Source: Dehalococcoidia bacterium
GTDB taxonomy: Bacteria > Chloroflexota > Dehalococcoidia > UBA2979
Length of the DNA: 64,000 bases
NCBI GenBank assembly: GCA_965262725.1
Contig: OZ253555.1
Location: 3,232,001 to 3,296,000, forward strand
Direction: 5' to 3'
In this document: one piece after another, positions 1 to 64,000 of the stretch
Numbering within the stretch: position 1 is the stretch's first letter
How the letters are laid out: the number at the start of each line of letters is the position of its first letter
Notes under the pieces: generated by a model
What the model was told of the DNA's origin: nothing
Databases searched by the model: none
The model's input: the letters and a program-made list of their open reading frames with translations, nothing else
Made by a program: the position numbers and the translations under genes

Positions 1-1
1 G

Positions 2-277
2 CTGCGCGACGCGCTCACGGCGTTCACCGAGCGCGACCTGGCGGCGGCGTACCGCGTGGGAGAGGCCGACGACGTGGTGGACGAGCTACAGGAGCGCGTC
101 TACCACGATCTCATCGAGATCATGCTGCGAGACCCGAGCGCCGTCCTGCCGTGTACTCACCTGCTCTGGGTCTCGCACAACCTCGAGCGCATCGCCGACC
201 GCGCCACCAACGTCGCGGAGCGCGCCGTGTTCGCGGCCACCGGCGCGCAGACCGAGATGAACATCTCCACCTACTAG
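2..277 (+). CDS. phoU: Phosphate signalling/transport regulator PhoU, C-terminal part (5' end outside the window)
   Basis: Open frame from base 2: LRDALTAFTERD...DDVVDELQERVYHDLIEIM...HNLERIADRATNVAERAVF, a typical second PhoU repeat. Confidence 0.9.
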   Translation: MRDALTAFTERDLAAAYRVGEADDVVDELQERVYHDLIEIMLRDPSAVLPCTHLLWVSHNLERIADRATNVAERAVFAATGAQTEMNISTY

Positions 278-412
278 GAGCCAGAGCGCCCCCTAGGCGA
301 GCGCTCACGCCGCGACCGCATCGCTCTCGCCCCGCCAGGCGCCCTCGCCGCGCGCTAGAATCGCGGGGCAAGGCGCGACCAAGAGCACACTCGCGAGGCG
401 GAGGTGGGGCAG

Positions 413-1636
413 ATGGAGTGGTCAGACTCGCCCGAGCAGGGCGCCTTCCGCACGGACGTGCGCGCGCTGATCGAGTCGCGGCTCCCCGAGCGCTACCGCG
501 AGATGGCCGCCTCCGACGCGCCGACGGAGGAACAGCCATGGCAGGTGGACCGCATCTCGGCGAACCCGGCGCACCGCGCCGCCGCCGAGGAGTGGCGCGG
601 TGCGCTCGCCGCGAGGGGCTGGGTCGCGCCACACTGGCCCCCGGAGTACGGCGGCGCCGGGCTCTCCCCGATGAACCAGTTCATCCTCAGCCAGGAGATG
701 GCGCGCGCCGGCGCCCCGCGCGTCGGCGGCACCGGCGTCGGAATCCTGGGTCCCGCGCTCATCATCCACGGGTCGGACGAGCAGAAGCGGGAGCACCTGC
801 CGAAGATCCTCTCCGGCGGACGCGTGTGGGCGCAGGGCTTCTCGGAACCGGGGGCGGGCTCGGACCTCGCCTCCCTGCAGACGCGCGCCGTGCGCGACGG
901 CGACGAGTGGGTCATCAACGGGCAGAAGATCTGGACGACGCTCGCGCACACGGTCGACTGGCTCTTTGCGCTGGTACGGACCGACCCGGAGGCGCCGAAG
1001 CACCGCGGGATCAGCTTCCTGATGATGGACAAGGCGACGCCCGGCATCACGGTGCGTCCGCTGATCAACGCGGCGTTCCGCCACAACTTCAACGAGACGT
1101 TCTTCGCGCACGTCCGCGTCCCCGCCTCGCACCTCGTCGGCGAGGAGAACCGCGGCTGGTACGTCGCCATGACGCTGATGGACTTCGAGCGCTCCAACGT
1201 CGGCGGCGCGATCGCGCTCGAGCGCGCCGCGAGGCGCCTCGCCGATTACGCCGGGCGCGAGGCCCACGAGCGCTCCCGCCTCGCGCAGTTGCCGACGCTC
1301 CGGCAGCTCCTGACGGCGCACGTGATCGAGGCCCACGTGCAGCTCAACTTCTCGCTGCGCATCGTCTCGATCCAGGCGCGCGGGGAGGTACCGAACCACG
1401 AGGCCTCGATCAACAAGCTCTTCGGCTCGGAGGCGTCGCAGCGGCTGACGAACACGGCGACCAAGCTGTTCGGCCTCTACTCGAACCTCTGGGACGAGGA
1501 CGAGCCGCTCTCGCCGATGCAGGGATCGGTGGCGCAGGAGTACTGCAACCAGATCCAGAACACGATTGCGGCCGGCACCTCAGAGATCCAGCGCAATGTG
1601 ATCGCGACCAGAGGGCTCGGACTCCCACGCGCCTAG
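413..1636 (+). CDS. Acyl-CoA dehydrogenase family protein (FadE-like)
   Basis: WAQGFSEPGAGSDLASL, INGQKIWTT and IAAGTSEIQRNVIA motifs; ATG at 413 follows GGAGG (alternative GTG at 404). Confidence 0.92.
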   Translation: MEWSDSPEQGAFRTDVRALIESRLPERYREMAASDAPTEEQPWQVDRISANPAHRAAAEEWRGALAARGWVAPHWPPEYGGAGLSPMNQFILSQEMARAGAPRVGGTGVGILGPALIIHGSDEQKREHLPKILSGGRVWAQGFSEPGAGSDLASLQTRAVRDGDEWVINGQKIWTTLAHTVDWLFALVRTDPEAPKHRGISFLMMDKATPGITVRPLINAAFRHNFNETFFAHVRVPASHLVGEENRGWYVAMTLMDFERSNVGGAIALERAARRLADYAGREAHERSRLAQLPTLRQLLTAHVIEAHVQLNFSLRIVSIQARGEVPNHEASINKLFGSEASQRLTNTATKLFGLYSNLWDEDEPLSPMQGSVAQEYCNQIQNTIAAGTSEIQRNVIATRGLGLPRA

Positions 1637-1707
1637 AGGCTTTCCTCAGCGAGGCGCGCGGGCCCACCCCGCCATGACGGCCTCCCGCTCCGCTGCTAGC
1701 ATCTCCG

Positions 1708-2757
1708 GTGCATCCCGCCGGGAGATCCCCCATGGCGACGCCACGCCCACCGCTTTGGACGCGGCGGCGCGTCCTCTGCCTGATCGGCGCGAGCGCCGGC
1801 ACCGGCGCGCTCGTGCTCGCCTGCCGCTCCGAGGACCGCGCCCCGGAGCCCGGGAGTGGCGCAGTCGACACGATGCCGAGGGTCGAGCCGGTGCGGCCCA
1901 CCGCCGCGCCCACGCCGACCCCCACGCCGACCCCCACGCCGACCCCCGCGCCGGCGCCCACGCCCAGGCCTGAGCCGGCGCCCGAGCCCCCGCCCGTCCC
2001 GCCGGCCGGCCTCGTCGAGCGGGCGCTCCTGCCCGGGACGCCCTGGGAGACCCCGGTGTTCCTGCGCCACTCCGGCGTGCGCGGCCCCACAGTGATGGTG
2101 CTCGGGGGCGTGCACGGCAACGAACCAGGCGGGTGGCTCGCCGCCGAGCGTCTTCCTGAGATCGAGGTCACCCGCGGCAGCCTCATCGTCGTGCCGCGCG
2201 CCAATGTGATCGCGACCAGGCTCCACGAGCGCACGACCGACGATCTCGGCGACCTCAACCGCCTCTACCCGGGCTCGCCACTCGCCGAGCTCCCGATGGC
2301 GCGCATGGCGTCGCGCCTGATCGCGCTCGCCCGCCAGTACCGCGCCGAGCTCCTGCTCGACCTGCACGAGTCGTGGCAGTTCTACGTCGAGCGGACGATC
2401 CAGGGCACCGCCGCGATCGGGCAAACGATGTCGGCGGGACCCGGCCCCGAGCAGGGCACGATCGCGCAGGCGATCGCGGAGCGCGTCAACGCGCAGGTGG
2501 AGAGCGAGCGCGAGCTGCTGGTGGTCCGTACGCGCTTCGGCCGATCCTCCACGGGCGATCCGGACGTCGACGGCGGGTCGTGGAGCTCGGGCTTCGTCCC
2601 GGGTCGGGGCCGTAGCTCGCTCTCGGTTGGCGGCCACGTGGAGGGACTGACGCCGGTGCTGGTCGAGATGGGCCAGGAGCGCCAGCCCGTCGGCCGCCGT
2701 GCCGAACTCCACCAGGCAGTCGTGCAGGCCGCGCTCGAGCTACGCGAGATGCTCTAG
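1708..2757 (+). CDS. Exported M14-type metallohydrolase (succinylglutamate desuccinylase/aspartoacylase family); Tat lipoprotein with Pro/Thr linker
   Basis: TRRRVL twin-arginine and LAC lipobox; GGVHGNE, DLNRLYPG, DLHES and VEMG motifs; start may be 1708 or 1732. Confidence 0.8.
   Translation: MHPAGRSPMATPRPPLWTRRRVLCLIGASAGTGALVLACRSEDRAPEPGSGAVDTMPRVEPVRPTAAPTPTPTPTPTPTPAPAPTPRPEPAPEPPPVPPAGLVERALLPGTPWETPVFLRHSGVRGPTVMVLGGVHGNEPGGWLAAERLPEIEVTRGSLIVVPRANVIATRLHERTTDDLGDLNRLYPGSPLAELPMARMASRLIALARQYRAELLLDLHESWQFYVERTIQGTAAIGQTMSAGPGPEQGTIAQAIAERVNAQVESERELLVVRTRFGRSSTGDPDVDGGSWSSGFVPGRGRSSLSVGGHVEGLTPVLVEMGQERQPVGRRAELHQAVVQAALELREML
1909..1968 (+). repeat. 12-bp tandem repeat (cccacgccgacc x3 plus degenerate copies) encoding a PTPT linker
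   Basis: Directly visible in the sequence. Confidence 0.9.
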
Positions 2758-2847
2758 CCCCCGACCGGCCCGGCCGCTCAACCGGCGATGTCGGTGGTAT
2801 CCTCCCGCCGCCGCGCGCTCAGCGGCGAGACCGCACGGGAGGTCCCG

Positions 2848-3612
2848 ATGTGCTTCGAGTTCGATTCCCGCCCGCCCGTCCCGCCCATCGCCGGCGCCTC
2901 CGTCGACGCCGAGGATCTGGTTCTTCGCTCCACGGACGGCACGCCGTTCGCGGCCTACGCGGCCCGCTCCCGCGAGGCCCGGGGGCCGGCGGTGGTGGTC
3001 ATGCCGGACGTGCGAGGGCTCTTCCGCTTCTATGAGGAGCTCGCGCTCCGCTTTGCCGAGCACGGCTACGACGCGATCGCGATCGACTACTTCGGCCGGA
3101 CCGCGGGCGTCGGAAAGCGCGAGGAGGAGTTCACGTTCGCGGAGCACATCGCGCAGACGAAGCTCGGCTACCTCACGCAGGACGTCGCGGCGGCGGTGCG
3201 CGAGCTGCGGGTCGGGGCGGGCAGTGAGCGGCGCCCCGTCTTCACCATCGGCTTCTGCTTCGGCGGCAGCAATTCCTGGCTGCAGGCGGCAGGCGGGCAC
3301 GGGCTCAACGGCGCCATCGGCTTCTACGGACACCCCACGCGAGCGGGGCGCGACGGATCGCCGCCGGCCATCGACCGCGTCACCGAGTTCGAATGCCCGA
3401 TCCTGGCGCTAATGGGCGGCGATGACCCCGCGATCCCTCCCGAGGAGGTGAAGCGCTACGAAGAGTCGCTCACCGCGGCCGGCATCGAGAACGAGGTCCA
3501 GATCTACCAGGGGGCGCCACACTCCTTCTTCGACCGCCGCCACGAGGAGCACGGCGAGGCGTCGGCGGACGCCTGGGAGCGCGTGCTCGCCTTCATCGAG
3601 GCGCACGCGTAG
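2848..3612 (+). CDS. Dienelactone hydrolase family protein
   Basis: GFCFGG Cys nucleophile, MGGDD acid and YQGAPHSF His; ATG at 2848 follows GGGAGG. Confidence 0.9.
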   Translation: MCFEFDSRPPVPPIAGASVDAEDLVLRSTDGTPFAAYAARSREARGPAVVVMPDVRGLFRFYEELALRFAEHGYDAIAIDYFGRTAGVGKREEEFTFAEHIAQTKLGYLTQDVAAAVRELRVGAGSERRPVFTIGFCFGGSNSWLQAAGGHGLNGAIGFYGHPTRAGRDGSPPAIDRVTEFECPILALMGGDDPAIPPEEVKRYEESLTAAGIENEVQIYQGAPHSFFDRRHEEHGEASADAWERVLAFIEAHA

Positions 3613-3640
3613 GCACCCACCCCGACGCCGGGCGGGCGCT

Positions 3641-4609
3641 CTACGTCACGACGTTCTCGGGGCGCCCCCGAAGGAAGGCCACGGCGTTCGCGACGGCATC
3701 CCCGAGCATGAAGGTGTGGCCCTCGGCGTTGTTGTCGGCGATGTGCGGCGAGAGCACGACCTGCTCGCAGCCCCGGAGCGGATGATCGGCCGGGAGCGGC
3801 TCCGGGTCGAAGACGTCGAGACCCGCGGCGCCGAGGTGCCCCGAGTCGAGCGCCTCGACGAGCGCGTCGGTGTCGACGACGTCGCCCCGGGAGCCGTTGA
3901 CGAGGATCGCTCCCCGCTTCATGCGCGCCAGCTGCTCGCGACCGATCAACCCGCGCGTTTCGTTGGAGGAGGCCACGTGGAGCGACACCGCGTCGGAGCT
4001 TGAGAGCAGCTCGTCAAACTCGACGTAGCGCAACCCGAGGGCGCGCGCCTTCTCCTCGCTGGGGTGAAAGCTCCACGCCACCACCTCCATCCCGATCGCC
4101 CGCCCGAGCTGCGCCATGCGCGAGCCGGTGTTCCCCGTACCGACCACACCGAGCCGCTTCCCCGCGAGGTAGACGGTCTCGCGCCGCGTCCAGCGGCCCG
4201 CCTGGATCTCCGCCGTGTGGAAGCCGAGGAGCTTGGCGGCCGCGAGCAGGAGCGCGAACTCGTGCTCGGCGACGATCGGCGCCGTGTTGCCGCCTTGGTG
4301 CGCAACCGTCACACCGAACTCGCGCGCCGCGTCGAGGTTCACCATGTCGGTGCCCACGGAGCTGAGCGAGAGCATCCGCAGCTCCCGCAGCTGCGAGAGC
4401 AGCCGGTAGCCCCACGGGAGCGGGGCCGCGTTGATGATGACGTGCGCGCCCCGGGCCGCCTTCAGCCGATCCGCGGGCGTCGCGGACGGCTCGAGGTAGA
4501 CCTCCACCGAGCCGAAGGCGCCGAGAGGCGCGAGGGTCTCCTGATCGGGCGGCGGCCCGCCCTCCGGGTCGGCGAAGACGACGATGCGGAGGGCGGCGGA
4601 CTCGCTCAT
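3641..4609 (-). CDS. D-isomer-specific 2-hydroxyacid dehydrogenase (SerA/LdhA-like)
   Basis: GVVGTGNTG Rossmann motif, MKRGAILVNGSRG, AGLDVFDPEP, SPHIA. Confidence 0.9.
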   Translation of the reverse strand: MSESAALRIVVFADPEGGPPPDQETLAPLGAFGSVEVYLEPSATPADRLKAARGAHVIINAAPLPWGYRLLSQLRELRMLSLSSVGTDMVNLDAAREFGVTVAHQGGNTAPIVAEHEFALLLAAAKLLGFHTAEIQAGRWTRRETVYLAGKRLGVVGTGNTGSRMAQLGRAIGMEVVAWSFHPSEEKARALGLRYVEFDELLSSSDAVSLHVASSNETRGLIGREQLARMKRGAILVNGSRGDVVDTDALVEALDSGHLGAAGLDVFDPEPLPADHPLRGCEQVVLSPHIADNNAEGHTFMLGDAVANAVAFLRGRPENVVT

Positions 4610-4716
4610 AGCGTGGAGGATACGCCCCTGAGGAGGCGTGGGCGGCAGGCCGAGCGAGCCCGGCCTCCGCGGTATAGGCTCTGGCGGGGAGAGCACCGGC
4701 GGGGGGAGGAGACGCG

Positions 4717-5619
4717 ATGCGCTTCAGCGCGTGGCCGGCGCCGGCACCCTGGGCGACGCTGCTTGCCCAGTGGGAGCACGTCGAGGCGACCGGCTGGGAC
4801 GGCGCCTGGATCATGGACCACTTCATGCCGGTCGGCGCTCCCGCGGACGCCCCCGTTAGCGAGGCGTGGACGGCTCTCGGCGCGCTCGCCGCGCGGGTGC
4901 CGCGGATCCGCCTCGGCACGATGGTCACCGGCAACACCTACCGCCACCCCGCCGTGCTCGCGAAGATGGCGGCCACCGTCGACGACATCTCGGGCGGGCG
5001 CCTCGTTCTGGGCCTCGGAGCGGGCTGGCAGCGCGACGAGCACGACGCCTACGGCATCGAGCTGCCGCCCGTCCCCGAGCGGCTCGCCCGACTGGAGGAG
5101 GCCGCCCGCGTCATCCGTACCCTCTTCGCCGAGGAGCGCGCCGGCTTCGAGGGACGCCACTACCGCCTCTCCGACGCGCCGCTCGCGCCGAAGCCGGTGC
5201 AGCGCCCGGGGCCGCCGCTCCTGATCGGCGGCGGCGGGGAGCGGGTGACGCTGCGCATCGCGGCCCGCTACGCGGACGAGTGGAACGTCTGGGGCCTGCC
5301 CGAGCAGATCGCCGCGAAGAGCACCGTGCTGGATCGCCACTGCGAGCGGCAGGGCCGCGACCCGGCGAGCATCCGCCGCACCGCCTGCGCGCAGCTCCTC
5401 GTCACCGACGACCCGCAGGAGGCCGCGCGCGCGCGCCGCGCCGGCCGCGTCACGCTCGCCGGAAGCGCGGAGGAGTTGCGCGAGGTGGTCGGGCGCTACC
5501 TGGAGATCGGGCTCGACGAGCTAGTCATCGCCGCATACGACACGTCGAGCTACGGCGCGATCACGCTCGACGCGCTCGATCGCTTCATCGAGGAGGTCGC
5601 ACCGCCGTACCGGGAGTAG
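4717..5619 (+). CDS. LLM-class, probably F420-dependent, oxidoreductase
   Basis: MDHF, RIRLGTMVTGNTYRHPAVLAKMAATVD, SGGRLVLGLGAGW, PPLLIGGGGE. Confidence 0.9.
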   Translation: MRFSAWPAPAPWATLLAQWEHVEATGWDGAWIMDHFMPVGAPADAPVSEAWTALGALAARVPRIRLGTMVTGNTYRHPAVLAKMAATVDDISGGRLVLGLGAGWQRDEHDAYGIELPPVPERLARLEEAARVIRTLFAEERAGFEGRHYRLSDAPLAPKPVQRPGPPLLIGGGGERVTLRIAARYADEWNVWGLPEQIAAKSTVLDRHCERQGRDPASIRRTACAQLLVTDDPQEAARARRAGRVTLAGSAEELREVVGRYLEIGLDELVIAAYDTSSYGAITLDALDRFIEEVAPPYRE

Positions 5620-5650
5620 GCCACGGCGGCGCGGCGCGAGGGGATCGACG

Positions 5651-6451
5651 ATGCCGATATTCGAGACCGCGGATGTGCGCCTCCACTACGCGGACGCAGG
5701 CACTGGGGCGCCCGCGCTCCTCTTCGTGCACGGCTGGTCCTCGAACGTGCGCCACTGGGAGCCGCAGGCGCGGCACTTCCGCCGGCGTCACCGCGTGCTG
5801 CGCATCGACCTGCGCGGCCACGGCCGCTCGCCGGCTCCCGACCTTCCGGTCCCCGGCTACTCGATCCCGCGGCACGCCGAGGACCTCGGCGCCCTCCTGG
5901 GGCGGCTCGGGCTATCCGGCGTCGTGGCGATCGGGCATTCGAGCGGCGGATGGGTGGCGCTTGAGCTCGCGGCGCGCTTCCCGGAGCTCGTGCGGGCCGT
6001 CGTCGTCGTCGACTCCGGCTTCGATCCCGCTGTGCCTGCGGAGGCGCTGGAGCGGCACCCGATCCTCCGGCATCTCGGGCGCGGCCCCTTCGCGGAGCAG
6101 ATCGCTCAGTCCTATCGCGGGATGTTCCGCGACTTCTCCGACCCGGCGATGCGCGAGCGGACCGCCGCCGAGGCGGCCGCCACCTCTCCCCTCGCCTCCG
6201 AGCGAACCGTGCGCGCGAACCTGAGCACCGACCGCGCTGCCATCGCGCGGGCCGTCCGGCAGCCGGTACTGTGCGTCTACGCCTCGAACACACCCCGCAG
6301 CGCCGAGGAGATCCGGAGCGTCATCCCGCAGGCACAGTTCGCGCAGGTCGTGGGGGCCGGGCACTTCCTGCAGCTCGAGGTGCCGGCGCAGCTGAACGCA
6401 ATGATCGCGCGCTTCCTCGAATTGCTGCCCGATGTCAGCGGCGAAGGGTAG
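5651..6451 (+). CDS. Alpha/beta fold hydrolase
   Basis: FVHGW, DLRGHGRS, GHSSGG nucleophile elbow, GAGHF. Confidence 0.9.
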   Translation: MPIFETADVRLHYADAGTGAPALLFVHGWSSNVRHWEPQARHFRRRHRVLRIDLRGHGRSPAPDLPVPGYSIPRHAEDLGALLGRLGLSGVVAIGHSSGGWVALELAARFPELVRAVVVVDSGFDPAVPAEALERHPILRHLGRGPFAEQIAQSYRGMFRDFSDPAMRERTAAEAAATSPLASERTVRANLSTDRAAIARAVRQPVLCVYASNTPRSAEEIRSVIPQAQFAQVVGAGHFLQLEVPAQLNAMIARFLELLPDVSGEG

Positions 6452-7250
6452 CGGGGCCGCCCGCGCGGGGACGTCGACCGTCGCTCTCCACCACATCGAC
6501 GAGGGCTCGGGCGCGCCAGTCCTGCTCTTCATCCACGGCTGGCTGCGCTCGACCGCCGACTGGTCCCGGCAGGCGCGCGCGTTCCGCAGCCGGCACCGCG
6601 TGATCCGGGTCGACTTGCGCGGTCACGGCCACTCGCCGGCTCCCCCCGGCGGCTACGCGCGCCGCGAGCTCGCCGCAGACGTGGTGGCGCTCATGGAGCG
6701 GCTCGAGCTCTCCAACGTCGTGCTCGTCGGCCACTCGATGGGCTGTGGCGTCGCCCTCGACGTGGCGGTCGCCGCGCCCCGGCGGGTATGTGCTCTCGCA
6801 CTCGTCGACGGGGTCGGCCCTAGGGAGCCGTTGACGCGCGCCGAGATCGACGCGCACCCGTTCATGAGCGCCGTCTCCGGCCCGGACTACCGCGAGCGCG
6901 TCATGGAGCTCGCGAGCGGCGGCATCTCGTTCACGCCCCGGAGCGATCCGCGGCTCGTCTGGCGCATCCCCCGAGAGAGCGTGCGGACGCCCCAGCACGT
7001 GGCCGTCGGGTCGCTCCGCGGCGCCGTGCTGGCCAACCGCTCCGCGGCGTGGGGGACACTGAGGCAGCCGATCCTCTGCGTCGCGTCGAGCAACGTGCGC
7101 GTCAGCGCCGCCGCGGTTCGCGAGGTGCTGCCCAATGCGGAGTTCGGCCAAGTCGTCGGCTCCGGGCACTGGGTCCAGCTCGAGGCGGCCCCCCAGCTCC
7201 ACGCGATGCTCCGTGCCTTCCTCAAGGGGGTGGCTGAGCGCTGCTCCTGA
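6432..7250 (+). CDS. Alpha/beta fold hydrolase, paralogue of the upstream gene
   Basis: FIHGW, DLRGHGHS, GHSMG, GSGHW. Confidence 0.9.
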   Translation: MSAAKGSGAARAGTSTVALHHIDEGSGAPVLLFIHGWLRSTADWSRQARAFRSRHRVIRVDLRGHGHSPAPPGGYARRELAADVVALMERLELSNVVLVGHSMGCGVALDVAVAAPRRVCALALVDGVGPREPLTRAEIDAHPFMSAVSGPDYRERVMELASGGISFTPRSDPRLVWRIPRESVRTPQHVAVGSLRGAVLANRSAAWGTLRQPILCVASSNVRVSAAAVREVLPNAEFGQVVGSGHWVQLEAAPQLHAMLRAFLKGVAERCS

Positions 7251-7301
7251 GTCCGGGTCGCCGCGCGCTCCGCGGACCGCACGCTCCCGCCTGACGCGGC
7301 C

Positions 7302-8660
7302 CTACGTGCAGGCGCGGCGCACGATCCCGTACATCAGCCTGCAGCCCAGCGCGAGGTTTTCTACCGTGATGAACTCGTCGTGCGCGTGGAAACCGCGCCG
7401 CTCCTCCGCGGAGAGGAGGGCCGGTATCATCCCGTAGGCCGCGACGCCGCGCGGACGCAGGAAACGATTGTCGGTGCCGTAGGCCGAGGTGGTGAGGGCA
7501 ACCACGGCGCCCGGCATCTCCTCCGCAACCGTCTCGCGGATGGCATCCATGAGCGCCGTCTCCGACGGCGCGATCGCCATCGGGAGCCTCGGTCCTCGCC
7601 GCTTCATCTCCACGCGGACGCGGTCGTCGCCGATGCGATCCTCGACGGCGGCGATCCACTCCTCGGGCGTGGTCCCGGGGAGCAGGCGACAGTCGAGCGT
7701 CGCCTCGGCGGTGGCGGGAATCATGTTGCTCTTCACGCCCGCCGAGATCAGCGTGACGTTGAGGGTGGTCGTGAAGAGGGCGAGTCGCTCCGGGTCGGCC
7801 ACGACCGCGATGCGCAGCGCCTCTTCGCGCGCGAGAGGCGGCAGCAACCCGGCCTCGCTGAGGCGCTCCACGTAGGCGCGGGCCGGCGGCGTGAACGTGA
7901 GTCCGCGTTCCCAGTCGGCGAGCCGCCCGAGCGCCCGGATCAGGTGCAGCGCCGCGTTGTCCTCGTGCGGCTGGCTCGCGTGCCCGCCGCGGCCCCGCGC
8001 GACCAGGCGCAGCTCGCACATCTCCTTCTCCGCGATGGCCACCGAGAACAGCGCCGGCTCGCCGTCGGAACCTCCCGGCTGTCCGACGGCGCCCTCGTTC
8101 AGCTCGAACTCGACGTCGACGAGCGCCGGGTGATGCTCGCAGAGCCACGCCATCCCGACATCCGAGCCCACCTCCTCGTCGGGCAGCGCGCAGAAGACGA
8201 TGTCGCGGCGCAGCGCGGTCCCCTGCCGGTGGGCCAGCAGCACCGCCAGGAGCTGCATGACGCCGCAGCCCTTCATGTCGACGGCACCGCGACCGTAGAT
8301 GCGGCCGTTCACGAGCTCCGCGGCGAAGGGCGGGTGGGTCCAGTGCTCGTCCTCGACCGGGACGACGTCGGTGTGGTTGGCGAGCATCAGCGGGCGTTCG
8401 CTGCCATCGCCGGCGAGCCGGGCGATCAGGATCTCGCGGCCCGGGGACGGCTCCAGGTACTCGCAGGGAATGCCCTCCGCCTCGAGGATGCCGCCCAGGA
8501 ATCGCGCCGCCTCCCCCTCGTTCCCCGGTGGATTGCGCGTGTCGATGCGCAGGTAGCGCCGCAGGATCTCCACGGCCTCGTTCTCGACGACCCGCCAGTC
8601 GATCGCAGCGGCCGCAGCCATCCTGCCCCCGTCCCCGCACGCCCTCGGCGATGATGCCAC
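7302..8660 (-). CDS. M20/M25/M40 family metallopeptidase/deacylase
   Basis: NHTDVVP, GRGAVDMKG, DEEVG, GGHAS and HAHDE motifs; GTG at 8660 has TAGCAT 6 nt upstream (alternative ATG at 8621). Confidence 0.9.
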   Translation of the reverse strand: MASSPRACGDGGRMAAAAAIDWRVVENEAVEILRRYLRIDTRNPPGNEGEAARFLGGILEAEGIPCEYLEPSPGREILIARLAGDGSERPLMLANHTDVVPVEDEHWTHPPFAAELVNGRIYGRGAVDMKGCGVMQLLAVLLAHRQGTALRRDIVFCALPDEEVGSDVGMAWLCEHHPALVDVEFELNEGAVGQPGGSDGEPALFSVAIAEKEMCELRLVARGRGGHASQPHEDNAALHLIRALGRLADWERGLTFTPPARAYVERLSEAGLLPPLAREEALRIAVVADPERLALFTTTLNVTLISAGVKSNMIPATAEATLDCRLLPGTTPEEWIAAVEDRIGDDRVRVEMKRRGPRLPMAIAPSETALMDAIRETVAEEMPGAVVALTTSAYGTDNRFLRPRGVAAYGMIPALLSAEERRGFHAHDEFITVENLALGCRLMYGIVRRACT

Positions 8661-8822
8661 GGGGCGATGCTACCCGCGCCGCGCCGGCGAGACCGCGGAT
8701 GGCCGAGGCCGACATCGACCGCCGAAGCGCGCGCCCGGCCGGTCCGCTCCGCCGATCCCCGGTCGCTGGGGATATGCTCGCCCCGACCGAAGGGTCCGGA
8801 CGGAGGGCGCGGGGAGGGCGAC

Positions 8823-9776
8823 ATGGAGCAGCGGGACTTCGGGCGGCTCGGAGCGGTCTCCGTGCTCTCCCTGGGGGGCGGCGGAATCGGGCAGGTGTGG
8901 GGAGCGACGAGCCGCGCCGAGGCGGTCGCGACCACCCGCGAGGCGGTCGACTCCGGCATCACGCTCCTCGACGTCGCGCCCGGGTACGGCCGCGGCGAGG
9001 CGGAGCGGGTCGTCGGCGAGGCGTTCTCGGGACGTCTCCCAGGTACGGTCCGCGTCGTGACCAAGTTCCGGCTCGGCGCCCCGCCCGAGACGGAGGTCGA
9101 AGACCGGATCACGAAGAGCCTCGACGAGAGCCTCGAACGGATGCGTCTTCGGCGCGCCGACTTGCTTCTGCTCCACAACCCCATCGTCTGGGACGACGAC
9201 CAGGAGACCCCCGGCACCCCGAGCCGTCTCTTCGCGGACTCGGTTCGCCCCGCGCTCGAGCGGCTCGTGCGGTCGGGGCGCATCGGCGCCTGGGGGATTA
9301 CCGGGATCGGCGTCCCGGATCCCGTGATCGCCGCGCTCGGCGACGATCCGCGTCCGGCCGCCGTGCAGTGCATCGCCAACCTGCTCGACTCGGCCGGCGC
9401 GCTGCGGCGCTTCCCCGGGCCGGCGCGGCCGCGTGAGATCATCGCGGCGGCCGCCGCCCACGGCGTCCCGGTCATGGGCATCCGCGCGGTCCAGGCCGGC
9501 GCGCTCACCGACGACTTCGACCGCGAGCTCCCGGCGGATCACCCCGATCGCGCCGACTACGACCGCGGCGCCCCCTTCCGCGCCCTCGCGCTCGAAGTCG
9601 GGGAGAGCCCGGCCTCGCTCGCCCACCGCTACGCGCTCTCCATGCCGCGAGTGGCGACCGTCGTCCTCGGCGTGAAGAACCGTGCCGAGCTCCGCGAGTG
9701 CCTGGAGGCCGAGCGCCGGGGAACGCTCGACGGCGAGCTGCTCGCGCGGATCGACGACTCGGTGCGCGAGCGCTGA
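8823..9776 (+). CDS. Aldo/keto reductase
   Basis: LSLGGGG, GITLLDVAPGYG, VVTKF, SLERM..ADLLLLHN; RBS GGAGGG before ATG 8823. Confidence 0.9.
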   Translation: MEQRDFGRLGAVSVLSLGGGGIGQVWGATSRAEAVATTREAVDSGITLLDVAPGYGRGEAERVVGEAFSGRLPGTVRVVTKFRLGAPPETEVEDRITKSLDESLERMRLRRADLLLLHNPIVWDDDQETPGTPSRLFADSVRPALERLVRSGRIGAWGITGIGVPDPVIAALGDDPRPAAVQCIANLLDSAGALRRFPGPARPREIIAAAAAHGVPVMGIRAVQAGALTDDFDRELPADHPDRADYDRGAPFRALALEVGESPASLAHRYALSMPRVATVVLGVKNRAELRECLEAERRGTLDGELLARIDDSVRER

Positions 9777-9789
9777 GCGGACGCCCGGG

Positions 9790-10800
9790 CTACGGACCGC
9801 GGCGGAACGCGTCGATTGCCAGCTCGAGGTTCTCGTGGGTTCGCTCGTACGTCATCGAGGCGTTCGCCGAATAGAGGCAGAGCGTGTCGATCACGCCCTC
9901 GTAGCGTTGCGCCTGCTCCACGACCTCCTCCGGTGTGCCGTAGATGCCGTGCTCGCCCGCGACGTCGTCCGGGATCGAGGCGGCCAGCGCGTCGGCGTCG
10001 CCGGGGCGGTTGAAGAAGGCGTCCTGGATGCGCTCCCGGACCTCCCGGTGGCCCTGCGAGTCGAGCACGCTCGCGTAGCTACGGGTCGCGAGGAAGGGAC
10101 CGATCGAGAGCTTCAATTCACGCAGCGCCTGCCGTCGGTCGAGCGAAATCGCGAAGGTGATCCAGCCCTGGTGGTCGAAGTCGGCGCGCGTCCGGCCCGA
10201 GCGCTCGAGCCCCGCGTCCACGTGCGGCCAGACGACGTCGCGGATGAAGCCGACGGAGGCTATGGGGTGGCCGCAGAGTCCGGCGCAGAGATCGCCCGCG
10301 AGCCGCAGCATGCCCGGGTTGACCGCCGCGAGGTAGACGGGGGCAGCGGAACTCGCCCGATCGTCGTTCCGGTCGAGCGCCGAGCCCTCGAAAGAGTAGA
10401 ACTCGCCCCGGAAAGTGAGCCGCTCACTCGAGGGCGTCTCCCAGGCGTGGCGAATGGCGCGGATCATCTCCCTCACGCGGCTCGCCGGACGGGGAAAGTC
10501 GCGCCCCAGCGTGCTGATGTTCCAGTTCTTGGTCCCGCCTCCGAGGCCGAGCACGAAGCGGCCGCCGTAGAGGCGCTGGAGGTCCGCCGCGTGCTGGGCG
10601 AGGTTTCTCGGCCCGAACTGGAAGGCGCGAAAGACGCCGCTCCCGATCCGCGCGCGGTCAGTGTGCTCCAGCATCGACGCGAAGACGGGGATGCTCTCGC
10701 CGGAGTTCCATACGGTCCCGAAGCCGGCCTCCTCGGCGAGCCGTGCGAGCTCGGTCTTCCGGGTGAGGTGGCTGCCGGCGATCGAGATCGCGAGATCCAT
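9790..10800 (-). CDS. LLM-class flavin/F420-dependent oxidoreductase
   Basis: GGRFVLGLG, RPASRVREMIRAIRHAW, FRGEFY, PVYLAAVNPGM; RBS AGGAGGAG before ATG 10800. Confidence 0.85.
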   Translation of the reverse strand: MDLAISIAGSHLTRKTELARLAEEAGFGTVWNSGESIPVFASMLEHTDRARIGSGVFRAFQFGPRNLAQHAADLQRLYGGRFVLGLGGGTKNWNISTLGRDFPRPASRVREMIRAIRHAWETPSSERLTFRGEFYSFEGSALDRNDDRASSAAPVYLAAVNPGMLRLAGDLCAGLCGHPIASVGFIRDVVWPHVDAGLERSGRTRADFDHQGWITFAISLDRRQALRELKLSIGPFLATRSYASVLDSQGHREVRERIQDAFFNRPGDADALAASIPDDVAGEHGIYGTPEEVVEQAQRYEGVIDTLCLYSANASMTYERTHENLELAIDAFRRGP

Positions 10801-11084
10801 CGTCTCCTCCTGTATCCGCGGCAAGGACGATAGCACGGGGCTGGCCGCCGCCCGCCCCGGAGGCGCCCGGCGACGCGCACGACCGGGCCTCGCGACTGCG
10901 ATCCCGCCGGCGCCCCGGCACCTGTGCAAAGATCGAGGGAGGGATGCCTCCGAGGCGTCATCTTCGCCGGCGCCCGCGCCGCGCTGCTCCGCCGAGGCCG
11001 CGGCGGCGGTGCGCGCGCCACCCACGAGACGCCTGAGTTCCCCGCGCGAGCGGCTCGGACCCGCGCGCCGGCACCACCGCGAGC

Positions 11085-11250
11085 AGGTGGGAGCCCGGCG
11101 ACTGCATCACCAGCCGCAACATCTGGCACGAGCGGGTCTTCACCGCCTGGCCATTCGTCGTCGAGGACCGCGGTGACGTGCTGGTGGCCAGCATACCCGC
11201 AGGCACCACCTACGTGGACCGGACAACTCTCCCGATGGCACGTGAGACAC
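11085..11250 (+). pseudogene. Fragment resembling the N-terminus of a DUF402-like protein
   Basis: Frame reads RWEPGDCITSRNIWHERVFTAWPFVVVEDRGDVLVASIPAGTTY; no start codon after the in-frame stop at 11034; runs into the att-like repeat. Confidence 0.4.
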
Positions 11251-11256
11251 CGGGCG

Positions 11257-11305
11257 CGCATCTGGCGGGCTGGCACCCTCGGGATTCGAACCTGCGACCC
11301 GCGGA
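11257..11305 (-). repeat. att-like duplicate of the tRNA-Arg 3' end and its flank
   Basis: cgcatctggcgggctggcaccctcg---ggattcgaacctgcgacccgcgga aligns to 13846-13897 cgcatctggaggaatggtaccctcggcaggattcgaacctgcgacccgcgga. Confidence 0.85.
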
Positions 11306-11600
11306 GCGGAAGCGTCTCGTCGCGACCGCGCCTACGGTATTGCTGCTGGTCGTCGCGAGCCTTCGCTCGTAACGCCTACCAGGTACGGTGGGCCCCATCC
11401 CGAACGTCGGTGCACTGGCTATCCGAGCGGTGGGGATGTGGTCCGTAGTGAAACGCCCGACCGCCAGGCTGCCGGCTCCCGATACCGGGCCGGGCTCAAG
11501 CGCCTCCGGGTGAAGTCGTTCGCCCGGCGCACAGCATCCGCAGCCGCGGGATACGCCGGGGCCCGACCTGGCGGCCGGCCCCCGGCACCCCGCCGGGCTG

Positions 11601-13310
11601 CTATACCGGCACGATCTGGTCGTAGAAGACGCCCGGCTGCCCGGCCGGGTGCAGCTCGGCGAACTTGTCCTCGCGCCAGGCGTGGAACGCCTGCGGGTGG
11701 ACCGTCCACAGCGCCGGCGGGTCGAGCGAGAGCTCCAGAGTGGCCTCCTGGTAAAGCTTGCGCCGCGCCTCCGTGTCGATGGTCTTGAGACCCTCGACGA
11801 ACTTGTCCTCGAACTTCGGGTTGTCGTAGTACTTCGACAGACTGTCCTTCTGCAGCCACGAGTAGGCGAACGACGCGTCCGCGAGCACGAACGCCGAGAA
11901 CGGCATGTGGTAGATGTGCGGTGTGCGCTTGGCCCGCCCGTAGATACCGTCCCGCCAGACGCCCGTTTCGACGAGCTGGATACCGATGTCGATGCCGATC
12001 TCGCTGATGTTGTCCGCCGCGATGAGAGTGTGCGCCTCGAAGACCGGGTTGCCCTCAACGCGTGAGGTGATCGTCGTCTTAAAGCCGTTGGGGAGTCCCG
12101 CGTCCGCCAGCAGCTGCCGCGACTTGTCCGGATCGTAGCCGTACGGCTGAAGGTCCGGGTTGAACCCGAAGGCGTTCTCCGTGAGCGCTTGCGAACGCTG
12201 CTGAACGGCCCGGCCGAAGTAGACCTCCTCAATCACGGTCGGCGTGTCGAGCGCGTGCTCGAGCGCCAGGCGCACGCGCACATCGCTGGTCGGCGGGTCG
12301 AAGTACTCCATCGACCAGCCGATCCACTGCGTGCTCGGGTTGGCGCCCAGCACGATGTTATCGAAGGCCTCGATGCGCTCAAGCTCCGGGATCGGCAGCC
12401 CGGTGCAGAAGTCGACCGCGCCGGTCTCGAGCGCCGATATGCGGGTGGTCGACTCCTTGATCACCTGCACGTCGGCCTCGCCGATGCCCTTCGTTCCGCG
12501 CCACGACGTGGCGCTCGCCTGCAGCAGAATGCGGGCTCCCTGCGTGTACGCGGCCGGGACGTAGGCACCGCTGCCCACGGCCTGGGTGGCCTGGTGCTCC
12601 TTGCCCTTGCTCGGATCCTCGAAGATGTGCTTCGGCAGAATGAAGACCAGATGCTGCCGGCGCGGGATGATCGGGTCAGCGTCGATGGTGACGAGCACGG
12701 CGGTGCGTTCGTCCATCACCTCGACGTGGTCGATGGTGCTGACGCGTGAGCGCAGGCTCGACTTGTTGTCCGCGTCCTTGTAGTACTCGATCGCGAACTT
12801 GACGTCCTCGGCGGTGAGCTTCACGCCATCGGAGAACTCGGCCTCATTGAGATTGAAGATCCAGCGCTTCGGGTCTGATGGGTCCACATCGTAGGACGCG
12901 CCGAGCGCCGGAATGATGCTCTTCGACACCGGGTCGAGACGAGCAAGCGTGTCGTAGATGCCGTGGAACTCGTTGGTGCTGCCTGCCGTCGTGTTCGGGT
13001 CGAGCGTATTGCCGGGGGCGACGACGGCCGGTGTGATCGTGGCCGACTTGCGCACCTCCGGCGCTGCTGTCGGCGCTGCCGTCGGCGCCGCCGTTGCCGC
13101 CGGCGCCGCCGTTGCCGCAGCCGTTGCCGCCGGCGCCGCCGTTGCGGCCGCTGCTGTCGTGGCTGCCGGAGCGGGCGCGGTCACACCATCGTCATCATCG
13201 TCGTCACCGCAGCCGATGACCGCCGCGGTGGCGAGACCCACGCCGCCCAGCGCGCTTCCCCGGATCAGAGCGCGCCTTGAGATGCGGTTACCAAGAAATG
13301 CTCGTGCCAT
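11601..13310 (-). CDS. ABC transporter substrate-binding protein, family 5 (Dpp/Opp/Nik-like); Tat lipoprotein
   Basis: SRRALIRG twin-arginine, VIGC lipobox, acidic plus Ala/Thr/Pro linker, FSDGVKLTAEDVKF, DVRVRLALEHALD, YDPDKSRQLLADAG; start 13310 or 13319. Confidence 0.9.
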   Translation of the reverse strand: MARAFLGNRISRRALIRGSALGGVGLATAAVIGCGDDDDDDGVTAPAPAATTAAAATAAPAATAAATAAPAATAAPTAAPTAAPEVRKSATITPAVVAPGNTLDPNTTAGSTNEFHGIYDTLARLDPVSKSIIPALGASYDVDPSDPKRWIFNLNEAEFSDGVKLTAEDVKFAIEYYKDADNKSSLRSRVSTIDHVEVMDERTAVLVTIDADPIIPRRQHLVFILPKHIFEDPSKGKEHQATQAVGSGAYVPAAYTQGARILLQASATSWRGTKGIGEADVQVIKESTTRISALETGAVDFCTGLPIPELERIEAFDNIVLGANPSTQWIGWSMEYFDPPTSDVRVRLALEHALDTPTVIEEVYFGRAVQQRSQALTENAFGFNPDLQPYGYDPDKSRQLLADAGLPNGFKTTITSRVEGNPVFEAHTLIAADNISEIGIDIGIQLVETGVWRDGIYGRAKRTPHIYHMPFSAFVLADASFAYSWLQKDSLSKYYDNPKFEDKFVEGLKTIDTEARRKLYQEATLELSLDPPALWTVHPQAFHAWREDKFAELHPAGQPGVFYDQIVPV

Positions 13311-13630
13311 GAGCACCATCCCCTCTCATGCTCACCGCCACCGTTGTCAGCAGGGCTGCACTGTACTTCGTACGTAATGCGATGACCAGTCGTGGCCCGG
13401 TGTACCACACCGCAACGAGCCCAACGTCCTCAGTCCAATCGGTGCGGCCGTCCTCTACAACCAACCGTGAATCGACGCATCGGACGACGACCCCATGCTC
13501 CCCATGCCAGACGCTGAGCTCGAGGACGAGGTAGTCCGCCTCGTGCGCCACGAGGACCACGGGCTCGCGCTGGGGACGGCCGAGGCTGAGCCCAGCGACT
13601 GACGGCCGGTCGGCTCGCGTGCGCGGAGGC

Positions 13631-13810
13631 CGGGACTACTACCCAGTGCCCCGGCCGCTTGGAACAGGCACGCCACGACTCTCATGCGTATGCCAGTCTG
13701 CAGCAGCTGGCGGTCCCACGAGTGCGCCTTGCGCAAGTGCGGATTCCTGGACCAGTGCGTCCCCGACTGCTTCTACAGGTCTGTGCCGCTCTCGAACATG
13801 CCGCAAAGGA
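13631..13810 (+). pseudogene. Decayed C-terminal fragment of a tyrosine integrase
   Basis: Across a frameshift it reads RDYYPV.R / LEQARHDSHAYASL..RVRL, resembling integrase R..FYP.L.RAGL..IRFHDLRH.YASL; directly adjacent to the tRNA 3' end. Confidence 0.4.
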
Positions 13811-13859
13811 AGAGACTTCTCTCGGCCCACTGGATACCTCGAATCCGCATCTGGAGGAA

Positions 13860-13935
13860 TGGTACCCTCGGCAGGATTCGAACCTGCGACCCGCGGATTA
13901 GAAGTCCGCTGCTCTGTCCACTGAGCTACGAGGGC
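13860..13935 (-). tRNA. tRNA-Arg (anticodon TCT)
   Basis: Reverse complement GCCCTCG TAGCTCAGTGGACAGAGCA GCGGA CTTCTAA TCCGC GGGTC GCAGG TTCGAAT CCTGC CGAGGGT A CCA folds as a full cloverleaf. Confidence 0.97.
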
Positions 13936-14237
13936 GCGAGGCCAGCGAGGTCATTCTAGACCGAGGCACCCGCCTGAACCCAGACATTTCACCGGCATCA
14001 TGGGACGCCGACACCTCCCCTCACACCGCGCGTCATCTCGCCCGGAGCGAATCGCCCGGAGCGAACGGTTGCCGACAGCACCGGCCGGGACGCCCGCGCC
14101 GAGCGCGCAGTGGCCCCCGGAGGGGTCGATCCCCGCTGCTCGCGCCGCCTCGCAGCCGCCGGACCCCACACCGCCACCCGCCGTCGCCACGTCCGCCGCG
14201 GTTGACGACCCGCCACTCGATGTCGGTAGGCTGGCAT

Positions 14238-14312
14238 GGGCCCGTAGCTCAGCGGCAGAGCAGTGGACTTTTAATCCATCGGCCGGAGGTTCGAATCCTC
14301 CCGGGCCTACCA
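14238..14312 (+). tRNA. tRNA-Lys (anticodon TTT)
   Basis: GGGCCCG TAGCTCAGCGGCAGAGCA GTGGA CTTTTAA TCCAT CGGCC GGAGG TTCGAAT CCTCC CGGGCCT A CCA; TAGGCT -10-like box just upstream. Confidence 0.97.
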
Positions 14313-14384
14313 ACGTGTACCGCACTCACAGCTTCCCCACTCAGGGCGACCTCGGCAGCGTCCGCGCCCTGGATCGGGCTGTCT

Positions 14385-14576
14385 TCCGGCATCGATGTGG
14401 CGCTCGCGGCGGCGAGCCTCGCGGTCGTCGAGGTCGGCGCCGAGCAGCTCGGCCAGGTAGGCACGGTGGGTGAGCAGGTCGCGCAGCGCCACCTCAGCGA
14501 GCGGAGCGGCCCGCTCGCCCACGATCGGGAGGCGCAGCGCGCGGCAGGTCGCCTCGATCGCGAGCGCAGCGCCCTG
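14385..14576 (-). pseudogene. IS21-family helper ATPase IstB, N-terminal fragment
   Basis: AIEATCRALRLP...LAEVALRDLLTHRAYLAELLGADLDDREARRRERHI resembles the IstB N-terminus; the Walker A region is absent. Confidence 0.65.
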
Positions 14577-14694
14577 ATGCGCACGGCCTCGGCACCGCAT
14601 CGCGGCCGGCCTCGTAAGGCCGACCCCCGTCGCGTACTCGCCCTTATGTCCTGTGGCGCCGTTCGGCCCGCGGACGGGCTGCCGCGGTCGCCGG

Positions 14695-15963
14695 CTACGG
14701 CTCGCGGGCCGCGACGACCTGCGGAGGGTAGGCGGGCTCGATGTCGTCGGGAATGCCCTCGCGGATCGCTCGCTCGACCGACATCGCCGCGCGGTCGATG
14801 TCCGCGTGGGTGTTGAAGGCGTGGAGTGAGAGCCGCACGGTGTTGAACTGGGCCACCGAGCGGCAGACGACCCTTGCCTCGTGCTGCAGCCAGGCGTTCA
14901 CCAGCGCCGCGTCGAGGCCGTCTACCGCGAAGCAGAAGAGCCCCGTCCGCGTCGCGTCTTCGCGCGGACTGAGGACGCGGACGCCGTCGATCTGCTCGAA
15001 GCGCCGCTGCGCGTAGCGGTTGAGCGCGCGTGCGCGCTCAAAGACCGCGTCCGGGTCGGCGTCGAGGAACCACTCCGCCGCTTCGATGGTCCCCGCGATG
15101 AGCGCCGTGGACGTCGTTGTCAGCTCGTACTTCGTGATGCTCTCGAGCTCAGCCTCGAAGGCGCCCTCGAAGTCGTACGATGCGGCGGCGCGGCCAGCGA
15201 CCTTCATCGGCGCGACCCGCGCGATGAGGTCCTCGCGAACGTAGAGCGCTCCCAGCCCCTCCGGTCCGCAGAGCCACTTGTGGGAGGGGATCGCGTAGAA
15301 GTCGACGCCACTTGCGCGCACCTCGATGGGAATGTGCCCCGCGGTCTGCGCACCATCGACGAGGACCAGCCCGCCGCGCCGGTGCGCCTCGTGGACGATC
15401 GCGCCGAGCGGAAGCAGCTGGCCGGTCGAGTACGCGATCTCGGACAGGATGACGAGCGCGAGCCTGCCGCGAGCGCGCTCGATCGCGGCGACGAATGCCT
15501 CCGTCACCCGATCGGGGGAGTCCTGGACGTCGAGGGGCACGATCACGAGCTCGCAGCCGTGGCGTTCGCGCTGGAAATAGGCGGGAACGATGCCGGAGCC
15601 GTGCTCCACGCTGGTCGTGACGACGCAGTCGCCCGGCCCCAGTCCGAGCCCGTTGACGACGATGTTGATGCCCTCGGTGGTGTTGCCCGTGACGGCGACC
15701 TCGTTGGGCGAGGCGCCCCCGAGCACGCGCCCCATCGTTTCGCGGTAGCGCTGCACGAGATCGTGGCGGTCGTCGAGCACCCGGCGCGTCGTCGAGCCGT
15801 GGGCCAGCTCGAGGTCCAGGCGCCGCCTCACCGCCTCGTGCACGGCGCGGCGGGACGGCCCGGAGAACCCGGAGTTCATGTACGCGTACTCGCGCAGCGC
15901 GGGCGTCTGCTCGCGCCAGGCGCTCCACGTCGCACGCCTCTCCTCGGCTCCGCCGCTCGTCAT
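14695..15963 (-). CDS. Class V PLP-dependent enzyme (cysteine desulfurase/lyase or isopenicillin-N epimerase-like)
   Basis: YMNSGFSGP, NTTEGIN, VEHGS, LVDGAQTAG, PSHKWLCGPEG (PLP lysine), VRLSLHAFNT. Confidence 0.88.
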   Translation of the reverse strand: MTSGGAEERRATWSAWREQTPALREYAYMNSGFSGPSRRAVHEAVRRRLDLELAHGSTTRRVLDDRHDLVQRYRETMGRVLGGASPNEVAVTGNTTEGINIVVNGLGLGPGDCVVTTSVEHGSGIVPAYFQRERHGCELVIVPLDVQDSPDRVTEAFVAAIERARGRLALVILSEIAYSTGQLLPLGAIVHEAHRRGGLVLVDGAQTAGHIPIEVRASGVDFYAIPSHKWLCGPEGLGALYVREDLIARVAPMKVAGRAAASYDFEGAFEAELESITKYELTTTSTALIAGTIEAAEWFLDADPDAVFERARALNRYAQRRFEQIDGVRVLSPREDATRTGLFCFAVDGLDAALVNAWLQHEARVVCRSVAQFNTVRLSLHAFNTHADIDRAAMSVERAIREGIPDDIEPAYPPQVVAAREP

Positions 15964-16028
15964 CCTTGCTCCTCCGAACACCGCGCCCGCCTCCACACGC
16001 TACCGGCGGCGGTGGACATCTGACACCC

Positions 16029-16850
16029 CTAGTCGCCGGGCAGCGCCTGCAGGAAGCGCTCGATCTCGCCGGCCAGCACCTCCGGACCACGATCGAAGAT
16101 CGCGTTCGTGAGCCCCGGCAGCTCCACGACCCGGGCCTGCGGCAGGATCCGTGAGGCGTCCCGCGAGGGCCGCGCGAGCGCATTGTCGGGGTTGAGCACG
16201 AGCACCGGGCAGCCGACGCGGGCGAGCCGCTCCTGCGGCTCGTAGTCGAAGAGCGCCTCGTGCGCCCACCAGTGTCGCGGGTACGCGCGCAGCTCGTCCA
16301 CGAAGCACAGGTAGGCTCGCTCCAGCGAGAGCCCGGGCGTGCGGTCGGTGATGAAGTAGTGCCAGCGCTCGCGGAACTGCTCGAAGTCCTCCGTCAGGTC
16401 GGCGCGCGCCGCGAGCACGGCGCGCCGCTCCGCCCGCTCCTCGCCCACGTAGTAGGGGATACCGACGAGGACGAGCGAGCGGATCAGATCGGGTCGGCGC
16501 GCGGCCGCCTCCGTCGCGATCAGCACGCCCGTGTGGTAGCCGAAGACGTCGACCGGCGTCCGCCCGGACCCGGCGGTGCGCTCGACGAGATCGATGAAGG
16601 CGTCGGCGTAGCGCTCGAACGGGGGCATCTCCGGCGGTGCGTCGGAGCCGCCGTAGCCCGGGGTGTCGGGGGCGATCACGCGGCGCGTCCGCGCGAGGCG
16701 CTCCATCAGGGGGATGAAGGGTTGCGACGAGTACGCCGTCGCGTGCAGGAGGTAGAGCGGCGGCGGGTCACCTTCCTCCGGCCCCCCGGCGAGCAGGTGG
16801 ACCTGCCCGTAGGGGCCGTCGACGTAGGACCGCCTCAGCGTCCCGCTCAT
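16029..16850 (-). CDS. Alpha/beta fold protein with a non-canonical elbow (GYHTG)
   Basis: YLLHAT, APDTPGYGGSD, VFGYHTG. Confidence 0.85.
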   Translation of the reverse strand: MSGTLRRSYVDGPYGQVHLLAGGPEEGDPPPLYLLHATAYSSQPFIPLMERLARTRRVIAPDTPGYGGSDAPPEMPPFERYADAFIDLVERTAGSGRTPVDVFGYHTGVLIATEAAARRPDLIRSLVLVGIPYYVGEERAERRAVLAARADLTEDFEQFRERWHYFITDRTPGLSLERAYLCFVDELRAYPRHWWAHEALFDYEPQERLARVGCPVLVLNPDNALARPSRDASRILPQARVVELPGLTNAIFDRGPEVLAGEIERFLQALPGD

Positions 16851-16944
16851 CGGCGTCCATCCGTTTCGCCCCGCCCCGGCGCCTCGGGGCGCCGACCGGC
16901 GGGGTGTGCTCCGCCCTCGCGCGCGGCTCCGGCGCCGCCTCGCG

Positions 16945-17760
16945 CTAGCGCTCCCTGCTGAGGAAGTCGGCGATCAGCTCGCTCGCGCGCTCCGGCTGCT
17001 CGATGACGAGGTAGTGGCCGCAGCTCTCTAGCACGTGCGTCTCACAGTGCGGCAGCTGCTCGGCCACGTGCGCCATCCCGATGCCGCTCGGCGCCGGCCG
17101 GAACGGCGTCATGTTGTCCTCATCGCCCGCCAGCAGCAACGCGGGGGCGCGCACGTGCGCGACGAGCGGGCTCAGGTCGGTCTTCTCGATCGTCTCCGTA
17201 CCGGCGATGAAGGCCTCGGGGGTCGTCTTGCTGAAAGCGTCGCGCATCGATTGGAGCTGCGCCTCCGCGTGGTCGAGCTCGTAGAAGCCGCGGGCGAAGC
17301 CCGCCACCGACGTGAGATCCGCGACCGCCTCCATGCCGCTGTCGCGGGCGGTCAGCTTCCACGTGCCGCGCATCATCCGCGCCGCGCGGTCATAGCGGGC
17401 GAGGAAGCAGGAGAGCACCAGCCGGTCGAGCACCTCCGGGTGCCGGGCGGCGAGGGTCAGCCCGATCATCGCGCCGAACGAGGTCCCGTGGACGTGGACG
17501 CGCTCGTAGCCGGCGGCGCGGATGAACTCAAAGACCTGCTCGGCGAGCCCCTCCATCCCGCCGGGCCGGGGATCGCCACGGCTCTCGCCGTATCCCGGGA
17601 GATCGAAGTCGATCACCGCGAAGTCCCTCGCCGCGAAGGGGGTCATGCGCTCGAAGTTGCGGTGTCCGAAGGCGGAGCCGTGGATCTGGACGAGCGGTGC
17701 GCCCGAGCCGGTGATCGTGTACCAGATGGTCTCGCCGCCCGGCAGCGAAACTGTGCTCAT
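16945..17760 (-). CDS. Alpha/beta hydrolase (enol-lactonase-like)
   Basis: QIHGS, FDLPGYGES, GTSFG, AGDED and CGHY triad. Confidence 0.9.
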   Translation of the reverse strand: MSTVSLPGGETIWYTITGSGAPLVQIHGSAFGHRNFERMTPFAARDFAVIDFDLPGYGESRGDPRPGGMEGLAEQVFEFIRAAGYERVHVHGTSFGAMIGLTLAARHPEVLDRLVLSCFLARYDRAARMMRGTWKLTARDSGMEAVADLTSVAGFARGFYELDHAEAQLQSMRDAFSKTTPEAFIAGTETIEKTDLSPLVAHVRAPALLLAGDEDNMTPFRPAPSGIGMAHVAEQLPHCETHVLESCGHYLVIEQPERASELIADFLSRER

Positions 17761-17784
17761 CGCGCGCTCCTCCCCCCGGTCCGC

Positions 17785-19149
17785 CTACGCCAGCGTGGCG
17801 AGCGACATCAGCGTGTGGATGTCGTCGGCCTGATCGAGGCCCCACGTCGCGTCGAGGATAGCGTCGGCGCGCCCCGGCGCGAGGAGGTCACCCGAGGATG
17901 TGCGGAAGAGCCCGGAGAGCTGATCGTCCGTCAGCCGGCGGCCCGGGCTCCCCAGGAAGGCGTCGACCGAGGCCGACTCCGTGGAGCCGTCGGTGAACTC
18001 GACGGTGAGAGAGCAGCCGTCGAAGCTCTCCCGCCCCGGGTCGGGCACGAGCTCCGATCTCTCGCGCAGGGCGAGGATAGCGGGGTCGGTGTAGGCGGGC
18101 TCCTGCATCTCCGCGAGCGTGAAGTGCCCGCGTACCCAGGCCGCCGCCGCGCAGAACAGCAGGTCGAAGCGTGCCGTCAGCTCGGTAGACGGCACGCCGA
18201 AGCGCTCCCAGCGCTCGTCGACGATCTCCTTCACGATAGGCTGGACGCCGAAGCGCATGCGTGCCACCTCGCGGCCGTCGGCGCGACCGCGGAGTTCGAG
18301 CGCGCACTCAACGGCCGGGTGGGTGATCGTCTCGGTCGGCACGGTCTTGTAGCTCTGCCCGTGTATACGCCACGTCGAGCCGAGGGAGTCCAGGACGCCA
18401 TCGATCTTCGCGGCGTCCTCGTCGGTGTGCGTAACGAACATCCCCTTCTCCCCCTCGAACGCCGTCGGGGGAGCGTCGAAGCCGCGTTCGGCGAGTGAGA
18501 AGGCGGTGAGCCCGGAACGGGCGGTCGCCCCGGTGATGTAGGAGAGCGTCATGCTCCCGACGGAGACGTAGAGGCCAAAGGCCGTGCACATCGCGATCCC
18601 GAGCGCGTTGCTCATCCGCTCCCCGTCGAGCCCGGCGAGGATGGAGCAGGCGGCAGCCGCGCCGACGCCCCCGGTCAGCCCTGCCGGCACGTAGCCGCGG
18701 TAATAGCCAGTCGGCATCAGCATCGTCGCGACGGCGAGCTCCACTTCCATGCCGAGGGTGAGAGCCGTGAGCACCTCGGCTCCGCTCTGCCCGCCCACCT
18801 CGGCCTGCGCGAGGAGCGCCGGGAGCACGGCCGACGTCGCGTGCATGAAGCAGGGGATGTACGTGTCGTGGAAGTCCAGCACCTCGAAGAGGGCGCCGTT
18901 GACGACCGCAGCGCGCTCCGGGTCGGTCCGCGTGCCGTACCAGAGCACGTGCGCCCCGGCGGAGACCGGGCCCGGAGGCTGGGCCCACGCGTGGAGCATC
19001 CGGACGGCCTCGCGATCGGTGGCGCCGACCGAGGCCTTGAGCTGGTTCAGCAGCAGTCGCTTCGCCTCGTGCGTCGCCTCCTCGGGGGCACCCCGCGCCG
19101 ACCACTCGCGGGCGAAACTCACGAGGCGCTCGGAGACGTTGGAACTCAT
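17785..19149 (-). CDS. MmgE/PrpD family protein
   Basis: NGALFEVLDFHDTY, HATSAVLPA, AFEGEKG, YKTVPT; ATGA overlap with the upstream gene. Confidence 0.9.
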   Translation of the reverse strand: MSSNVSERLVSFAREWSARGAPEEATHEAKRLLLNQLKASVGATDREAVRMLHAWAQPPGPVSAGAHVLWYGTRTDPERAAVVNGALFEVLDFHDTYIPCFMHATSAVLPALLAQAEVGGQSGAEVLTALTLGMEVELAVATMLMPTGYYRGYVPAGLTGGVGAAAACSILAGLDGERMSNALGIAMCTAFGLYVSVGSMTLSYITGATARSGLTAFSLAERGFDAPPTAFEGEKGMFVTHTDEDAAKIDGVLDSLGSTWRIHGQSYKTVPTETITHPAVECALELRGRADGREVARMRFGVQPIVKEIVDERWERFGVPSTELTARFDLLFCAAAAWVRGHFTLAEMQEPAYTDPAILALRERSELVPDPGRESFDGCSLTVEFTDGSTESASVDAFLGSPGRRLTDDQLSGLFRTSSGDLLAPGRADAILDATWGLDQADDIHTLMSLATLA

Positions 19150-20075
19150 TCGGTCGGCACCTCCACCGGCCCGCCGGCGGTGACGGGTCCGTTCATCCAC
19201 TCGAGGAGCGAGGGCTCCCGCTGGTTGTCGGCGCCGAGCGCCGTGATCGCCTCGTAGGCGGGATAGCCGCGAAGCCCGACGAGCGTGGGACGGCCGCCGT
19301 AGTTGCTCGTGTAAACGACGCGGACGGGGTAGCTGTGCAGGGCGTGCACGTGGGCAGCGAGACCGCACTCCCGGGCGGCGGACGAGAGCTCAGCCGCCAC
19401 CTCGTCGGAGGCGAGCACAATGTCGATCCACGCTTGGTACTGGCGCTCCGGCGGGTGCGTCTTGATCGGATAGCCGGCGCGACGCTCCGCCTCCATGTCC
19501 GGCACTTCGAAGAGGTTGAGGCGCAGCCGGAGCACGCCCGCGACCCTCGCCCAGCGCGCCCCGAGGTCGCTCAAGCACTCGCGGAAGGAGGGCTCGTCGG
19601 ATCGGGCGCGCGCGAAGATCCCGTAGCTCGGCGACGACACGGGGCCCTGCGGCGTCGCGATCCCGGTCTCGTCGATGTACGTGTGCGCGTTGTCGCCGAC
19701 CGCGCGGTAGGTCGTGCTCTCGTCGACGATCAGCTCGATGTCGCCGAAGAGGTGGCCCTTCACCTCGGCGCTCGGCGCCGCGTCCCACGCCGCCAGCGCG
19801 GCGTCGTCGAGGTAGCGCACGTCGGAGAGCCACATCAGCTGCTGGTGGTCCGGGCAGGAGAACTCAATGCCCCCGATCGGCTCGAGCAGGTCCCCGCGGA
19901 CCGGATCGAACTGGCTGTGGCGATAGTCCCAGACGCCGGGACGCCTGGCGATCACCGGGCTGTGGACATCGCGCCAGTAGCGGCGTACCCAGTCGAGCGG
20001 CAGCTCGATCTTCTTCCAGCCGCAGGTAATACGGGCCAGCCGCGCCCTGTTCTCGAATTCGGCGAGTGTGCTCAT
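19146..20075 (-). CDS. EthD-like domain protein (dimeric alpha/beta barrel)
   Basis: N-terminal K..LPLDWVRRYWRDVHSPVIARRPG, an EthD-type YW...H motif; RBS GGGGAGG. Confidence 0.65.
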   Translation of the reverse strand: MSTLAEFENRARLARITCGWKKIELPLDWVRRYWRDVHSPVIARRPGVWDYRHSQFDPVRGDLLEPIGGIEFSCPDHQQLMWLSDVRYLDDAALAAWDAAPSAEVKGHLFGDIELIVDESTTYRAVGDNAHTYIDETGIATPQGPVSSPSYGIFARARSDEPSFRECLSDLGARWARVAGVLRLRLNLFEVPDMEAERRAGYPIKTHPPERQYQAWIDIVLASDEVAAELSSAARECGLAAHVHALHSYPVRVVYTSNYGGRPTLVGLRGYPAYEAITALGADNQREPSLLEWMNGPVTAGGPVEVPTE

Positions 20076-20302
20076 GGTGCCTCCCCCGCCCGCACGCGGC
20101 GAGCTCCCTCCATACACGTCCCCCGGCCCCGCGGGCAGCGCGCACGCGCCGATGTCCGGCGCCGCGCCCCGAAGGGCCCCGGCCGAGTCTGCCCGATCTC
20201 GTCCTCTCGCGCAGGTAAGCTGCGCAGGGAGCTACCGGTTGCGTCGCGGCGGCGATATCGTGTCGACGCCCGCGACGCGGGGCGGGTCTCGAGGAGGCGC
20301 CG

Positions 20303-21157
20303 GTGAGCGAGCAACCGAACGATCCCGTCCGGCGCTCCACCGCGCTCGGCGGCCTCGAGATCTCTTACCTCGACTGGGGGGAGCCCTCGCCCGGCGCCCC
20401 GGCCCTCTTGCTCGTGCACGGGGCGATGGGCTGCGCGGCCGACTGGAGCCGCGTGGCGCCGGCGTTCGCCCGGGAGTACCGCGTCGTGGCGCCCGACCAG
20501 CGTGGCCACGGCGCCTCCACGCATCCGCCCGCTCCCGGCGGCTACGGCACGGAGGACTACCTTCGGGACCTCGAGGGGCTCGCGGACGCGCTCGGCATCG
20601 TGCGCTTCGGCGTCCTGGGACACGGGATGGGCGGGCACAACGCCATCGGCCTCGCCGCCCGCCGCCCCGGGCGCGTGCTCTGCGCCCTCGCCAACGACGT
20701 CGTGCCGGCCCCCGAGGCCGGCTCCGAGAGCTGGGACGAGCTCCTCCCGGGGCGCGCGCACCCGTCGTTCACGACGGTGGAGGACTACGTGACGTGGCGG
20801 CGGCGCCAGGTGCCCTTCGCGCCGGCGGAGCTACTCACGGGGGAGGCGGGCTGGCGACTCCGGCGCCTCCCAGGGGGCCTGCGCGCCGTCTCCGATGTGC
20901 GCGCCGCCTTCGACTGGAGGCCCGACGACCTCTGGGTGGAGGCGGCCGGGATCCGCTGCCCCATCCTCTACATTCGTGGCGGGCGCTCCCCCGACCTCGA
21001 CGCGGCGACGCAGCAACGCTTGGTGATGCAGACACCGAGCGCCCGCTCCGTCTCGCTCGAGCTCGCGGGCCACGCCACCTACCTCGACCGCGAGGAGGAG
21101 TTCATCGAGCTGGCCCATGCCTTCTTCGGCGCGCACATGCTCGCGGGCGCGGCCTAG
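20303..21157 (+). CDS. Alpha/beta fold protein lacking the Ser nucleophile (GHGMG)
   Basis: LVHG, PDQRGHGAS, VLGHGMGG, AGHA; RBS GAGGAGG. Confidence 0.85.
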   Translation: MSEQPNDPVRRSTALGGLEISYLDWGEPSPGAPALLLVHGAMGCAADWSRVAPAFAREYRVVAPDQRGHGASTHPPAPGGYGTEDYLRDLEGLADALGIVRFGVLGHGMGGHNAIGLAARRPGRVLCALANDVVPAPEAGSESWDELLPGRAHPSFTTVEDYVTWRRRQVPFAPAELLTGEAGWRLRRLPGGLRAVSDVRAAFDWRPDDLWVEAAGIRCPILYIRGGRSPDLDAATQQRLVMQTPSARSVSLELAGHATYLDREEEFIELAHAFFGAHMLAGAA

Positions 21158-21210
21158 ATAACGCACCCGCGACGCCCGGACCGGTGCCCCCGGCTGCCTG
21201 GCCGGGCGGC

Positions 21211-21447
21211 TCAGCCGGGGGAGAAGGCGACGAGCGACGTCGTGGACTGGATGCCCTCCATGGTCCGGATGCTGCCGGAGAGGATCGGCGGGATGTCGGT
21301 CAGGCTCTCGGTCTCCAGCTCCGCCACGACGTCGTAGGGGCCCATGACCTCGTGGACCTCGGCGATGTTCGGCAGGCCGCGGAGCGCCAGCGCCACGCGC
21401 CGGGTCGCACCCGGACTCGTCACGATGAGTACATAGGCCTTGATCAC
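21211..21447 (-). CDS. Stand-alone Lrp/AsnC ligand-binding domain protein
   Basis: KAYVLI...VHEVMGPYDVVAELE...IRTMEGIQSTTSLV; GTG at 21447 follows GGGAGGAG. Confidence 0.85.
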   Translation of the reverse strand: MIKAYVLIVTSPGATRRVALALRGLPNIAEVHEVMGPYDVVAELETESLTDIPPILSGSIRTMEGIQSTTSLVAFSPG

Positions 21448-21564
21448 GGTCTCCTCCCTCCAGTGATCCGTCCGAGGCGCCGGGACGGGCTCGTTGCTCT
21501 CGGCTCGCCTGGGCCCACGCACGGCGCGCGCGTGGGGGCTATGATAGGTGACGCACCTGCAGCA

Positions 21565-21770
21565 CCGTCGGCCATGACGATTGAGCGTAGGCCGCTCGCA
21601 GGTCGATACTGGCGAGTCCGCAGCGTCGACGAGGGTGGCGCGAGCCGCTCGGCCTGCGGGAGAAATCCCGCGTCCATGGGGTCCGACGAGTGAGGCACCG
21701 GCTCGACTCCCGAGAACCGTCCGATGCGGAACGGCCGGACCCGCTCCAAGGGCCGTCGTGGTCCGCCGGC
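21565..21770 (+). ncRNA. Candidate structured RNA (6S RNA-like long irregular hairpin, or korAB leader)
   Basis: Nested helices 21570-79/21754-63, 21581-87/21742-49, 21590-94/21732-36, 21597-600/21725-28 and 21614-18/21705-09 enclose a 13/15-nt bubble; GAAA-capped hairpin; TATGAT at 21540. Confidence 0.4.
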
Positions 21771-21826
21771 ACCCGCTCGACCTCACACCCGGCTCACCCG
21801 ACCGCCAGCGAGGAGGGCGGTAGCGC

Positions 21827-23554
21827 ATGAGCACAGACCTGGTGGTGCGCTTCGCGGGTGAGGGCGGTCAGGGCGTCGTGACCGCCGCCGAGGGCTTGGC
21901 GCAGGCTGCGGCCCGCGTCGGCTACCACGTCCAGACCTTCTCAACCTTCCCGTCCCAGATTAAGGGCGGCCCGACGTGGGCCCAGACCCGCATCTCGACC
22001 AGCCCCGTGCTCGCGTCGGGCGATGAGCTCGACATCCTGGTCGTGCTGAACCGCTACGCCTACAACCACAACCTGGAGGAGTGCCGCGACGACGGCATCG
22101 TCGTCTACAACTCCGGCGATTTCGAGATCGACGACGGGAGCCGTTGCGTCGGCATGGAGGTCGACCGCCTCGCGCGCGAGACGGGCAACCCGCTCGCCGC
22201 CAACATGGTGATGATCGGGGCCGTCGCCGCGCTCGCCCGGATGCCGGCCGAGTACTTCACCGACTTCATCCGGGAGCGCTTCACCCGCGGCCGCGCGAAT
22301 GACGACGCCATCATCGAGGCGAACATCAAGGCACTCGACCTCGGCATGAGCGCGGTCGACTCAAGCGGCCTCACCGTCGCGGGGCTCGATCCGCCGCCGG
22401 CGACCGAGGGGACGCGCGTGCTAATGCGCGGCTACGAGGCCGCGAGCCTCGGCGCGATCGCCAGCGGCCTCGACGTCTTCGTCGGCTACCCGATCTCGCC
22501 GGCGACCACGATGCTCACCTTCATGGAGCGCTACCTCACCGGTCCCGGCAGCTACGTCGGGCAGTCAAGCTCCGAGATCGAGTCGATCACCGCCCTCATC
22601 GGGGCGGGCTTCGCCGGGAAGCGCGCGATGACGTCGACGGCCGGTCCCGGGCTCTCGCTGATGAGCGAGGGCCTCGGCCTCGCCTGGATGGCCGAGATCC
22701 CGCTCGTCGTCGTCAACGTACAGCGCGGCGGTCCCTCGACTGGCCTCCCGACCAAGACCGAGCAGTCGGACCTCCTCACCACGCTCAACCCGGGACACGG
22801 CGACCTCCGCATCCCGATCATCGCCCCGGGAAACGTCGAGGAGTGTTTTTACGGGGCGTCCCACGCGATCAACTGGGCGGAGCGCTACCAGGGGCCGGTC
22901 ATCCTGCTCTCCGAGGCGTCGGTCGCGGAGAGGCAACAGGACGTGCCGCGGCCGGCGCTCTCCTCGATCCGGCCGGAGGGTCGCGTCACAGTGAACGGAT
23001 CGGGCGCGATGGACGGCGACGGGCCGCCCCGCCGCTACCGGGGCGAGCAGCTCACGCCCTTCCCGGTGCCCGGCGGCCCCGGCGCCTACGTCGCGAACGG
23101 GAGCGAGCACGACGAGTACGGCGACACGACGCACCTCCCGAAGTGGCATCTCCAGATGACGCATCGCCGTTTCGGGAAGCTCGCGCTGCTCGAGGAGGAC
23201 TCCTACGAGTCCGAGGGCACAGAGGCGGGCGTGGCCCTCCTGCCGTGGGGCGGGTCGAAGGGGCCGGCCCGCGCCGCCTATCTCGCCCTGCGCGAGCGGG
23301 GCGACCTCGCGTGGTACTACACCATATTCCTCAACCCGCTTCCCCCGGCGCTGCTGGAGGAGCTGCGAGCGAAGGATCTGGTGATCGTCCCCGAGCTCAA
23401 CTATCTCGGCCAGTTCGCCGGGCTTCTGCGCCAGCAGGGCGTGCGGGCCGAGGCGATCACGCAGTACACCGGTCTCCCGTTCAAGGAACGCTTCCTCACC
23501 GAGCGGATCCGCGAGCGGCTGGAGGCGCGGACAGGAGAGCTGGTCCGGGCATGA
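21827..23554 (+). CDS. korA: 2-oxoacid:ferredoxin oxidoreductase alpha subunit (gamma-alpha fusion)
   Basis: AGEGGQG, FPSQIKGG, GYPISPAT, TSTAGPGLSLMSE, VQRGGPSTGLPTKTEQSD. Confidence 0.92.
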   Translation: MSTDLVVRFAGEGGQGVVTAAEGLAQAAARVGYHVQTFSTFPSQIKGGPTWAQTRISTSPVLASGDELDILVVLNRYAYNHNLEECRDDGIVVYNSGDFEIDDGSRCVGMEVDRLARETGNPLAANMVMIGAVAALARMPAEYFTDFIRERFTRGRANDDAIIEANIKALDLGMSAVDSSGLTVAGLDPPPATEGTRVLMRGYEAASLGAIASGLDVFVGYPISPATTMLTFMERYLTGPGSYVGQSSSEIESITALIGAGFAGKRAMTSTAGPGLSLMSEGLGLAWMAEIPLVVVNVQRGGPSTGLPTKTEQSDLLTTLNPGHGDLRIPIIAPGNVEECFYGASHAINWAERYQGPVILLSEASVAERQQDVPRPALSSIRPEGRVTVNGSGAMDGDGPPRRYRGEQLTPFPVPGGPGAYVANGSEHDEYGDTTHLPKWHLQMTHRRFGKLALLEEDSYESEGTEAGVALLPWGGSKGPARAAYLALRERGDLAWYYTIFLNPLPPALLEELRAKDLVIVPELNYLGQFAGLLRQQGVRAEAITQYTGLPFKERFLTERIRERLEARTGELVRA

Positions 23555-24426
23555 CGAAGCGCAACCCCGACTACGATTTCAAGTGGTGCCCCGGCTGCGG
23601 GGACTTCGGCGTCGTCCGCGCCGTCGAGTTCGCGCTCGCCGATCGCGTCACGCGGCTCGGCGAGCCGATCGAGAACACGGTGGTCGTCGCGGGCATCGGC
23701 TGCTCGGGGAACCTCGTGCACCTGCAGGAGGGCCCGCAGCCCTTCGGCATCCACGGCATCCACGGCCGCACCCTGCCGATCGCCTACGGCGTCAAGGCGG
23801 CCCGGCCCGATGTCAACGTGCTCGTCGCCGCCGGCGACGGCGACTTCCTCTCGATCGGCGCGGAACACATCGGCCCCGCCGCGAAGCGCAACATGGACGT
23901 CACCTGCGTCGTGATGGACAACGGCATCTACGGGCTCACGAAAGGCCAGGCCTCCCCCACGAGCGCCCTCGAGGTCGTGACCCCGACCACGCCGCTCGGC
24001 AAGCTCGATGACGCAATGAACCCCCTCGAACTCTTCCTCGCGATCGGTGTCAACTTCGTGGCCTCGATGCTGTCGACCCGGCCCCGGGATCTCGCCGCGA
24101 CGATCGGCGAGGCGATGGAGTACCCCGGCTTCGCCATCGTGCACGTGCAGTCCCCCTGCACCACCTACAACGACACCTATGCGGCGCTCAAGGGGAACCC
24201 GAAGGAGGGGATCGAGCCGGGCGCATACCCGCTGCCGGAGGAGCACGACCCGACGAACAAGCAGCAGGCGATGGCGCACGCCACGAGCGGCCGCATACCG
24301 GTCGGGCTGCTCTACCGCGCGCCCGAGAGCAGGCCCATGCACCAGCGGCTCACCGAGGCTAGGGAGCGCGCGGGCCAGACCGCGCCTCCCGACGTCGACG
24401 CGCTCCTCTCCTCCCTCGAGATCTAG
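23551..24426 (+). CDS. korB: 2-oxoacid:ferredoxin oxidoreductase beta subunit
   Basis: WCPGCGDF, GIGCS, HGIHGR, GDGD...DNGIYGLTKGQ TPP motif; ATGA overlap with korA. Confidence 0.92.
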   Translation: MTKRNPDYDFKWCPGCGDFGVVRAVEFALADRVTRLGEPIENTVVVAGIGCSGNLVHLQEGPQPFGIHGIHGRTLPIAYGVKAARPDVNVLVAAGDGDFLSIGAEHIGPAAKRNMDVTCVVMDNGIYGLTKGQASPTSALEVVTPTTPLGKLDDAMNPLELFLAIGVNFVASMLSTRPRDLAATIGEAMEYPGFAIVHVQSPCTTYNDTYAALKGNPKEGIEPGAYPLPEEHDPTNKQQAMAHATSGRIPVGLLYRAPESRPMHQRLTEARERAGQTAPPDVDALLSSLEI

Positions 24427-24456
24427 ACCCCGGGCGGAGCGGCGGCAGGCGGTCCC

Positions 24457-24969
24457 ATGTCCGACGATCGGGGCGCCGGTCCCAGCACGCACGAGGTCGA
24501 GGTGCGCGGCGTCCGGCTGCGCTTCGCCGCAGCCCACATGGCGACGATCGCAGGAGAACTCGAGCCGTTGCACGGCCACAACTACTCCGTGGGCTGCCGC
24601 GTCGGGGGCGACCTCACCGCCGATTCGTGGGTGATCGACTTCGCCGCGCTGAAGCGGCTCTGCCGGGAGGCGTGCGAGGAACTCGACCACCGCTTTCTCC
24701 TGCAGGCCCGCTCGCCGCTGCTCGACCTCCGCGAGGAGGAAGGCTCGTGGATCATCTCCCACGGCGAGCGGCTCTACCGCTTCCCGGCGGCGGAGGTCGC
24801 GGCGCTCCCGATCGAGAACACCACCGCGGAACTGATCGCACGCTGGATCTGGGAGCGAGTCTGCCGGGGTCTCCGGGGGGGCCTGCACGAGCAGATCCGC
24901 CGGCTCGAGATCGAGGTGGAGGAGATGCCGGGACAGTCCGCCACCTACGGGAGCGACCTCGCGCGATGA
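24457..24969 (+). CDS. 6-pyruvoyl/6-carboxy-tetrahydropterin synthase family (T-fold) protein
   Basis: FAAAH, E.LHGHNY, VIDF..LK, LDHRFL, ENTTAE. Confidence 0.88.
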   Translation: MSDDRGAGPSTHEVEVRGVRLRFAAAHMATIAGELEPLHGHNYSVGCRVGGDLTADSWVIDFAALKRLCREACEELDHRFLLQARSPLLDLREEEGSWIISHGERLYRFPAAEVAALPIENTTAELIARWIWERVCRGLRGGLHEQIRRLEIEVEEMPGQSATYGSDLAR

Positions 24970-25041
24970 GCCGTCACCCGGACGCCCGGGTCCGGGGCGC
25001 CGTCCTTCCGGCATGGGGCGAACGACACCCGCCGGCAGCCG

Positions 25042-25069
25042 TTGACAGCGGGGGACGGCCGCCTAGGAT
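25042..25069 (+). promoter_or_regulatory. Sigma70-type promoter
   Basis: TTGACA-N16-TAGGAT, 22 nt upstream of ATG 25092, with RBS GGGAGGGGG in between. Confidence 0.7.
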
Positions 25070-25091
25070 CAGTAGCGGCGGGAGGGGGCTC

Positions 25092-25637
25092 ATGCAAATC
25101 AACTGGGAAGATGCCGTCAACAAGCTCTTCGAGCACCGCACGACGTGCCCGCGCTGCGGGAGCGACTACGACGCCCTCATCGTCGGATACTCGCGTAAGC
25201 CCTCCCTGAACCGCTTCGCGCCGCGCCACCACGACTGTCCGCGCGCCGACGAGTGCGACGCCCGCAAGCTCATCACGCTCTGCGCCGAGTGCGCGCGCGA
25301 GGAGCGCTTCCGCGGCAGCGAGGTCGACGCCGGACAGGTTCTCGAGAGCTACTTGCTCGACTGCCGCCGCGATCTGGAGGAGTCTCTCGACTATCTCGCC
25401 GAGTACTGGCGCGACGAATTCGATCTCGCGGAGGATGAGCTCGACCGCACGCTTGAGCAGGTCGACCTCGATGCCTTCCGCCAGGAGAACGAGTGGCGGC
25501 ACCGACACGAGGAAGAATACCTGCGCTACCACCACGAGTTCCGCGCCCGCTCGCGGCGCATCCCGCACCCTGGCTGGCGTTCTGAGTACGTCGAGGAGAT
25601 CCGCGCCCTCGGATACGACACGGTGCTCGGTGACTAG
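25092..25637 (+). CDS. Hypothetical protein with a putative metal-binding Cys-rich N-terminus and an acidic helical C-terminus
   Basis: CPRC, HHDC-x5-C and CAEC; good RBS, promoter and codon bias. Confidence 0.8.
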   Translation: MQINWEDAVNKLFEHRTTCPRCGSDYDALIVGYSRKPSLNRFAPRHHDCPRADECDARKLITLCAECAREERFRGSEVDAGQVLESYLLDCRRDLEESLDYLAEYWRDEFDLAEDELDRTLEQVDLDAFRQENEWRHRHEEEYLRYHHEFRARSRRIPHPGWRSEYVEEIRALGYDTVLGD

Positions 25638-25670
25638 CGCCGCGGCCGGCGACCCGGGCCCGCTCGCACC

Positions 25671-25928
25671 GTGAGCAACCGGAGCCAGCTCGCGCTCGTC
25701 ATCTCCTCGGCGCTCGCCGGCTTCGCCTGGGGGATGGTGCGCCACCGCGGCCACCCGCAGGCCCGGCCGCTCGCCCTGCTGCAGGCGGTGGAGTGGTTCG
25801 TCGCGGCGGGGGGTGCGGCCTGGCTGATCGAGCACGCCCGGAAGACGCTCGAGGGCGCGAGCGGCCCGGAGGAGCGCATCACCCACCTCCGGCAGGTCGC
25901 CAGCGAGCACGACGAGATCGGAGCCTGA
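25671..25928 (+). CDS. Small hypothetical membrane protein
   Basis: Two hydrophobic segments and high-GC3 codon pattern. Confidence 0.55.
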   Translation: MSNRSQLALVISSALAGFAWGMVRHRGHPQARPLALLQAVEWFVAAGGAAWLIEHARKTLEGASGPEERITHLRQVASEHDEIGA

Positions 25929-26022
25929 GGTGCGCCCGTGCGTGCCTGGGCTCGAGGCTCCGCCCCCTTCGGCCGGGGCGCACCGCAGCGGGGCGCTGGC
26001 GCGCCCGAGAGGGTAGTCCTCG

Positions 26023-26526
26023 ATGGCGGTGGTGCTGGTCCTCTACGACAGCCGCGGCGGCCTGGTCGAGGAACTGGCGCAGGGCGTTGCCAGCGGCGTG
26101 CGCGACGCGCCCGGCGCCGATCTCATGCTCCGGCGCATCGACGAGGCCGATCCCCGCGACCTGCTGCTCTGCGATGCCCTGATCGTCGGATCCCCGAACT
26201 GGTCGGGCATCACCGGAAAGCTCAAGACCTGGTTCGACGAGACGGGTGACCTCTGGGAGAGCGGCGATCTGGCGGGGAAGCCGGCCGGCGCGTTCACCGG
26301 CGGCTGGTCGCGCTCAGGAGGCACCGAGGCAACCCTGCTCCAGCTCGTGCACCTGCTGATGGCGCACGGCATGCTGATGGTCGGACTGCCGTGGACCGAT
26401 CGCATGCGCACCACGGGCTCCTACTACGGGGCGACCGCCCACGGCCACGTCACGCCCGGGGACATCGCCCAGGCCCACACGCTCGGCAGCCGGGTCGCCG
26501 ATCTCGCCGTGCGCCTCGCGCGCTGA
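26023..26526 (+). CDS. Flavodoxin-like WrbA-family NAD(P)H:quinone oxidoreductase
   Basis: VLYDSRGG, VGSPNW, LAGKPAGAFT, GGTEATL, YYGA. Confidence 0.88.
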   Translation: MAVVLVLYDSRGGLVEELAQGVASGVRDAPGADLMLRRIDEADPRDLLLCDALIVGSPNWSGITGKLKTWFDETGDLWESGDLAGKPAGAFTGGWSRSGGTEATLLQLVHLLMAHGMLMVGLPWTDRMRTTGSYYGATAHGHVTPGDIAQAHTLGSRVADLAVRLAR

Positions 26527-26619
26527 GGGAACCGCCGAGCCCGCCTGGTCCCGTCCATCCCGCCCGCCGCGCGCCCCCGCCGACTCGCGGCCGCGGGCAC
26601 CCGCTGCTAGGGTCCGGCC

Positions 26620-27555
26620 GTGATCAATGACACGAGGGATGGAAGCGGCGGCGAGGCGGGGATGGAGCCGATCGGTTCCGCGGACCACCCGGCGTGCGCG
26701 CCCGCAGACCGCCCCGCACCCGACGAGGGCGAGCCGGGCTCCCGCGCCGCCGCGGTCGAGCGCGCCCGCAGCCTGCTGGGGGAGAATCCCTGGGCGGGGG
26801 CCACCGAGCGCATCACCCTCTGGCTGGTGAGCCCACCCCGCGGCATCGCCCACCCCGCGCGCCCACCGGTGGAGGTGTGGCTCGCCATCGACCGACCGAC
26901 GGCTCAGACGCTCGGCGTCGACGGCCAGAGGCTCTACGTCGAGGGCGCAATCGCGCGCGACCTCCCCCCGTCTGACGGCGACGCCGGATGCCGCGCCTCC
27001 CTCTTCACCGCGGAGGCCCTGGCCTCACTGCTCTCGGGCGAGGGGCGGCGGGCGTTCGAGGCACGCTGGAGCCTCTCCCACGCCCAGCTGCTCTTCGATC
27101 GCCTTGGGCGCCACGAGCGGTTCCTCGCCGAGTCGGCCCGGAGCCCGGTAGGCGCTGCGGAGCGCGCGCTCCGCGGCGCCTATCTCGCGGCGGCGGGGGC
27201 GCTCCCCGCACTCTCCGCGCCCGGGGGCGACGGAGGCGGCCTGGAGACCCTCCCGGCGGCAGGCGAGGCGGCGGCTGCGCTGGCGCGCCTCGCCTGCCTG
27301 CTCGACGAGAGCAGCCACCCCCCGCTCCCGTGGCTGCTGGCAGCGGCACGCGACACACGCCTCGGCCGGAGGCTCCAGAGCTGGTTCGACGATCTCGTCG
27401 CCTCGCTCGCTGGCAACGAGGCCGCAGCGCGCCGCGTCGCGAGCACCCGCGAGGCGGTCCTCGATCAGGCACGCACCCTGGTCCAGCACCGCCTCGGCGA
27501 GCGGCCGTGGCTGCGCGAGCCCGCGAGCTTCATGCTGAATCCCCGCCGCTCCTGA
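26620..27555 (+). CDS. Hypothetical protein (weak resemblance to DUF4037/nucleotidyltransferase-associated proteins)
   Basis: Fills the gap with plausible codon use; LLFDRLG and LACLLD..HPP.PWL segments; TAGGGT 6 nt before the GTG. Confidence 0.55.
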   Translation: MINDTRDGSGGEAGMEPIGSADHPACAPADRPAPDEGEPGSRAAAVERARSLLGENPWAGATERITLWLVSPPRGIAHPARPPVEVWLAIDRPTAQTLGVDGQRLYVEGAIARDLPPSDGDAGCRASLFTAEALASLLSGEGRRAFEARWSLSHAQLLFDRLGRHERFLAESARSPVGAAERALRGAYLAAAGALPALSAPGGDGGGLETLPAAGEAAAALARLACLLDESSHPPLPWLLAAARDTRLGRRLQSWFDDLVASLAGNEAAARRVASTREAVLDQARTLVQHRLGERPWLREPASFMLNPRRS

Positions 27556-27628
27556 TCCGGGCGACGGCGCGTGGGGATCGACCCCCGCGCAGGCGACCGG
27601 GGGTTGCGGCGGCGGGGAGGGCCAGCGA

Positions 27629-28912
27629 CTACCGCTTCGGTGCCGTTCCCCCGGTGCCCGGGGGCGCGGACGCGGGGTCGTCGCCCCGCGCCGACCCCGC
27701 GGCGAGCGCGGGAGCCTCGACGCCTCCGAAGAGCTCGTAGGAGAGCCGTTCCCGCAGCGTGTCGATTCCCCAGCCGCGGATCGCCGAGGTCAGCACGAAC
27801 CCGATCGGGGGCTTCACGCTCCCGCCCCCGCCGTCTCCGAGCTCGGGGAGTTCCCCGGCGTCGCCGCGTGCCGCGCCGGGCCGGCCGTCGGACTTGCTCA
27901 GGGCGACGAGCCGGGGCAGATGGCCGAGCCCCAGGTCGGCCAGGGTCGCCTCCACGGTCGACACCTGCATCTCGGCGGTCGGCGAGGTGACGTCGACGAT
28001 GTGCAGCAGAAGGTCGGCCGATTCCAGCTCCTCCAGGGTCGCCCGGAAGGCGGAGATCAGCTGCGGGGGGAGCTTCTGCATGAACCCGACCGTATCGGTG
28101 AGCAAGAAGGCGAGGCCCGGCGGGATGCCCGGTCCGCCGGCGGCGACGCGGCGCGTGGTCGGGTCCAGCGTCGCGAACGGCTGGTCGGCGATGAGCACGT
28201 CGGCCCCGGCCAGGGCGCGCAGCAGCGAGGACTTCCCGGCGTTTGCGTAGCCGACCAGGGCGACGACGGGGATCCCCTGCCGCGCGCGGCGCCGGCGGTG
28301 GAGGGCCCGCTGCCGCCGCACCGCTTCGAGGCGACGCTGCAGCCGCGCGATGCGTCCGCCGATCAGCCGCCGGTCCGTCTCGAGCTGCGTCTCTCCGGGC
28401 CCGCGTGCGCCGATCGCACCCTCCAGCCGCTCGAGGTGCTCCCACTGCCCGCGCAGCCTGGGGAGCAGGTAGCGATGCTGCGCGAGTTCGACCTGCAGCG
28501 CCGCCTCGTGGCTCCGCGCTCGCGAGGCGAAGATGTCGAGGATCAGCGCGCTGCGGTCGAGCACCTTGACGTCGAGCTCGCGCTCGAGCCGGAGCTGCTG
28601 CGCCGGCGAGAGCGGATCGTCGACGAGCACGAGCGTGTAGCCGAGCTCCCCGCGCGCCGCCCGTACCTCCTGGAGCTTCCCCCCGCCGACGTACGTGGCA
28701 GGGTCGGGATGATCCCGGCGCTGCAGCGTCCGGCCGACCACGACCGCTCCCGCCGCCTCGGCGAGCCCGGCGAGCTCCTCGAGCGACTCGTCGCCCGGCA
28801 TCTCACCCGGGGCCGGGCGCTCTCGCCGCGACTCGACCGCGACCAGGTAGGCGCGCTCCCTCGCGGGCGCGGTCGGACGCGTGGGCGGCGGGCCCGGCGA
28901 GCCGCCTCCCAC
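27629..28912 (-). CDS. hflX: Ribosome-splitting GTPase HflX
   Basis: LILDIFASRARSHEAALQVELAQ, RGPGETQLETDRR, GYANAGKS, FATLDPTTR, DTVGF. Confidence 0.95.
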   Translation of the reverse strand: MGGGSPGPPPTRPTAPARERAYLVAVESRRERPAPGEMPGDESLEELAGLAEAAGAVVVGRTLQRRDHPDPATYVGGGKLQEVRAARGELGYTLVLVDDPLSPAQQLRLERELDVKVLDRSALILDIFASRARSHEAALQVELAQHRYLLPRLRGQWEHLERLEGAIGARGPGETQLETDRRLIGGRIARLQRRLEAVRRQRALHRRRRARQGIPVVALVGYANAGKSSLLRALAGADVLIADQPFATLDPTTRRVAAGGPGIPPGLAFLLTDTVGFMQKLPPQLISAFRATLEELESADLLLHIVDVTSPTAEMQVSTVEATLADLGLGHLPRLVALSKSDGRPGAARGDAGELPELGDGGGGSVKPPIGFVLTSAIRGWGIDTLRERLSYELFGGVEAPALAAGSARGDDPASAPPGTGGTAPKR

Positions 28913-29089
28913 GGGGGGCGCCGGAAGCCGGGGCGGAAGGCTGCGCTGACGCTTCCTCGGTGCTATCTCGGCTCGCCTCCGACGCGCGCCGCCCGCGGGC
29001 GGGTGCCATCACTATACGGGTCTGCACGTAGACGCCGAGCGCGGCCGGGTCGCGCACCGGGCTGCGGGGCCCCGAGGGCGGCGCCCGAC

Positions 29090-30268
29090 CTACGCCCGGC
29101 CGGAGCGGCGGGCGAACGCGGCAAGCCGCGAGAGCCCCTCGTCGAGCCTCTCGTCGGGGAGCGTCAGCGAGAGGCGGACGTATCCCTCCCCGGCCTCCCC
29201 GTAGGCAATCCCCGGCGTGACGACGACGCCCGTCTCGTTGAGCAGCCGCTCCGCGAACGCCGCCGAGGAATGCTCCCCCTCGGGAAGCCTCGCCCACACG
29301 TAAAGCGAGGCGCTGGGAGGATCGACGTCCAGCCCGAGCGCGCGCAGCGCCTCGACGGCCCGGTCGCGGCGTCGCTGGTAGATAGCGTTGTGCCTCTCGA
29401 TCTCATGGAGCGGTCCCTCGAGGGCAGCGATCGCCATCTCCTGGATCGCCTGCGGGATCCCCGAGTCGAGATTCGACTTCACGCGCGTCAGCGCGTCGAT
29501 GAGCGTCGGATTCCCGACCGCCATAGCGACCCTCCAGCCGGTCATGTTGAACGACTTCGAGAGCGAGTTGAACTCGATCGCCACCTCGCGTGCCCCGTCG
29601 ACCTCCAGGATCGATGGCGCGACGTAGCCGTCGAAGGTCACGTCGGCGTACGCGAGATCGTGCGCGATCCAGATATCGCGGCGGCGCGCCCACGCGACGG
29701 CGCGGGCGAAGAACGCCTCGTCGGCGACCGCGCCGGTGGGGTTGTTGGGGTAGTTGAGCCAGAGCAGCCGCGCCTGCGCGGCGACCGAGTCCGGCACCTC
29801 CTCGAGACGCGGAAGCCAGCCGTCCTCTTCGCGCAGCGGGAGCCGCACCACCTCGGCGCCAGCGAACATCGCTCCCACCTCGTAGACGGGGTAGCCGGGA
29901 TCGGTCACCAGCACGACGTCACCCGGGTCGGCGACGCAAAGGGGGAGGTGCCCGATCCCCTCCTTCGAGCCGATCAGCGAGACGACCTCGGCATCGGGGT
30001 CGAGCGGGACGCCATGACGGCGGCGATACCACGCCGCCACGGCGGCGCGAAGGGTTGGCAGCCCTTCCGTCTCGGGGTAGCGGTGGTTCGCCGGGTCGTC
30101 GGCGGCACGCTTCAGCGCGTCGAGAATGTGCCCGGGCGTCGGCAGATCGGGGTCGCCGATACCGAAGGAGATGACGTCGACGCCCTCGGCGCGCTTCTGC
30201 GCGATCAGCTGTGAGATGCGCGCGAAGAGGTACGGCGGGAGTCGCTCCACCCGCTTGGAGAGCCTCAC
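29090..30268 (-). CDS. dapL: LL-diaminopimelate aminotransferase
   Basis: LPPYLF, GIGDPD, GSKEG, NYPNNPTG, SLSKSFNMTGWR; coupled to dapF. Confidence 0.88.
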   Translation of the reverse strand: MRLSKRVERLPPYLFARISQLIAQKRAEGVDVISFGIGDPDLPTPGHILDALKRAADDPANHRYPETEGLPTLRAAVAAWYRRRHGVPLDPDAEVVSLIGSKEGIGHLPLCVADPGDVVLVTDPGYPVYEVGAMFAGAEVVRLPLREEDGWLPRLEEVPDSVAAQARLLWLNYPNNPTGAVADEAFFARAVAWARRRDIWIAHDLAYADVTFDGYVAPSILEVDGAREVAIEFNSLSKSFNMTGWRVAMAVGNPTLIDALTRVKSNLDSGIPQAIQEMAIAALEGPLHEIERHNAIYQRRRDRAVEALRALGLDVDPPSASLYVWARLPEGEHSSAAFAERLLNETGVVVTPGIAYGEAGEGYVRLSLTLPDERLDEGLSRLAAFARRSGRA

Positions 30269-31167
30269 AGGGCGCTCTCCTCAAAGGGCCACTCCGCACT
30301 GAAGACGTGCGCGACCGGCCCGTCGAGGAGGACCTCGCCCTCACCATCCCAGCTCACGGTGACCTCGCCCCCGGGGAGCCGCACCGTCACGGTATCGTCG
30401 ACCAATCCATGCAGACGAGCCGCGACCACGGCGGCGCAGGCGCCGGAGCCGCAAGCCTGCGTCTCGCCCACGCCGCGCTCCCACACCCGCATCTCGAGTG
30501 CGCCTCTCCCCTCCACGCGCGCGAACTCGACATTGGTCCGGTGCGTGAAGAGCGGGTGGTGCTCGACGGCCGGTCCGACCCGCGCGACCGGGTAGGCCTG
30601 AGGTGGCCCGTCCAGGAAGGCGACGGCGTGCGGGTTGCCCATCGAGACCAGCGTAAGGGAGAGCCCGACCTCGCGGCCGCCCTCCGGCGTCACGGCGAGA
30701 GGCAGGTCGAGCACCGGTGGCGGCCCCTCGAGGGCGGCTCCGATCGCCGCGGGCTCGAACGCGGGGCGCCCCATCGAGACGCGAACGGCCGTTACCTCGC
30801 CCCGGTCGTCGCGCCGCGTCTCCGCGGCCAGCACCCCGGAGATCGTCTCGACCCGCACGCGCCCGTCGGACGCCTCCACGAGGCGGCGGTCGAGCAGGTA
30901 GCGCACGAAGCAGCGGATCCCGTTCCCGCACATCTCCGCCTCGGATCCGTCGGCGTTGAAGATGCGCATCCGCCGGTCGGCAACGGCGGAGGGGAGCACC
31001 AGAAGCAAACCGTCCGCGCCAACCCCCCGGTGGCGGTCGCAGATCGCGCGCGCGAGCGCGGGCCACGCCGCCTCGTCGCTCGCGGGCCCGGAGGGCGGCG
31101 GCTCGGCGACGACGAAGTCGTTCCCCGCGCCATGCATCTTCCAGAAGGGCAGGCTCGTGCGCGTCAT
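30265..31167 (-). CDS. dapF: Diaminopimelate epimerase
   Basis: KMHGAGNDF, NADGSEAEMCGNGIRC, MGNPH, ERGVGETQACGSG. Confidence 0.96.
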   Translation of the reverse strand: MTRTSLPFWKMHGAGNDFVVAEPPPSGPASDEAAWPALARAICDRHRGVGADGLLLVLPSAVADRRMRIFNADGSEAEMCGNGIRCFVRYLLDRRLVEASDGRVRVETISGVLAAETRRDDRGEVTAVRVSMGRPAFEPAAIGAALEGPPPVLDLPLAVTPEGGREVGLSLTLVSMGNPHAVAFLDGPPQAYPVARVGPAVEHHPLFTHRTNVEFARVEGRGALEMRVWERGVGETQACGSGACAAVVAARLHGLVDDTVTVRLPGGEVTVSWDGEGEVLLDGPVAHVFSAEWPFEESAL

Positions 31168-31204
31168 CGCTCCCCGCAGGCTCCTCGATCGCGGCGCTGT
31201 GATG

Positions 31205-32191
31205 CTATCGCACAGCCACCACAGAGGCCGGACCGCCCCACGCTTCGAGCGTGGGCGCGAGCCGACTCGCCTCCTCCAGCAGCGTGCTCGTAACCCGGGT
31301 GCCATCGCGAGCGTCCACCCAGCGGATTCGCGGATCGGCCGCCCGGAACCAGGTCGACTGCTGCCGGATCAGACGATGCGTCTCCGTCCTGGTGCGCGCC
31401 AGCGCCTCCTCGGCGCTCCACGCACCCTCGACCACGCGCGCCGCCTCCCGGTAACCGACCGAAGCCAGCGCCGGGAGGGATCGGCCGTAACCGCGGAGGA
31501 GGGCGCGCGTCTCCTCGACGAGTCCGCCCGCATAGATGGAGGCGGCGCGCTCGTCCGCGCGCGCGTACAGCTCCGAGCGCGGTCGGCGGAGGCCCACGGC
31601 ACGCCAGGAGACGCCGGGATCGCCCCTCTCAAGGGGCGGCACCGGCGCGCCGGTCGTCTCCACGATCTCGATCGCCCGCATCAGGCGGCGCGCGTTGCGT
31701 TCGCCGATCCGGGTCGCCGAGGCCGGGTCGACGCGGGCGAGCCGCTCGCCGAGCGCCTGCACCCCCGCCCGCGCCGCCAGCGCCTCCAGCTCGGCACGGA
31801 GCACAGGGTCCGGCGGAACCGCCGGCACTCGCCACCCCTCGAGCAGCGCCCAGGCGTACTGGCCGGTGCCAGCGACGAGGAGCGGCAGGCGTCCCCGCTC
31901 GTGGCAGGAGGCGATGGCGGCGCGGGCCGCCTGGAGCCAGTCTGCGAGCGTCCACGGAGCGTCGGGCTCGACGATGCCGACGACGTGGTGGGGGACGGCG
32001 TCGAGCTCCGCGTCGCTGGGTGCCGCGGTCCCGATGCGCATCCCGCGGCGCAGCTGGCGCGAGTCGGCGGCGACGACCTCGACGGGAAGCACGCGCGCGA
32101 GCGCGACGGCGGCCTCCGTCTTCCCCGAAGCGGTGGGCCCGAGCAGAGCGAGAAGCGGTCCCCGGGCCGGGGCGCGATCGGCGGCCTGCAT
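31205..32191 (-). CDS. miaA: tRNA dimethylallyltransferase
   Basis: GPTASGKT, ADSRQ, IGTA.P, PHH, GTGQY, IRQQSTWF. Confidence 0.95.
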   Translation of the reverse strand: MQAADRAPARGPLLALLGPTASGKTEAAVALARVLPVEVVAADSRQLRRGMRIGTAAPSDAELDAVPHHVVGIVEPDAPWTLADWLQAARAAIASCHERGRLPLLVAGTGQYAWALLEGWRVPAVPPDPVLRAELEALAARAGVQALGERLARVDPASATRIGERNARRLMRAIEIVETTGAPVPPLERGDPGVSWRAVGLRRPRSELYARADERAASIYAGGLVEETRALLRGYGRSLPALASVGYREAARVVEGAWSAEEALARTRTETHRLIRQQSTWFRAADPRIRWVDARDGTRVTSTLLEEASRLAPTLEAWGGPASVVAVR

Positions 32192-32194
32192 GGA

Positions 32195-32986
32195 TCAACC
32201 GCCTCCGGCCGCCGCCACCCCGCGGCAGATCGCCGCGAACTCGGCCGCCCTCAGCGAAGCGCCGCCGACAAGCGCACCGTCCACGGAGGAGAGGCCGGCC
32301 AACTCGCCAGCGTTCGCCGCGTTCACCGAGCCACCGTAGAGCACGCGGCAGGCAGCCGCCGCTGCCGCGCCGAAGCGCTCCGCCACGATGCGGCGCACGG
32401 CCGAGCACCCCTCCCCCGCCTGGGACGCCGTCGCGCTCTCGCCCCTCCCGATGGTCCACACCGGCTCGTAGGCGACCGCCACGCGGCCGTCGGGCCCGCC
32501 CACGCCCTCGAAGGCCGCGAGCAGCTGCCTCCGGAGCACTGCCTCGGTCTCGCCGGCCTCCCGCTCGCCGGCGGTCTCGCCGACGGCGAGGAGCGGGCTG
32601 AGACCGGCCTCCAGCACCGCGGCGAGGAGGTGCGCGGTCGCCCGGTCGCACTCGTGGAAGAGCTGGCGGCGCTCGGAGTGACCGACGAGGACGTAGTCGA
32701 CGACGCCCGCGATCTGCTGCGCGCTCACCGCACCGGTGAAAGCACCCTCGCGCTCCCAGTGCGCGTGCTGGGCGCCCACGCGGAGGGTGCTGCCGGCCAG
32801 CAGGTCGTGCGCATCGGCGAGCCACGGCGCGGGCGGGAGGATCACGACCTCGACGCCGGCGAGGCCGTCGAGCTCCGAGCGCAGCTCCCGGAGCAGCGCG
32901 CGCGCCTCCTCGCGGGTCGTGTGCATCTTCCAGTTGCCGCCCACGAGCGGACGCCACCCATCCGCCCGGCCGCCCGGCACCCGCAC
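32195..32986 (-). CDS. tpiA: Triosephosphate isomerase
   Basis: GNWKMH, GAFTG, GHSERR, AYEPVW, YGGSV, LVGGASL; start approximate. Confidence 0.95.
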   Translation of the reverse strand: MRVPGGRADGWRPLVGGNWKMHTTREEARALLRELRSELDGLAGVEVVILPPAPWLADAHDLLAGSTLRVGAQHAHWEREGAFTGAVSAQQIAGVVDYVLVGHSERRQLFHECDRATAHLLAAVLEAGLSPLLAVGETAGEREAGETEAVLRRQLLAAFEGVGGPDGRVAVAYEPVWTIGRGESATASQAGEGCSAVRRIVAERFGAAAAAACRVLYGGSVNAANAGELAGLSSVDGALVGGASLRAAEFAAICRGVAAAGGG

Positions 32987-32990
32987 CCGC

Positions 32991-34211
32991 CTACGCCCCG
33001 TACTTGGCGAGCCGCCCGGCGTGCGCGAAGGCGAGCGGCAGCACATCGCGCGCGGGTATCGTCCCGAGGCCGCCGCGCGCGCACTCACCCTCGCCGAAGC
33101 CGTGGGAGTCATCGACGCGCACGTGGCGGCCCCACATCAGCAGGGGAACCGGGTGCCATGAGTGCGCCGCCATCGTCGCCGGCGTCGAGTGATCGCCCGT
33201 CACGACGAGCACGTCGGGCCGGAGTTCGAGCAGGCGGGGGAGCACACTGTCGAAGTCATGGATCGCCCGCGCCTTGCGCGCGAAATCGCCGTCCTCCCCC
33301 GCGGAATCCGTGTGCTTCCAGTGCACGAAGAAGAAATCGTACTCCTCCCAGTGGCGGCCGAGCGCCGCGATCTGCGTGTCTATCGATTCTCCGGCGTCGA
33401 GGACGTCCATGCCGACGAGCCGCGCCAGGCCCCGGTACATCGGGTAGGTGGCAACGGCGGCCGCCCGGAGCCTCCACAGATCCGGAAGCTGCGGCAGCTC
33501 CGGGCGCGTCGCCCAACCGCGCAGCGTGAGGGCGTTCGCCCTTTCCCGCGTCCGGAGGAGCCGGCGGGCCTCGGCAACGAAGCCGTTCACGAGCTCCGCC
33601 GTGCGCGTGGCGGCCGGGCGGGCGGCGTCCCCCTCCTCGGCGGTCGGCTCGGCGACGAGCGGCGCCACGCCGACCTGCTGCGGATCGGTCTCCGTGATGG
33701 CAGCCGAGAGCCCCTCGCCGCGGAGCACGAGCACGAAGCGATGCTCGCGCACGGGCTGGACCACGAGATCGACCCCGGGGATCTTCACGTCGGAGAGCAG
33801 GCCGGTGATCTCCGCGGTCACCTCCGTGGCGACGCGACCGGCTCGCCGGTCGACGATGCGCCCTTCGTCGTCGACGGTGCAGAGGTTCCCGCGCGCCGCC
33901 AGGTCGCGCGGGCCGAGCTCAAGCTCGATGCCCGTCGCCTCCAGCGCACCGCGCCCGACCTCGTGGCGCAGCGGATCGAGACCGAACAGCGCGAGGTGGC
34001 CGGGACCGGAGCCGGGCGTGATGCCGATGCCGACCGGGACGCTCCGCCCGACCGCGCCTCGCTCGGCGAGGTGGTCGAGATGGGGGCTGTCCGCCTCTTC
34101 GAGCTCGGTGCGCCCGCGCGGTCCGGGCAGGCCGCCGAGCCCGTCCATGACGCACAGCACGACCTTGGTCGCGGCCGGCATCGCGAGGCGTCGGATCAGC
34201 TCGGGCTCCAT
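32991..34211 (-). CDS. apgM: 2,3-bisphosphoglycerate-independent phosphoglycerate mutase, archaeal type
   Basis: MDGLGG, PGSGPGHLALFG, GRGALEA, K.TDSAGEDGD, TGDHSTP, HSWHPVP. Confidence 0.93.
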   Translation of the reverse strand: MEPELIRRLAMPAATKVVLCVMDGLGGLPGPRGRTELEEADSPHLDHLAERGAVGRSVPVGIGITPGSGPGHLALFGLDPLRHEVGRGALEATGIELELGPRDLAARGNLCTVDDEGRIVDRRAGRVATEVTAEITGLLSDVKIPGVDLVVQPVREHRFVLVLRGEGLSAAITETDPQQVGVAPLVAEPTAEEGDAARPAATRTAELVNGFVAEARRLLRTRERANALTLRGWATRPELPQLPDLWRLRAAAVATYPMYRGLARLVGMDVLDAGESIDTQIAALGRHWEEYDFFFVHWKHTDSAGEDGDFARKARAIHDFDSVLPRLLELRPDVLVVTGDHSTPATMAAHSWHPVPLLMWGRHVRVDDSHGFGEGECARGGLGTIPARDVLPLAFAHAGRLAKYGA

Positions 34212-34299
34212 GGGTCGATGCTATCAGGGGCGAGGGCTAGACCGTCACCGCGACGGCCCCCGGTTCCCGGTGGCCGTCGCGCGGCCCGGGCCGGCCCCC

Positions 34300-35487
34300 T
34301 TACGCCTCGGCGTCGAGCAGCGCCTCGACGGCGGGCAGCGGGCGCCCCTGCAGGAGCATCAGAGACGCGCCACCGCCGGTGGAGAGGTGCGTGATGCGGT
34401 CGGTGACGCCCGCGCGGTGCACGGCCGCCGCCGTCTCACCGCCGCCGACGACGGTCGTTGCGTCGAGGTCGGCGAGCATGCGTGCCATCGCGAGGGAGCC
34501 CTCGGCGAAGCGATCGTGCTCGAACAGGCCGAGCGGCCCGTTCCAGATGACGGTGTGCATCCCCGTCAGGGAGGCGCGGAAGGCGCGGGTGGTCGCTGGC
34601 CCGGTGTCGAGGATGCGCCAGCCGGCCGGGACCCGCGTGACCGGGAGCGTGCGCACCGAACCCCCGTACGGCGAGCCGAAGGCGGCGACGACGTCGCGCG
34701 GAAGCACGATCAGCACCTGGTGGCGGGCGGCGTGCGCCATGCAGCGGGCGGCGGCATCGAGCCGCTCGTCCTCGACCAGGGAGTCGGCCACGTCTGTGCC
34801 GCCGGCCTTGAGGAAGGTGTTCGCCATCGCGCCGCCGATGCAGACGACGTCGGCCATCTCGATGAGGTTCTCGAGGATGAGGACCTTGTCGCTGATCTTC
34901 GAGCCGCCCAGCACGAGGCCGAGGGGGCGCGCGGGGACGCGCGTCACTCCCTCGAGCATGTCGACCTCGCGCTCGAGCAGCAGGCCCGCGACGGCCGGCA
35001 GGTGCTGCGCGACTCCGACCAGCGAGGCGTGCGCGCGGTGCGCGCTCCCAAAGGCGTCGTTCACGAAGAGATCGCCGAGGCGCGCGAGCGCGGCCGCGAA
35101 TGCGGGATCGTTGGCCGACTCCTCGGGGTGGAATCGGAGATTCTCGAGCATCAGGATCTCGCCGCGGCCAAGAGCCGCGACGGCCTCCTCGACATCGCTC
35201 CCGACGCAGTTGTCCGCCGCCAGCACGGGCGCGTCGAGCAGCCCCCGCAGGTGCTGGGCCACGGGGCCGTTGCGGAGTTCCGGGACGACCTCGCCGCGCG
35301 GGCGTCCGCGGTGCGACGCGATGACGATGCGGCAGCCGGCCGCGCGCAGCAGTTCGATGGTCGGCAGCGACTCCCGCACGCGCAGGTCGTCGAAGACGAC
35401 GCCGTCCTCGACCTGCACGTTGTAGTCGACCCGGAGCAGTACGCGCTTCCCGGCGACATCGATGTCGCGGACCGTCTTCTTCCGCAT
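34300..35487 (-). CDS. pgk: Phosphoglycerate kinase
   Basis: RVDYNV, SHRGRP, LENLRFH, NDAFGSAHRAHAS, WNGPLG, STGGGAS. Confidence 0.96.
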   Translation of the reverse strand: MRKKTVRDIDVAGKRVLLRVDYNVQVEDGVVFDDLRVRESLPTIELLRAAGCRIVIASHRGRPRGEVVPELRNGPVAQHLRGLLDAPVLAADNCVGSDVEEAVAALGRGEILMLENLRFHPEESANDPAFAAALARLGDLFVNDAFGSAHRAHASLVGVAQHLPAVAGLLLEREVDMLEGVTRVPARPLGLVLGGSKISDKVLILENLIEMADVVCIGGAMANTFLKAGGTDVADSLVEDERLDAAARCMAHAARHQVLIVLPRDVVAAFGSPYGGSVRTLPVTRVPAGWRILDTGPATTRAFRASLTGMHTVIWNGPLGLFEHDRFAEGSLAMARMLADLDATTVVGGGETAAAVHRAGVTDRITHLSTGGGASLMLLQGRPLPAVEALLDAEA

Positions 35488-35602
35488 GAGGCGGCTCCCG
35501 TCATCGCAGGGGCGGCGCCCGCCGTCCCGCGACCCGGACCAATCCTCGGAGAGGTCGGGCGCGCACGCAATCGCGCGAGGGGCGTGCCGTGGCTCGGGTT
35601 GG

Positions 35603-36676
35603 TCAGCTCTCGCGGCCGGTCACTGAGTCGGCGAAGCTGCGGCAGAGCGCCACGGCCTCGGCGCCGAGGCCCGACGCCTCGATGGCACCGAGCGCGGAGG
35701 CGCTCTCCTCGGCGGCGAGACGCGTCGCCGCGTCGCGCCCGCCGGCGCGCTCCACAAGCGCGGCGAGGTGTGCGGCCTCGGCGTCCGCGGAGGCCGGGTC
35801 GCCGAGTGGCGGCGTCGCGTAGACGGCGGCGAGCTCCCGAGCGGCCTCCGGATCCCGCTCCGAACCCGACTCCAGCGCCCAGACGACCGGGTAGCTCTTC
35901 TTCCTGGTGCGCAGATCGTCGCCTGCCGGCTTCCCCGTGATCCGCGGATCCCCCCACGCGCCGAGCACGTCGTCGACGGCCTGGAACGCGATTCCCAGCC
36001 GCGCCCCGAACTCGCGGAAGGCGGCGACGATGCGCCCCTCCGCCCCTCCCAGCAGCGCTCCCATCGCGAAGGGGCACGCGAACATGGCGGACGTCTTCCC
36101 GGCGACCATCTCGAGGTAATCGCGCGTCCCGACGTCGGCGCGCTGCTCGAACGAGATGTCGAGGTACTGACCCTCCACGAGACGCAGGCTCCCCTCGGTG
36201 AGCTCGCGCATCGCCTCGAGCACGCGACGCTCCGCGTAGCCGCGCGCCGAGAGGCGATGCATCGCGTAGTGGGCGAGCGTGAAGAGGCCGTCGCCGGTGT
36301 TGATGGCCTGGCCCGGTCCGGCGAACGTCCACAGCGCCGGGCGCTCGCGGCGCAGGCGGCTCCCGTCCACGACGTCGTCGTGTACCAGTGAGAAGGCGTG
36401 CACCAGCTCGGCGGCGGCGGCCGCAGGCGCGGCCGGCTCGGCCTCGCCGCCGACCAGCTCCGCCGCGAGCAGCAGCGCGACGGGGCGCAGCCGCTTCCCG
36501 GCGGAGCCGCCCACGGGGCGCCCCGCGGCATCCTCCCAGCCGAGGTGATAGCGCATCCAGCCGAAGAGCTCGGCTCGCCCCGATCCCACGATGTCGCGCA
36601 TCTCCGCCTCGACCAGGGTGCGGTAGCGATCGGCGCGCTCCGCGAAGGCGGCCGGAGCCTCGTGCGAGGTGCTCAT
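35603..36676 (-). CDS. Polyprenyl diphosphate synthase (GGPP synthase-like)
   Basis: GKRLRP, HDDVVD first Asp-rich motif, GQYLD, FQAVDDVLG. Confidence 0.92.
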   Translation of the reverse strand: MSTSHEAPAAFAERADRYRTLVEAEMRDIVGSGRAELFGWMRYHLGWEDAAGRPVGGSAGKRLRPVALLLAAELVGGEAEPAAPAAAAAELVHAFSLVHDDVVDGSRLRRERPALWTFAGPGQAINTGDGLFTLAHYAMHRLSARGYAERRVLEAMRELTEGSLRLVEGQYLDISFEQRADVGTRDYLEMVAGKTSAMFACPFAMGALLGGAEGRIVAAFREFGARLGIAFQAVDDVLGAWGDPRITGKPAGDDLRTRKKSYPVVWALESGSERDPEAARELAAVYATPPLGDPASADAEAAHLAALVERAGGRDAATRLAAEESASALGAIEASGLGAEAVALCRSFADSVTGRES

Positions 36677-39186
36677 TCCCGATCCTCCACTGCTCGACCC
36701 GTCCCCGCCGCGCCCGGCGGGGCGGGAGCCGGAACGAGCTCCAGCCGCGACTCCGTCGCCGCCTCCACGGCCGGGCGCGAGAAGAGCAGCGGCCGGTAGC
36801 GGCCCGCGAGCATCTCCTCGACGCAGTCATCGTAGCGCGGGTGGCCCGGGATCCCGGAGACGCCGGTGGGGAGCAACGCGAGCGAGCGATCCGGATCCCC
36901 GAGATCGATGATCTGTCGATAGACCGGGACGTTCGCGGTCTGCTCCGGACCGTCGACGAGGCTATAGCCGGCCTGGCTCACGGTGTTGACGTCGCCCCCG
37001 GTCGGGAACGGGCCCCGGGACCAGAGGCGACCGAGGACGGGGACCGCGGCCAGCGCGTGATCCAGCCTCCGGCTGTGGACCGCGCCCCAGCTCCACGCGG
37101 CGGGATCGCCGCCGAGTCGCGCGCGCAGCGCGACGATCGCGCGACCGGACGCCGCGCGCAGCAGCCGGTCGCGGTCGGCCTGATCACGGAAGAGCGGCGG
37201 CCGGGGCGACTCGAGCAGGTCGAGCAGCCAGCCCTGAATCCGGTAGTGGAAGCTCGAGTGCGGCAGGCCGCCGGCGAGGCCCCGGCCGAGAACGACGCTC
37301 GCGGCGGGGCCGGCGGCGCGCGTCGCGACGGAGCGGGCGATCTCGAGGAAGGCGCCCTCGACGATCGCGGCGGCGGCGCTCGAGGCGAGAAGGCGCCCGT
37401 CCCAGGCCTCGAGGATCTCCCGCTCACCGCCGCCGCGCGGCGGCGGTGAGCCAGCGGCGAGCAGCAGGTCGCGCAGGCGCGCCATCGGCTCCGAGCGCAG
37501 GTCGAGCTGGACCGCCGCGAGAGAGGCGGCATCGTGGCTCTCGCGCTCGGCCAGGAGCTCCGCGATGCGCTCGGCGCGCCACGACTCGCACCATTCCTCG
37601 CCGAGCTCGAGCGGCCCTCCTGGCGCCTCGTTGGCGGAGAGCACAACGCCCGAGGCGGGATCGCGCAGCCGCGGCAGCTCCGACGGATCGCGCGACGGCG
37701 GCGGGCCGGGTGACAGATCCCCGGCGCGCGGGAGCAGCCCCTCCCCGAGCTCGCGGCGCTGCACGCGGCCGACCAGGCGGTAGCCGATGTGCCCCTCCGC
37801 GTGCGCATAGACGACGTTGAAGGTCGAGCTCGGCCAGAGGTCGAGCGCCGCGTCGAAGTCCCCGATGTTCCGCGCCCGCGCCAGCGCGAGCAGCGGGCCC
37901 ACTACATCACCGGGAGCGAGAGGCGTGGCGTGGAGTGCGATCGCCCGCTCCTCGCCGGGGAGCGCCGGCCCCACGACCGGACCGTGCCGCGTCTCCAGGA
38001 CCCGCTCGACGACCGGCTTGCCGCCGCGCACGCCGATCGTCTCCACGCGCCAGCGGCCGCGCGCCCACCCCTCGGGCGTCCGGTAGCGGCCGGGATCGTC
38101 CGGGTCCACCCGCTCGACATAGCAGTCGGCGACGTCGGCGAGGCCCGCCGTGAGCCCCCATGCGAGGGCGCCGTTGTGCCCCAGGGCCACGCCGGGAAGA
38201 CCCGGGATGTCGGCTCCCGCGACCCGCAGCGTGCCTCCCTCGAGGTGCACAAGGTGGAAGAACCCCGGGAGCCGGGGCGCGAGGTGCGGATCGGCAGCGA
38301 GCAAGGGCGCCCCCGTCTGGCTGCGACCGGCCGCGACGGCGAAGGCGTTGGAGGCGCCGCCGACCGCGGGGAGGCCGGCCGCGACGCCGGCCTCGCGCGC
38401 GGCGGCGTACGCGGCTAGCAGCCGCGCGAGGGCGCCGGGAGCCTCCGCGCCCGTCACGGTGCGTCGGGCGCCCGCGGAAGCGCCCCCGCCCGGCGGAGGG
38501 AGCGGTCCGGGTTCGGCGGCGGCGGCGCCGGCGGGTCCGAGCAGCCGCAGCAGCTCTGCGCGCAGCAGCTCGGTCTCCCAGTTCGTCGCGAACGTGAAGA
38601 GCAGGAGGCGCCCGACGAGCGTCGAGTGCCACGCGCGCCAGGGCTCCGGGCGGATGCCGAGCAGCGTGAACTCGGGCGGGAGGGCCGGCAACGTCGAGAG
38701 CCCGGCGTTCACGCCACCCGCGTATGCCGCGAGCGAGGCGCGATCGAGGGAAGAAGCGGCGTCGACATCACGCTGTGCGAGCTCGGCGAGGCCGAGTCGA
38801 CGCTGGAAGCGATCGGCCTGGAGCGCACGCGCGCCGAACACCTCGGCGAGGCGTCCCGCCGCCAGCCGGCGCAGCAGCTCCATCTGGAAGAGCCGGTCCT
38901 GCGCGTGCACCAGACCCTGTCCGAAGAGCGCGTCCTCCTCCGACGAGGCGAAGAGATGCGGTACGCCGTGCCGGTCCCGGAGCACCTCGACCGGCGTGCG
39001 GAGGCCCGCCACGGTGAGGCGGCCGGAGACGATCGGGTGCGACCGCTGGCTCGCATGGCGCACGGAGGCGGCGCCGAGGCGGGCGGCTCCCAGCACGCCG
39101 GAGAGAATCGCACCCAGCGTCTGCCCGGCTCCACCGCGACGGCGCCGCTCCGGCACCGCCCTCCGCTCCGACATCGACGTCCCCAC
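36673..39186 (-). CDS. Penicillin acylase family Ntn-hydrolase
   Basis: [25 protein letters not shown] (Ser nucleophile), DPHL, GHN, TRHGP. Confidence 0.92.
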
Positions 39187-39273
39187 CCCGCGACCGCTCG
39201 TGGCGGGCGAGGGTACCCGGTCCGGGGCGGCGTCATCCCGCCGGCCCCGCGCCTGACCCGGCCGATCTCCCCC

Positions 39274-39813
39274 CTAGCGTCCTCCACCCGCCCCGCGGCC
39301 GAGGACGGAGGCCAGCTCCGCGAGCACGCGGTGCACGTGCCGGCGGGAGCCGGCGGCGCGACCCGAGGTGGAGGGCATGACCCAGAGCGAGGCGCCCTCG
39401 AGCTCAGAGGGCTGCCGGCCCCAGCTCCCCGCGGGGCGGAGCCCCGGGAACAGCACGTCAAACGCCCGGCCGCTCGTCAGGCAGACCGCCCGGGGCGGGG
39501 CGGCGGCGATCCGGGCGCGAAAGCCGGGCTCGGCCGCGCGCAGCTCCTTGTCGCTGACCTGGGTGCTGTCGGTGACGACCCGCTTCACGACGTCGGTGAA
39601 GCCGATCCCCTCCGAGGCCGGAAGCGAGCGATCGTCCACGGGCGCGAGGGTTCGCGCGACCAGCGGGGAGGCCGAGAGGGCGGCCCAGAATCCGTTGCCG
39701 CGGTGCGCATAATAGTGACCGCGCTCGGCCGATCGCTCGCCCGGATTGATCCCGACAAAGACCAGATCGAGCCCGGGCGCGAGGAGGTCGGGAAGGGTCT
39801 CTCGCTCCGCCAT
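39274..39813 (-). CDS. mug: G/U mismatch-specific uracil-DNA glycosylase
   Basis: [28 protein letters not shown]. Confidence 0.92.
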
Positions 39814-39879
39814 CCGGCCCTCCCTTGCCCGATCCACGCGCCCGGATCCGGCACGGCCTGGTGCGCCCGGCCCGCCGCC

Positions 39880-40497
39880 TCAGGCGGGAGGAGACCCGCC
39901 CGTTTCGGCGATCCCGAGCTCCCCGGCGGTGATCGGCCCCTCGCGCAGGAGCACCGGCGGGTCGCGCGTGAGGTCGACGACGGTGGAGGGGCCGAGGCCC
40001 GCGCGCTCGCCGCCGTCGAGGACGAACAGCTCGTCGCCGAAGCTCCGGGCCACGCCGGCCGCGCTCGTCGCCGGCGCCTCGCCGCTGAGGTTCGCCGAGG
40101 TCGCCGCGATCACGCCACCCGCCGCGCCGATCACGGCGCGCGCGAGCGCGTCGTCGGGCTGCCTCACGCCGACCGTCCCCTCTTCCGTGACGACCGCGAT
40201 CCCGGCTCCCGCCCGTGCGCGCACGACCGCAGTCAGGGCGCCCGGCCACAGGGCGCGTACGCGATCGAGTGCGCCCGACTCGGCCAGCAGGGGCAGCACC
40301 GCCTCCACCGACTCGACGAGCAGCTGGAAGGGCTGGCCGGGGGGGCGGCCCTTGAGCGCCGCCATCCGCTCCACGGCCTCCCGATCGTCGGCCCGCGCGG
40401 CGAGTCCGTAGACCGTCTCGGTCGGGATCGCAACCACCTCACCGCGCGCAAGGGCCGACGCCACCTCCCCGAGACGATCCGGCCCGACGATCGGCAT
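39880..40497 (-). CDS. tsaC: L-threonylcarbamoyladenylate synthase (TsaC/Sua5 YrdC domain)
   Basis: [33 protein letters not shown]. Confidence 0.92.
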
Positions 40498-40599
40498 GAA
40501 CCGGCTCCGTGTTCCCCGCCCCCGGGGCGGCGGCGCGTCTCCCCGGGCCCATGCTACGATGCGCCCGTCGACGGTCCTCCCCCGAGCCACCGGAGCCCG

Positions 40600-42264
40600 A
40601 TGGTCGAGCAGACCGACGTATCCGCCCCTGCGGATCGGATTCGCATCTCCGGCGACAACGAGGTGTCGACCTATCTGGAGATCGCCGAGGCGCGCGAGCC
40701 CGGCCAGCTCCTGACCCCGGCGCCCAACGCCCCCGAGGCGGTCGTCGTGGTCGACTACGGCTCGCAGTACTCCATGCTCATCGCCCGGCGCATCCGTGAG
40801 GCGAACGTCTACTCCGAACTCGTGCCGTGGCACGCGGGACCGGAGGCCCTGGCGCATCTGCGCGTCAAGGGTTTCGTGCTCTCCGGCGGCCCCGCCTCGG
40901 TCTACGCCCCGGGCGCTCCGTCCCTCCCCTCCTACGTGCTCGCCTCGGGGTTGCCGGTGCTCGGCATCTGCTACGGGATGCAGCTCTTGACCCACGCGCT
41001 CGGCGGGCGTGTCGCACCCTCCTCCTCGCGGGAGTACGGGCACGCCGTCATTACCGTCTCCGACCCGTCGAACCCGCTCCTCGACGGGCTCCCGGCCTCG
41101 CTTCCGGTCTGGATGTCGCACGGTGACCGCATCGTCGACCTGCCTCCCGGATTCCGCTCGATCGCGCACTCCGAGAACAGCCCCGTCGCTGCGATGGCGA
41201 ACGAGACGGGCTACCTCGGTCTGCAGTTCCACCCCGAGGTGGTACATACGCCCGAGGGCGATCAGCTGCTGCTCAACTTCCTCACCAACATCGCGGGCTG
41301 CGCCGGCGACTGGACGCCCGCCTCCTTCGTGGAGGAGTCCATAGCAACGATCGCCGACCAGGTGGGTACGGGGCGGGTCATCTGCGCGCTCTCCGGCGGC
41401 GTCGACTCGGCGGTGGCGGCGACGCTCGTCCACCGCGCCGTCGGCGACCAGCTCACGTGCATCTTCGTGGACAACGGCCTGCTGCGCGCCGAGGAGGCGG
41501 AGCGGGTCGTCTCGACGTTCCGCGAGCACATGGCGATCAATCTCATCCACCTCGAGGCCCAGGAGCGCTTCATCAGCGAGCTCGGCGGCATCACCGACCC
41601 CGAGCGGAAGCGCCGCCAGATCGGCGAGACCTTCATCCACGTCTTCGAGGAGGAGGCGGCGCGCCTCGGCGAGGTCGACTTCATCGTGCAGGGGACGACA
41701 TACCCCGACGTGATCGAGTCGGCCTCGACGGGTTCCGCGGCGGCGAAGATCAAGACCCACCACAACGTCGGCGGGCTCCCCCCCGATATGCGCCTCTCGC
41801 TCGTCGAGCCGCTGCGCAACCTCTTCAAGGACGAGGTGCGGCGCGCCGGCAAGGAGCTCGGTCTCGTCGACGAGATCGTCTACCGGCAGCCCTTCCCGGG
41901 CCCCGGCCTCGCGATCCGCGTGATCGGCGAGGTGACGACTGCGAAGCTCGACATCCTCCGCCGCTGCGATTGGATCGTGATGGACGAGGTGAAGCGCGCC
42001 GCCGTCTACTACGACCTGTGGCAGGCGTTCGCCGTGCTGACCGACACGCGCACGGTCGGCGTGCAGGGCGATCACCGCACCTACGGCTACTGCGTCGCGC
42101 TGCGCTGCGTGACGGCCGAGGATGCGATGACGGCCGACTGGGCGCGTCTCCCTTACGACCTGCTCGCTCGCATCTCCTCGCGCATCGTGAACGAGGTGCC
42201 GGAGGTGAACCGCGTCGTGTACGACATCACCTCGAAGCCGCCGGGCACGATCGAGTGGGAGTAG
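40600..42264 (+). CDS. guaA: GMP synthase (glutamine-hydrolysing)
   Basis: [42 protein letters not shown]. Confidence 0.97.
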
Positions 42265-42268
42265 CGGC

Positions 42269-43582
42269 GTGAGGGTGCTGCTGCTGGGCTCCGGCGGCAG
42301 AGAGCACGCGATCGCCTGGGCGCTGGCGCGCTCGGCGCGGCTTGCGAAGCTGTGGACGGCTCCCGGCAACGCCGGCACCGCCGACTTCGGCGAGAACGTC
42401 CCGGGCGTCCCCGTCGCCGATCCCGAGGCCGTGGCGACGCTCGTGCGCCGACTGCGCCCCGATCTGGTCGTGATCGGACCCGAGGATCCGCTCGGCGCCG
42501 GCGTCGCCGACCGCCTCGTGGTGGAGGGCGTGCCGGTCTTCGGACCCACGGCGGCTGCCGCCGAGATCGAATCCTCCAAGGCCTTCGCCAAGGGCCTGAT
42601 GTCCCGCGCCGGCATCGCCACCGCTGCGGCGCGCTCCTTCGCCGACGCGGCCGCCGCCGTCTCCTACCTGCGCGAGCTCGCTCCCGGCGACCGGGCCGCG
42701 GGTTCGGGCGTCGTGGTCAAGGCGGACGGCCTGGCCGCCGGCAAGGGCGTCACCGTCTGCGACACGCTGGCCGAGGCGGAGGCCGCCGTCGAGTCGGCGT
42801 TCTCCGGCGTCTTCGGCGCCGCCGGGGAGCGCGTCCTGATCGAGGAGCGGCTCAGCGGCCGCGAGACCTCGGCCCACGCCTTCACCGACGGAGCGAGCGT
42901 CGCGCACATGCCGTTCTCCTGTGATCACAAGCCCGTCTTCGACGGCAACCGCGGGCCGAACACGGGCGGGATGGGCTGCTACTCGCCCCCGGGCTGGCTC
43001 GACGCAGGCGATATCGAGCGAATCGAGCGCGACGTGACGGAGCGGGCCATCGCACAGCTGGCGGCGGAGGGGCGGCCCTACCGGGGCGTGCTCTACCCCG
43101 GCTTGATGATGACTGAGGAGGGCCCGCGCGTCATCGAGTTCAACAGCCGCTTCGGCGACCCGGAGACCGAGGTGCTGCTCCCCCGGCTCCAGACCGAGTT
43201 GCTCGCGATCTTCGAGGCGGTCACCGCGAACCGGCTCGGCGAGCTCGAGGTGGAGTGGGATGAGCGCGCCACGGTCGGCGTGATGATGGCCTCGCCCGGC
43301 TACCCCGGCTACTACCCGCGCGGCGCCGAGATCACCGGCACCGACGCGGTCGACCCCGAGGTCCACGTCTTCTTCGCCGGCGCCGAGCGCGCAGAGAGCG
43401 GCCGACTGGTGACGGCCGGCGGCCGCGTGCTCTGCGTCGTCGCGGCGGGCGACACGCTTCGGGAGGCGCGCGCGCATGCCTACGACAATGTCGCACGCAT
43501 CTCCTTCGACGGCGCCCACTACCGGAGTGACATCGCTCTCGACGCGGGGCCCGTTCAGGTGGGCAGCGGCGCCTCGTCGTGA
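42269..43582 (+). CDS. purD: Phosphoribosylamine-glycine ligase
   Basis: [42 protein letters not shown]. Confidence 0.97.
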
Positions 43583-44046
43583 GCGACGGCGGGGCGGCGG
43601 CGCCCGCCGTGCGCTGCCCGATGCGGGAGTGCCGCCGGGCCATCTCGCTCGGCGCCCTGCCGGCCTTCCCGGAGCCGGTTCCGCGCGCGCCCTGCCTGCA
43701 CTTCATCGCGGCGTGGGGGCCAGCTCCCGATCGCGCGCCGCTCGCCGAGGAGGCGCTCTTCGCCCTGGAGGGAAACCGCGAGTTCGTGATCCGCAGCCTC
43801 AGAGCCCGGGACGTCGCCCCGCGAGCGCTCGACGCGCGCCGCCTCGAGATCGAGGCGGCGTGCCGCCGCTTCGCCCACGCCATCGACGCCGATGGGTGCC
43901 CTCACCCATCCGGTGACGTACCATCCAAGGGTTCCGCAAGTTGGGGCGTGCTCTTCGGGGACCCCTACGAGCGCGACGCGGTCGCCCGGGAGTTTGCGCG
44001 GCTGCTTCTGGGTGCTGCCCCGGACGGCCGGGGAAGCTGGCCATGA
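43579..44046 (+). CDS. Hypothetical Cys-containing protein inside the pur operon
   Basis: Start overlaps the purD stop (GTGA) and stop overlaps the purB start (ATGA); CPMREC and PCLHF. Confidence 0.7.
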   Translation: MSDGGAAAPAVRCPMRECRRAISLGALPAFPEPVPRAPCLHFIAAWGPAPDRAPLAEEALFALEGNREFVIRSLRARDVAPRALDARRLEIEAACRRFAHAIDADGCPHPSGDVPSKGSASWGVLFGDPYERDAVAREFARLLLGAAPDGRGSWP

Positions 44047-45428
44047 TCCCCCGCTACTCCGTGCCCGAGATGACCGCCGTCTGGAGCGACGAGCAGAAGT
44101 TCCAGCGCTGGCTCGATGTCGAGATCGCGGTCGTCGAGGCGTGGGCCGAGGCCGGCGCCGTCCCGCCGGAAGATGCGCGCACCATCGCCCGCGATGCCCG
44201 TGTCCATGTCCCCGACGTGCTCCGCTATATCGACGAGACGCACCACGACGTGACCGCCTTCCTGCGCTCGGTCGCCGACTCGCTGGGACCCGAGTCGCGC
44301 TGGGTGCACTACGGGCTCACCTCGCAGGATGTCTGGGACACGGCGACCAGCCTGCAGCTCCGAGCGGCGCTCGATCTCCTCGAAGCTGACCTCTCGCGGC
44401 TGTGCGACGTCGTGGCGAGGCGGGCGCTCGAACACCGCGGCACCATCTGCGTCGGCCGCACGCACGGGGTGCACGCGGAGCCGACGACCTTCGGGCTGAA
44501 GCTCGCGGTCTGGTTCGACGAGATACGCCGCCAGCAGGAGCGGCTCGGGAGCGCGCGCGCAACGGTCTCCGTCGGCCAGATGTCCGGCCCCGTCGGGACG
44601 CACGCCACCGTGCCGCCGGCCGTCGAGGAGGCGGCCTGCCGACGCCTCGGGCTCGCCGTGGCGCCCGTCACGACGCAGGTGCTGCAGCGCGATCGGCACG
44701 CGCATCTCGTCTCCGTCCTCGCGGGCGTCGGAGCCTCGCTGGAGCGCTTCGCGACCGAGATCCGCGGGCTCCAGCGCACGGAACTGCGCGAGGCGGAGGA
44801 GCCGTTCGAGGAGGGGCAGACGGGCTCCTCCTCGATGCCCCACAAGCGGAACCCCGAGCTCTCCGAGCGGGTCTGCGGTCTCGCACGCCTGCTGCGCGGC
44901 TACGCCCACGTCGCCCTGGAGAACGTGGCGCTCTGGCACGAGCGCGACATCTCGCACTCGAGCGCCGAGCGGATCGTCCTCCCCGACGCGACGGGACTCC
45001 TCTCCTACGCGCTCCGGCTCTTCACCGGCGTGATGGAGGGGCTACGGGTCTACCCGGAGCGGATGCGTGCCAACCTCGAGTCGACGCGGGGGCTCGTCTA
45101 CTCGCAGCGGGTGCTGCTGGCTCTGATCGAGAGCGGGCTCGCGCGCGAGGAGGCCTACGCCGTCGTACAGAGGCATTCGATGGCAGTGTGGGACGCGCCT
45201 GCGGGCGCATTGGTCGGCCCGCCGACCCTGCGGGAGCTGCTCGCCGCCGATCCCGCGGTCAGGGGGCGCCTCGACGAGGCGCGGCTCGACGAGATCTTCG
45301 ACCCGCGCGCCTACCTCGTGCACGAGGACGAGTCGTTCCGCCGTCTCGGCCTCCTGCCTGAGGCGGCGGCGCCCTCCCCGGGCGCGGACGCCTCACGTGA
45401 CGGAGCCGGGGACCGCGAGGCGTCGTGA
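44043..45428 (+). CDS. purB: Adenylosuccinate lyase
   Basis: MIPRYS, HYGLTS.D, GRTHGVHAEP, GSSSMPHKRNP. Confidence 0.97.
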   Translation: MIPRYSVPEMTAVWSDEQKFQRWLDVEIAVVEAWAEAGAVPPEDARTIARDARVHVPDVLRYIDETHHDVTAFLRSVADSLGPESRWVHYGLTSQDVWDTATSLQLRAALDLLEADLSRLCDVVARRALEHRGTICVGRTHGVHAEPTTFGLKLAVWFDEIRRQQERLGSARATVSVGQMSGPVGTHATVPPAVEEAACRRLGLAVAPVTTQVLQRDRHAHLVSVLAGVGASLERFATEIRGLQRTELREAEEPFEEGQTGSSSMPHKRNPELSERVCGLARLLRGYAHVALENVALWHERDISHSSAERIVLPDATGLLSYALRLFTGVMEGLRVYPERMRANLESTRGLVYSQRVLLALIESGLAREEAYAVVQRHSMAVWDAPAGALVGPPTLRELLAADPAVRGRLDEARLDEIFDPRAYLVHEDESFRRLGLLPEAAAPSPGADASRDGAGDREAS

Positions 45429-46375
45429 CGCTCCCGGAGAACCCGGTCGCCGGGCCGCCGCCCATGCTGGAGAGCCCGCCGGGCGGCGTACGCGCGCCGC
45501 GGCTCGCGAGTGGCAAGGTGCGCGAGATCTACGAGCTCCCCGGCGACCGGCTGCTCCTCGTGGCCACCGACCGCATCTCGGCCTACGACGTGGTCCTGCC
45601 GCAGGGGATCCCGGGCAAGGGGGAGGTGCTGACGCGCCTCTCGGCGCACTGGTTAGAACGGACCCGGGCGGTCGTACCGACCGCCTTCGTCGCCGTGCTC
45701 GATCAGTCGAACGCGAGGGCCCTCGGCGTCGACGCCGACCCGGCCTTCTTCGGCCGATCGATGGTGATGCGGCGGGCCGAGCCGCTCCCCGTGGAGTGCG
45801 TCGTTCGCGGCTACCTCGCGGGCTCGGGGTGGACCGACTACGAGCGTTCGGGCTCCGTCTCCGGGATCGAGCTGGCACCCGGGCTGCGCCACGCCGACCG
45901 CCTCTTCGAGCCGATCTTCACGCCGTCGACGAAGGCCTCCAGTGGGCACGACGAACCCATGACGCTCGAGCAGGTGCAGAGCGCGGTGGGTGCGCAGCGC
46001 GCGGAGGTGCTGCGGCTGCGCTCGCTCGCCCTCTACCGCTACGGGGCGGAGCGCGCGGCGGAGCGCGGTATCCTCGTCGCCGACACGAAGTTCGAGTTCG
46101 GCCTGATCGACGGGGAACCAGTCTTGATCGACGAGGTGCTGACGCCCGACTCCTCGCGATTCTGGCCCGCCGACAGCTACCGACCCGGGGCTCAGCAGGA
46201 GTCGTTCGACAAGCAGCCGTTGCGCGACTGGCTCCTCGCCAGCGGCTGGGATCGGTCGCCGCCTCCGCCCGATCTCCCCCCCGACGTCGTGCGCGCGACC
46301 GCCGATCGCTACCGGCGCGCCTACGAGCTCTTCACCGACCCACCCCCGGCCCGAGCGGCGGGGGCCCTCGCGTGA
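45425..46375 (+). CDS. purC: SAICAR synthase
   Basis: SGKVREIY, TDRISAYD, ECVVRGYL.GS, DTKFEFG, DEVLTPDSSRFW. Confidence 0.96.
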   Translation: MTLPENPVAGPPPMLESPPGGVRAPRLASGKVREIYELPGDRLLLVATDRISAYDVVLPQGIPGKGEVLTRLSAHWLERTRAVVPTAFVAVLDQSNARALGVDADPAFFGRSMVMRRAEPLPVECVVRGYLAGSGWTDYERSGSVSGIELAPGLRHADRLFEPIFTPSTKASSGHDEPMTLEQVQSAVGAQRAEVLRLRSLALYRYGAERAAERGILVADTKFEFGLIDGEPVLIDEVLTPDSSRFWPADSYRPGAQQESFDKQPLRDWLLASGWDRSPPPPDLPPDVVRATADRYRRAYELFTDPPPARAAGALA

Positions 46376-46656
46376 GCCGCTACGTCGCGCACGTCACGGT
46401 GATGCTCAAGCCGCTGGTCAACGATCCGGCGGGGCTCGCTGTGCGCGACGGCCTGCACGCGCTCGGCTTCGACGGCGTCGAGGCGGTCCGCGTGGGCAAG
46501 CGCCTGGAGGTGACTCTCAGCGCCCCCGGCGCCGACGAGGCGACCCGCCGCGTGCGCGCGATGTGCGACCAGCTGCTCGCCAACCCCGTGATCGAGGACT
46601 TCCGCGTCGAGATCGACGGGGCACCCGATACCACCGCGACCCCACACCCGGCCTGA
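46372..46656 (+). CDS. purS: Phosphoribosylformylglycinamidine synthase subunit PurS
   Basis: V.LKP.VNDP.G, VRVGK, MCDQLLANPVIEDF; GTG overlaps the purC stop. Confidence 0.93.
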   Translation: MSRYVAHVTVMLKPLVNDPAGLAVRDGLHALGFDGVEAVRVGKRLEVTLSAPGADEATRRVRAMCDQLLANPVIEDFRVEIDGAPDTTATPHPA

Positions 46657-46753
46657 GGCTGCCGCGGCGCTCCCCCACCCTCCCGCGGATCCGTCGCGTG
46701 CTCCGTGGCGCCGTGTTGAAGCGCGCACTCGGGCCGCGTATCGTCGCGCCACG

Positions 46754-47632
46754 ATGCTCGCGGGCAGCCCCTCCCCCCTGTCGGTCGAGGAGAGCTACGA
46801 GCGGTGCGCGGCGCTCGCCCGATCGCACTACGAGAATTTCACGGTCGCCTCCCGCTTCCTCCCCGTGGAGATGCGCAGGCACCTCTACGCAATCTACGCC
46901 TTCTGCCGGACCGTGGATGACCTCGGCGACGAGCATCCGGGCGACCGGATCCACGCCCTCGACCTCTGGGAGCAGGACCTCCTCCGGTGCTACGGGGGGA
47001 CGCCGCGTCACCCCTACCTGGCAGCCCTGAAGGCGACGGTCGCGCGCTTCGACATCCCCGAGGAGCCGTTCCTGCGGTTGATCGAGGCCAACCGCATGGA
47101 CCAGCGGGTGACCAGGTACCGCACCTACGGCGACCTCGAACGCTACTGCGAGAACTCGGCGAATCCGGTGGGGCGGCTCGTCCTCTACGTCAGCGGCTAC
47201 CGGGACGAACCGCGGCAACTCCTCTCGGACGCCACGTGCACGGCGCTGCAGCTCACCAATTTCTGGCAGGACATCGCCCGCGACCACGAGATGGGTCGCA
47301 TCTATCTCCCGCTCGCGGATCTGGAGCGCTTCGGCTACACCGAGCACGATCTCGACCGCCGCGTCGTCAACGACGCCTTCCGGGAGCTGATGGCGTTCCA
47401 GCTGGAGCGGACGCGGGCGCTCTTTCGCCGGGGTGGGGAGCTCCTCGAGACGCTCGACGGGTGCGTCAGGCTGGACGTGGCGCTCTTCTCCGCGGGTGGC
47501 CTCCGCGTGCTCGAAATGATCGAGGACCGAGGCTACGATGTCCTGAGCAGCCGTCCCGCCCTCTCGGGCACGGCGAAGCTCATCCTGATGGCGAAGACGC
47601 TCGCCAGGCTGAGCGTCCTGCGCAGGGTCTGA
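46754..47632 (+). CDS. hpnC: Hydroxysqualene synthase HpnC
   Basis: HYENFTVAS, YAFCRTVDDLGDE, SANPVGRLVL, LQLTNFWQD, GRIYLP. Confidence 0.9.
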   Translation: MLAGSPSPLSVEESYERCAALARSHYENFTVASRFLPVEMRRHLYAIYAFCRTVDDLGDEHPGDRIHALDLWEQDLLRCYGGTPRHPYLAALKATVARFDIPEEPFLRLIEANRMDQRVTRYRTYGDLERYCENSANPVGRLVLYVSGYRDEPRQLLSDATCTALQLTNFWQDIARDHEMGRIYLPLADLERFGYTEHDLDRRVVNDAFRELMAFQLERTRALFRRGGELLETLDGCVRLDVALFSAGGLRVLEMIEDRGYDVLSSRPALSGTAKLILMAKTLARLSVLRRV

Positions 47633-47643
47633 CGGGCGGTCGC

Positions 47644-48537
47644 ATGGACCCCGCCGAGCGACTCGATCTCAGGCAGGCGTACGATCACTGCCGGCTCATC
47701 ACCAGGACGCACGCGCGCAACTTCTACTACGCCTTCCTGACGCTGCCGGCGCCGAAGCGGCGCGCCATCTATGCGACGTACGCGTTCTGCCGGCTCTGCG
47801 ACGACATCGCCGACGATGACATTCCCGCTGCCAGAAAGCGGGAGATGTTCTCCGACACGAGGCGCCGCCTCGAGCGGATGCTCGAGGCGGACGCGGCCTC
47901 ACCACACCCGATCTTCGATGCCCTGGCCGACACCGCCAGGAGGTACGGGATCCCTGTCGGCTACTTCGAGGAGATACTCGAGGGCGTCGAGATGGACCTG
48001 ACCCAAAGCAGGTTTCGCACCTTCGACGAGCTGAAGGCCTACTGCTACAAGGTCGCCTCCGTCGTCGGCCTGGTGTGCATCGAGATCTTCGAGTACGACG
48101 ACGCGAGGGCCAGGGACTACGCGGTCGCCCTCGGCATCGGAATGCAGCTGACCAACATCATCCGGGACGTTCGGGAAGACGCCGACATGGGTCGGATCTA
48201 TATCCCCGCCGAGGAGATCGCGCTGTACGGCTACTCGGAGGCGGAACTCTTCCGGGGTGTGGTCAACGAGCCGTTCCTCCGGCTGATGAGATTCCAGGCG
48301 GACCGGGCCCGGGAGTACCTGCGCGAGGGACGGCGCCTGCTTCCGCTCCTGGCGGGCCGCTCCCGGGCCTGCCCGGCCGTGCTGCACGACATCTACAGCG
48401 CGGTGCTCGACCGCATCGAGGCGAGCGGCTTCCGGGTGTTCGAGGGGCGCATCGCGCTCAGCACGCGCGAGAAGCTCCTTATCATGGCCAGGACATGGAC
48501 GAGGACTATGCTGCCGCTCCCCGCCCGCGCTCCGTAG
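47644..48537 (+). CDS. hpnD: Presqualene diphosphate synthase HpnD
   Basis: NFYYAF, YAFCRLCDDIAD, YCYKVASVVG, QLTNIIRDV.ED, GRIYIP; lies between hpnC and hpnE. Confidence 0.88.
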   Translation: MDPAERLDLRQAYDHCRLITRTHARNFYYAFLTLPAPKRRAIYATYAFCRLCDDIADDDIPAARKREMFSDTRRRLERMLEADAASPHPIFDALADTARRYGIPVGYFEEILEGVEMDLTQSRFRTFDELKAYCYKVASVVGLVCIEIFEYDDARARDYAVALGIGMQLTNIIRDVREDADMGRIYIPAEEIALYGYSEAELFRGVVNEPFLRLMRFQADRAREYLREGRRLLPLLAGRSRACPAVLHDIYSAVLDRIEASGFRVFEGRIALSTREKLLIMARTWTRTMLPLPARAP

Positions 48538-49886
48538 CGGTCCTCGGCGGCGGGCTCGCCGGCCTCTCGGCGTCCCGCACCCTGATGGATCGCGGGCACC
48601 ACGTCACGCTCGTCGAGAAGCGCCGCTTCCTTGGCGGACGGGCCTTTTCGTTCTACGACGAGCAGGCCGGCTCGGAGGTCGACAACGGGCAGCATCTCTT
48701 CATGGGCTGCTGCGACTTCTACCTCGACTTCCTACGCTGGGCGGGCACGCGCGAGCAGGCGTACCTCCAGCCCAGCCTGCGGGTCGATGTCGTCCGCGAC
48801 GGCACGAGCGGGACGATCACGAGCACGCCCGGCCTCGGCCCGCTGCACGTTCTCCCGTCCTTCCTGCGCTACCCCCACCTGAGCGCCCGGGAGAAGCTGC
48901 TCGCGGCCTACGCGCTCCTGCGCATGAAGTACACCGACCGCGCCCGCCACCGGGAGCGGCTGGACGCGGAGAGCGCGTACGACTGGCTCAAGCGGCACCA
49001 CCAGAGCGAGCGGGCCATCGCCAACCTCTGGAACCTGATCATCCTGCCGACTCTGAACGACGACGCGCGAGAGGTCAGCGCGGAGATGGCCCTGATGGTC
49101 TTCCAGGCGGGGCTGCTCCGGACGCCGGCGGACGCCGCTCTCGGCTGGTCCCGGGTGGGCCTCACCGCGCTCGCCGGAACGCCGGCCCACGCTAGGCTCA
49201 GCTCCGGCGGGCACGACGTCCTCGTGGGCGAGACCGTGAGGTCCCTCCGCATCGACCGGGGTCGCGTCGCCGGCGTGGAGCTGGCCGGAGGACGGATCAT
49301 CGAGGCGGACGCGTACGTGAGCGCCCTGCCCTTCGACGTCCTGCTCGACGTTCTCCCGGCCGACGTGGCCTCCGATCCGTTCTTCTCCCGCGCACGCGGG
49401 CTGAGCTTCTCGCCGATAGTCGGCGTCCATCTCTGGTACGACAGGAAGGTCATGGACGGGGACTTCGTCGCCTTTCTCAACAGCCCCGTGCAGTTCGTCT
49501 TCAACAAGAGCGCGATGCAGAAGGCCCCCGCCCGGGACGGGCAGTACGTCTGCATCTCCCTAAGCGGCGCGTGGGAGTTCGCGGGCCTTCGCGCGGAGCG
49601 TCTGCGGGAGATCTTCTCCGGCGAGATGGAGCGGCTTTTCCCGAGGGCACGCGGAGCGCGGATCCGCCGCTACCGCGTCGTGAAGCAGGCGCAGGCGACC
49701 TTCCGTCCCCGGCCGGGGTCCGCCCGGTGCCGGCTCCCCCAGGCGACACCGATCCCCAATCTCTTTCTCGCGGGTGAATGGACTGACACCGGCTGGCCGT
49801 CGACGATGGAGGGGGCCGTGCGGAGCGGGGTGCTCGCCGCCGATCTCGCCGGTGGCGCTCTCCCAGCCGAACACCGCGCCAGCTGA
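48495..49886 (+). CDS. hpnE: Hydroxysqualene dehydroxylase HpnE
   Basis: GGGLAGL FAD motif, GGRA.S, VDNGQH, LAGEWT.TGWPSTMEGAVRSG. Confidence 0.9.
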   Translation: MDEDYAAAPRPRSVAVLGGGLAGLSASRTLMDRGHHVTLVEKRRFLGGRAFSFYDEQAGSEVDNGQHLFMGCCDFYLDFLRWAGTREQAYLQPSLRVDVVRDGTSGTITSTPGLGPLHVLPSFLRYPHLSAREKLLAAYALLRMKYTDRARHRERLDAESAYDWLKRHHQSERAIANLWNLIILPTLNDDAREVSAEMALMVFQAGLLRTPADAALGWSRVGLTALAGTPAHARLSSGGHDVLVGETVRSLRIDRGRVAGVELAGGRIIEADAYVSALPFDVLLDVLPADVASDPFFSRARGLSFSPIVGVHLWYDRKVMDGDFVAFLNSPVQFVFNKSAMQKAPARDGQYVCISLSGAWEFAGLRAERLREIFSGEMERLFPRARGARIRRYRVVKQAQATFRPRPGSARCRLPQATPIPNLFLAGEWTDTGWPSTMEGAVRSGVLAADLAGGALPAEHRAS

Positions 49887-50002
49887 CGTCGCCGCCACGC
49901 GGGCGGCGCCGCACAGCGGGGTCGGCGAGGGCTCGCCACGCTGGACGCGCATTTCCGGGCCATGCGACACTCTCCGTGGCGCGCACCGACTCCGAGGAGC
50001 TC

Positions 50003-50908
50003 ATGAAGGTCTATCTCGCCTCACCGCGTGGCTTCTGCGCAGGCGTTGACAGGGCGATCGAGATAGTCGAGATCGCGCTGAGGCGCTTCGGGGCACCCGT
50101 CTACGTCAAGCACCAGCTCGTGCACAGCCCGCACGTTGTCGGCGCCCTGGAGGCGAAGGGGGCGGTCACCGTCGAGGACGTTCGTGATATCCCGGAGGGG
50201 TCGAACGTCGTGTTCTCGGCGCACGGCTCGCCGCCGGATGACTTCGCGGTCGCCCGTGAGAGAAGGCTGAACGTCATCGACGCGACCTGCCCGCTCGTGA
50301 CCAAGGTGCACAACGAGGCGAAGAAGTACAGCCGCACGGGCCGCAACATCATCCTCGTCGGACACGACGGCCACCAGGAGGTGAAGGGGACGATGGGCCA
50401 GGCGCCGATGTTCTTCCTGGACGATCAGGACGGCGCCGGCCTGCCCGGATGGGACGAGGATTCCGAGGTTGCCGTGCTCACGCAAACGACGCTCTCGGTC
50501 GAGGACACGCGCCGCTCCGTCGAGGCGATCCGGGAGCGCTTCGCCAACACCATCGTCCGCGACGACATCTGCTACGCCACCACGAACCGCCAGGACGCCG
50601 TGAAGGCACTATGCGCCCGCGTGGACGCCGTCATCGTCGTCGGCTCGCAGCACAGCTCGAACTGCAACAGGCTGCGCGAGGTGGCCCAAGCCCATGGCAT
50701 CGCGGCGTACCTGATCGGGAGCCCCGAAGAGCTCGACCACGCCTGGCTGCGCGGTGTCGAGTCCGTAGGCGTCACCTCGGGAGCATCCACGCCCGATCAC
50801 CTCGTCCACGGGCTCATCGATGCGCTGGCGCCCGATGAGGTCGAGATCGTCCAGACCGCCGAGGAAGACGTGAGCTTCATCCTGCCGCGCGGGCTTCGCG
50901 AGACGTAG
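50003..50908 (+). CDS. ispH: 4-hydroxy-3-methylbut-2-enyl diphosphate reductase
   Basis: PRGFCAGV, SAHG, DATCPLV, QTTLS, ICYATTNRQ, SGASTP; RBS GAGGAG. Confidence 0.96.
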   Translation: MKVYLASPRGFCAGVDRAIEIVEIALRRFGAPVYVKHQLVHSPHVVGALEAKGAVTVEDVRDIPEGSNVVFSAHGSPPDDFAVARERRLNVIDATCPLVTKVHNEAKKYSRTGRNIILVGHDGHQEVKGTMGQAPMFFLDDQDGAGLPGWDEDSEVAVLTQTTLSVEDTRRSVEAIRERFANTIVRDDICYATTNRQDAVKALCARVDAVIVVGSQHSSNCNRLREVAQAHGIAAYLIGSPEELDHAWLRGVESVGVTSGASTPDHLVHGLIDALAPDEVEIVQTAEEDVSFILPRGLRET

Positions 50909-50977
50909 TCTGAGGGCACCGACCGCGCTCCCGCGGGATCGCCCCGGGACGTTCGCCGGTCGCGCGGGAGGAGACTC

Positions 50978-52429
50978 CTAGCTCGGGCCCGCCACCGGGA
51001 TGCTCAGCTCGTCGCGTGACCAGGGGCTGCCCGGAATGGACAGCATCTCGCGCAGTTCGCTCTCGAAGAAGAACTCGGATGCACCGAAGGCAGGCTCGAG
51101 CGCGTCGAGCCAGCTCGCGGTGTCGCTGTAACGCGCGAAGAAGGGGCGCCCGACCCAGTCGGGGTTGCGACCCTGCAGCATGCGCAGCGCGATCACGCGC
51201 TCGCCTGCGAACTCCGTGACGCCGAGCACCTGGACCTTCCCCGGCGTCGCCGACATGCTCGGCCCGCGAACCGTGCGCGAATTCCCCCCGACCGCGGCGT
51301 AGGCCTCGCGGAAGATCTCCCAGCACCGCACGAGCGGGAGCTCGAAGTAGCGCCGGGCGCCGGTGTCCCGCTCCACGAAGAGGTAGTACGGGATGCAGCC
51401 GAGCTGCGTCTGGAGCCGCCACATCTCGGCCAGCGTGCCCGCGTCGGCGTTGATGTGCCTGAGCAACGGCGTCTGCGTGCGGATCTGCGCCCCCGTCTCC
51501 CGGACCAGCCGGATCGCCTCCCGGACGATCGGCGTCTCCAGCTCGGTCGGGTGGCTGAAATGGGCCATGAGCGACAGCTGCCGACCGGAGTCGACGACCT
51601 CGCGGAAGAGTGCGAGCAGGTCCTCCGCGTCGTCGTCGGAGACGAAGCGGTGCGGCCAGTAGGCCAGGGCCTTCGAGCCGATTCGGATCGTCGTGATATT
51701 GGGAGCCGCACCGGGCTCAAGCAGCGGAGCAACGTAGCGGCGGAGCACCCGTGTCTTCATGATCAGCGGGTCGCCGCCCGTGAAGAGGATGTCCGACACG
51801 TCCGGGTGCACCTGCACGTAGTCACGCAGGAGGGAGGCCTCGCGCATCGCGAACTTCATCCCAGCGAGGCCGACGAACTGCGGCCAGCGAAAGCAGAACG
51901 TGCAGTAGGCGTGGCAGGTCTGGCCCTGGCTCGGGAAGAAGAGCACGGTCTCGCGGTACTTGTGCTGCATCCCGGGGAGCCGCTTCCCATCGAGGGACGG
52001 AGCGTTGTGGTCGAGCTGGCCGGCGGGGTGTGGATTGAGCGTCATGCGTATCTCGTTCGCCGCCGCCACGACCTCCTCGTGGGGGGCCTTCCGGTGCAAG
52101 AGGCCCTCGAGGCGAGCGTAGGCCTCCGGGGTGAGCATCTCGCGCTTGGGGAACGTGAGCCGGTACATGGGGTCGTCGGGGACCTTGCTCCAGTCGATCA
52201 GGTGATCCACGACGTAGCGATTCGACTTGAACGGGAGCACGTTGCCGACGACCTTGATTTCGTCGCGCAGCTCGGCGGGGAGGCTCGCGAGCTGCGGTAC
52301 CTCCTCGAAGTTGTGGATATTGATCGTCTCGTACGGCTCGTCCGCGTGTTGCTGGAGCGAGAGGGCTCCGCTCTCGCGGTGAGCGGTGTGATCCGAGTGT
52401 CGGGACGGACCGGCGTGGTGGATCGTCAT
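50978..52429 (-). CDS. KamA-family radical SAM/PLP amino-acid 2,3-aminomutase
   Basis: GMQHKYRETVL, CHAYCTFCFR (CxxxCxxC), LFTGGDPL, IRIGSK, HFSHP.EL, PYYLF, PGKV (candidate PLP lysine). Confidence 0.9.
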   Translation of the reverse strand: MTIHHAGPSRHSDHTAHRESGALSLQQHADEPYETINIHNFEEVPQLASLPAELRDEIKVVGNVLPFKSNRYVVDHLIDWSKVPDDPMYRLTFPKREMLTPEAYARLEGLLHRKAPHEEVVAAANEIRMTLNPHPAGQLDHNAPSLDGKRLPGMQHKYRETVLFFPSQGQTCHAYCTFCFRWPQFVGLAGMKFAMREASLLRDYVQVHPDVSDILFTGGDPLIMKTRVLRRYVAPLLEPGAAPNITTIRIGSKALAYWPHRFVSDDDAEDLLALFREVVDSGRQLSLMAHFSHPTELETPIVREAIRLVRETGAQIRTQTPLLRHINADAGTLAEMWRLQTQLGCIPYYLFVERDTGARRYFELPLVRCWEIFREAYAAVGGNSRTVRGPSMSATPGKVQVLGVTEFAGERVIALRMLQGRNPDWVGRPFFARYSDTASWLDALEPAFGASEFFFESELREMLSIPGSPWSRDELSIPVAGPS

Positions 52430-52499
52430 AGAACCCCCTGGTGCAAACGTCGCACATCCGACCTTGCACCCAGGCGGGCAAGAAGAGACATCGTCCCAA

Positions 52500-52626
52500 G
52501 TGCGCCTACGGGGTTAGCTGACGGGTTCGGCGCTTAGGTCGCCTACCGGCACCGCTCGCGGCTCCGGATTCACCCCAACTTCCTGGGTCCCCCGCCCCCG
52601 TCCCGGCGAGACGAGGTTCGGCACGT
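52500..52626 (-). promoter_or_regulatory. c-di-AMP riboswitch (ydaO/yuaA class)
   Basis: Minus strand: GCCGAACC...GGGGGACCCA...TTGGGGTGAATCC...GGTAGG...GAACCCGTCAGCTAACCCCGTAGGC, the ydaO consensus blocks in order; about 70 nt upstream of the aminomutase ATG. Confidence 0.88.
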
Positions 52627-52647
52627 CGCACCGTGCGGCGCCTTCAC

Positions 52648-52677
52648 ATTGGAGCAGTCCGCGGGCTCCGCCGTCAA
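52648..52677 (-). promoter_or_regulatory. Possible promoter for the riboswitch-aminomutase transcript
   Basis: Minus strand TTGACG-N18-TCCAAT with TG just upstream of the -10. Confidence 0.35.
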
Positions 52678-52746
52678 GGCGACTCGCGCCGCTTGGATAC
52701 GGCACGGGCGGTGCGGGCGCGCGACCGGGGCCCCACCGAGCGGCCG

Positions 52747-53514
52747 CTAGCGATCCGCGCCCGCCCGACCCAGGAAAACGTCGCGCAGGATGTCGCTCTC
52801 CTCAACAGAGCGGGGCGTGCCCTCGTAGGCGAGGCGCCCCCGATTGAGCACGTAGGCGCGGTCGACGATCTCGAGGACGCCCTTGATGTTGTGCTCGACG
52901 ATCAGGATCGTCGTCTGGAGCCGTTCGCTGATCTCGGCGACCGTCCGGAACACCTCCTTGACCACGATCGGCGCGAGACCGAGCGTGGGTTCGTCGAGCA
53001 GCAACACCTCCGGCCCGGCCATCAGCCCCCTCCCCAGGGCAAGCATCTGCTGCTGGCCGCCGGACATCTCGCTGGCCGAGTCCCTTCGCCTCTGCCGCAG
53101 GATGGGGAAGAGCGCCATCACCGACTCCATCCGGCGCTCCTTCTCCTCGGGATCGTGCACGTGCAGGCACCCCATCTCCAGGTTCTCTTCGATGGAGAGG
53201 TGCCCGAACACACGACGACCTTGAGGGACGTAGGCGATTCCCCGTCTCACGATCTCGTGGGTGGGGCCGAGGAGGCGATCCTCGCGCCAGTAGATCGCTC
53301 CCGAGACCACCGGCGCGAGCCCCATGATCGCCCTGAGCACGGTGGACTTCCCGGCCCCGTTGGGACCCAGCACGGCCACGACCTCGCCCTTCCGGACTCC
53401 CAGGGAGACGTCGTCGAGCGCGACGACCGACCGGTAGCGCACGGAGGTGCCGACCAGCTCCAGGAGCATCGACCCCGCCGCCTGGCCCCCGCCACGACTC
53501 CGCCGCACAGCCAT
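52747..53514 (-). CDS. Branched-chain amino acid-type ABC ATPase (LivF-like)
   Basis: GPNGAGKS, YVPQGRRVF, MSGGQQQM, LLLDEP. Confidence 0.93.
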   Translation of the reverse strand: MAVRRSRGGGQAAGSMLLELVGTSVRYRSVVALDDVSLGVRKGEVVAVLGPNGAGKSTVLRAIMGLAPVVSGAIYWREDRLLGPTHEIVRRGIAYVPQGRRVFGHLSIEENLEMGCLHVHDPEEKERRMESVMALFPILRQRRRDSASEMSGGQQQMLALGRGLMAGPEVLLLDEPTLGLAPIVVKEVFRTVAEISERLQTTILIVEHNIKGVLEIVDRAYVLNRGRLAYEGTPRSVEESDILRDVFLGRAGADR

Positions 53515-53539
53515 CGCGATCGCCTGCTCCCGCCGCCCG

Positions 53540-54292
53540 CTACAGCCCCAGGTAGGCGTCGATCACCTCGGGACGACTCAGGACCTCGCCCACCTCCCCC
53601 GCGGCGAGGAGCTCGCCGCTATGGAGCACGATCAGGTGATCGGTCAGCTCGCGCACGATATCCATGTTGTGCGAGACGAAGACGACCGTCCGCCCGTCAT
53701 CCCGCATCTCCCTGAGTATTCCCTTAACCCTCTCCAGCATCTCGGGAAAGAGCCCGGCGAACGGTTCGTCGAAGAGGTAGGTGTCCACCTCCATGGCGAG
53801 GGCGCGGCCGATCTCGAGGAGCTTCCTCTGCCCGTACGAGAGATCCATCGCCAGCGCACGGCGCTTCTCCCACATCCCGACCCGCTCGAGGATCTCGCGC
53901 GCCCTCTCCCGCCGGGCGCCCCGTCGCCGCTCGACGAGCGCCCACAGGAGGCGCCGCTCCGCCAGGACCACCAGGATGTTGTCCAAGACGCTGATCTGGT
54001 CGAAGAGCCGGATCTCCTGGAACGTGCGGGTGATGCCGTGGGATGGATTGTCGTACGCCTTCACGACCGTGAGGCCGACGCCGCCGATGACGACGATCCC
54101 TCCGTCCAGGCTCAGCGTGCCGCTCAGGAGGTTGATGAGCGTCGATTTCCCGGAGCCGTTGGGCCCGACGATGCTCGTCATGCCTCTCCGCGGAATGGAG
54201 AGGCTGAGCTCGTCGATCGCCTTGACTGCGCCGAAGCGCTTCGAGATCCCGATCGTCTCCAGCGCGGCCGCCGGACCCCCGGTGGCGCTCAC
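53540..54292 (-). CDS. Branched-chain amino acid-type ABC ATPase (LivG-like)
   Basis: GPNGSGKS, RTFQ, LSYGQRK, FDEP.AG, VIDAYLG. Confidence 0.93.
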   Translation of the reverse strand: MSATGGPAAALETIGISKRFGAVKAIDELSLSIPRRGMTSIVGPNGSGKSTLINLLSGTLSLDGGIVVIGGVGLTVVKAYDNPSHGITRTFQEIRLFDQISVLDNILVVLAERRLLWALVERRRGARRERAREILERVGMWEKRRALAMDLSYGQRKLLEIGRALAMEVDTYLFDEPFAGLFPEMLERVKGILREMRDDGRTVVFVSHNMDIVRELTDHLIVLHSGELLAAGEVGEVLSRPEVIDAYLGL

Positions 54293-55344
54293 AGCCTGTA
54301 CTTCCCGACCAGGCCCTGCGGCCGGAACAGCATCAACAGCACCAAGAGCACGCCCAGCACGGCCTGCCGGGCCTGGCCGATGGACTCGTTCGGAAGGAAC
54401 GGGACGAAGCGCATCCCCTCCTCGAGCAGGACGAAGGTCATCACCCCGAGCAGGGAGCCCCAGATCGTGGCCAGCCCGCCGAGGATGACGACGGAGACGA
54501 GAAGGATCGATTCCAGCAGCACGAAGGAGTACGGATCGACAAACCGCGCCCAGCTGCTGAACAGCCCGCCCGCGACCCCGGCCATCATCGCCGAGATCAC
54601 CCAGATCACGAACTTGTAGCGCGACACCCGATACCCGAAGACCTCGGTCGCGCGCTCATCCTCGCGTATCGCCAGCAGCACGCGGCCGAACGAGGAGGTT
54701 ACGACAAGCCACGACACGAGGGCGACGAGAGCAAGACAGAGAAGGGCGAATGCGAGGAACTCGGCGTCCGAGTCGAGCACCAACCCGCCCACCTCGGGCC
54801 TCGCGATGTCGTGGATGCCGAAGGCGCCCCTGGTCAGCTCAGTCCAGTTCAGGAAGACGTTGTAGCTGATCGTGGCGAAACCGAAGGTGACGAGCACGAA
54901 GATGTCGTCCCGGAAGCGGTTGAGCACGAGCCCGACCACGACCGCCGCGAGGCCTGCTGCGGCCGCACTGACGGGAAGCGCGGCGAAGAACGGCCACCCG
55001 AAGGTCGGGATGGCCTCCGTCCGGAGCTCCTCGTACGAGGTGCCGGAGGTGAGGATGGCCATCGCGTAGGCGCCGATGCCGAAGAATCCTACGTGCGCGA
55101 TCGAGAGCAGGCCCGTAAAGCCGACGACGAGATTAAGGCTGACCGCCAGGATCGCCCAGATCGCGAAGACGGTGCCCAAGGTCACGGCGAAGCCGGGGCC
55201 CTGCCACAGCAGGAACGCCGCCGCCCACGTGAGTATCACGAGGTTCGCCCACAGCTCGACGTTCCGCCCCTTCGCTGCGAGGAGCGCGGTCGGAACGCGC
55301 GTGGCCCCGACGATGCGCCGGAGGGGGTTCGTGCTCACGGCCAT
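54289..55344 (-). CDS. ABC permease (LivM-like)
   Basis: SLNLVVGFTGLLSIAH.GF, FGRVLLAIREDE, ILGGL, RPQGL. Confidence 0.92.
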   Translation of the reverse strand: MAVSTNPLRRIVGATRVPTALLAAKGRNVELWANLVILTWAAAFLLWQGPGFAVTLGTVFAIWAILAVSLNLVVGFTGLLSIAHVGFFGIGAYAMAILTSGTSYEELRTEAIPTFGWPFFAALPVSAAAAGLAAVVVGLVLNRFRDDIFVLVTFGFATISYNVFLNWTELTRGAFGIHDIARPEVGGLVLDSDAEFLAFALLCLALVALVSWLVVTSSFGRVLLAIREDERATEVFGYRVSRYKFVIWVISAMMAGVAGGLFSSWARFVDPYSFVLLESILLVSVVILGGLATIWGSLLGVMTFVLLEEGMRFVPFLPNESIGQARQAVLGVLLVLLMLFRPQGLVGKYRL

Positions 55345-55348
55345 CCCC

Positions 55349-56713
55349 CTAGCGCCTCGGCAGGAGGCCCGTGGGCCAGAACGAGAGGAAGAGAATCAGG
55401 ACGGCGAACGAGATCAGGTCCCTCCACTCGCCGGCGAGGTCCCAGATGCCGAACTGCTCGACCAAGCCCAGGGCGAACCCGCCGACCATCGCGCCGTAGA
55501 GATTCCCGATGCCGCCGACCACGGAGGCGATCCACCCCTTTATCAGCAGCAGGAGCCCCATCCGGGGCTGCACGGCGGTGTCGTGGCCGCTCAGCACGCC
55601 AGCCAGGGCGGCGAAGACCGCGCCGATGAAAAAGACGGTCGCGATCACGACCGTCGTGTTGATCCCGACGACCTTCGCCACCTCCTCGTCGTCGCCGACG
55701 GCGCGCACGGCCCTCCCGAAGGAGGTCGCGCTGAGGAGGAAGCGCAGGACGACGAGCCCGGCGATCGCCACCCCGATGGTGAAGAGGTTGAAGCCCTTGA
55801 TGCTCGCGCCGCCGATCACCTGCGGATCGCTGCCGAAGGCCTCCGGGAGCGGACGCGGCGCGCTCTGGAAGACCAGGGTGATGGCGGCGGTCGCGGCCAG
55901 CAGGACCCCCAGGGAGGCGACGAGCATGACGAGTGGCGAGTGGGCCCGCTCCCGCATGTAGATGTAGAGGCCCCGGTAGAGGGCGAGCCCGACCATTCCC
56001 GCCATCAAGCAGGAGACGGCCCAGCTCAGGTAGAGGCGCGAGCCCTCCTCGCCGGCGATCAGGAGCGCACAGTAGAGCCCCGCGATCCCCGATGCGGGCG
56101 CTGCCGCGGCGGCGAACGGCGCGAGGCCCCCGCGGGGGCGAAGGGAGCGGTAGGTCCGGTGGAGCGCCCAGGACGAGAGGAGCGCCACGGCCCCGCCCAC
56201 TGCCGGACTGAGCAGGACGTTGATCTCGCCGGGGAAGGCGAGGACGACGAGCGTGTAGAGGCCCGCGGCGGCGGAGACCACGCCCCCGGCGACGAGCAGC
56301 GTCGTCCGGCCGAACCGGCCCCGGAGCCGCCCGTAGAGCCAGGCGTGCAGTGTCCACGCCACCACCCCCGCGGTCACCGCGCCGAAGGCCACGTTGACGA
56401 ACGGGTTGTTCACCTCGTACTGCCCGCCGAGCGCCTCCTGGGACCTCAGGTAGAAGACCCCGTAGGCACCCATCGCCGCGGCCGCCCCGTAGGAGAGATC
56501 GAAGAACCACACGGTGCTGTAGACGACGGTGAATCCCATTGCGAGCAGCGCATAGACGGCGCCGACCGAGAGGCCGTTGAAGGTGAACTGCAGGGCCTGG
56601 TCCGGGGACTGGAGCACCTTCCACGAGACGTATCCGACCACCAGCGCCGCCAGCGCGATCGCCAGCGTCCGCTGATGGTCGCGGCGGCGGACGAACTGGT
56701 CCGGCAGCGGCAT
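55349..56713 (-). CDS. ABC permease (LivH-like) with an internal membrane insertion
   Basis: NGLSVGAVYALLAMGFTVVY, FGRAVRAV.DD, SVVGGIG, PTGL; 454 aa. Confidence 0.9.
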   Translation of the reverse strand: MPLPDQFVRRRDHQRTLAIALAALVVGYVSWKVLQSPDQALQFTFNGLSVGAVYALLAMGFTVVYSTVWFFDLSYGAAAAMGAYGVFYLRSQEALGGQYEVNNPFVNVAFGAVTAGVVAWTLHAWLYGRLRGRFGRTTLLVAGGVVSAAAGLYTLVVLAFPGEINVLLSPAVGGAVALLSSWALHRTYRSLRPRGGLAPFAAAAAPASGIAGLYCALLIAGEEGSRLYLSWAVSCLMAGMVGLALYRGLYIYMRERAHSPLVMLVASLGVLLAATAAITLVFQSAPRPLPEAFGSDPQVIGGASIKGFNLFTIGVAIAGLVVLRFLLSATSFGRAVRAVGDDEEVAKVVGINTTVVIATVFFIGAVFAALAGVLSGHDTAVQPRMGLLLLIKGWIASVVGGIGNLYGAMVGGFALGLVEQFGIWDLAGEWRDLISFAVLILFLSFWPTGLLPRR

Positions 56714-56848
56714 TCCTCACCCGCCCCGCACACAACGGCGCCCGCCGCCTCCGGCGGCCACGCCGACCCCGCGTCCCGATGCGACCCCGGGGTCGTCCCC
56801 ACCGTGCCGTCCCGGCGCTGGAGGCGTCCAGCGCCGCTCGAAGCGAAC

Positions 56849-58036
56849 TCAGTTCGTCGGGGCAGGACCCAGGACTTTGTAGCCGAAGTTCTCGTCGGTC
56901 CGCTCGGCGGTCGGGAGCACCTCCGCGACGATGTTCGTCAGCCCCACCACCTCGCCGTCCTCGTCGAAACTGTAACCCTGACCAATCGCGCCGCTCCACG
57001 TGATCTCGTAGAGGCAGTCCCGGAACCCGGCCGCGTCCTGGTCGTCGTTGGTCCTGCGGAGACACTCGGCGGTGATGTAGACGTCATCGTAGGCGGAGCC
57101 GACGTACCAGGGGAGCGTCACGTAGCCGTAGCGGTCCAGGAACCTTGTGAGCACCTCGGTGCCCCTCTCGTTAGCGGGATCGATGTCCGGCGTGATGACC
57201 TTCATACCCGTCGCTGCGTCGCCGGCGATCTGGAGCGCCGTCGTCCCGGCGGCGACCACCTCGCCGTAGATCGGTCCGCGGTAGCCGATCTCCCGCAGCT
57301 GCTTGACGATCGTCCCCCCCGCGAACTCGGACTGCGCGGCGACGTGGAGGGCGTCGGGGCCCGCCTCGACCAGCTTGGTCAGCTGAGTCCGGAAGTCGGT
57401 CGTGTCGGAGACGTATCGTTCAGCTCCGACCACCTCCCCGCCGAGCGTCTCGAACCGGGCGACGGTCGTTCGCCTCACGCCCTCGGCGTAGTCCGTCGCC
57501 TCCGTGATGGTCGCCAGGCGGCGGACCCCGTCGGCCCACATCACGTTGCCGGTGTCGATCCCCACCTGGGTGTCGCTGATCGCGGTCCGGAAGATGAAGT
57601 CCCCGGCACCCGCGATGTCCGGGTTCGTAGCCAGCCCGGAGAAGAGGACGACGCCGTCCTCCTCGGCGAGCGGCGCTGCGCCGAGCATCGCGCCGCTGCA
57701 CGACGTCCCGAGGATGATCTTCACGTCGTCGACGTCCGTCAGCTTGTGATAGGCCGTGATGGCGTCCTGTGCGTTGCACTTCTCGTCCTCGACGACGAGC
57801 TCCAGCGGACGCCCGTTGATGCCGCCCGCGGCGTTGATCTCGTCGACGGCCATCTGCTTCGCCTGCACCGACACCGTGCCGTACGTCTCCCCGGGACCGG
57901 TGACCGATTCCATCACGCCGACCCGGAACGGCTCCTCCCCGTCGCCCTCCTGATCGCTACCGCAGGCGATCGTCCCGCCAATCAGGAGCAGCGCACAGAC
58001 CAGCCACACCAGAGAGCGCCTCGTCAGGGTCCACAT
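56849..58036 (-). CDS. ABC substrate-binding lipoprotein (LivJ/LivK-like)
   Basis: TIAC lipobox, AVDEINAAGGINGRPLELVVED, FIFRT, DFRTQLTK; RBS GGAAGGAG. Confidence 0.92.
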   Translation of the reverse strand: MWTLTRRSLVWLVCALLLIGGTIACGSDQEGDGEEPFRVGVMESVTGPGETYGTVSVQAKQMAVDEINAAGGINGRPLELVVEDEKCNAQDAITAYHKLTDVDDVKIILGTSCSGAMLGAAPLAEEDGVVLFSGLATNPDIAGAGDFIFRTAISDTQVGIDTGNVMWADGVRRLATITEATDYAEGVRRTTVARFETLGGEVVGAERYVSDTTDFRTQLTKLVEAGPDALHVAAQSEFAGGTIVKQLREIGYRGPIYGEVVAAGTTALQIAGDAATGMKVITPDIDPANERGTEVLTRFLDRYGYVTLPWYVGSAYDDVYITAECLRRTNDDQDAAGFRDCLYEITWSGAIGQGYSFDEDGEVVGLTNIVAEVLPTAERTDENFGYKVLGPAPTN

Positions 58037-58213
58037 CGCACCGCTCCTTCCCGGGGACTGGCCACGCCTCCTCCAAATCCTAGCCCCGAGCCGCGGACGA
58101 TGGCGACTTCCACCACGGCGAATCTTTTCTAATTCGTAAGGATCGCCGTCTACCGTGAAGTGAGCGCGGGGCGATCGGCGCCCGCCGGCGGTGGTGTGAG
58201 GGACGGGACAGCC

Positions 58214-60040
58214 GTGCTGCATCAGCTTCGCGAGCTTCGTGCGCAGTGGCCCGGTGCTGTGGCAGGGGTGGTCGGCGCCGCGACGGCGCTGGCCATCGGC
58301 GATCTCGCGGCGCGCCTCCTCGAGGGGGCGTCGCTCATCGTCGCCATCGGCGACGTCATCATCGACCGCTCGCCGAGCGCCGTTACCGGCGCGGCGATTG
58401 AGATCTTCGGCACGAACGACAAGCCCGCTCTGATCGTCGGCATCATCGCCACCTCGCTGCTGCTCGGAGCCCTCCTTGGCATGCTCTCGATGCGCTCGCG
58501 CGCGATCGGCGTCCTGACCCTGGCGGCCTTCGCGTTCGTCGGCGGACTCGCCGCGGCCCACGATCCCCTCACCTCGGGCGCGCAGGCCTGGATCACGGCT
58601 GCCGCCGCCGGCGGTGCGGGCACCGCGGCGCTCCTCGGCCTGCTCCACCTATCCGCCGCGGCCGGCACGGCGGCCGACGACTCGTTCCCCGACCCGGCCG
58701 TGAAGCGCCTGGGGCGCCGGCGGTTCCTCTCCGTCGTCGGCGGCGGGCTGGCGGCGGCGGCGATCTCGGTGCCCCTCGGACGGCGTCTGATCGGACCGGC
58801 AGTCGACGTCGAGGCACAGCGGGCCGCCATCGTGCTGCCCCCGCCGAGTGCCTCCTCGCGGGCGCGGCCCCCGGCGACCCGGACCGCCCCGGCGCCCTCG
58901 GCGACCCCGGCAGCCGGCGGCACACCCGGCGTGGGAGCGACCGCGACGCCCGCCCCCACGCCGGCGGCGGCAGCCGAGTCCCCCGGCCCCGAGGCAACGG
59001 CGACCGGGACCGCGCCCGAGGCGACGCGCCAGCCCACCCCGGATCAGACGCCCGAGCCGACGCCCGAACCCACGCCCGCGCCCACACCCACGCCCGCGCC
59101 GGTCGTCCGCGGCCCCGAGGCAGTCCCGGGGATCTCGCCGCTCGTCACGCCGAACAGCGAGTTCTACCGGATCGATACGGCGCTCGCGGTGCCGCGCGTC
59201 GACAGCGCCCAGTGGCGGCTCCGGATCACCGGAATGGTCGACCGCCCGGCGGAGTTCACCTTCGACGACCTGCTCGCCATGAACCTCCGCGAGGAGTCAG
59301 TGACCCTCGCCTGCGTCTCCAACGACGTGGGCGGCAGCCTCGTCGGCAACGCCTACTGGCTTGGCGTCCCACTGCCCACGCTGCTGCGCGCGGCCGGCGT
59401 CCAGGCCGGAGCCTCGCAGGTGATCGGGCGCTCCGTCGACGGTTTCACCGTCGGCTTCCCGACCGACGTCGCGCTGGACGGGCGCGAGTCGATGGTCGTG
59501 GTCGGCATGAACGGCGAGCCCCTCCCGGCGGAGCACGGCTTCCCGGCCCGCCTGATCGTCCCGGGACTCTACGGCTACGTCTCGGCGACGAAATGGCTCG
59601 GTGAGATCGAGCTCTCCACGCTCGAAGGCTTCGACGCGTACTGGGTGCGGCGAGCGTGGGCCAAGGAGGCTCCGATCAAGCTCCAGTCGCGCATCGACGT
59701 GCCGGAAGCGGGCGGCGGGCTCAGGGCGGGCAACGTCCGCGTCGCCGGCGTGGCCTGGGGCGGTCTGCGGGGCGTGAGCGGCGTTCAGCTTCGGGCGAGC
59801 GATCTGGCAGGGGGTGCGCGTTCGCAGGAGGAGGGGTGGATCGGCGCCGTCCTCAGCGAGGAGCTCTCCGACAGCAGCTGGCGCCAGTGGGTCGTCGACT
59901 GGCCGGCCACCGCCGGAAGCTTCGAGCTCGAGGTCCGCGCGATCGATCGCAGCGGAGTGGTGCAGACCGCGCAGGTGCGGCCCAAGCAGCCGGACGGCGC
60001 CACCGGACACCACACGATCCGCGTCACCGTGAACGCGTAG
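58214..60040 (+). CDS. Membrane-anchored molybdopterin oxidoreductase (sulfite oxidase family)
   Basis: N-terminal TM bundle, internal GRRRFL, Pro/Thr linker, FYRIDTAL, TLACVSN (Mo-ligand Cys), HGFPARLIVPGLYGYVSATKW; start 58214 or 58160. Confidence 0.9.
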   Translation: MLHQLRELRAQWPGAVAGVVGAATALAIGDLAARLLEGASLIVAIGDVIIDRSPSAVTGAAIEIFGTNDKPALIVGIIATSLLLGALLGMLSMRSRAIGVLTLAAFAFVGGLAAAHDPLTSGAQAWITAAAAGGAGTAALLGLLHLSAAAGTAADDSFPDPAVKRLGRRRFLSVVGGGLAAAAISVPLGRRLIGPAVDVEAQRAAIVLPPPSASSRARPPATRTAPAPSATPAAGGTPGVGATATPAPTPAAAAESPGPEATATGTAPEATRQPTPDQTPEPTPEPTPAPTPTPAPVVRGPEAVPGISPLVTPNSEFYRIDTALAVPRVDSAQWRLRITGMVDRPAEFTFDDLLAMNLREESVTLACVSNDVGGSLVGNAYWLGVPLPTLLRAAGVQAGASQVIGRSVDGFTVGFPTDVALDGRESMVVVGMNGEPLPAEHGFPARLIVPGLYGYVSATKWLGEIELSTLEGFDAYWVRRAWAKEAPIKLQSRIDVPEAGGGLRAGNVRVAGVAWGGLRGVSGVQLRASDLAGGARSQEEGWIGAVLSEELSDSSWRQWVVDWPATAGSFELEVRAIDRSGVVQTAQVRPKQPDGATGHHTIRVTVNA

Positions 60041-60224
60041 CGAGCCTCGCCCGGGGCGCCCGAACGACGGTATCCATCGTGTCGCGCGCCCGGCGCGTAC
60101 CGCGCCGAGGCCGGATGCTATGCCCGGACGTCGGGGCCATACTACGATCCGGCGGGACACCGGCTGACGACGGAGGGCCCGGCGCCCCGGGGCGTGGGCG
60201 AGGCCGGGTGGGAGGAAATCGCAG

Positions 60225-61163
60225 ATGAGTCGACCGGGGCTTGAGCCGCTCGTGCGGTCGCTGCTCGTGCTCGCGCCCGCCGTGCTCGCCGGCGTGCTCG
60301 CCGTCCAGGCCGGCTGGTTCGGCGGCACCGGCCACCCGTCGGCCGTGGTCGGCGGGGGGACGGCGGCATCCGCCCGGGCGACGGTCCCGACGGCCGGACT
60401 TCCGTCCCCGGAGGCGCTCGACGAGGTGGTACGCGCCCTGCTCGCCGCGATGAGCGGCGACGGCGCCGACCTCTTCTCCGGGGCGCCCGCCGAGCTGCCG
60501 CCGGCGCTCCGCACGTTCTTCCGCGAGTCGGGCGCCGACCTGCTGCTGGGCGTCGCGGTTGCGGACGTCGGCGGCACGGTCACAGTGGCGACCGTCTTCC
60601 CCGGGGCGCCCGCCGAGCGCGCCGGGCTCGAAGCCGGCGACGTGATCACGGCGCTCGACGACGTGCCGATCGCGAGCGGCTCCGAGCTGCGCGCCGCCGT
60701 CGAGGCGGTGGAGCCGGGCACGACGTACGCGCTGACGCTCCGCCGCGTGGGCGCGGTCGAGGCGGTCGAGATCGTGCGGGAGGCACCGCCCGGCGGCGAC
60801 GCCTGGCGCGCCGAGCTGCTGAGAACGCTCGCACTGGGACTCATGCTTGCCGACCGTCCGTCCGGCCCGGCCCTCCCCCCCTCGCTGCTCGGCGAACTGG
60901 TCGAGGAGACGCCGGACGGCCTGCGTGTCTTCGCCGTCTTCCCGGGATCTCCGGCGGATCAGGCGGGGCTCAGGCCGGGCGATCTCCTGATAGCGGTCGA
61001 CGGCCACGAACTGTCGACGCTCGCCGACGTCCGCTCCGTGACCCGCCTCCCCTTCCCCGCCTCGGGCGACATCGAGGTCACCCTCGAGCGGGACGGTGAG
61101 CGAATGACGCTCCTCGTCGGGTTCGCGGTCGGCGGAATGTTCGGGCAGCCGAGCGAGTCGTAG
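60225..61163 (+). CDS. Membrane-anchored or exported tandem PDZ-domain protein
   Basis: Signal/TM segment and two V.PG.PA..AGL..GD.I motifs; no protease domain seen. Confidence 0.8.
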   Translation: MSRPGLEPLVRSLLVLAPAVLAGVLAVQAGWFGGTGHPSAVVGGGTAASARATVPTAGLPSPEALDEVVRALLAAMSGDGADLFSGAPAELPPALRTFFRESGADLLLGVAVADVGGTVTVATVFPGAPAERAGLEAGDVITALDDVPIASGSELRAAVEAVEPGTTYALTLRRVGAVEAVEIVREAPPGGDAWRAELLRTLALGLMLADRPSGPALPPSLLGELVEETPDGLRVFAVFPGSPADQAGLRPGDLLIAVDGHELSTLADVRSVTRLPFPASGDIEVTLERDGERMTLLVGFAVGGMFGQPSES

Positions 61164-61313
61164 CAGCAGCACGCCCGGGCCACCGGGTGTCGCCTCTCCG
61201 CCGCCCCCGACGCGGCAGCCGAGCCCTGCGAGAGACGCCGGGCGGGGTTCGCGGCGGATCGCCTCGCCCTCCTGCCCCGCATGCGTGAAAGAGCGACCGG
61301 TTCGGGACGGGGC

Positions 61314-62588
61314 CTAGGCCTCCGCGACCGCGGTCACCGGCCGCTGGAAGCGCCCCCGGACGAGCACGTCCCGTAGGTCGGAGAGCAGAAACGCGGCGAC
61401 CACGAAGATCACGATCCAGAGCAGGGCCGGGATCGCCATCAGGGGCCGCACGCCCACCGTGTCGGCGAGGGCGCCGAAGCCGAGATTCACTACCGCCATG
61501 TGGCCGGCGGCCATCATCATGTAGATCGCAAGGACGCGCCCGCGCAACGAGTCGGGCACGATCTCCTGCACCAGCATCTGCGAGATCGCCATGAAGGTCG
61601 CCTGCGTGCCGCCGGCGAGGACGGCGCCGATCACCGCGACGGCGGGGGAGTCCGCCGCGCCCATGACCAGCATCGCGAGGCCGCTGCCGGCACCGGTGAC
61701 GATCAGGGCGAAGCCCCGGGGCGCATCGCGGTGCACCATCGAGATGGCGAGCGTGCCGACGATCGCCCCCGCGCCGATGCCCATGACCAGCGCGCTGAAG
61801 GTGCCGCTGCCGCCGCCGAGATCGGTGGCCAGCCTCGGGAGCAGCGCGTTGAAGGCCATCGTGAACGAGCAGTGGAAGACGACGAGGCCGATCACGAGCC
61901 GCAGGCGCTGATCTTCCCAGGCGTGGGCGAAGCCGCGGCCGACGTCGGTGACCACCCCGCGTGTGCCGAGAATCCCCTCGCCCAGCTCCGAGCGATACGC
62001 GACGCGGGCGAGCGAGGCGATCGCGACAGAGAGGACCGCCGCGGAGAGCACGAACACCGAGGCGGCCCCCAGCGTTGCGAGCAGCACGCCGCCGAAGAGG
62101 GGCCCCGCGATCCGCGACCCGTGGACGGTGATACCCCCGAGGGCCACCGCGTTCATCAGGTGCTCGCGCGGCACCAGGTTGGCCAAGAGGGCACGCTGCG
62201 CCGGCATCGCCGCGGCCTGGCCCCAGCCCTGTACCGCCGCGAGCAGCACGACGTGCCAGACCTCCACGAGGCCCGTGAAGGTCAGCAACGCGAGCACGAG
62301 CGACGCCGCCAGCGAGAGCATCAGTGCCGCCAGCGCGAGCTTTCGGCGGTCGACGCGGTCGGCGACCGCCCCGGCGAACGGGCCGACCACCACGAACTGC
62401 ACCGCGCCCGCGAAGAAGGTGAGCCCCACCGCGAAGGAGGAGCCGGAGAGATCGAAGACGAGCCAGCTCTGCGCGAGGACGAGCGCCCAGCGCGAGGCGG
62501 AGGCGAAGAAGAAGCTGATGAAGAGGCGGCGAAAGTCCACCGACTGGAAGGCCGGCATGCGCCTCAGGAGGACCGACTTGCTGCTCAC
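61314..62588 (-). CDS. MFS transporter
   Basis: About 12 TM segments, GAVADRVDRRK motif A, LRGRVLAIY. Confidence 0.92.
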   Translation of the reverse strand: MSSKSVLLRRMPAFQSVDFRRLFISFFFASASRWALVLAQSWLVFDLSGSSFAVGLTFFAGAVQFVVVGPFAGAVADRVDRRKLALAALMLSLAASLVLALLTFTGLVEVWHVVLLAAVQGWGQAAAMPAQRALLANLVPREHLMNAVALGGITVHGSRIAGPLFGGVLLATLGAASVFVLSAAVLSVAIASLARVAYRSELGEGILGTRGVVTDVGRGFAHAWEDQRLRLVIGLVVFHCSFTMAFNALLPRLATDLGGGSGTFSALVMGIGAGAIVGTLAISMVHRDAPRGFALIVTGAGSGLAMLVMGAADSPAVAVIGAVLAGGTQATFMAISQMLVQEIVPDSLRGRVLAIYMMMAAGHMAVVNLGFGALADTVGVRPLMAIPALLWIVIFVVAAFLLSDLRDVLVRGRFQRPVTAVAEA

Positions 62589-62606
62589 GGCGACAGCCTA
62601 CTGTAT

Positions 62607-64000
62607 CCCTGATCCACCGAAGAAGAGTGCGCGAGCGGCTGGGGTTGGGTGCTCCGCTGTAGCTGGGACAATGGTTTTTGACCGAATCACGTCACAGCCA
62701 CAGGGAGCACCCATTCGATGTTAGCAACGAGCAGCCCCGACCGGATACACATCGCCTTCGACGACGACCGCCTCGTGGACCACGCGGGCCTGCTGCTCCC
62801 GGCCACGCTCGCTGGCCGGCTCGGCCTCCGTGAACTGGCAGACGCCCACCTCGACCTCGGTGACGCAGCGGGGCGGGCGAACGTCGGCGACAAGCTGATG
62901 ACTCTCATCGCCTCGGCGCTCGCGGGCGGCGACTGCATCGATGACGCCGATGCCATGCGCTCAGGCGGCGCCGGGCGCGTGCTCGGCTGCACGGTGAAGG
63001 CGCCGTCCACCCTCGGGACGTTCCTGCGCAGCTTCCGCTGGGGCCACGTCCGCCAGCTCGACCGCATCAGCCGCGAGTTGCTGGCCCGCAGTTGGGCGGC
63101 CGGGGCGGGACCCGGCGCGGCGCCGTTCACGATCGACCTCGACTCGACGCTCTGCGAGACCTACGGACTGGCGAAAGAGGGCGCCCGGCACCACGGCTAC
63201 ACGGGCGTGCGCGGCTATCACCCGCTGCTCGCGGTGGCGGCCGGGACGGGTGAGGTGCTGATGGCCCGGCTGCGCGGGGGCCGTGCCAACACCGCTCGGG
63301 GGGCCGCCCACTTCCTGCGTGAGACGGTGGGCCGGGTGCGCGACGCCGGGGCGAGCGGGCAGCTCACGGTGCGCGCCGACAGCGGCTTCTACAACCACGC
63401 TGTCGTCGCCGTCTGTCGCAAGCAGGATGTCCGCTTCTCCATCACCATTCGCCAGCAGCCGAACGTACGCCGGCTGATCGAGGCGATACCGGAAGAGGAC
63501 TGGACGCCGATCCCGTACTGGCAGGACGACGGCGCCGCTGTCGCCGAGACGACCTACACGCCGTTCCAGCACACGAGGGACGCCACCGCGGTGCGGCTCA
63601 TCGTGCGGCGCGTCAAGCCGACGCCCGGCTCACAGCTCGCGCTCTTCGTGAACTACAGTTACCACGCCTTCATCACCGATCGCGCGGGGGAGATGATGGA
63701 GCTGGAGGCCGACCATCGCCGTCACGCCGAGATCGAGAACGCGATCCGCGACCTCAAGTACGGCGTCGGGTTGAACCATCTCCCCTCGGGCCGCTTCGCC
63801 GCGAACGCGGCGTGGCTCGCGGTGCAGGTGATCGCGCACAACCTCGCCCGCTGGACGGCACGCCTCGGGCTCGGCGAGGGGATCGTGACGACCAGGACGC
63901 TCAGGCGGCGCTACTTCTCTCTCGCCGGACGGCTCACCCACTCTGCCCGGCGGTGGACCCTGCACCTCCCGAAGCGCTGGCCCTGGGCCGGGCAGCTGGC
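62607..64000 (+). mobile_element. IS1380-family insertion sequence (right end beyond the window)
   Basis: Candidate left end ccctgatccaccga at 62607, followed by the transposase gene. Confidence 0.8.
62718..64000 (+). CDS. IS1380-family DDE transposase (3' end outside the window; absent from the ORF track)
   Basis: Open frame from ATG 62718: HAGL, APSTLGTFLR, TIDLDST, GYHPLL, VRADSGFY, HRRHAEIENAIRDLK, ANAAWL. Confidence 0.93.
   Translation, partial: MLATSSPDRIHIAFDDDRLVDHAGLLLPATLAGRLGLRELADAHLDLGDAAGRANVGDKLMTLIASALAGGDCIDDADAMRSGGAGRVLGCTVKAPSTLGTFLRSFRWGHVRQLDRISRELLARSWAAGAGPGAAPFTIDLDSTLCETYGLAKEGARHHGYTGVRGYHPLLAVAAGTGEVLMARLRGGRANTARGAAHFLRETVGRVRDAGASGQLTVRADSGFYNHAVVAVCRKQDVRFSITIRQQPNVRRLIEAIPEEDWTPIPYWQDDGAAVAETTYTPFQHTRDATAVRLIVRRVKPTPGSQLALFVNYSYHAFITDRAGEMMELEADHRRHAEIENAIRDLKYGVGLNHLPSGRFAANAAWLAVQVIAHNLARWTARLGLGEGIVTTRTLRRRYFSLAGRLTHSARRWTLHLPKRWPWAGQL

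Follow-up and report, generated by a model that had tools for sequence, protein, structure and literature searches.

The window, a 64,000-nucleotide stretch of a Dehalococcoidia (Chloroflexota) genome, carries on its minus strand a gene for a KamA-like radical SAM/PLP protein, preceded by a promoter-like pair of hexamers, a ydaO/yuaA-type aptamer and a leader with a predicted hairpin over the ribosome-binding site (RBS) (Table 1). The downstream neighbour is a convergent ispH (49976–50908, plus strand), and the same-strand upstream neighbour is the unrelated final ATPase gene of a Liv/Urt-type ABC transporter, which ends at 52747. This arrangement agrees with the preliminary description of the locus, in which the gene was read as monocistronic and as having no ablB, epmA/efp or lysine-fermentation partners; we found no acetyltransferase, efp/epmA or lysine-fermentation gene adjoining it in the window. 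Unrelated neighbours also surround the orthologues at loci L002, L003, L005, L026 and L060.

Table 1. Features of the KamA-like gene and its leader, with positions in the window and the basis of each assignment
Feature	Position	Strand	Basis
Promoter-like pair TTGACG (52677–52672), 18-nt spacer, TCCAAT (52653–52648)	52648–52677	(−)	Read from sequence
c-di-AMP riboswitch aptamer, ydaO/yuaA type, full length	52488–52633	(−)	Rfam RF00379
3′ tail GGGACGA, candidate pseudoknot strand	52490–52497	(−)	Duplex energy and likeness to Rfam consensus
Expression platform, putative sequestor hairpin over the RBS	52433–52479	(−)	Folding
RBS AGGGGG, 4 nt ahead of the ATG at 52429	52434–52439	(−)	Sequence
KamA-like radical SAM/PLP aminomutase P0001, 483 aa	50978–52429	(−)	ORF, ATG start

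The aptamer, its recurrence and the predicted switch

In an Rfam cmscan of the whole window, RF00379 was the sole riboswitch match; it scored 81.4 bits (gathering score 38; E = 2.2e-17) and spanned model positions 1–134 of 134 without truncation. The earlier reading of a full ydaO-type aptamer upstream of a KamA-like gene therefore stands; the distance given with it, about 70 nt, is corrected to 58 nt, counted from the last model position to the ATG. Our own model, R1, scored the same element at 129.4 bits. In an alignment of 14 aptamers from orthologue loci, which was fitted to our own model and so favours the structure, 95.2% of the cells in 27 helix pairs were paired, compared with 35–50% in slid controls, and both sides had changed in 17 of the 27 pairs, a number equalled by none of 500 shuffles. 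The tail GGGACGA resembles the conserved purine-rich tail of the RF00379 consensus and is the complement of UCGUCUC, a stretch of the P2 region close to the aptamer 5′ end (7 bp, −8.4 kcal/mol). To judge from its sequence, this RNA is a genuine c-di-AMP riboswitch. A Pfam scan of 48 ORFs in the window, and of the window only, found no diadenylate cyclase (DAC domain). The promoter-like pair was not called by a consensus promoter scan, which demands that the second hexamer have A as its second base; we infer that a transcript from it would begin a few bases ahead of the aptamer.

A survey of the regions upstream of this KamA clade, as proposed in the preliminary description, located RF00379 directly upstream of the orthologue at 11 of 21 Chloroflexota loci (5/13 and 6/8 in two scans), in each case at or above the gathering score, on the same strand and 27–259 nt ahead of the homologous coding region. 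Each of the three branches that the Chloroflexota form in the protein tree had loci with the aptamer (2/2, 5/13 with the window counted, and 5/5), which thus occurred in three separate gene lineages. The other 10 Chloroflexota orthologues, among them the closest relative of the window gene (L001), had none; six of these loci were searched with Rfam down to E ≤ 1. Matches to our own model upstream of L009 (26.3 bits) and L004 (15.2 bits) had no Rfam support at E ≤ 1 and were therefore left out of the count. At 59 loci of other phyla the aptamer was found in none, 46 non-Chloroflexota loci being scanned by our own model only.

Between aptamer and start codon, the hairpin ctgggtgcaa...ttgcaccag, previously described as overlapping the RBS, was recovered at about 52474–52437, running into AGGGGG. 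When the platform was folded alone (MFE −31.9 kcal/mol), its 5′ arm GCCC.GCCUGG.GUGCAA paired with UUGCACCAGGGGG in a longer stem that covers the RBS and leaves the whole G-run paired. When the aptamer 3′ strand was added to the fold, UAGGCGCA switched to pairing with UGCCCGCCU. A scan found no terminator-like site between aptamer and ATG, and no U-tract follows the hairpin, as had been noted before; together with the paired RBS, this makes the translational control hinted at in that account likely.

We infer that the window riboswitch responds to c-di-AMP as an OFF switch acting on translation. With c-di-AMP bound, the aptamer would retain its own 3′ strand and tail, and the freed C-rich element GCCCGCCUGG would pair with AGGGGG, leaving the gene silent. 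When c-di-AMP is low, a state linked to osmotic or K+ demand, GCCCGCCUGG would instead pair with the released aptamer 3′ strand, the RBS would open and the enzyme would be made. It is improbable that the riboswitch activates the gene with c-di-AMP bound, or works through transcription or Rho in place of translation. The unconstrained MFE of the whole leader does join a CCCC stretch of the aptamer to the G-run of the RBS, which would give ON logic; however, the full leader folds no better than shuffles (z = −0.5), so that we set this MFE aside as a guide and rest the switching model on local pairings, and the local alternative pairings in the window agree with OFF logic. Terminator-like hairpins are seen in five orthologous leaders (L016, L021, L026, L027 and L065), which carry a GC hairpin and a tail-complementary element just ahead of the RBS, with a U-rich run after the hairpin in four of the five. 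The layout of these five leaders also counts in favour of OFF polarity. The window has no U-tract, which argues against transcriptional action. In Dehalobacter sp. CF, too, the c-di-AMP riboswitch that precedes ablA gave an OFF response when measured in vitro (PMC9337991).

Family placement and pocket of the enzyme

The assignment of the protein to the KamA family held for its motifs and fold but not for its score: TIGR00238 (KamA family) was the best NCBIfam match at 109.1 bits, below the cut-off of 199.2, and Pfam gave no match at E ≤ 1e-3. The models for individual enzymes were likewise below their cut-offs, namely TIGR04468 (arginine 2,3-aminomutase BlsG; 85.2 bits, cut-off 600), TIGR03821 (EpmB; 82 bits, cut-off 369.3), TIGR03820 (lysine 2,3-aminomutase, LAM; 75.6 bits, cut-off 525.4) and TIGR04368 (glutamate 2,3-aminomutase Eam; 58.5 bits, cut-off 650). 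None of 34 wider-family representatives scanned reached an NCBIfam cut-off, and the best 150 representatives of the relatives (50% clustering) all belonged to the extended family, with no canonical Eam, AblA or EpmB among them. The CxxxCxxC cluster motif (C172/C176/C179) and the PLP lysine (K398) were invariant in 16 of 16 sequences and aligned with those of AblA and KamA, and R181 was conserved too. The sole PDB sequence match was lysine 2,3-aminomutase 2A5H (E = 1.7e-18), which was also the best structural match (E = 2e-16, TM 0.56/0.65) of an AlphaFold model with pLDDT 76.6 and pTM 0.80.

In the protein tree, a long branch with 100% local support parted the window family from AblA, BlsG and EpmB, the BlsG reference, from Xenorhabdus, lying on a separate branch. 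The AblA, BlsG, EpmB and KamA references were drawn from annotated plasmid records, among which there was no Eam; tree and alignment comprise neither IdnL4 nor clostridial Eam, and Eam was compared by HMM score only. The window family forms a tight clade: its members from Chloroflexota, Bacteroidota, Pseudomonadota and Nitrososphaerota share 55–90% identity, a degree of conservation that suggests a function of the housekeeping type. The enzyme lies outside both EpmB and fermentative KamA, the two groups singled out in the preliminary description, and on sequence grounds it is a member of a separate KamA-like clade, neither lysine 2,3-aminomutase nor EpmB nor an equivalog of clostridial Eam.

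Alignment showed that the column with Asp in AblA, BlsG, EpmB and Bacillus KamA is Arg354 in the window family, where the pair Arg354-Asp355 is invariant, and that where AblA and KamA have their second Asp, the window protein has Ser391 and actinomycete relatives have Val. We take these two columns to be Asp293 and Asp330 of LAM, which bind the epsilon-ammonium of the lysine side chain. Glutamate 2,3-aminomutase Eam of Clostridioides difficile, reportedly the subject of work by Ruzicka and Frey in 2007, presumably has the basic residue Lys332, plus Asn369, at the LAM pocket Asp positions. The window enzyme would resemble Eam in the proposed reaction, L-glutamate to beta-glutamate, and in the basic residue that replaces the first Asp of LAM; at 58.5 against 650 bits it is not an Eam equivalog, and if it does catalyse the same reaction, this specificity would have arisen on a separate branch. 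The Eam model also scored below the Lys, Arg and EpmB models (75–85 bits), which counts against a beta-glutamate product.

A 52%-identical relative (E = 3e-159) is encoded in a Streptomyces type I PKS (macrolactam) cluster, next to a VinJ-like hydrolase (3WMR, E = 1.9e-143), a beta-amino-acid adenylation enzyme (5JJQ, E = 6.5e-185) and an AAT-fold PLP enzyme. The cluster has the same layout as that for incednine, with IdnL1-, IdnL3- and VinJ-like partners, the likeness being one of layout and not of IdnL4 sequence. In the incednine route (PMC11284099), the radical SAM enzyme IdnL4 turns L-glutamate into beta-glutamate, a role linked to it by gene disruption and feeding, its activity not having been obtained in vitro. 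By analogy, the 52%-identical relative is the occupant of the IdnL4 slot in the Streptomyces cluster.

Osmotic setting and the predicted product

Among 19 Nitrososphaerota loci, an MscS-like channel gene lies divergently upstream of the orthologue in 18, and GlnA (glutamine synthetase) is encoded downstream in 10. At 9 of 40 other bacterial loci, a raw count, one or more neighbours serve ion transport or osmolyte synthesis (MscS, Na+/H+ or Na+/Ca2+ exchanger, CLC channel, SLC12, P-type cation ATPase or sucrose-phosphate synthase). No neighbour was conserved in all orthologue loci, the partners being lineage-specific. Other relatives occur in NRPS, ATP-grasp and CoA-pathway contexts, which makes the wider family heterogeneous.

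Both the Arg354/Ser391 substitutions and the IdnL4-like relative favour beta-glutamate over beta-lysine, and we put at roughly 0.55 the probability that the locus encodes a c-di-AMP-repressed, one-gene route from glutamate to a beta-glutamate osmolyte. In this proposal, the radical SAM, PLP-dependent 2,3-aminomutase would convert L-glutamate to beta-glutamate, which would accumulate unmodified as an anionic compatible solute and as the counter-ion of K+; glutamate as substrate and the osmolyte role are both predictions. Promoter, riboswitch and single gene would most likely constitute a one-enzyme osmolyte pathway unit. An unmodified beta-amino-acid osmolyte had been suggested before: the recurrent riboswitch and the ion-transport neighbours speak for that part, and the product itself is a prediction, now beta-glutamate over beta-lysine. 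For methanogens, an older review gives NMR evidence against a glutamate aminomutase route (PMC1224877).

PMC8269262 names beta-glutamic acid as the metabolite with the highest abundance among those identified in Nitrosopumilus maritimus SCM1, at 730 mM, and states that oceanic beta-glutamate increases with depth. We found the window family in many Nitrosopumilaceae genomes, adjoining a mechanosensitive channel; the named Nitrosopumilus carriers are N. koreensis AR1 and Nitrosopumilus sp. K4, the metabolite having been measured in SCM1. Relatives of the window enzyme may be behind the large beta-glutamate pool of marine ammonia-oxidising archaea, and our literature search found no paper naming a gene for beta-glutamate synthesis in these organisms. 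Only tentatively, we extend the proposal to the clade as a whole: it would supply the beta-glutamate synthase not only of ammonia-oxidising archaea in the sea but also of many members of the Chloroflexota, Bacteroidota and Pseudomonadota, an IdnL4-type enzyme on a branch separate from Eam and c-di-AMP-gated in Chloroflexota. If this is true, c-di-AMP in Chloroflexota would directly gate synthesis of a K+-balancing anionic solute and would thereby be linked to both halves of the K+/glutamate pair.

The glutamate substrate is deduced from two pocket columns and context, and an aminomutase for another amino acid (glutamine, 2-aminoadipate, alanine or a derivative), with a product that is still a c-di-AMP-controlled osmolyte or stress metabolite, is an unlikely but serious alternative. 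The invariant Arg354-Asp355 pair could hold an amide or zwitterionic side chain, GlnA is encoded directly downstream in the 10 archaeal loci mentioned above, aspartate decarboxylase (beta-alanine) adjoins L055 and L064, and aminotransferases are common partners of the orthologues. However, the solute measured in N. maritimus was beta-glutamate and not beta-glutamine (PMC8269262). The IdnL4-like cluster context likewise indicates glutamate, and a basic residue in place of Asp suits an acidic side chain.

We consider it improbable that the product is a beta-amino acid built into a secondary metabolite or the cell envelope, with c-di-AMP serving cell-wall homeostasis, in place of a bulk osmolyte. 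Cell-wall enzymes are frequent targets of c-di-AMP riboswitches, relatives of about 50% identity occur in PKS, NRPS and ATP-grasp clusters, and in L021, L027 and L065 the gene after the KamA-like one encodes a LysM-M23 peptidase. Yet neither the window gene nor the orthologues at the five loci with unrelated neighbours lie in a biosynthetic cluster, ion channels and exchangers recur as neighbours, and the high identity of the clade across four phyla suggests a housekeeping-type role. Least probable is that the enzyme forms beta-lysine as a lysine 2,3-aminomutase, whether for N-acetyl-beta-lysine or for some other purpose: the source records of homologues carry that name, LAM is the only solved relative and published c-di-AMP riboswitch targets include kamA/ablA (PMC9337991, PMC5737381), but the names, like the ESM Atlas label lysine 2,3-aminomutase / KamA family, are automatic, TIGR03820 falls far short of its cut-off (75.6 vs 525 bits), both Asp columns are changed, the branch away from AblA, BlsG and EpmB is long and fully supported, and an ablB-type acetyltransferase is not adjacent in the window or at most loci.

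The window family occurs widely in several bacterial phyla under a lysine 2,3-aminomutase label that we consider mistaken, and no curated model covers it; the Chloroflexota riboswitch would mark it as part of an osmotic regulon. If the proposal is true, the annotation of a large family would change, there would be a genetic marker for a major marine metabolite, and the c-di-AMP regulon would widen beyond osmolyte uptake to include making an anionic solute de novo.

Comparison with known systems

LAM (KamA/AblA, 2A5H) shares with the window protein the CxxxCxxC motif, the PLP lysine near the barrel C-terminus, the Arg after the cluster motif and the fold. The two are only about 21% identical, and the window protein differs in having about 140 additional residues at its N-terminus and a beta domain at its C-terminus, and in standing without an ablB partner. 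EpmB/YjeK shares the KamA superfamily core; the window gene, in contrast, has no efp/epmA nearby, has not kept the Asp column and lies on a separate branch. IdnL4 works towards a polyketide starter unit, with a decarboxylase coming after it, whereas the window gene is on its own behind a riboswitch.

The preliminary description left open whether the pairing of aptamer and KamA-family gene had been reported. c-di-AMP riboswitches upstream of kamA/ablA are in print (PMC5737381, PMC9337991), which makes the riboswitch half of the finding known; what appears new is the enzyme clade and its connection to beta-glutamate. A close counterpart is the tandem Na+/c-di-AMP riboswitch of Dehalobacter sp. 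CF (PMC9337991), which has the same aptamer class and, as proposed for the window, lets high c-di-AMP switch off a radical SAM 2,3-aminomutase for a beta-amino-acid osmolyte precursor. There, in a Firmicute, a Na+ riboswitch comes first, a transcription terminator is used and the gene is called ablA (lysine to beta-lysine), an identity taken here by name only; the window, in a Chloroflexota host, has a single aptamer, no U-tract and a predicted sequestered RBS, and its enzyme belongs to a different clade from AblA, with a changed pocket.

The riboswitch and its gene in the window

We ran the Rfam models across the entire 64-kb window, and the sole riboswitch match was to the c-di-AMP class (RF00379; gathering score, 38 bits), untruncated and covering 134/134 model positions. 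The full ydaO-type aptamer claimed in the preliminary description is almost certainly real, and it adds a new member to a riboswitch class already known. It lies 58 nt from the start codon of the KamA-like gene. The hairpin described over the ribosome-binding site (RBS) is present, and, as also claimed, no T-run follows it, either in the sequence or in a terminator-type scan of the leader; all parts of the original observation were borne out. A promoter-like pair, which a consensus promoter scan did not call, would supply the riboswitch-gene unit with its own promoter. The ABC transporter upstream ends 114 nt ahead of the riboswitch and is not kept beside the orthologues; transcription could run on from it into the riboswitch unit, but nothing supports this. 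Downstream, hpnC (322 bits) and hpnE (382 bits) both scored above cut-off. Among the 48 window ORFs scanned there was no diadenylate cyclase, which counts against our main reading, a c-di-AMP-repressed, one-gene route from glutamate to the osmolyte β-glutamate. Elsewhere in the window, GMP synthase domains are confined to residues 707-1211 of a 1212-aa ORF, the first 700 residues of which matched no Pfam family; it may be over-extended in GC-rich DNA or carry a fused unknown domain.

Features of the window and of the loci encoding relatives (locus handle before the colon)
Feature	Position	Strand	Basis or remark
c-di-AMP riboswitch (ydaO/yuaA, RF00379)	52488-52633	-	Rfam covariance model, 81.4 bits, E 2.2e-17
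Promoter-like pair TTGACG-18-TCCAAT	52677-52648	-	By eye from sequence
RBS AGGGGG	52439-52434	-	Sequence; hairpin extends into it
KamA-like ORF	52429-50978	-	483 aa, ATG start; next ORF on aptamer's strand
hpnC, hpnE, convergent ispH (hopanoid/isoprenoid)	46754-50908		Immediately downstream of KamA-like gene
Five-gene Liv/Urt-type ABC transporter (binding protein, two permeases, two ATPases)	52747-58645	-	Upstream, complete
ORF with GMP synthase domains	38626-42261	+	
DDE transposase (DDE_Tnp_1_4)	62718-63998	+	Reaches window's end
Two divergent tRNA genes	13863-13935; 14238-14309	-; +	Rfam
Second c-di-AMP riboswitch	L016:4400-4532	-	Rfam, 56.9 bits
Second c-di-AMP riboswitch	L065:4389-4523	-	Rfam, 60.9 bits
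Weak aptamer match	L009:4754-4891		Own model, 26.3 bits
Weak aptamer match	L004:4766-4891		Own model, 15.2 bits
LysM + M23 peptidase gene	L021:6599-7768; L027:6760-7902; L065:6661-7803		Same strand as KamA-like gene
Example Nitrososphaerota neighbour genes	L033:3067-4803; L036:6391-7833	-; +	
Overlapping downstream PLP gene	L015:5330-6676		Likewise L018, L025, L047, L049, L059, L068, L076
CoA-pathway genes around relative	L082:3002-15206		Amycolatopsis sp. AA4 plasmid

On its own, the 58-nt platform folds into an extended hairpin (GCCC.GCCUGG.GUGCAA...UUGCACCAGGGGG, -31.9 kcal/mol) in which the entire ribosome-binding G-run is paired; when the aptamer 3' strand was added to the fold, UAGGCGCA paired with UGCCCGCCU instead and the C-rich arm was taken away. 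The aptamer tail GGGACGA can pair over 7 bp with UCGUCUC near the aptamer 5' end, a potential pairing as expected for the pseudoknot of this riboswitch class. Five orthologous leaders (L016, L021, L026, L027, and L065) have a strong GC hairpin, with a U-rich run after it in four, and their RBS is immediately preceded by a CCUCUC-type element complementary to the aptamer tail GGAGAGGC. The shared logic would be that the C-rich element pairs with the released aptamer 3' end, leaving the gene on, or alternatively with the RBS, turning it off, and the window's riboswitch would be an OFF switch at the level of translation. According to PMC9337991, the c-di-AMP riboswitch before Dehalobacter ablA likewise turns expression off. 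The minimum free energy of the whole leader, no better than that of shuffles (z = -0.5), by itself would suggest the opposite polarity.

Recurrence of the riboswitch before orthologues

The preliminary description had proposed a survey of upstream regions in this clade, for which we took 80 loci encoding the protein's relatives, one per species, from a genome collection; 21 of them were assigned to Chloroflexota by record title. In 11 of these 21, RF00379 was found above the gathering score, on the same strand and 27-259 nt upstream of where the homologous coding region lies, five in a first Rfam scan of 13 loci (L002, L003, L005, L010, and L016) and six in a second scan of 8 (L020, L021, L026, L027, L060, and L065). 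The other 10, about half of the orthologues, gave no RF00379 match with Rfam, which counts against the main reading; they include the window's nearest relative (L001), and a repeat scan of L001, L004, and L006-L009 at E<=1 still gave nothing. Outside Chloroflexota the survey came out negative: our own model, built from seven of the Chloroflexota aptamers, detected no upstream aptamer in 59 loci, and Rfam found none in 13 of the 40 bacterial loci among them, the other 46 loci being covered by our model alone. On a FastTree protein tree, the riboswitch-bearing genes fall in all three of the separate Chloroflexota branches (2/2, 5/13 with the window counted, and 5/5). Across 14 aptamers, in an alignment fitted to our own model, which favours the structure, 95.2% of cells are paired and 17 of the 27 pairs changed on both sides; none of 500 shuffles matched this covariation, and sliding the partners left 35-50% paired. 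The association of riboswitch and gene is conserved and under selection, in Chloroflexota only.

Our model also gave weak matches in L009 and L004, exactly at the relatives' riboswitch position, where Rfam found nothing at E<=1; these may be decayed aptamers. In L016 and L065, a second riboswitch, facing opposite to the KamA-side one, precedes a class-III aminotransferase gene (glutamate-1-semialdehyde-aminomutase-like, 330-350 bits, below cut-offs) and then a CMD-family gene, which gives each of these loci two riboswitch-controlled units in divergent orientation. Downstream of the riboswitch-controlled KamA-like gene, three loci have a LysM + M23 peptidase gene after a gap of ~270-320 nt; because c-di-AMP riboswitches classically target cell-wall hydrolases, the two genes could be co-transcribed.

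Enzyme family and predicted substrate

The window gene very probably encodes a PLP/radical SAM aminomutase. Its best NCBIfam match was the KamA-family model TIGR00238 (109 bits; cut-off, 199), and scores far under the cut-offs came from the models for arginine 2,3-aminomutase (85; 600), EpmB (82; 369), and the lysine 2,3-aminomutase AblA (75.6; 525); the glutamate 2,3-aminomutase model (58.5; 650) was the lowest of six matches, which counts against the main reading. Pfam gave no match at E<=1e-3. By sequence, the sole solved relative was lysine 2,3-aminomutase 2A5H (E 1.7e-18), which was also the top structural match (E 2e-16, TM 0.56/0.65), ahead of generic radical SAM enzymes, of an AlphaFold model built on a 16-sequence alignment (pLDDT 76.6, pTM 0.80). 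The family is very large (8000 scored matches; 318 representatives at E<=1e-30 in a library clustered at 50% identity), identity is still 55-62% across Chloroflexota, Bacteroidota, Pseudomonadota, and Nitrososphaerota, and none of 34 scanned representatives reached any curated cut-off. On a FastTree tree without bootstrap, in which long branches were flagged, a long branch (local support, 100%) divided the 97 family rows from Ilyobacter AblA, Xenorhabdus BlsG, and Klebsiella EpmB, and the grouping with EpmB raised in the preliminary description was not found. In one wider-family protein (P0126, 882 aa), a domain resembling N-hydroxylating monooxygenases (TIGR04439-like, 259 bits, below cut-off) is naturally fused to a KamA-like domain of the family, and relatives on a Rhodococcus plasmid (L083) have genes for a SidA/IucD-type monooxygenase and for ATP-grasp proteins as neighbours.

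Invariant residues are those of the cluster motif (C172, C176, C179), Arg181 after the motif, and the PLP lysine, K398. In a MAFFT alignment, one column holding Asp in AblA, Bacillus KamA, BlsG, and EpmB (QCD, HCD, VLD) holds Arg354 in every tight-clade member, within an invariant RD-TGA motif (RN in two Ignavibacteria), and Ser391 (RGPSMSATPGK) occupies the column of the second Asp in AblA and KamA (VxDAPGGGGK). The two Asp residues reportedly bind the ε-ammonium of lysine, and clostridial glutamate 2,3-aminomutase is said to have Lys and Asn there. Judged from the alignment, the Asp-to-Arg swap favours a substrate whose side chain is acidic rather than cationic; the Ser391 position is Val in actinomycete relatives, which counts against the main reading.

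A Streptomyces type I PKS cluster in annotated plasmid records encodes a 52%-identical relative (E 3e-159), beside a hydrolase (top PDB match 3WMR, E 1.9e-143), an aspartate-aminotransferase-fold PLP enzyme, and an adenylation enzyme (top PDB matches 5JJQ, HitB entries, and 5JJP, E 1e-170 to 6.5e-185). We take the matched entries to be VinJ, IdnL1, and CmiS6, and this gene set is that of the incednine pathway. PMC11284099 lists the VinJ, IdnL1, and CmiS6 structures without PDB codes and holds the radical SAM enzyme IdnL4 responsible for converting L-Glu to β-Glu, which the PLP-dependent IdnL3 then decarboxylates; gene disruption supports the role of IdnL4 and feeding shows β-glutamate as an intermediate, and no in vitro activity was obtained (PMC11284099). 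That IdnL4 belongs to the window enzyme's family is suggested by cluster layout alone. On balance, β-glutamate is the predicted product, at slightly better than even odds.

A PLP gene of the aspartate-aminotransferase fold lies downstream of the KamA-like gene, and overlaps it, in Bacteroidota and Ignavibacteriota; at two loci (L038 and L063) a PLP gene is divergent. The protein from L015 shows 29% identity (E 7e-58 over 419 aa) to the PLP enzyme encoded next to the KamA-like gene in the Streptomyces PKS cluster (L088), where it occupies the position of IdnL3, the β-glutamate decarboxylase; because of this resemblance, these bacteria may make 3-aminobutyrate rather than stopping at β-glutamate.

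Osmotic link and relation to known systems

An MscS-like channel gene lies near the KamA-like gene, mostly divergent and <300 nt upstream, at 18 of 19 Nitrososphaerota loci (one representative called by Pfam MS_channel_2nd, E 9e-9, and the rest linked to it through BLAST clustering), and at 10 the next gene downstream is for a type I glutamine synthetase (TIGR00653, 508 bits, above cut-off); these neighbours raise the possibility of a β-glutamate/β-glutamine pair. β-Glutamic acid reaches 730 mM in N. maritimus SCM1, more than any other metabolite identified there (PMC8269262). Both N. koreensis AR1 and Nitrosopumilus sp. K4 are named as carriers of the family. The scan of the 40 other bacterial loci covered 128 of the 133 ORFs flanking the gene, five long ones being left out; as a raw count, nine of these loci have at least one ion-transport or osmolyte-synthesis neighbour: MscS (L022, L024), Na+/H+ exchanger (L013, L022, L067), Na+/Ca2+ exchanger (L013, L029), CLC channel (L031, L064, L068), SLC12 (L075), P-type cation ATPase (L013), and sucrose-phosphate synthase/phosphatase (L022). 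The window gene probably serves osmoadaptation. Counting against the main reading, other relatives stand in NRPS, ATP-grasp/N-monooxygenase, or CoA-pathway contexts. Genes for a Glu/Leu/Phe/Val dehydrogenase, CoA-transferase, MaoC dehydratase, and CoA-ester lyase surround the Amycolatopsis relative, and methylmalonyl-CoA-mutase-like and family III CoA-transferase genes lie downstream in Dehalococcoidia (L008, L010-L012); both contexts look like catabolic or CoA-linked β-amino acid use. In methanogens, NMR evidence speaks against an aminomutase route to β-glutamate, as far as an older review reports (PMC1224877); these are other organisms, yet the result shows that the route is not universal.

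The preliminary description had left open whether the pairing of riboswitch and gene was already reported. Already in print, kamA and dapB are named as c-di-AMP riboswitch targets (Weinberg et al., 2017, PMC5737381), and such a riboswitch terminates transcription in vitro before ablA of Dehalobacter sp. CF; the latter authors also mention Na+ riboswitches ahead of ablA and eam genes (White et al., 2022, PMC9337991). Because of these reports, a riboswitch-gated aminomutase for a β-amino-acid osmolyte is a kind of system already known. In the openly accessible main texts searched, no c-di-AMP riboswitch or aminomutase paper on Chloroflexota was found, nor one tying this clade, or any aminomutase, to β-glutamate in ammonia-oxidising archaea. 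Compared with the known kamA and ablA systems, the window's differs in its enzyme clade, which is uncurated and mislabelled and has a changed pocket; in its probable product, predicted to be unmodified β-glutamate from a single gene; and in its mechanism, which would be sequestration of the RBS.
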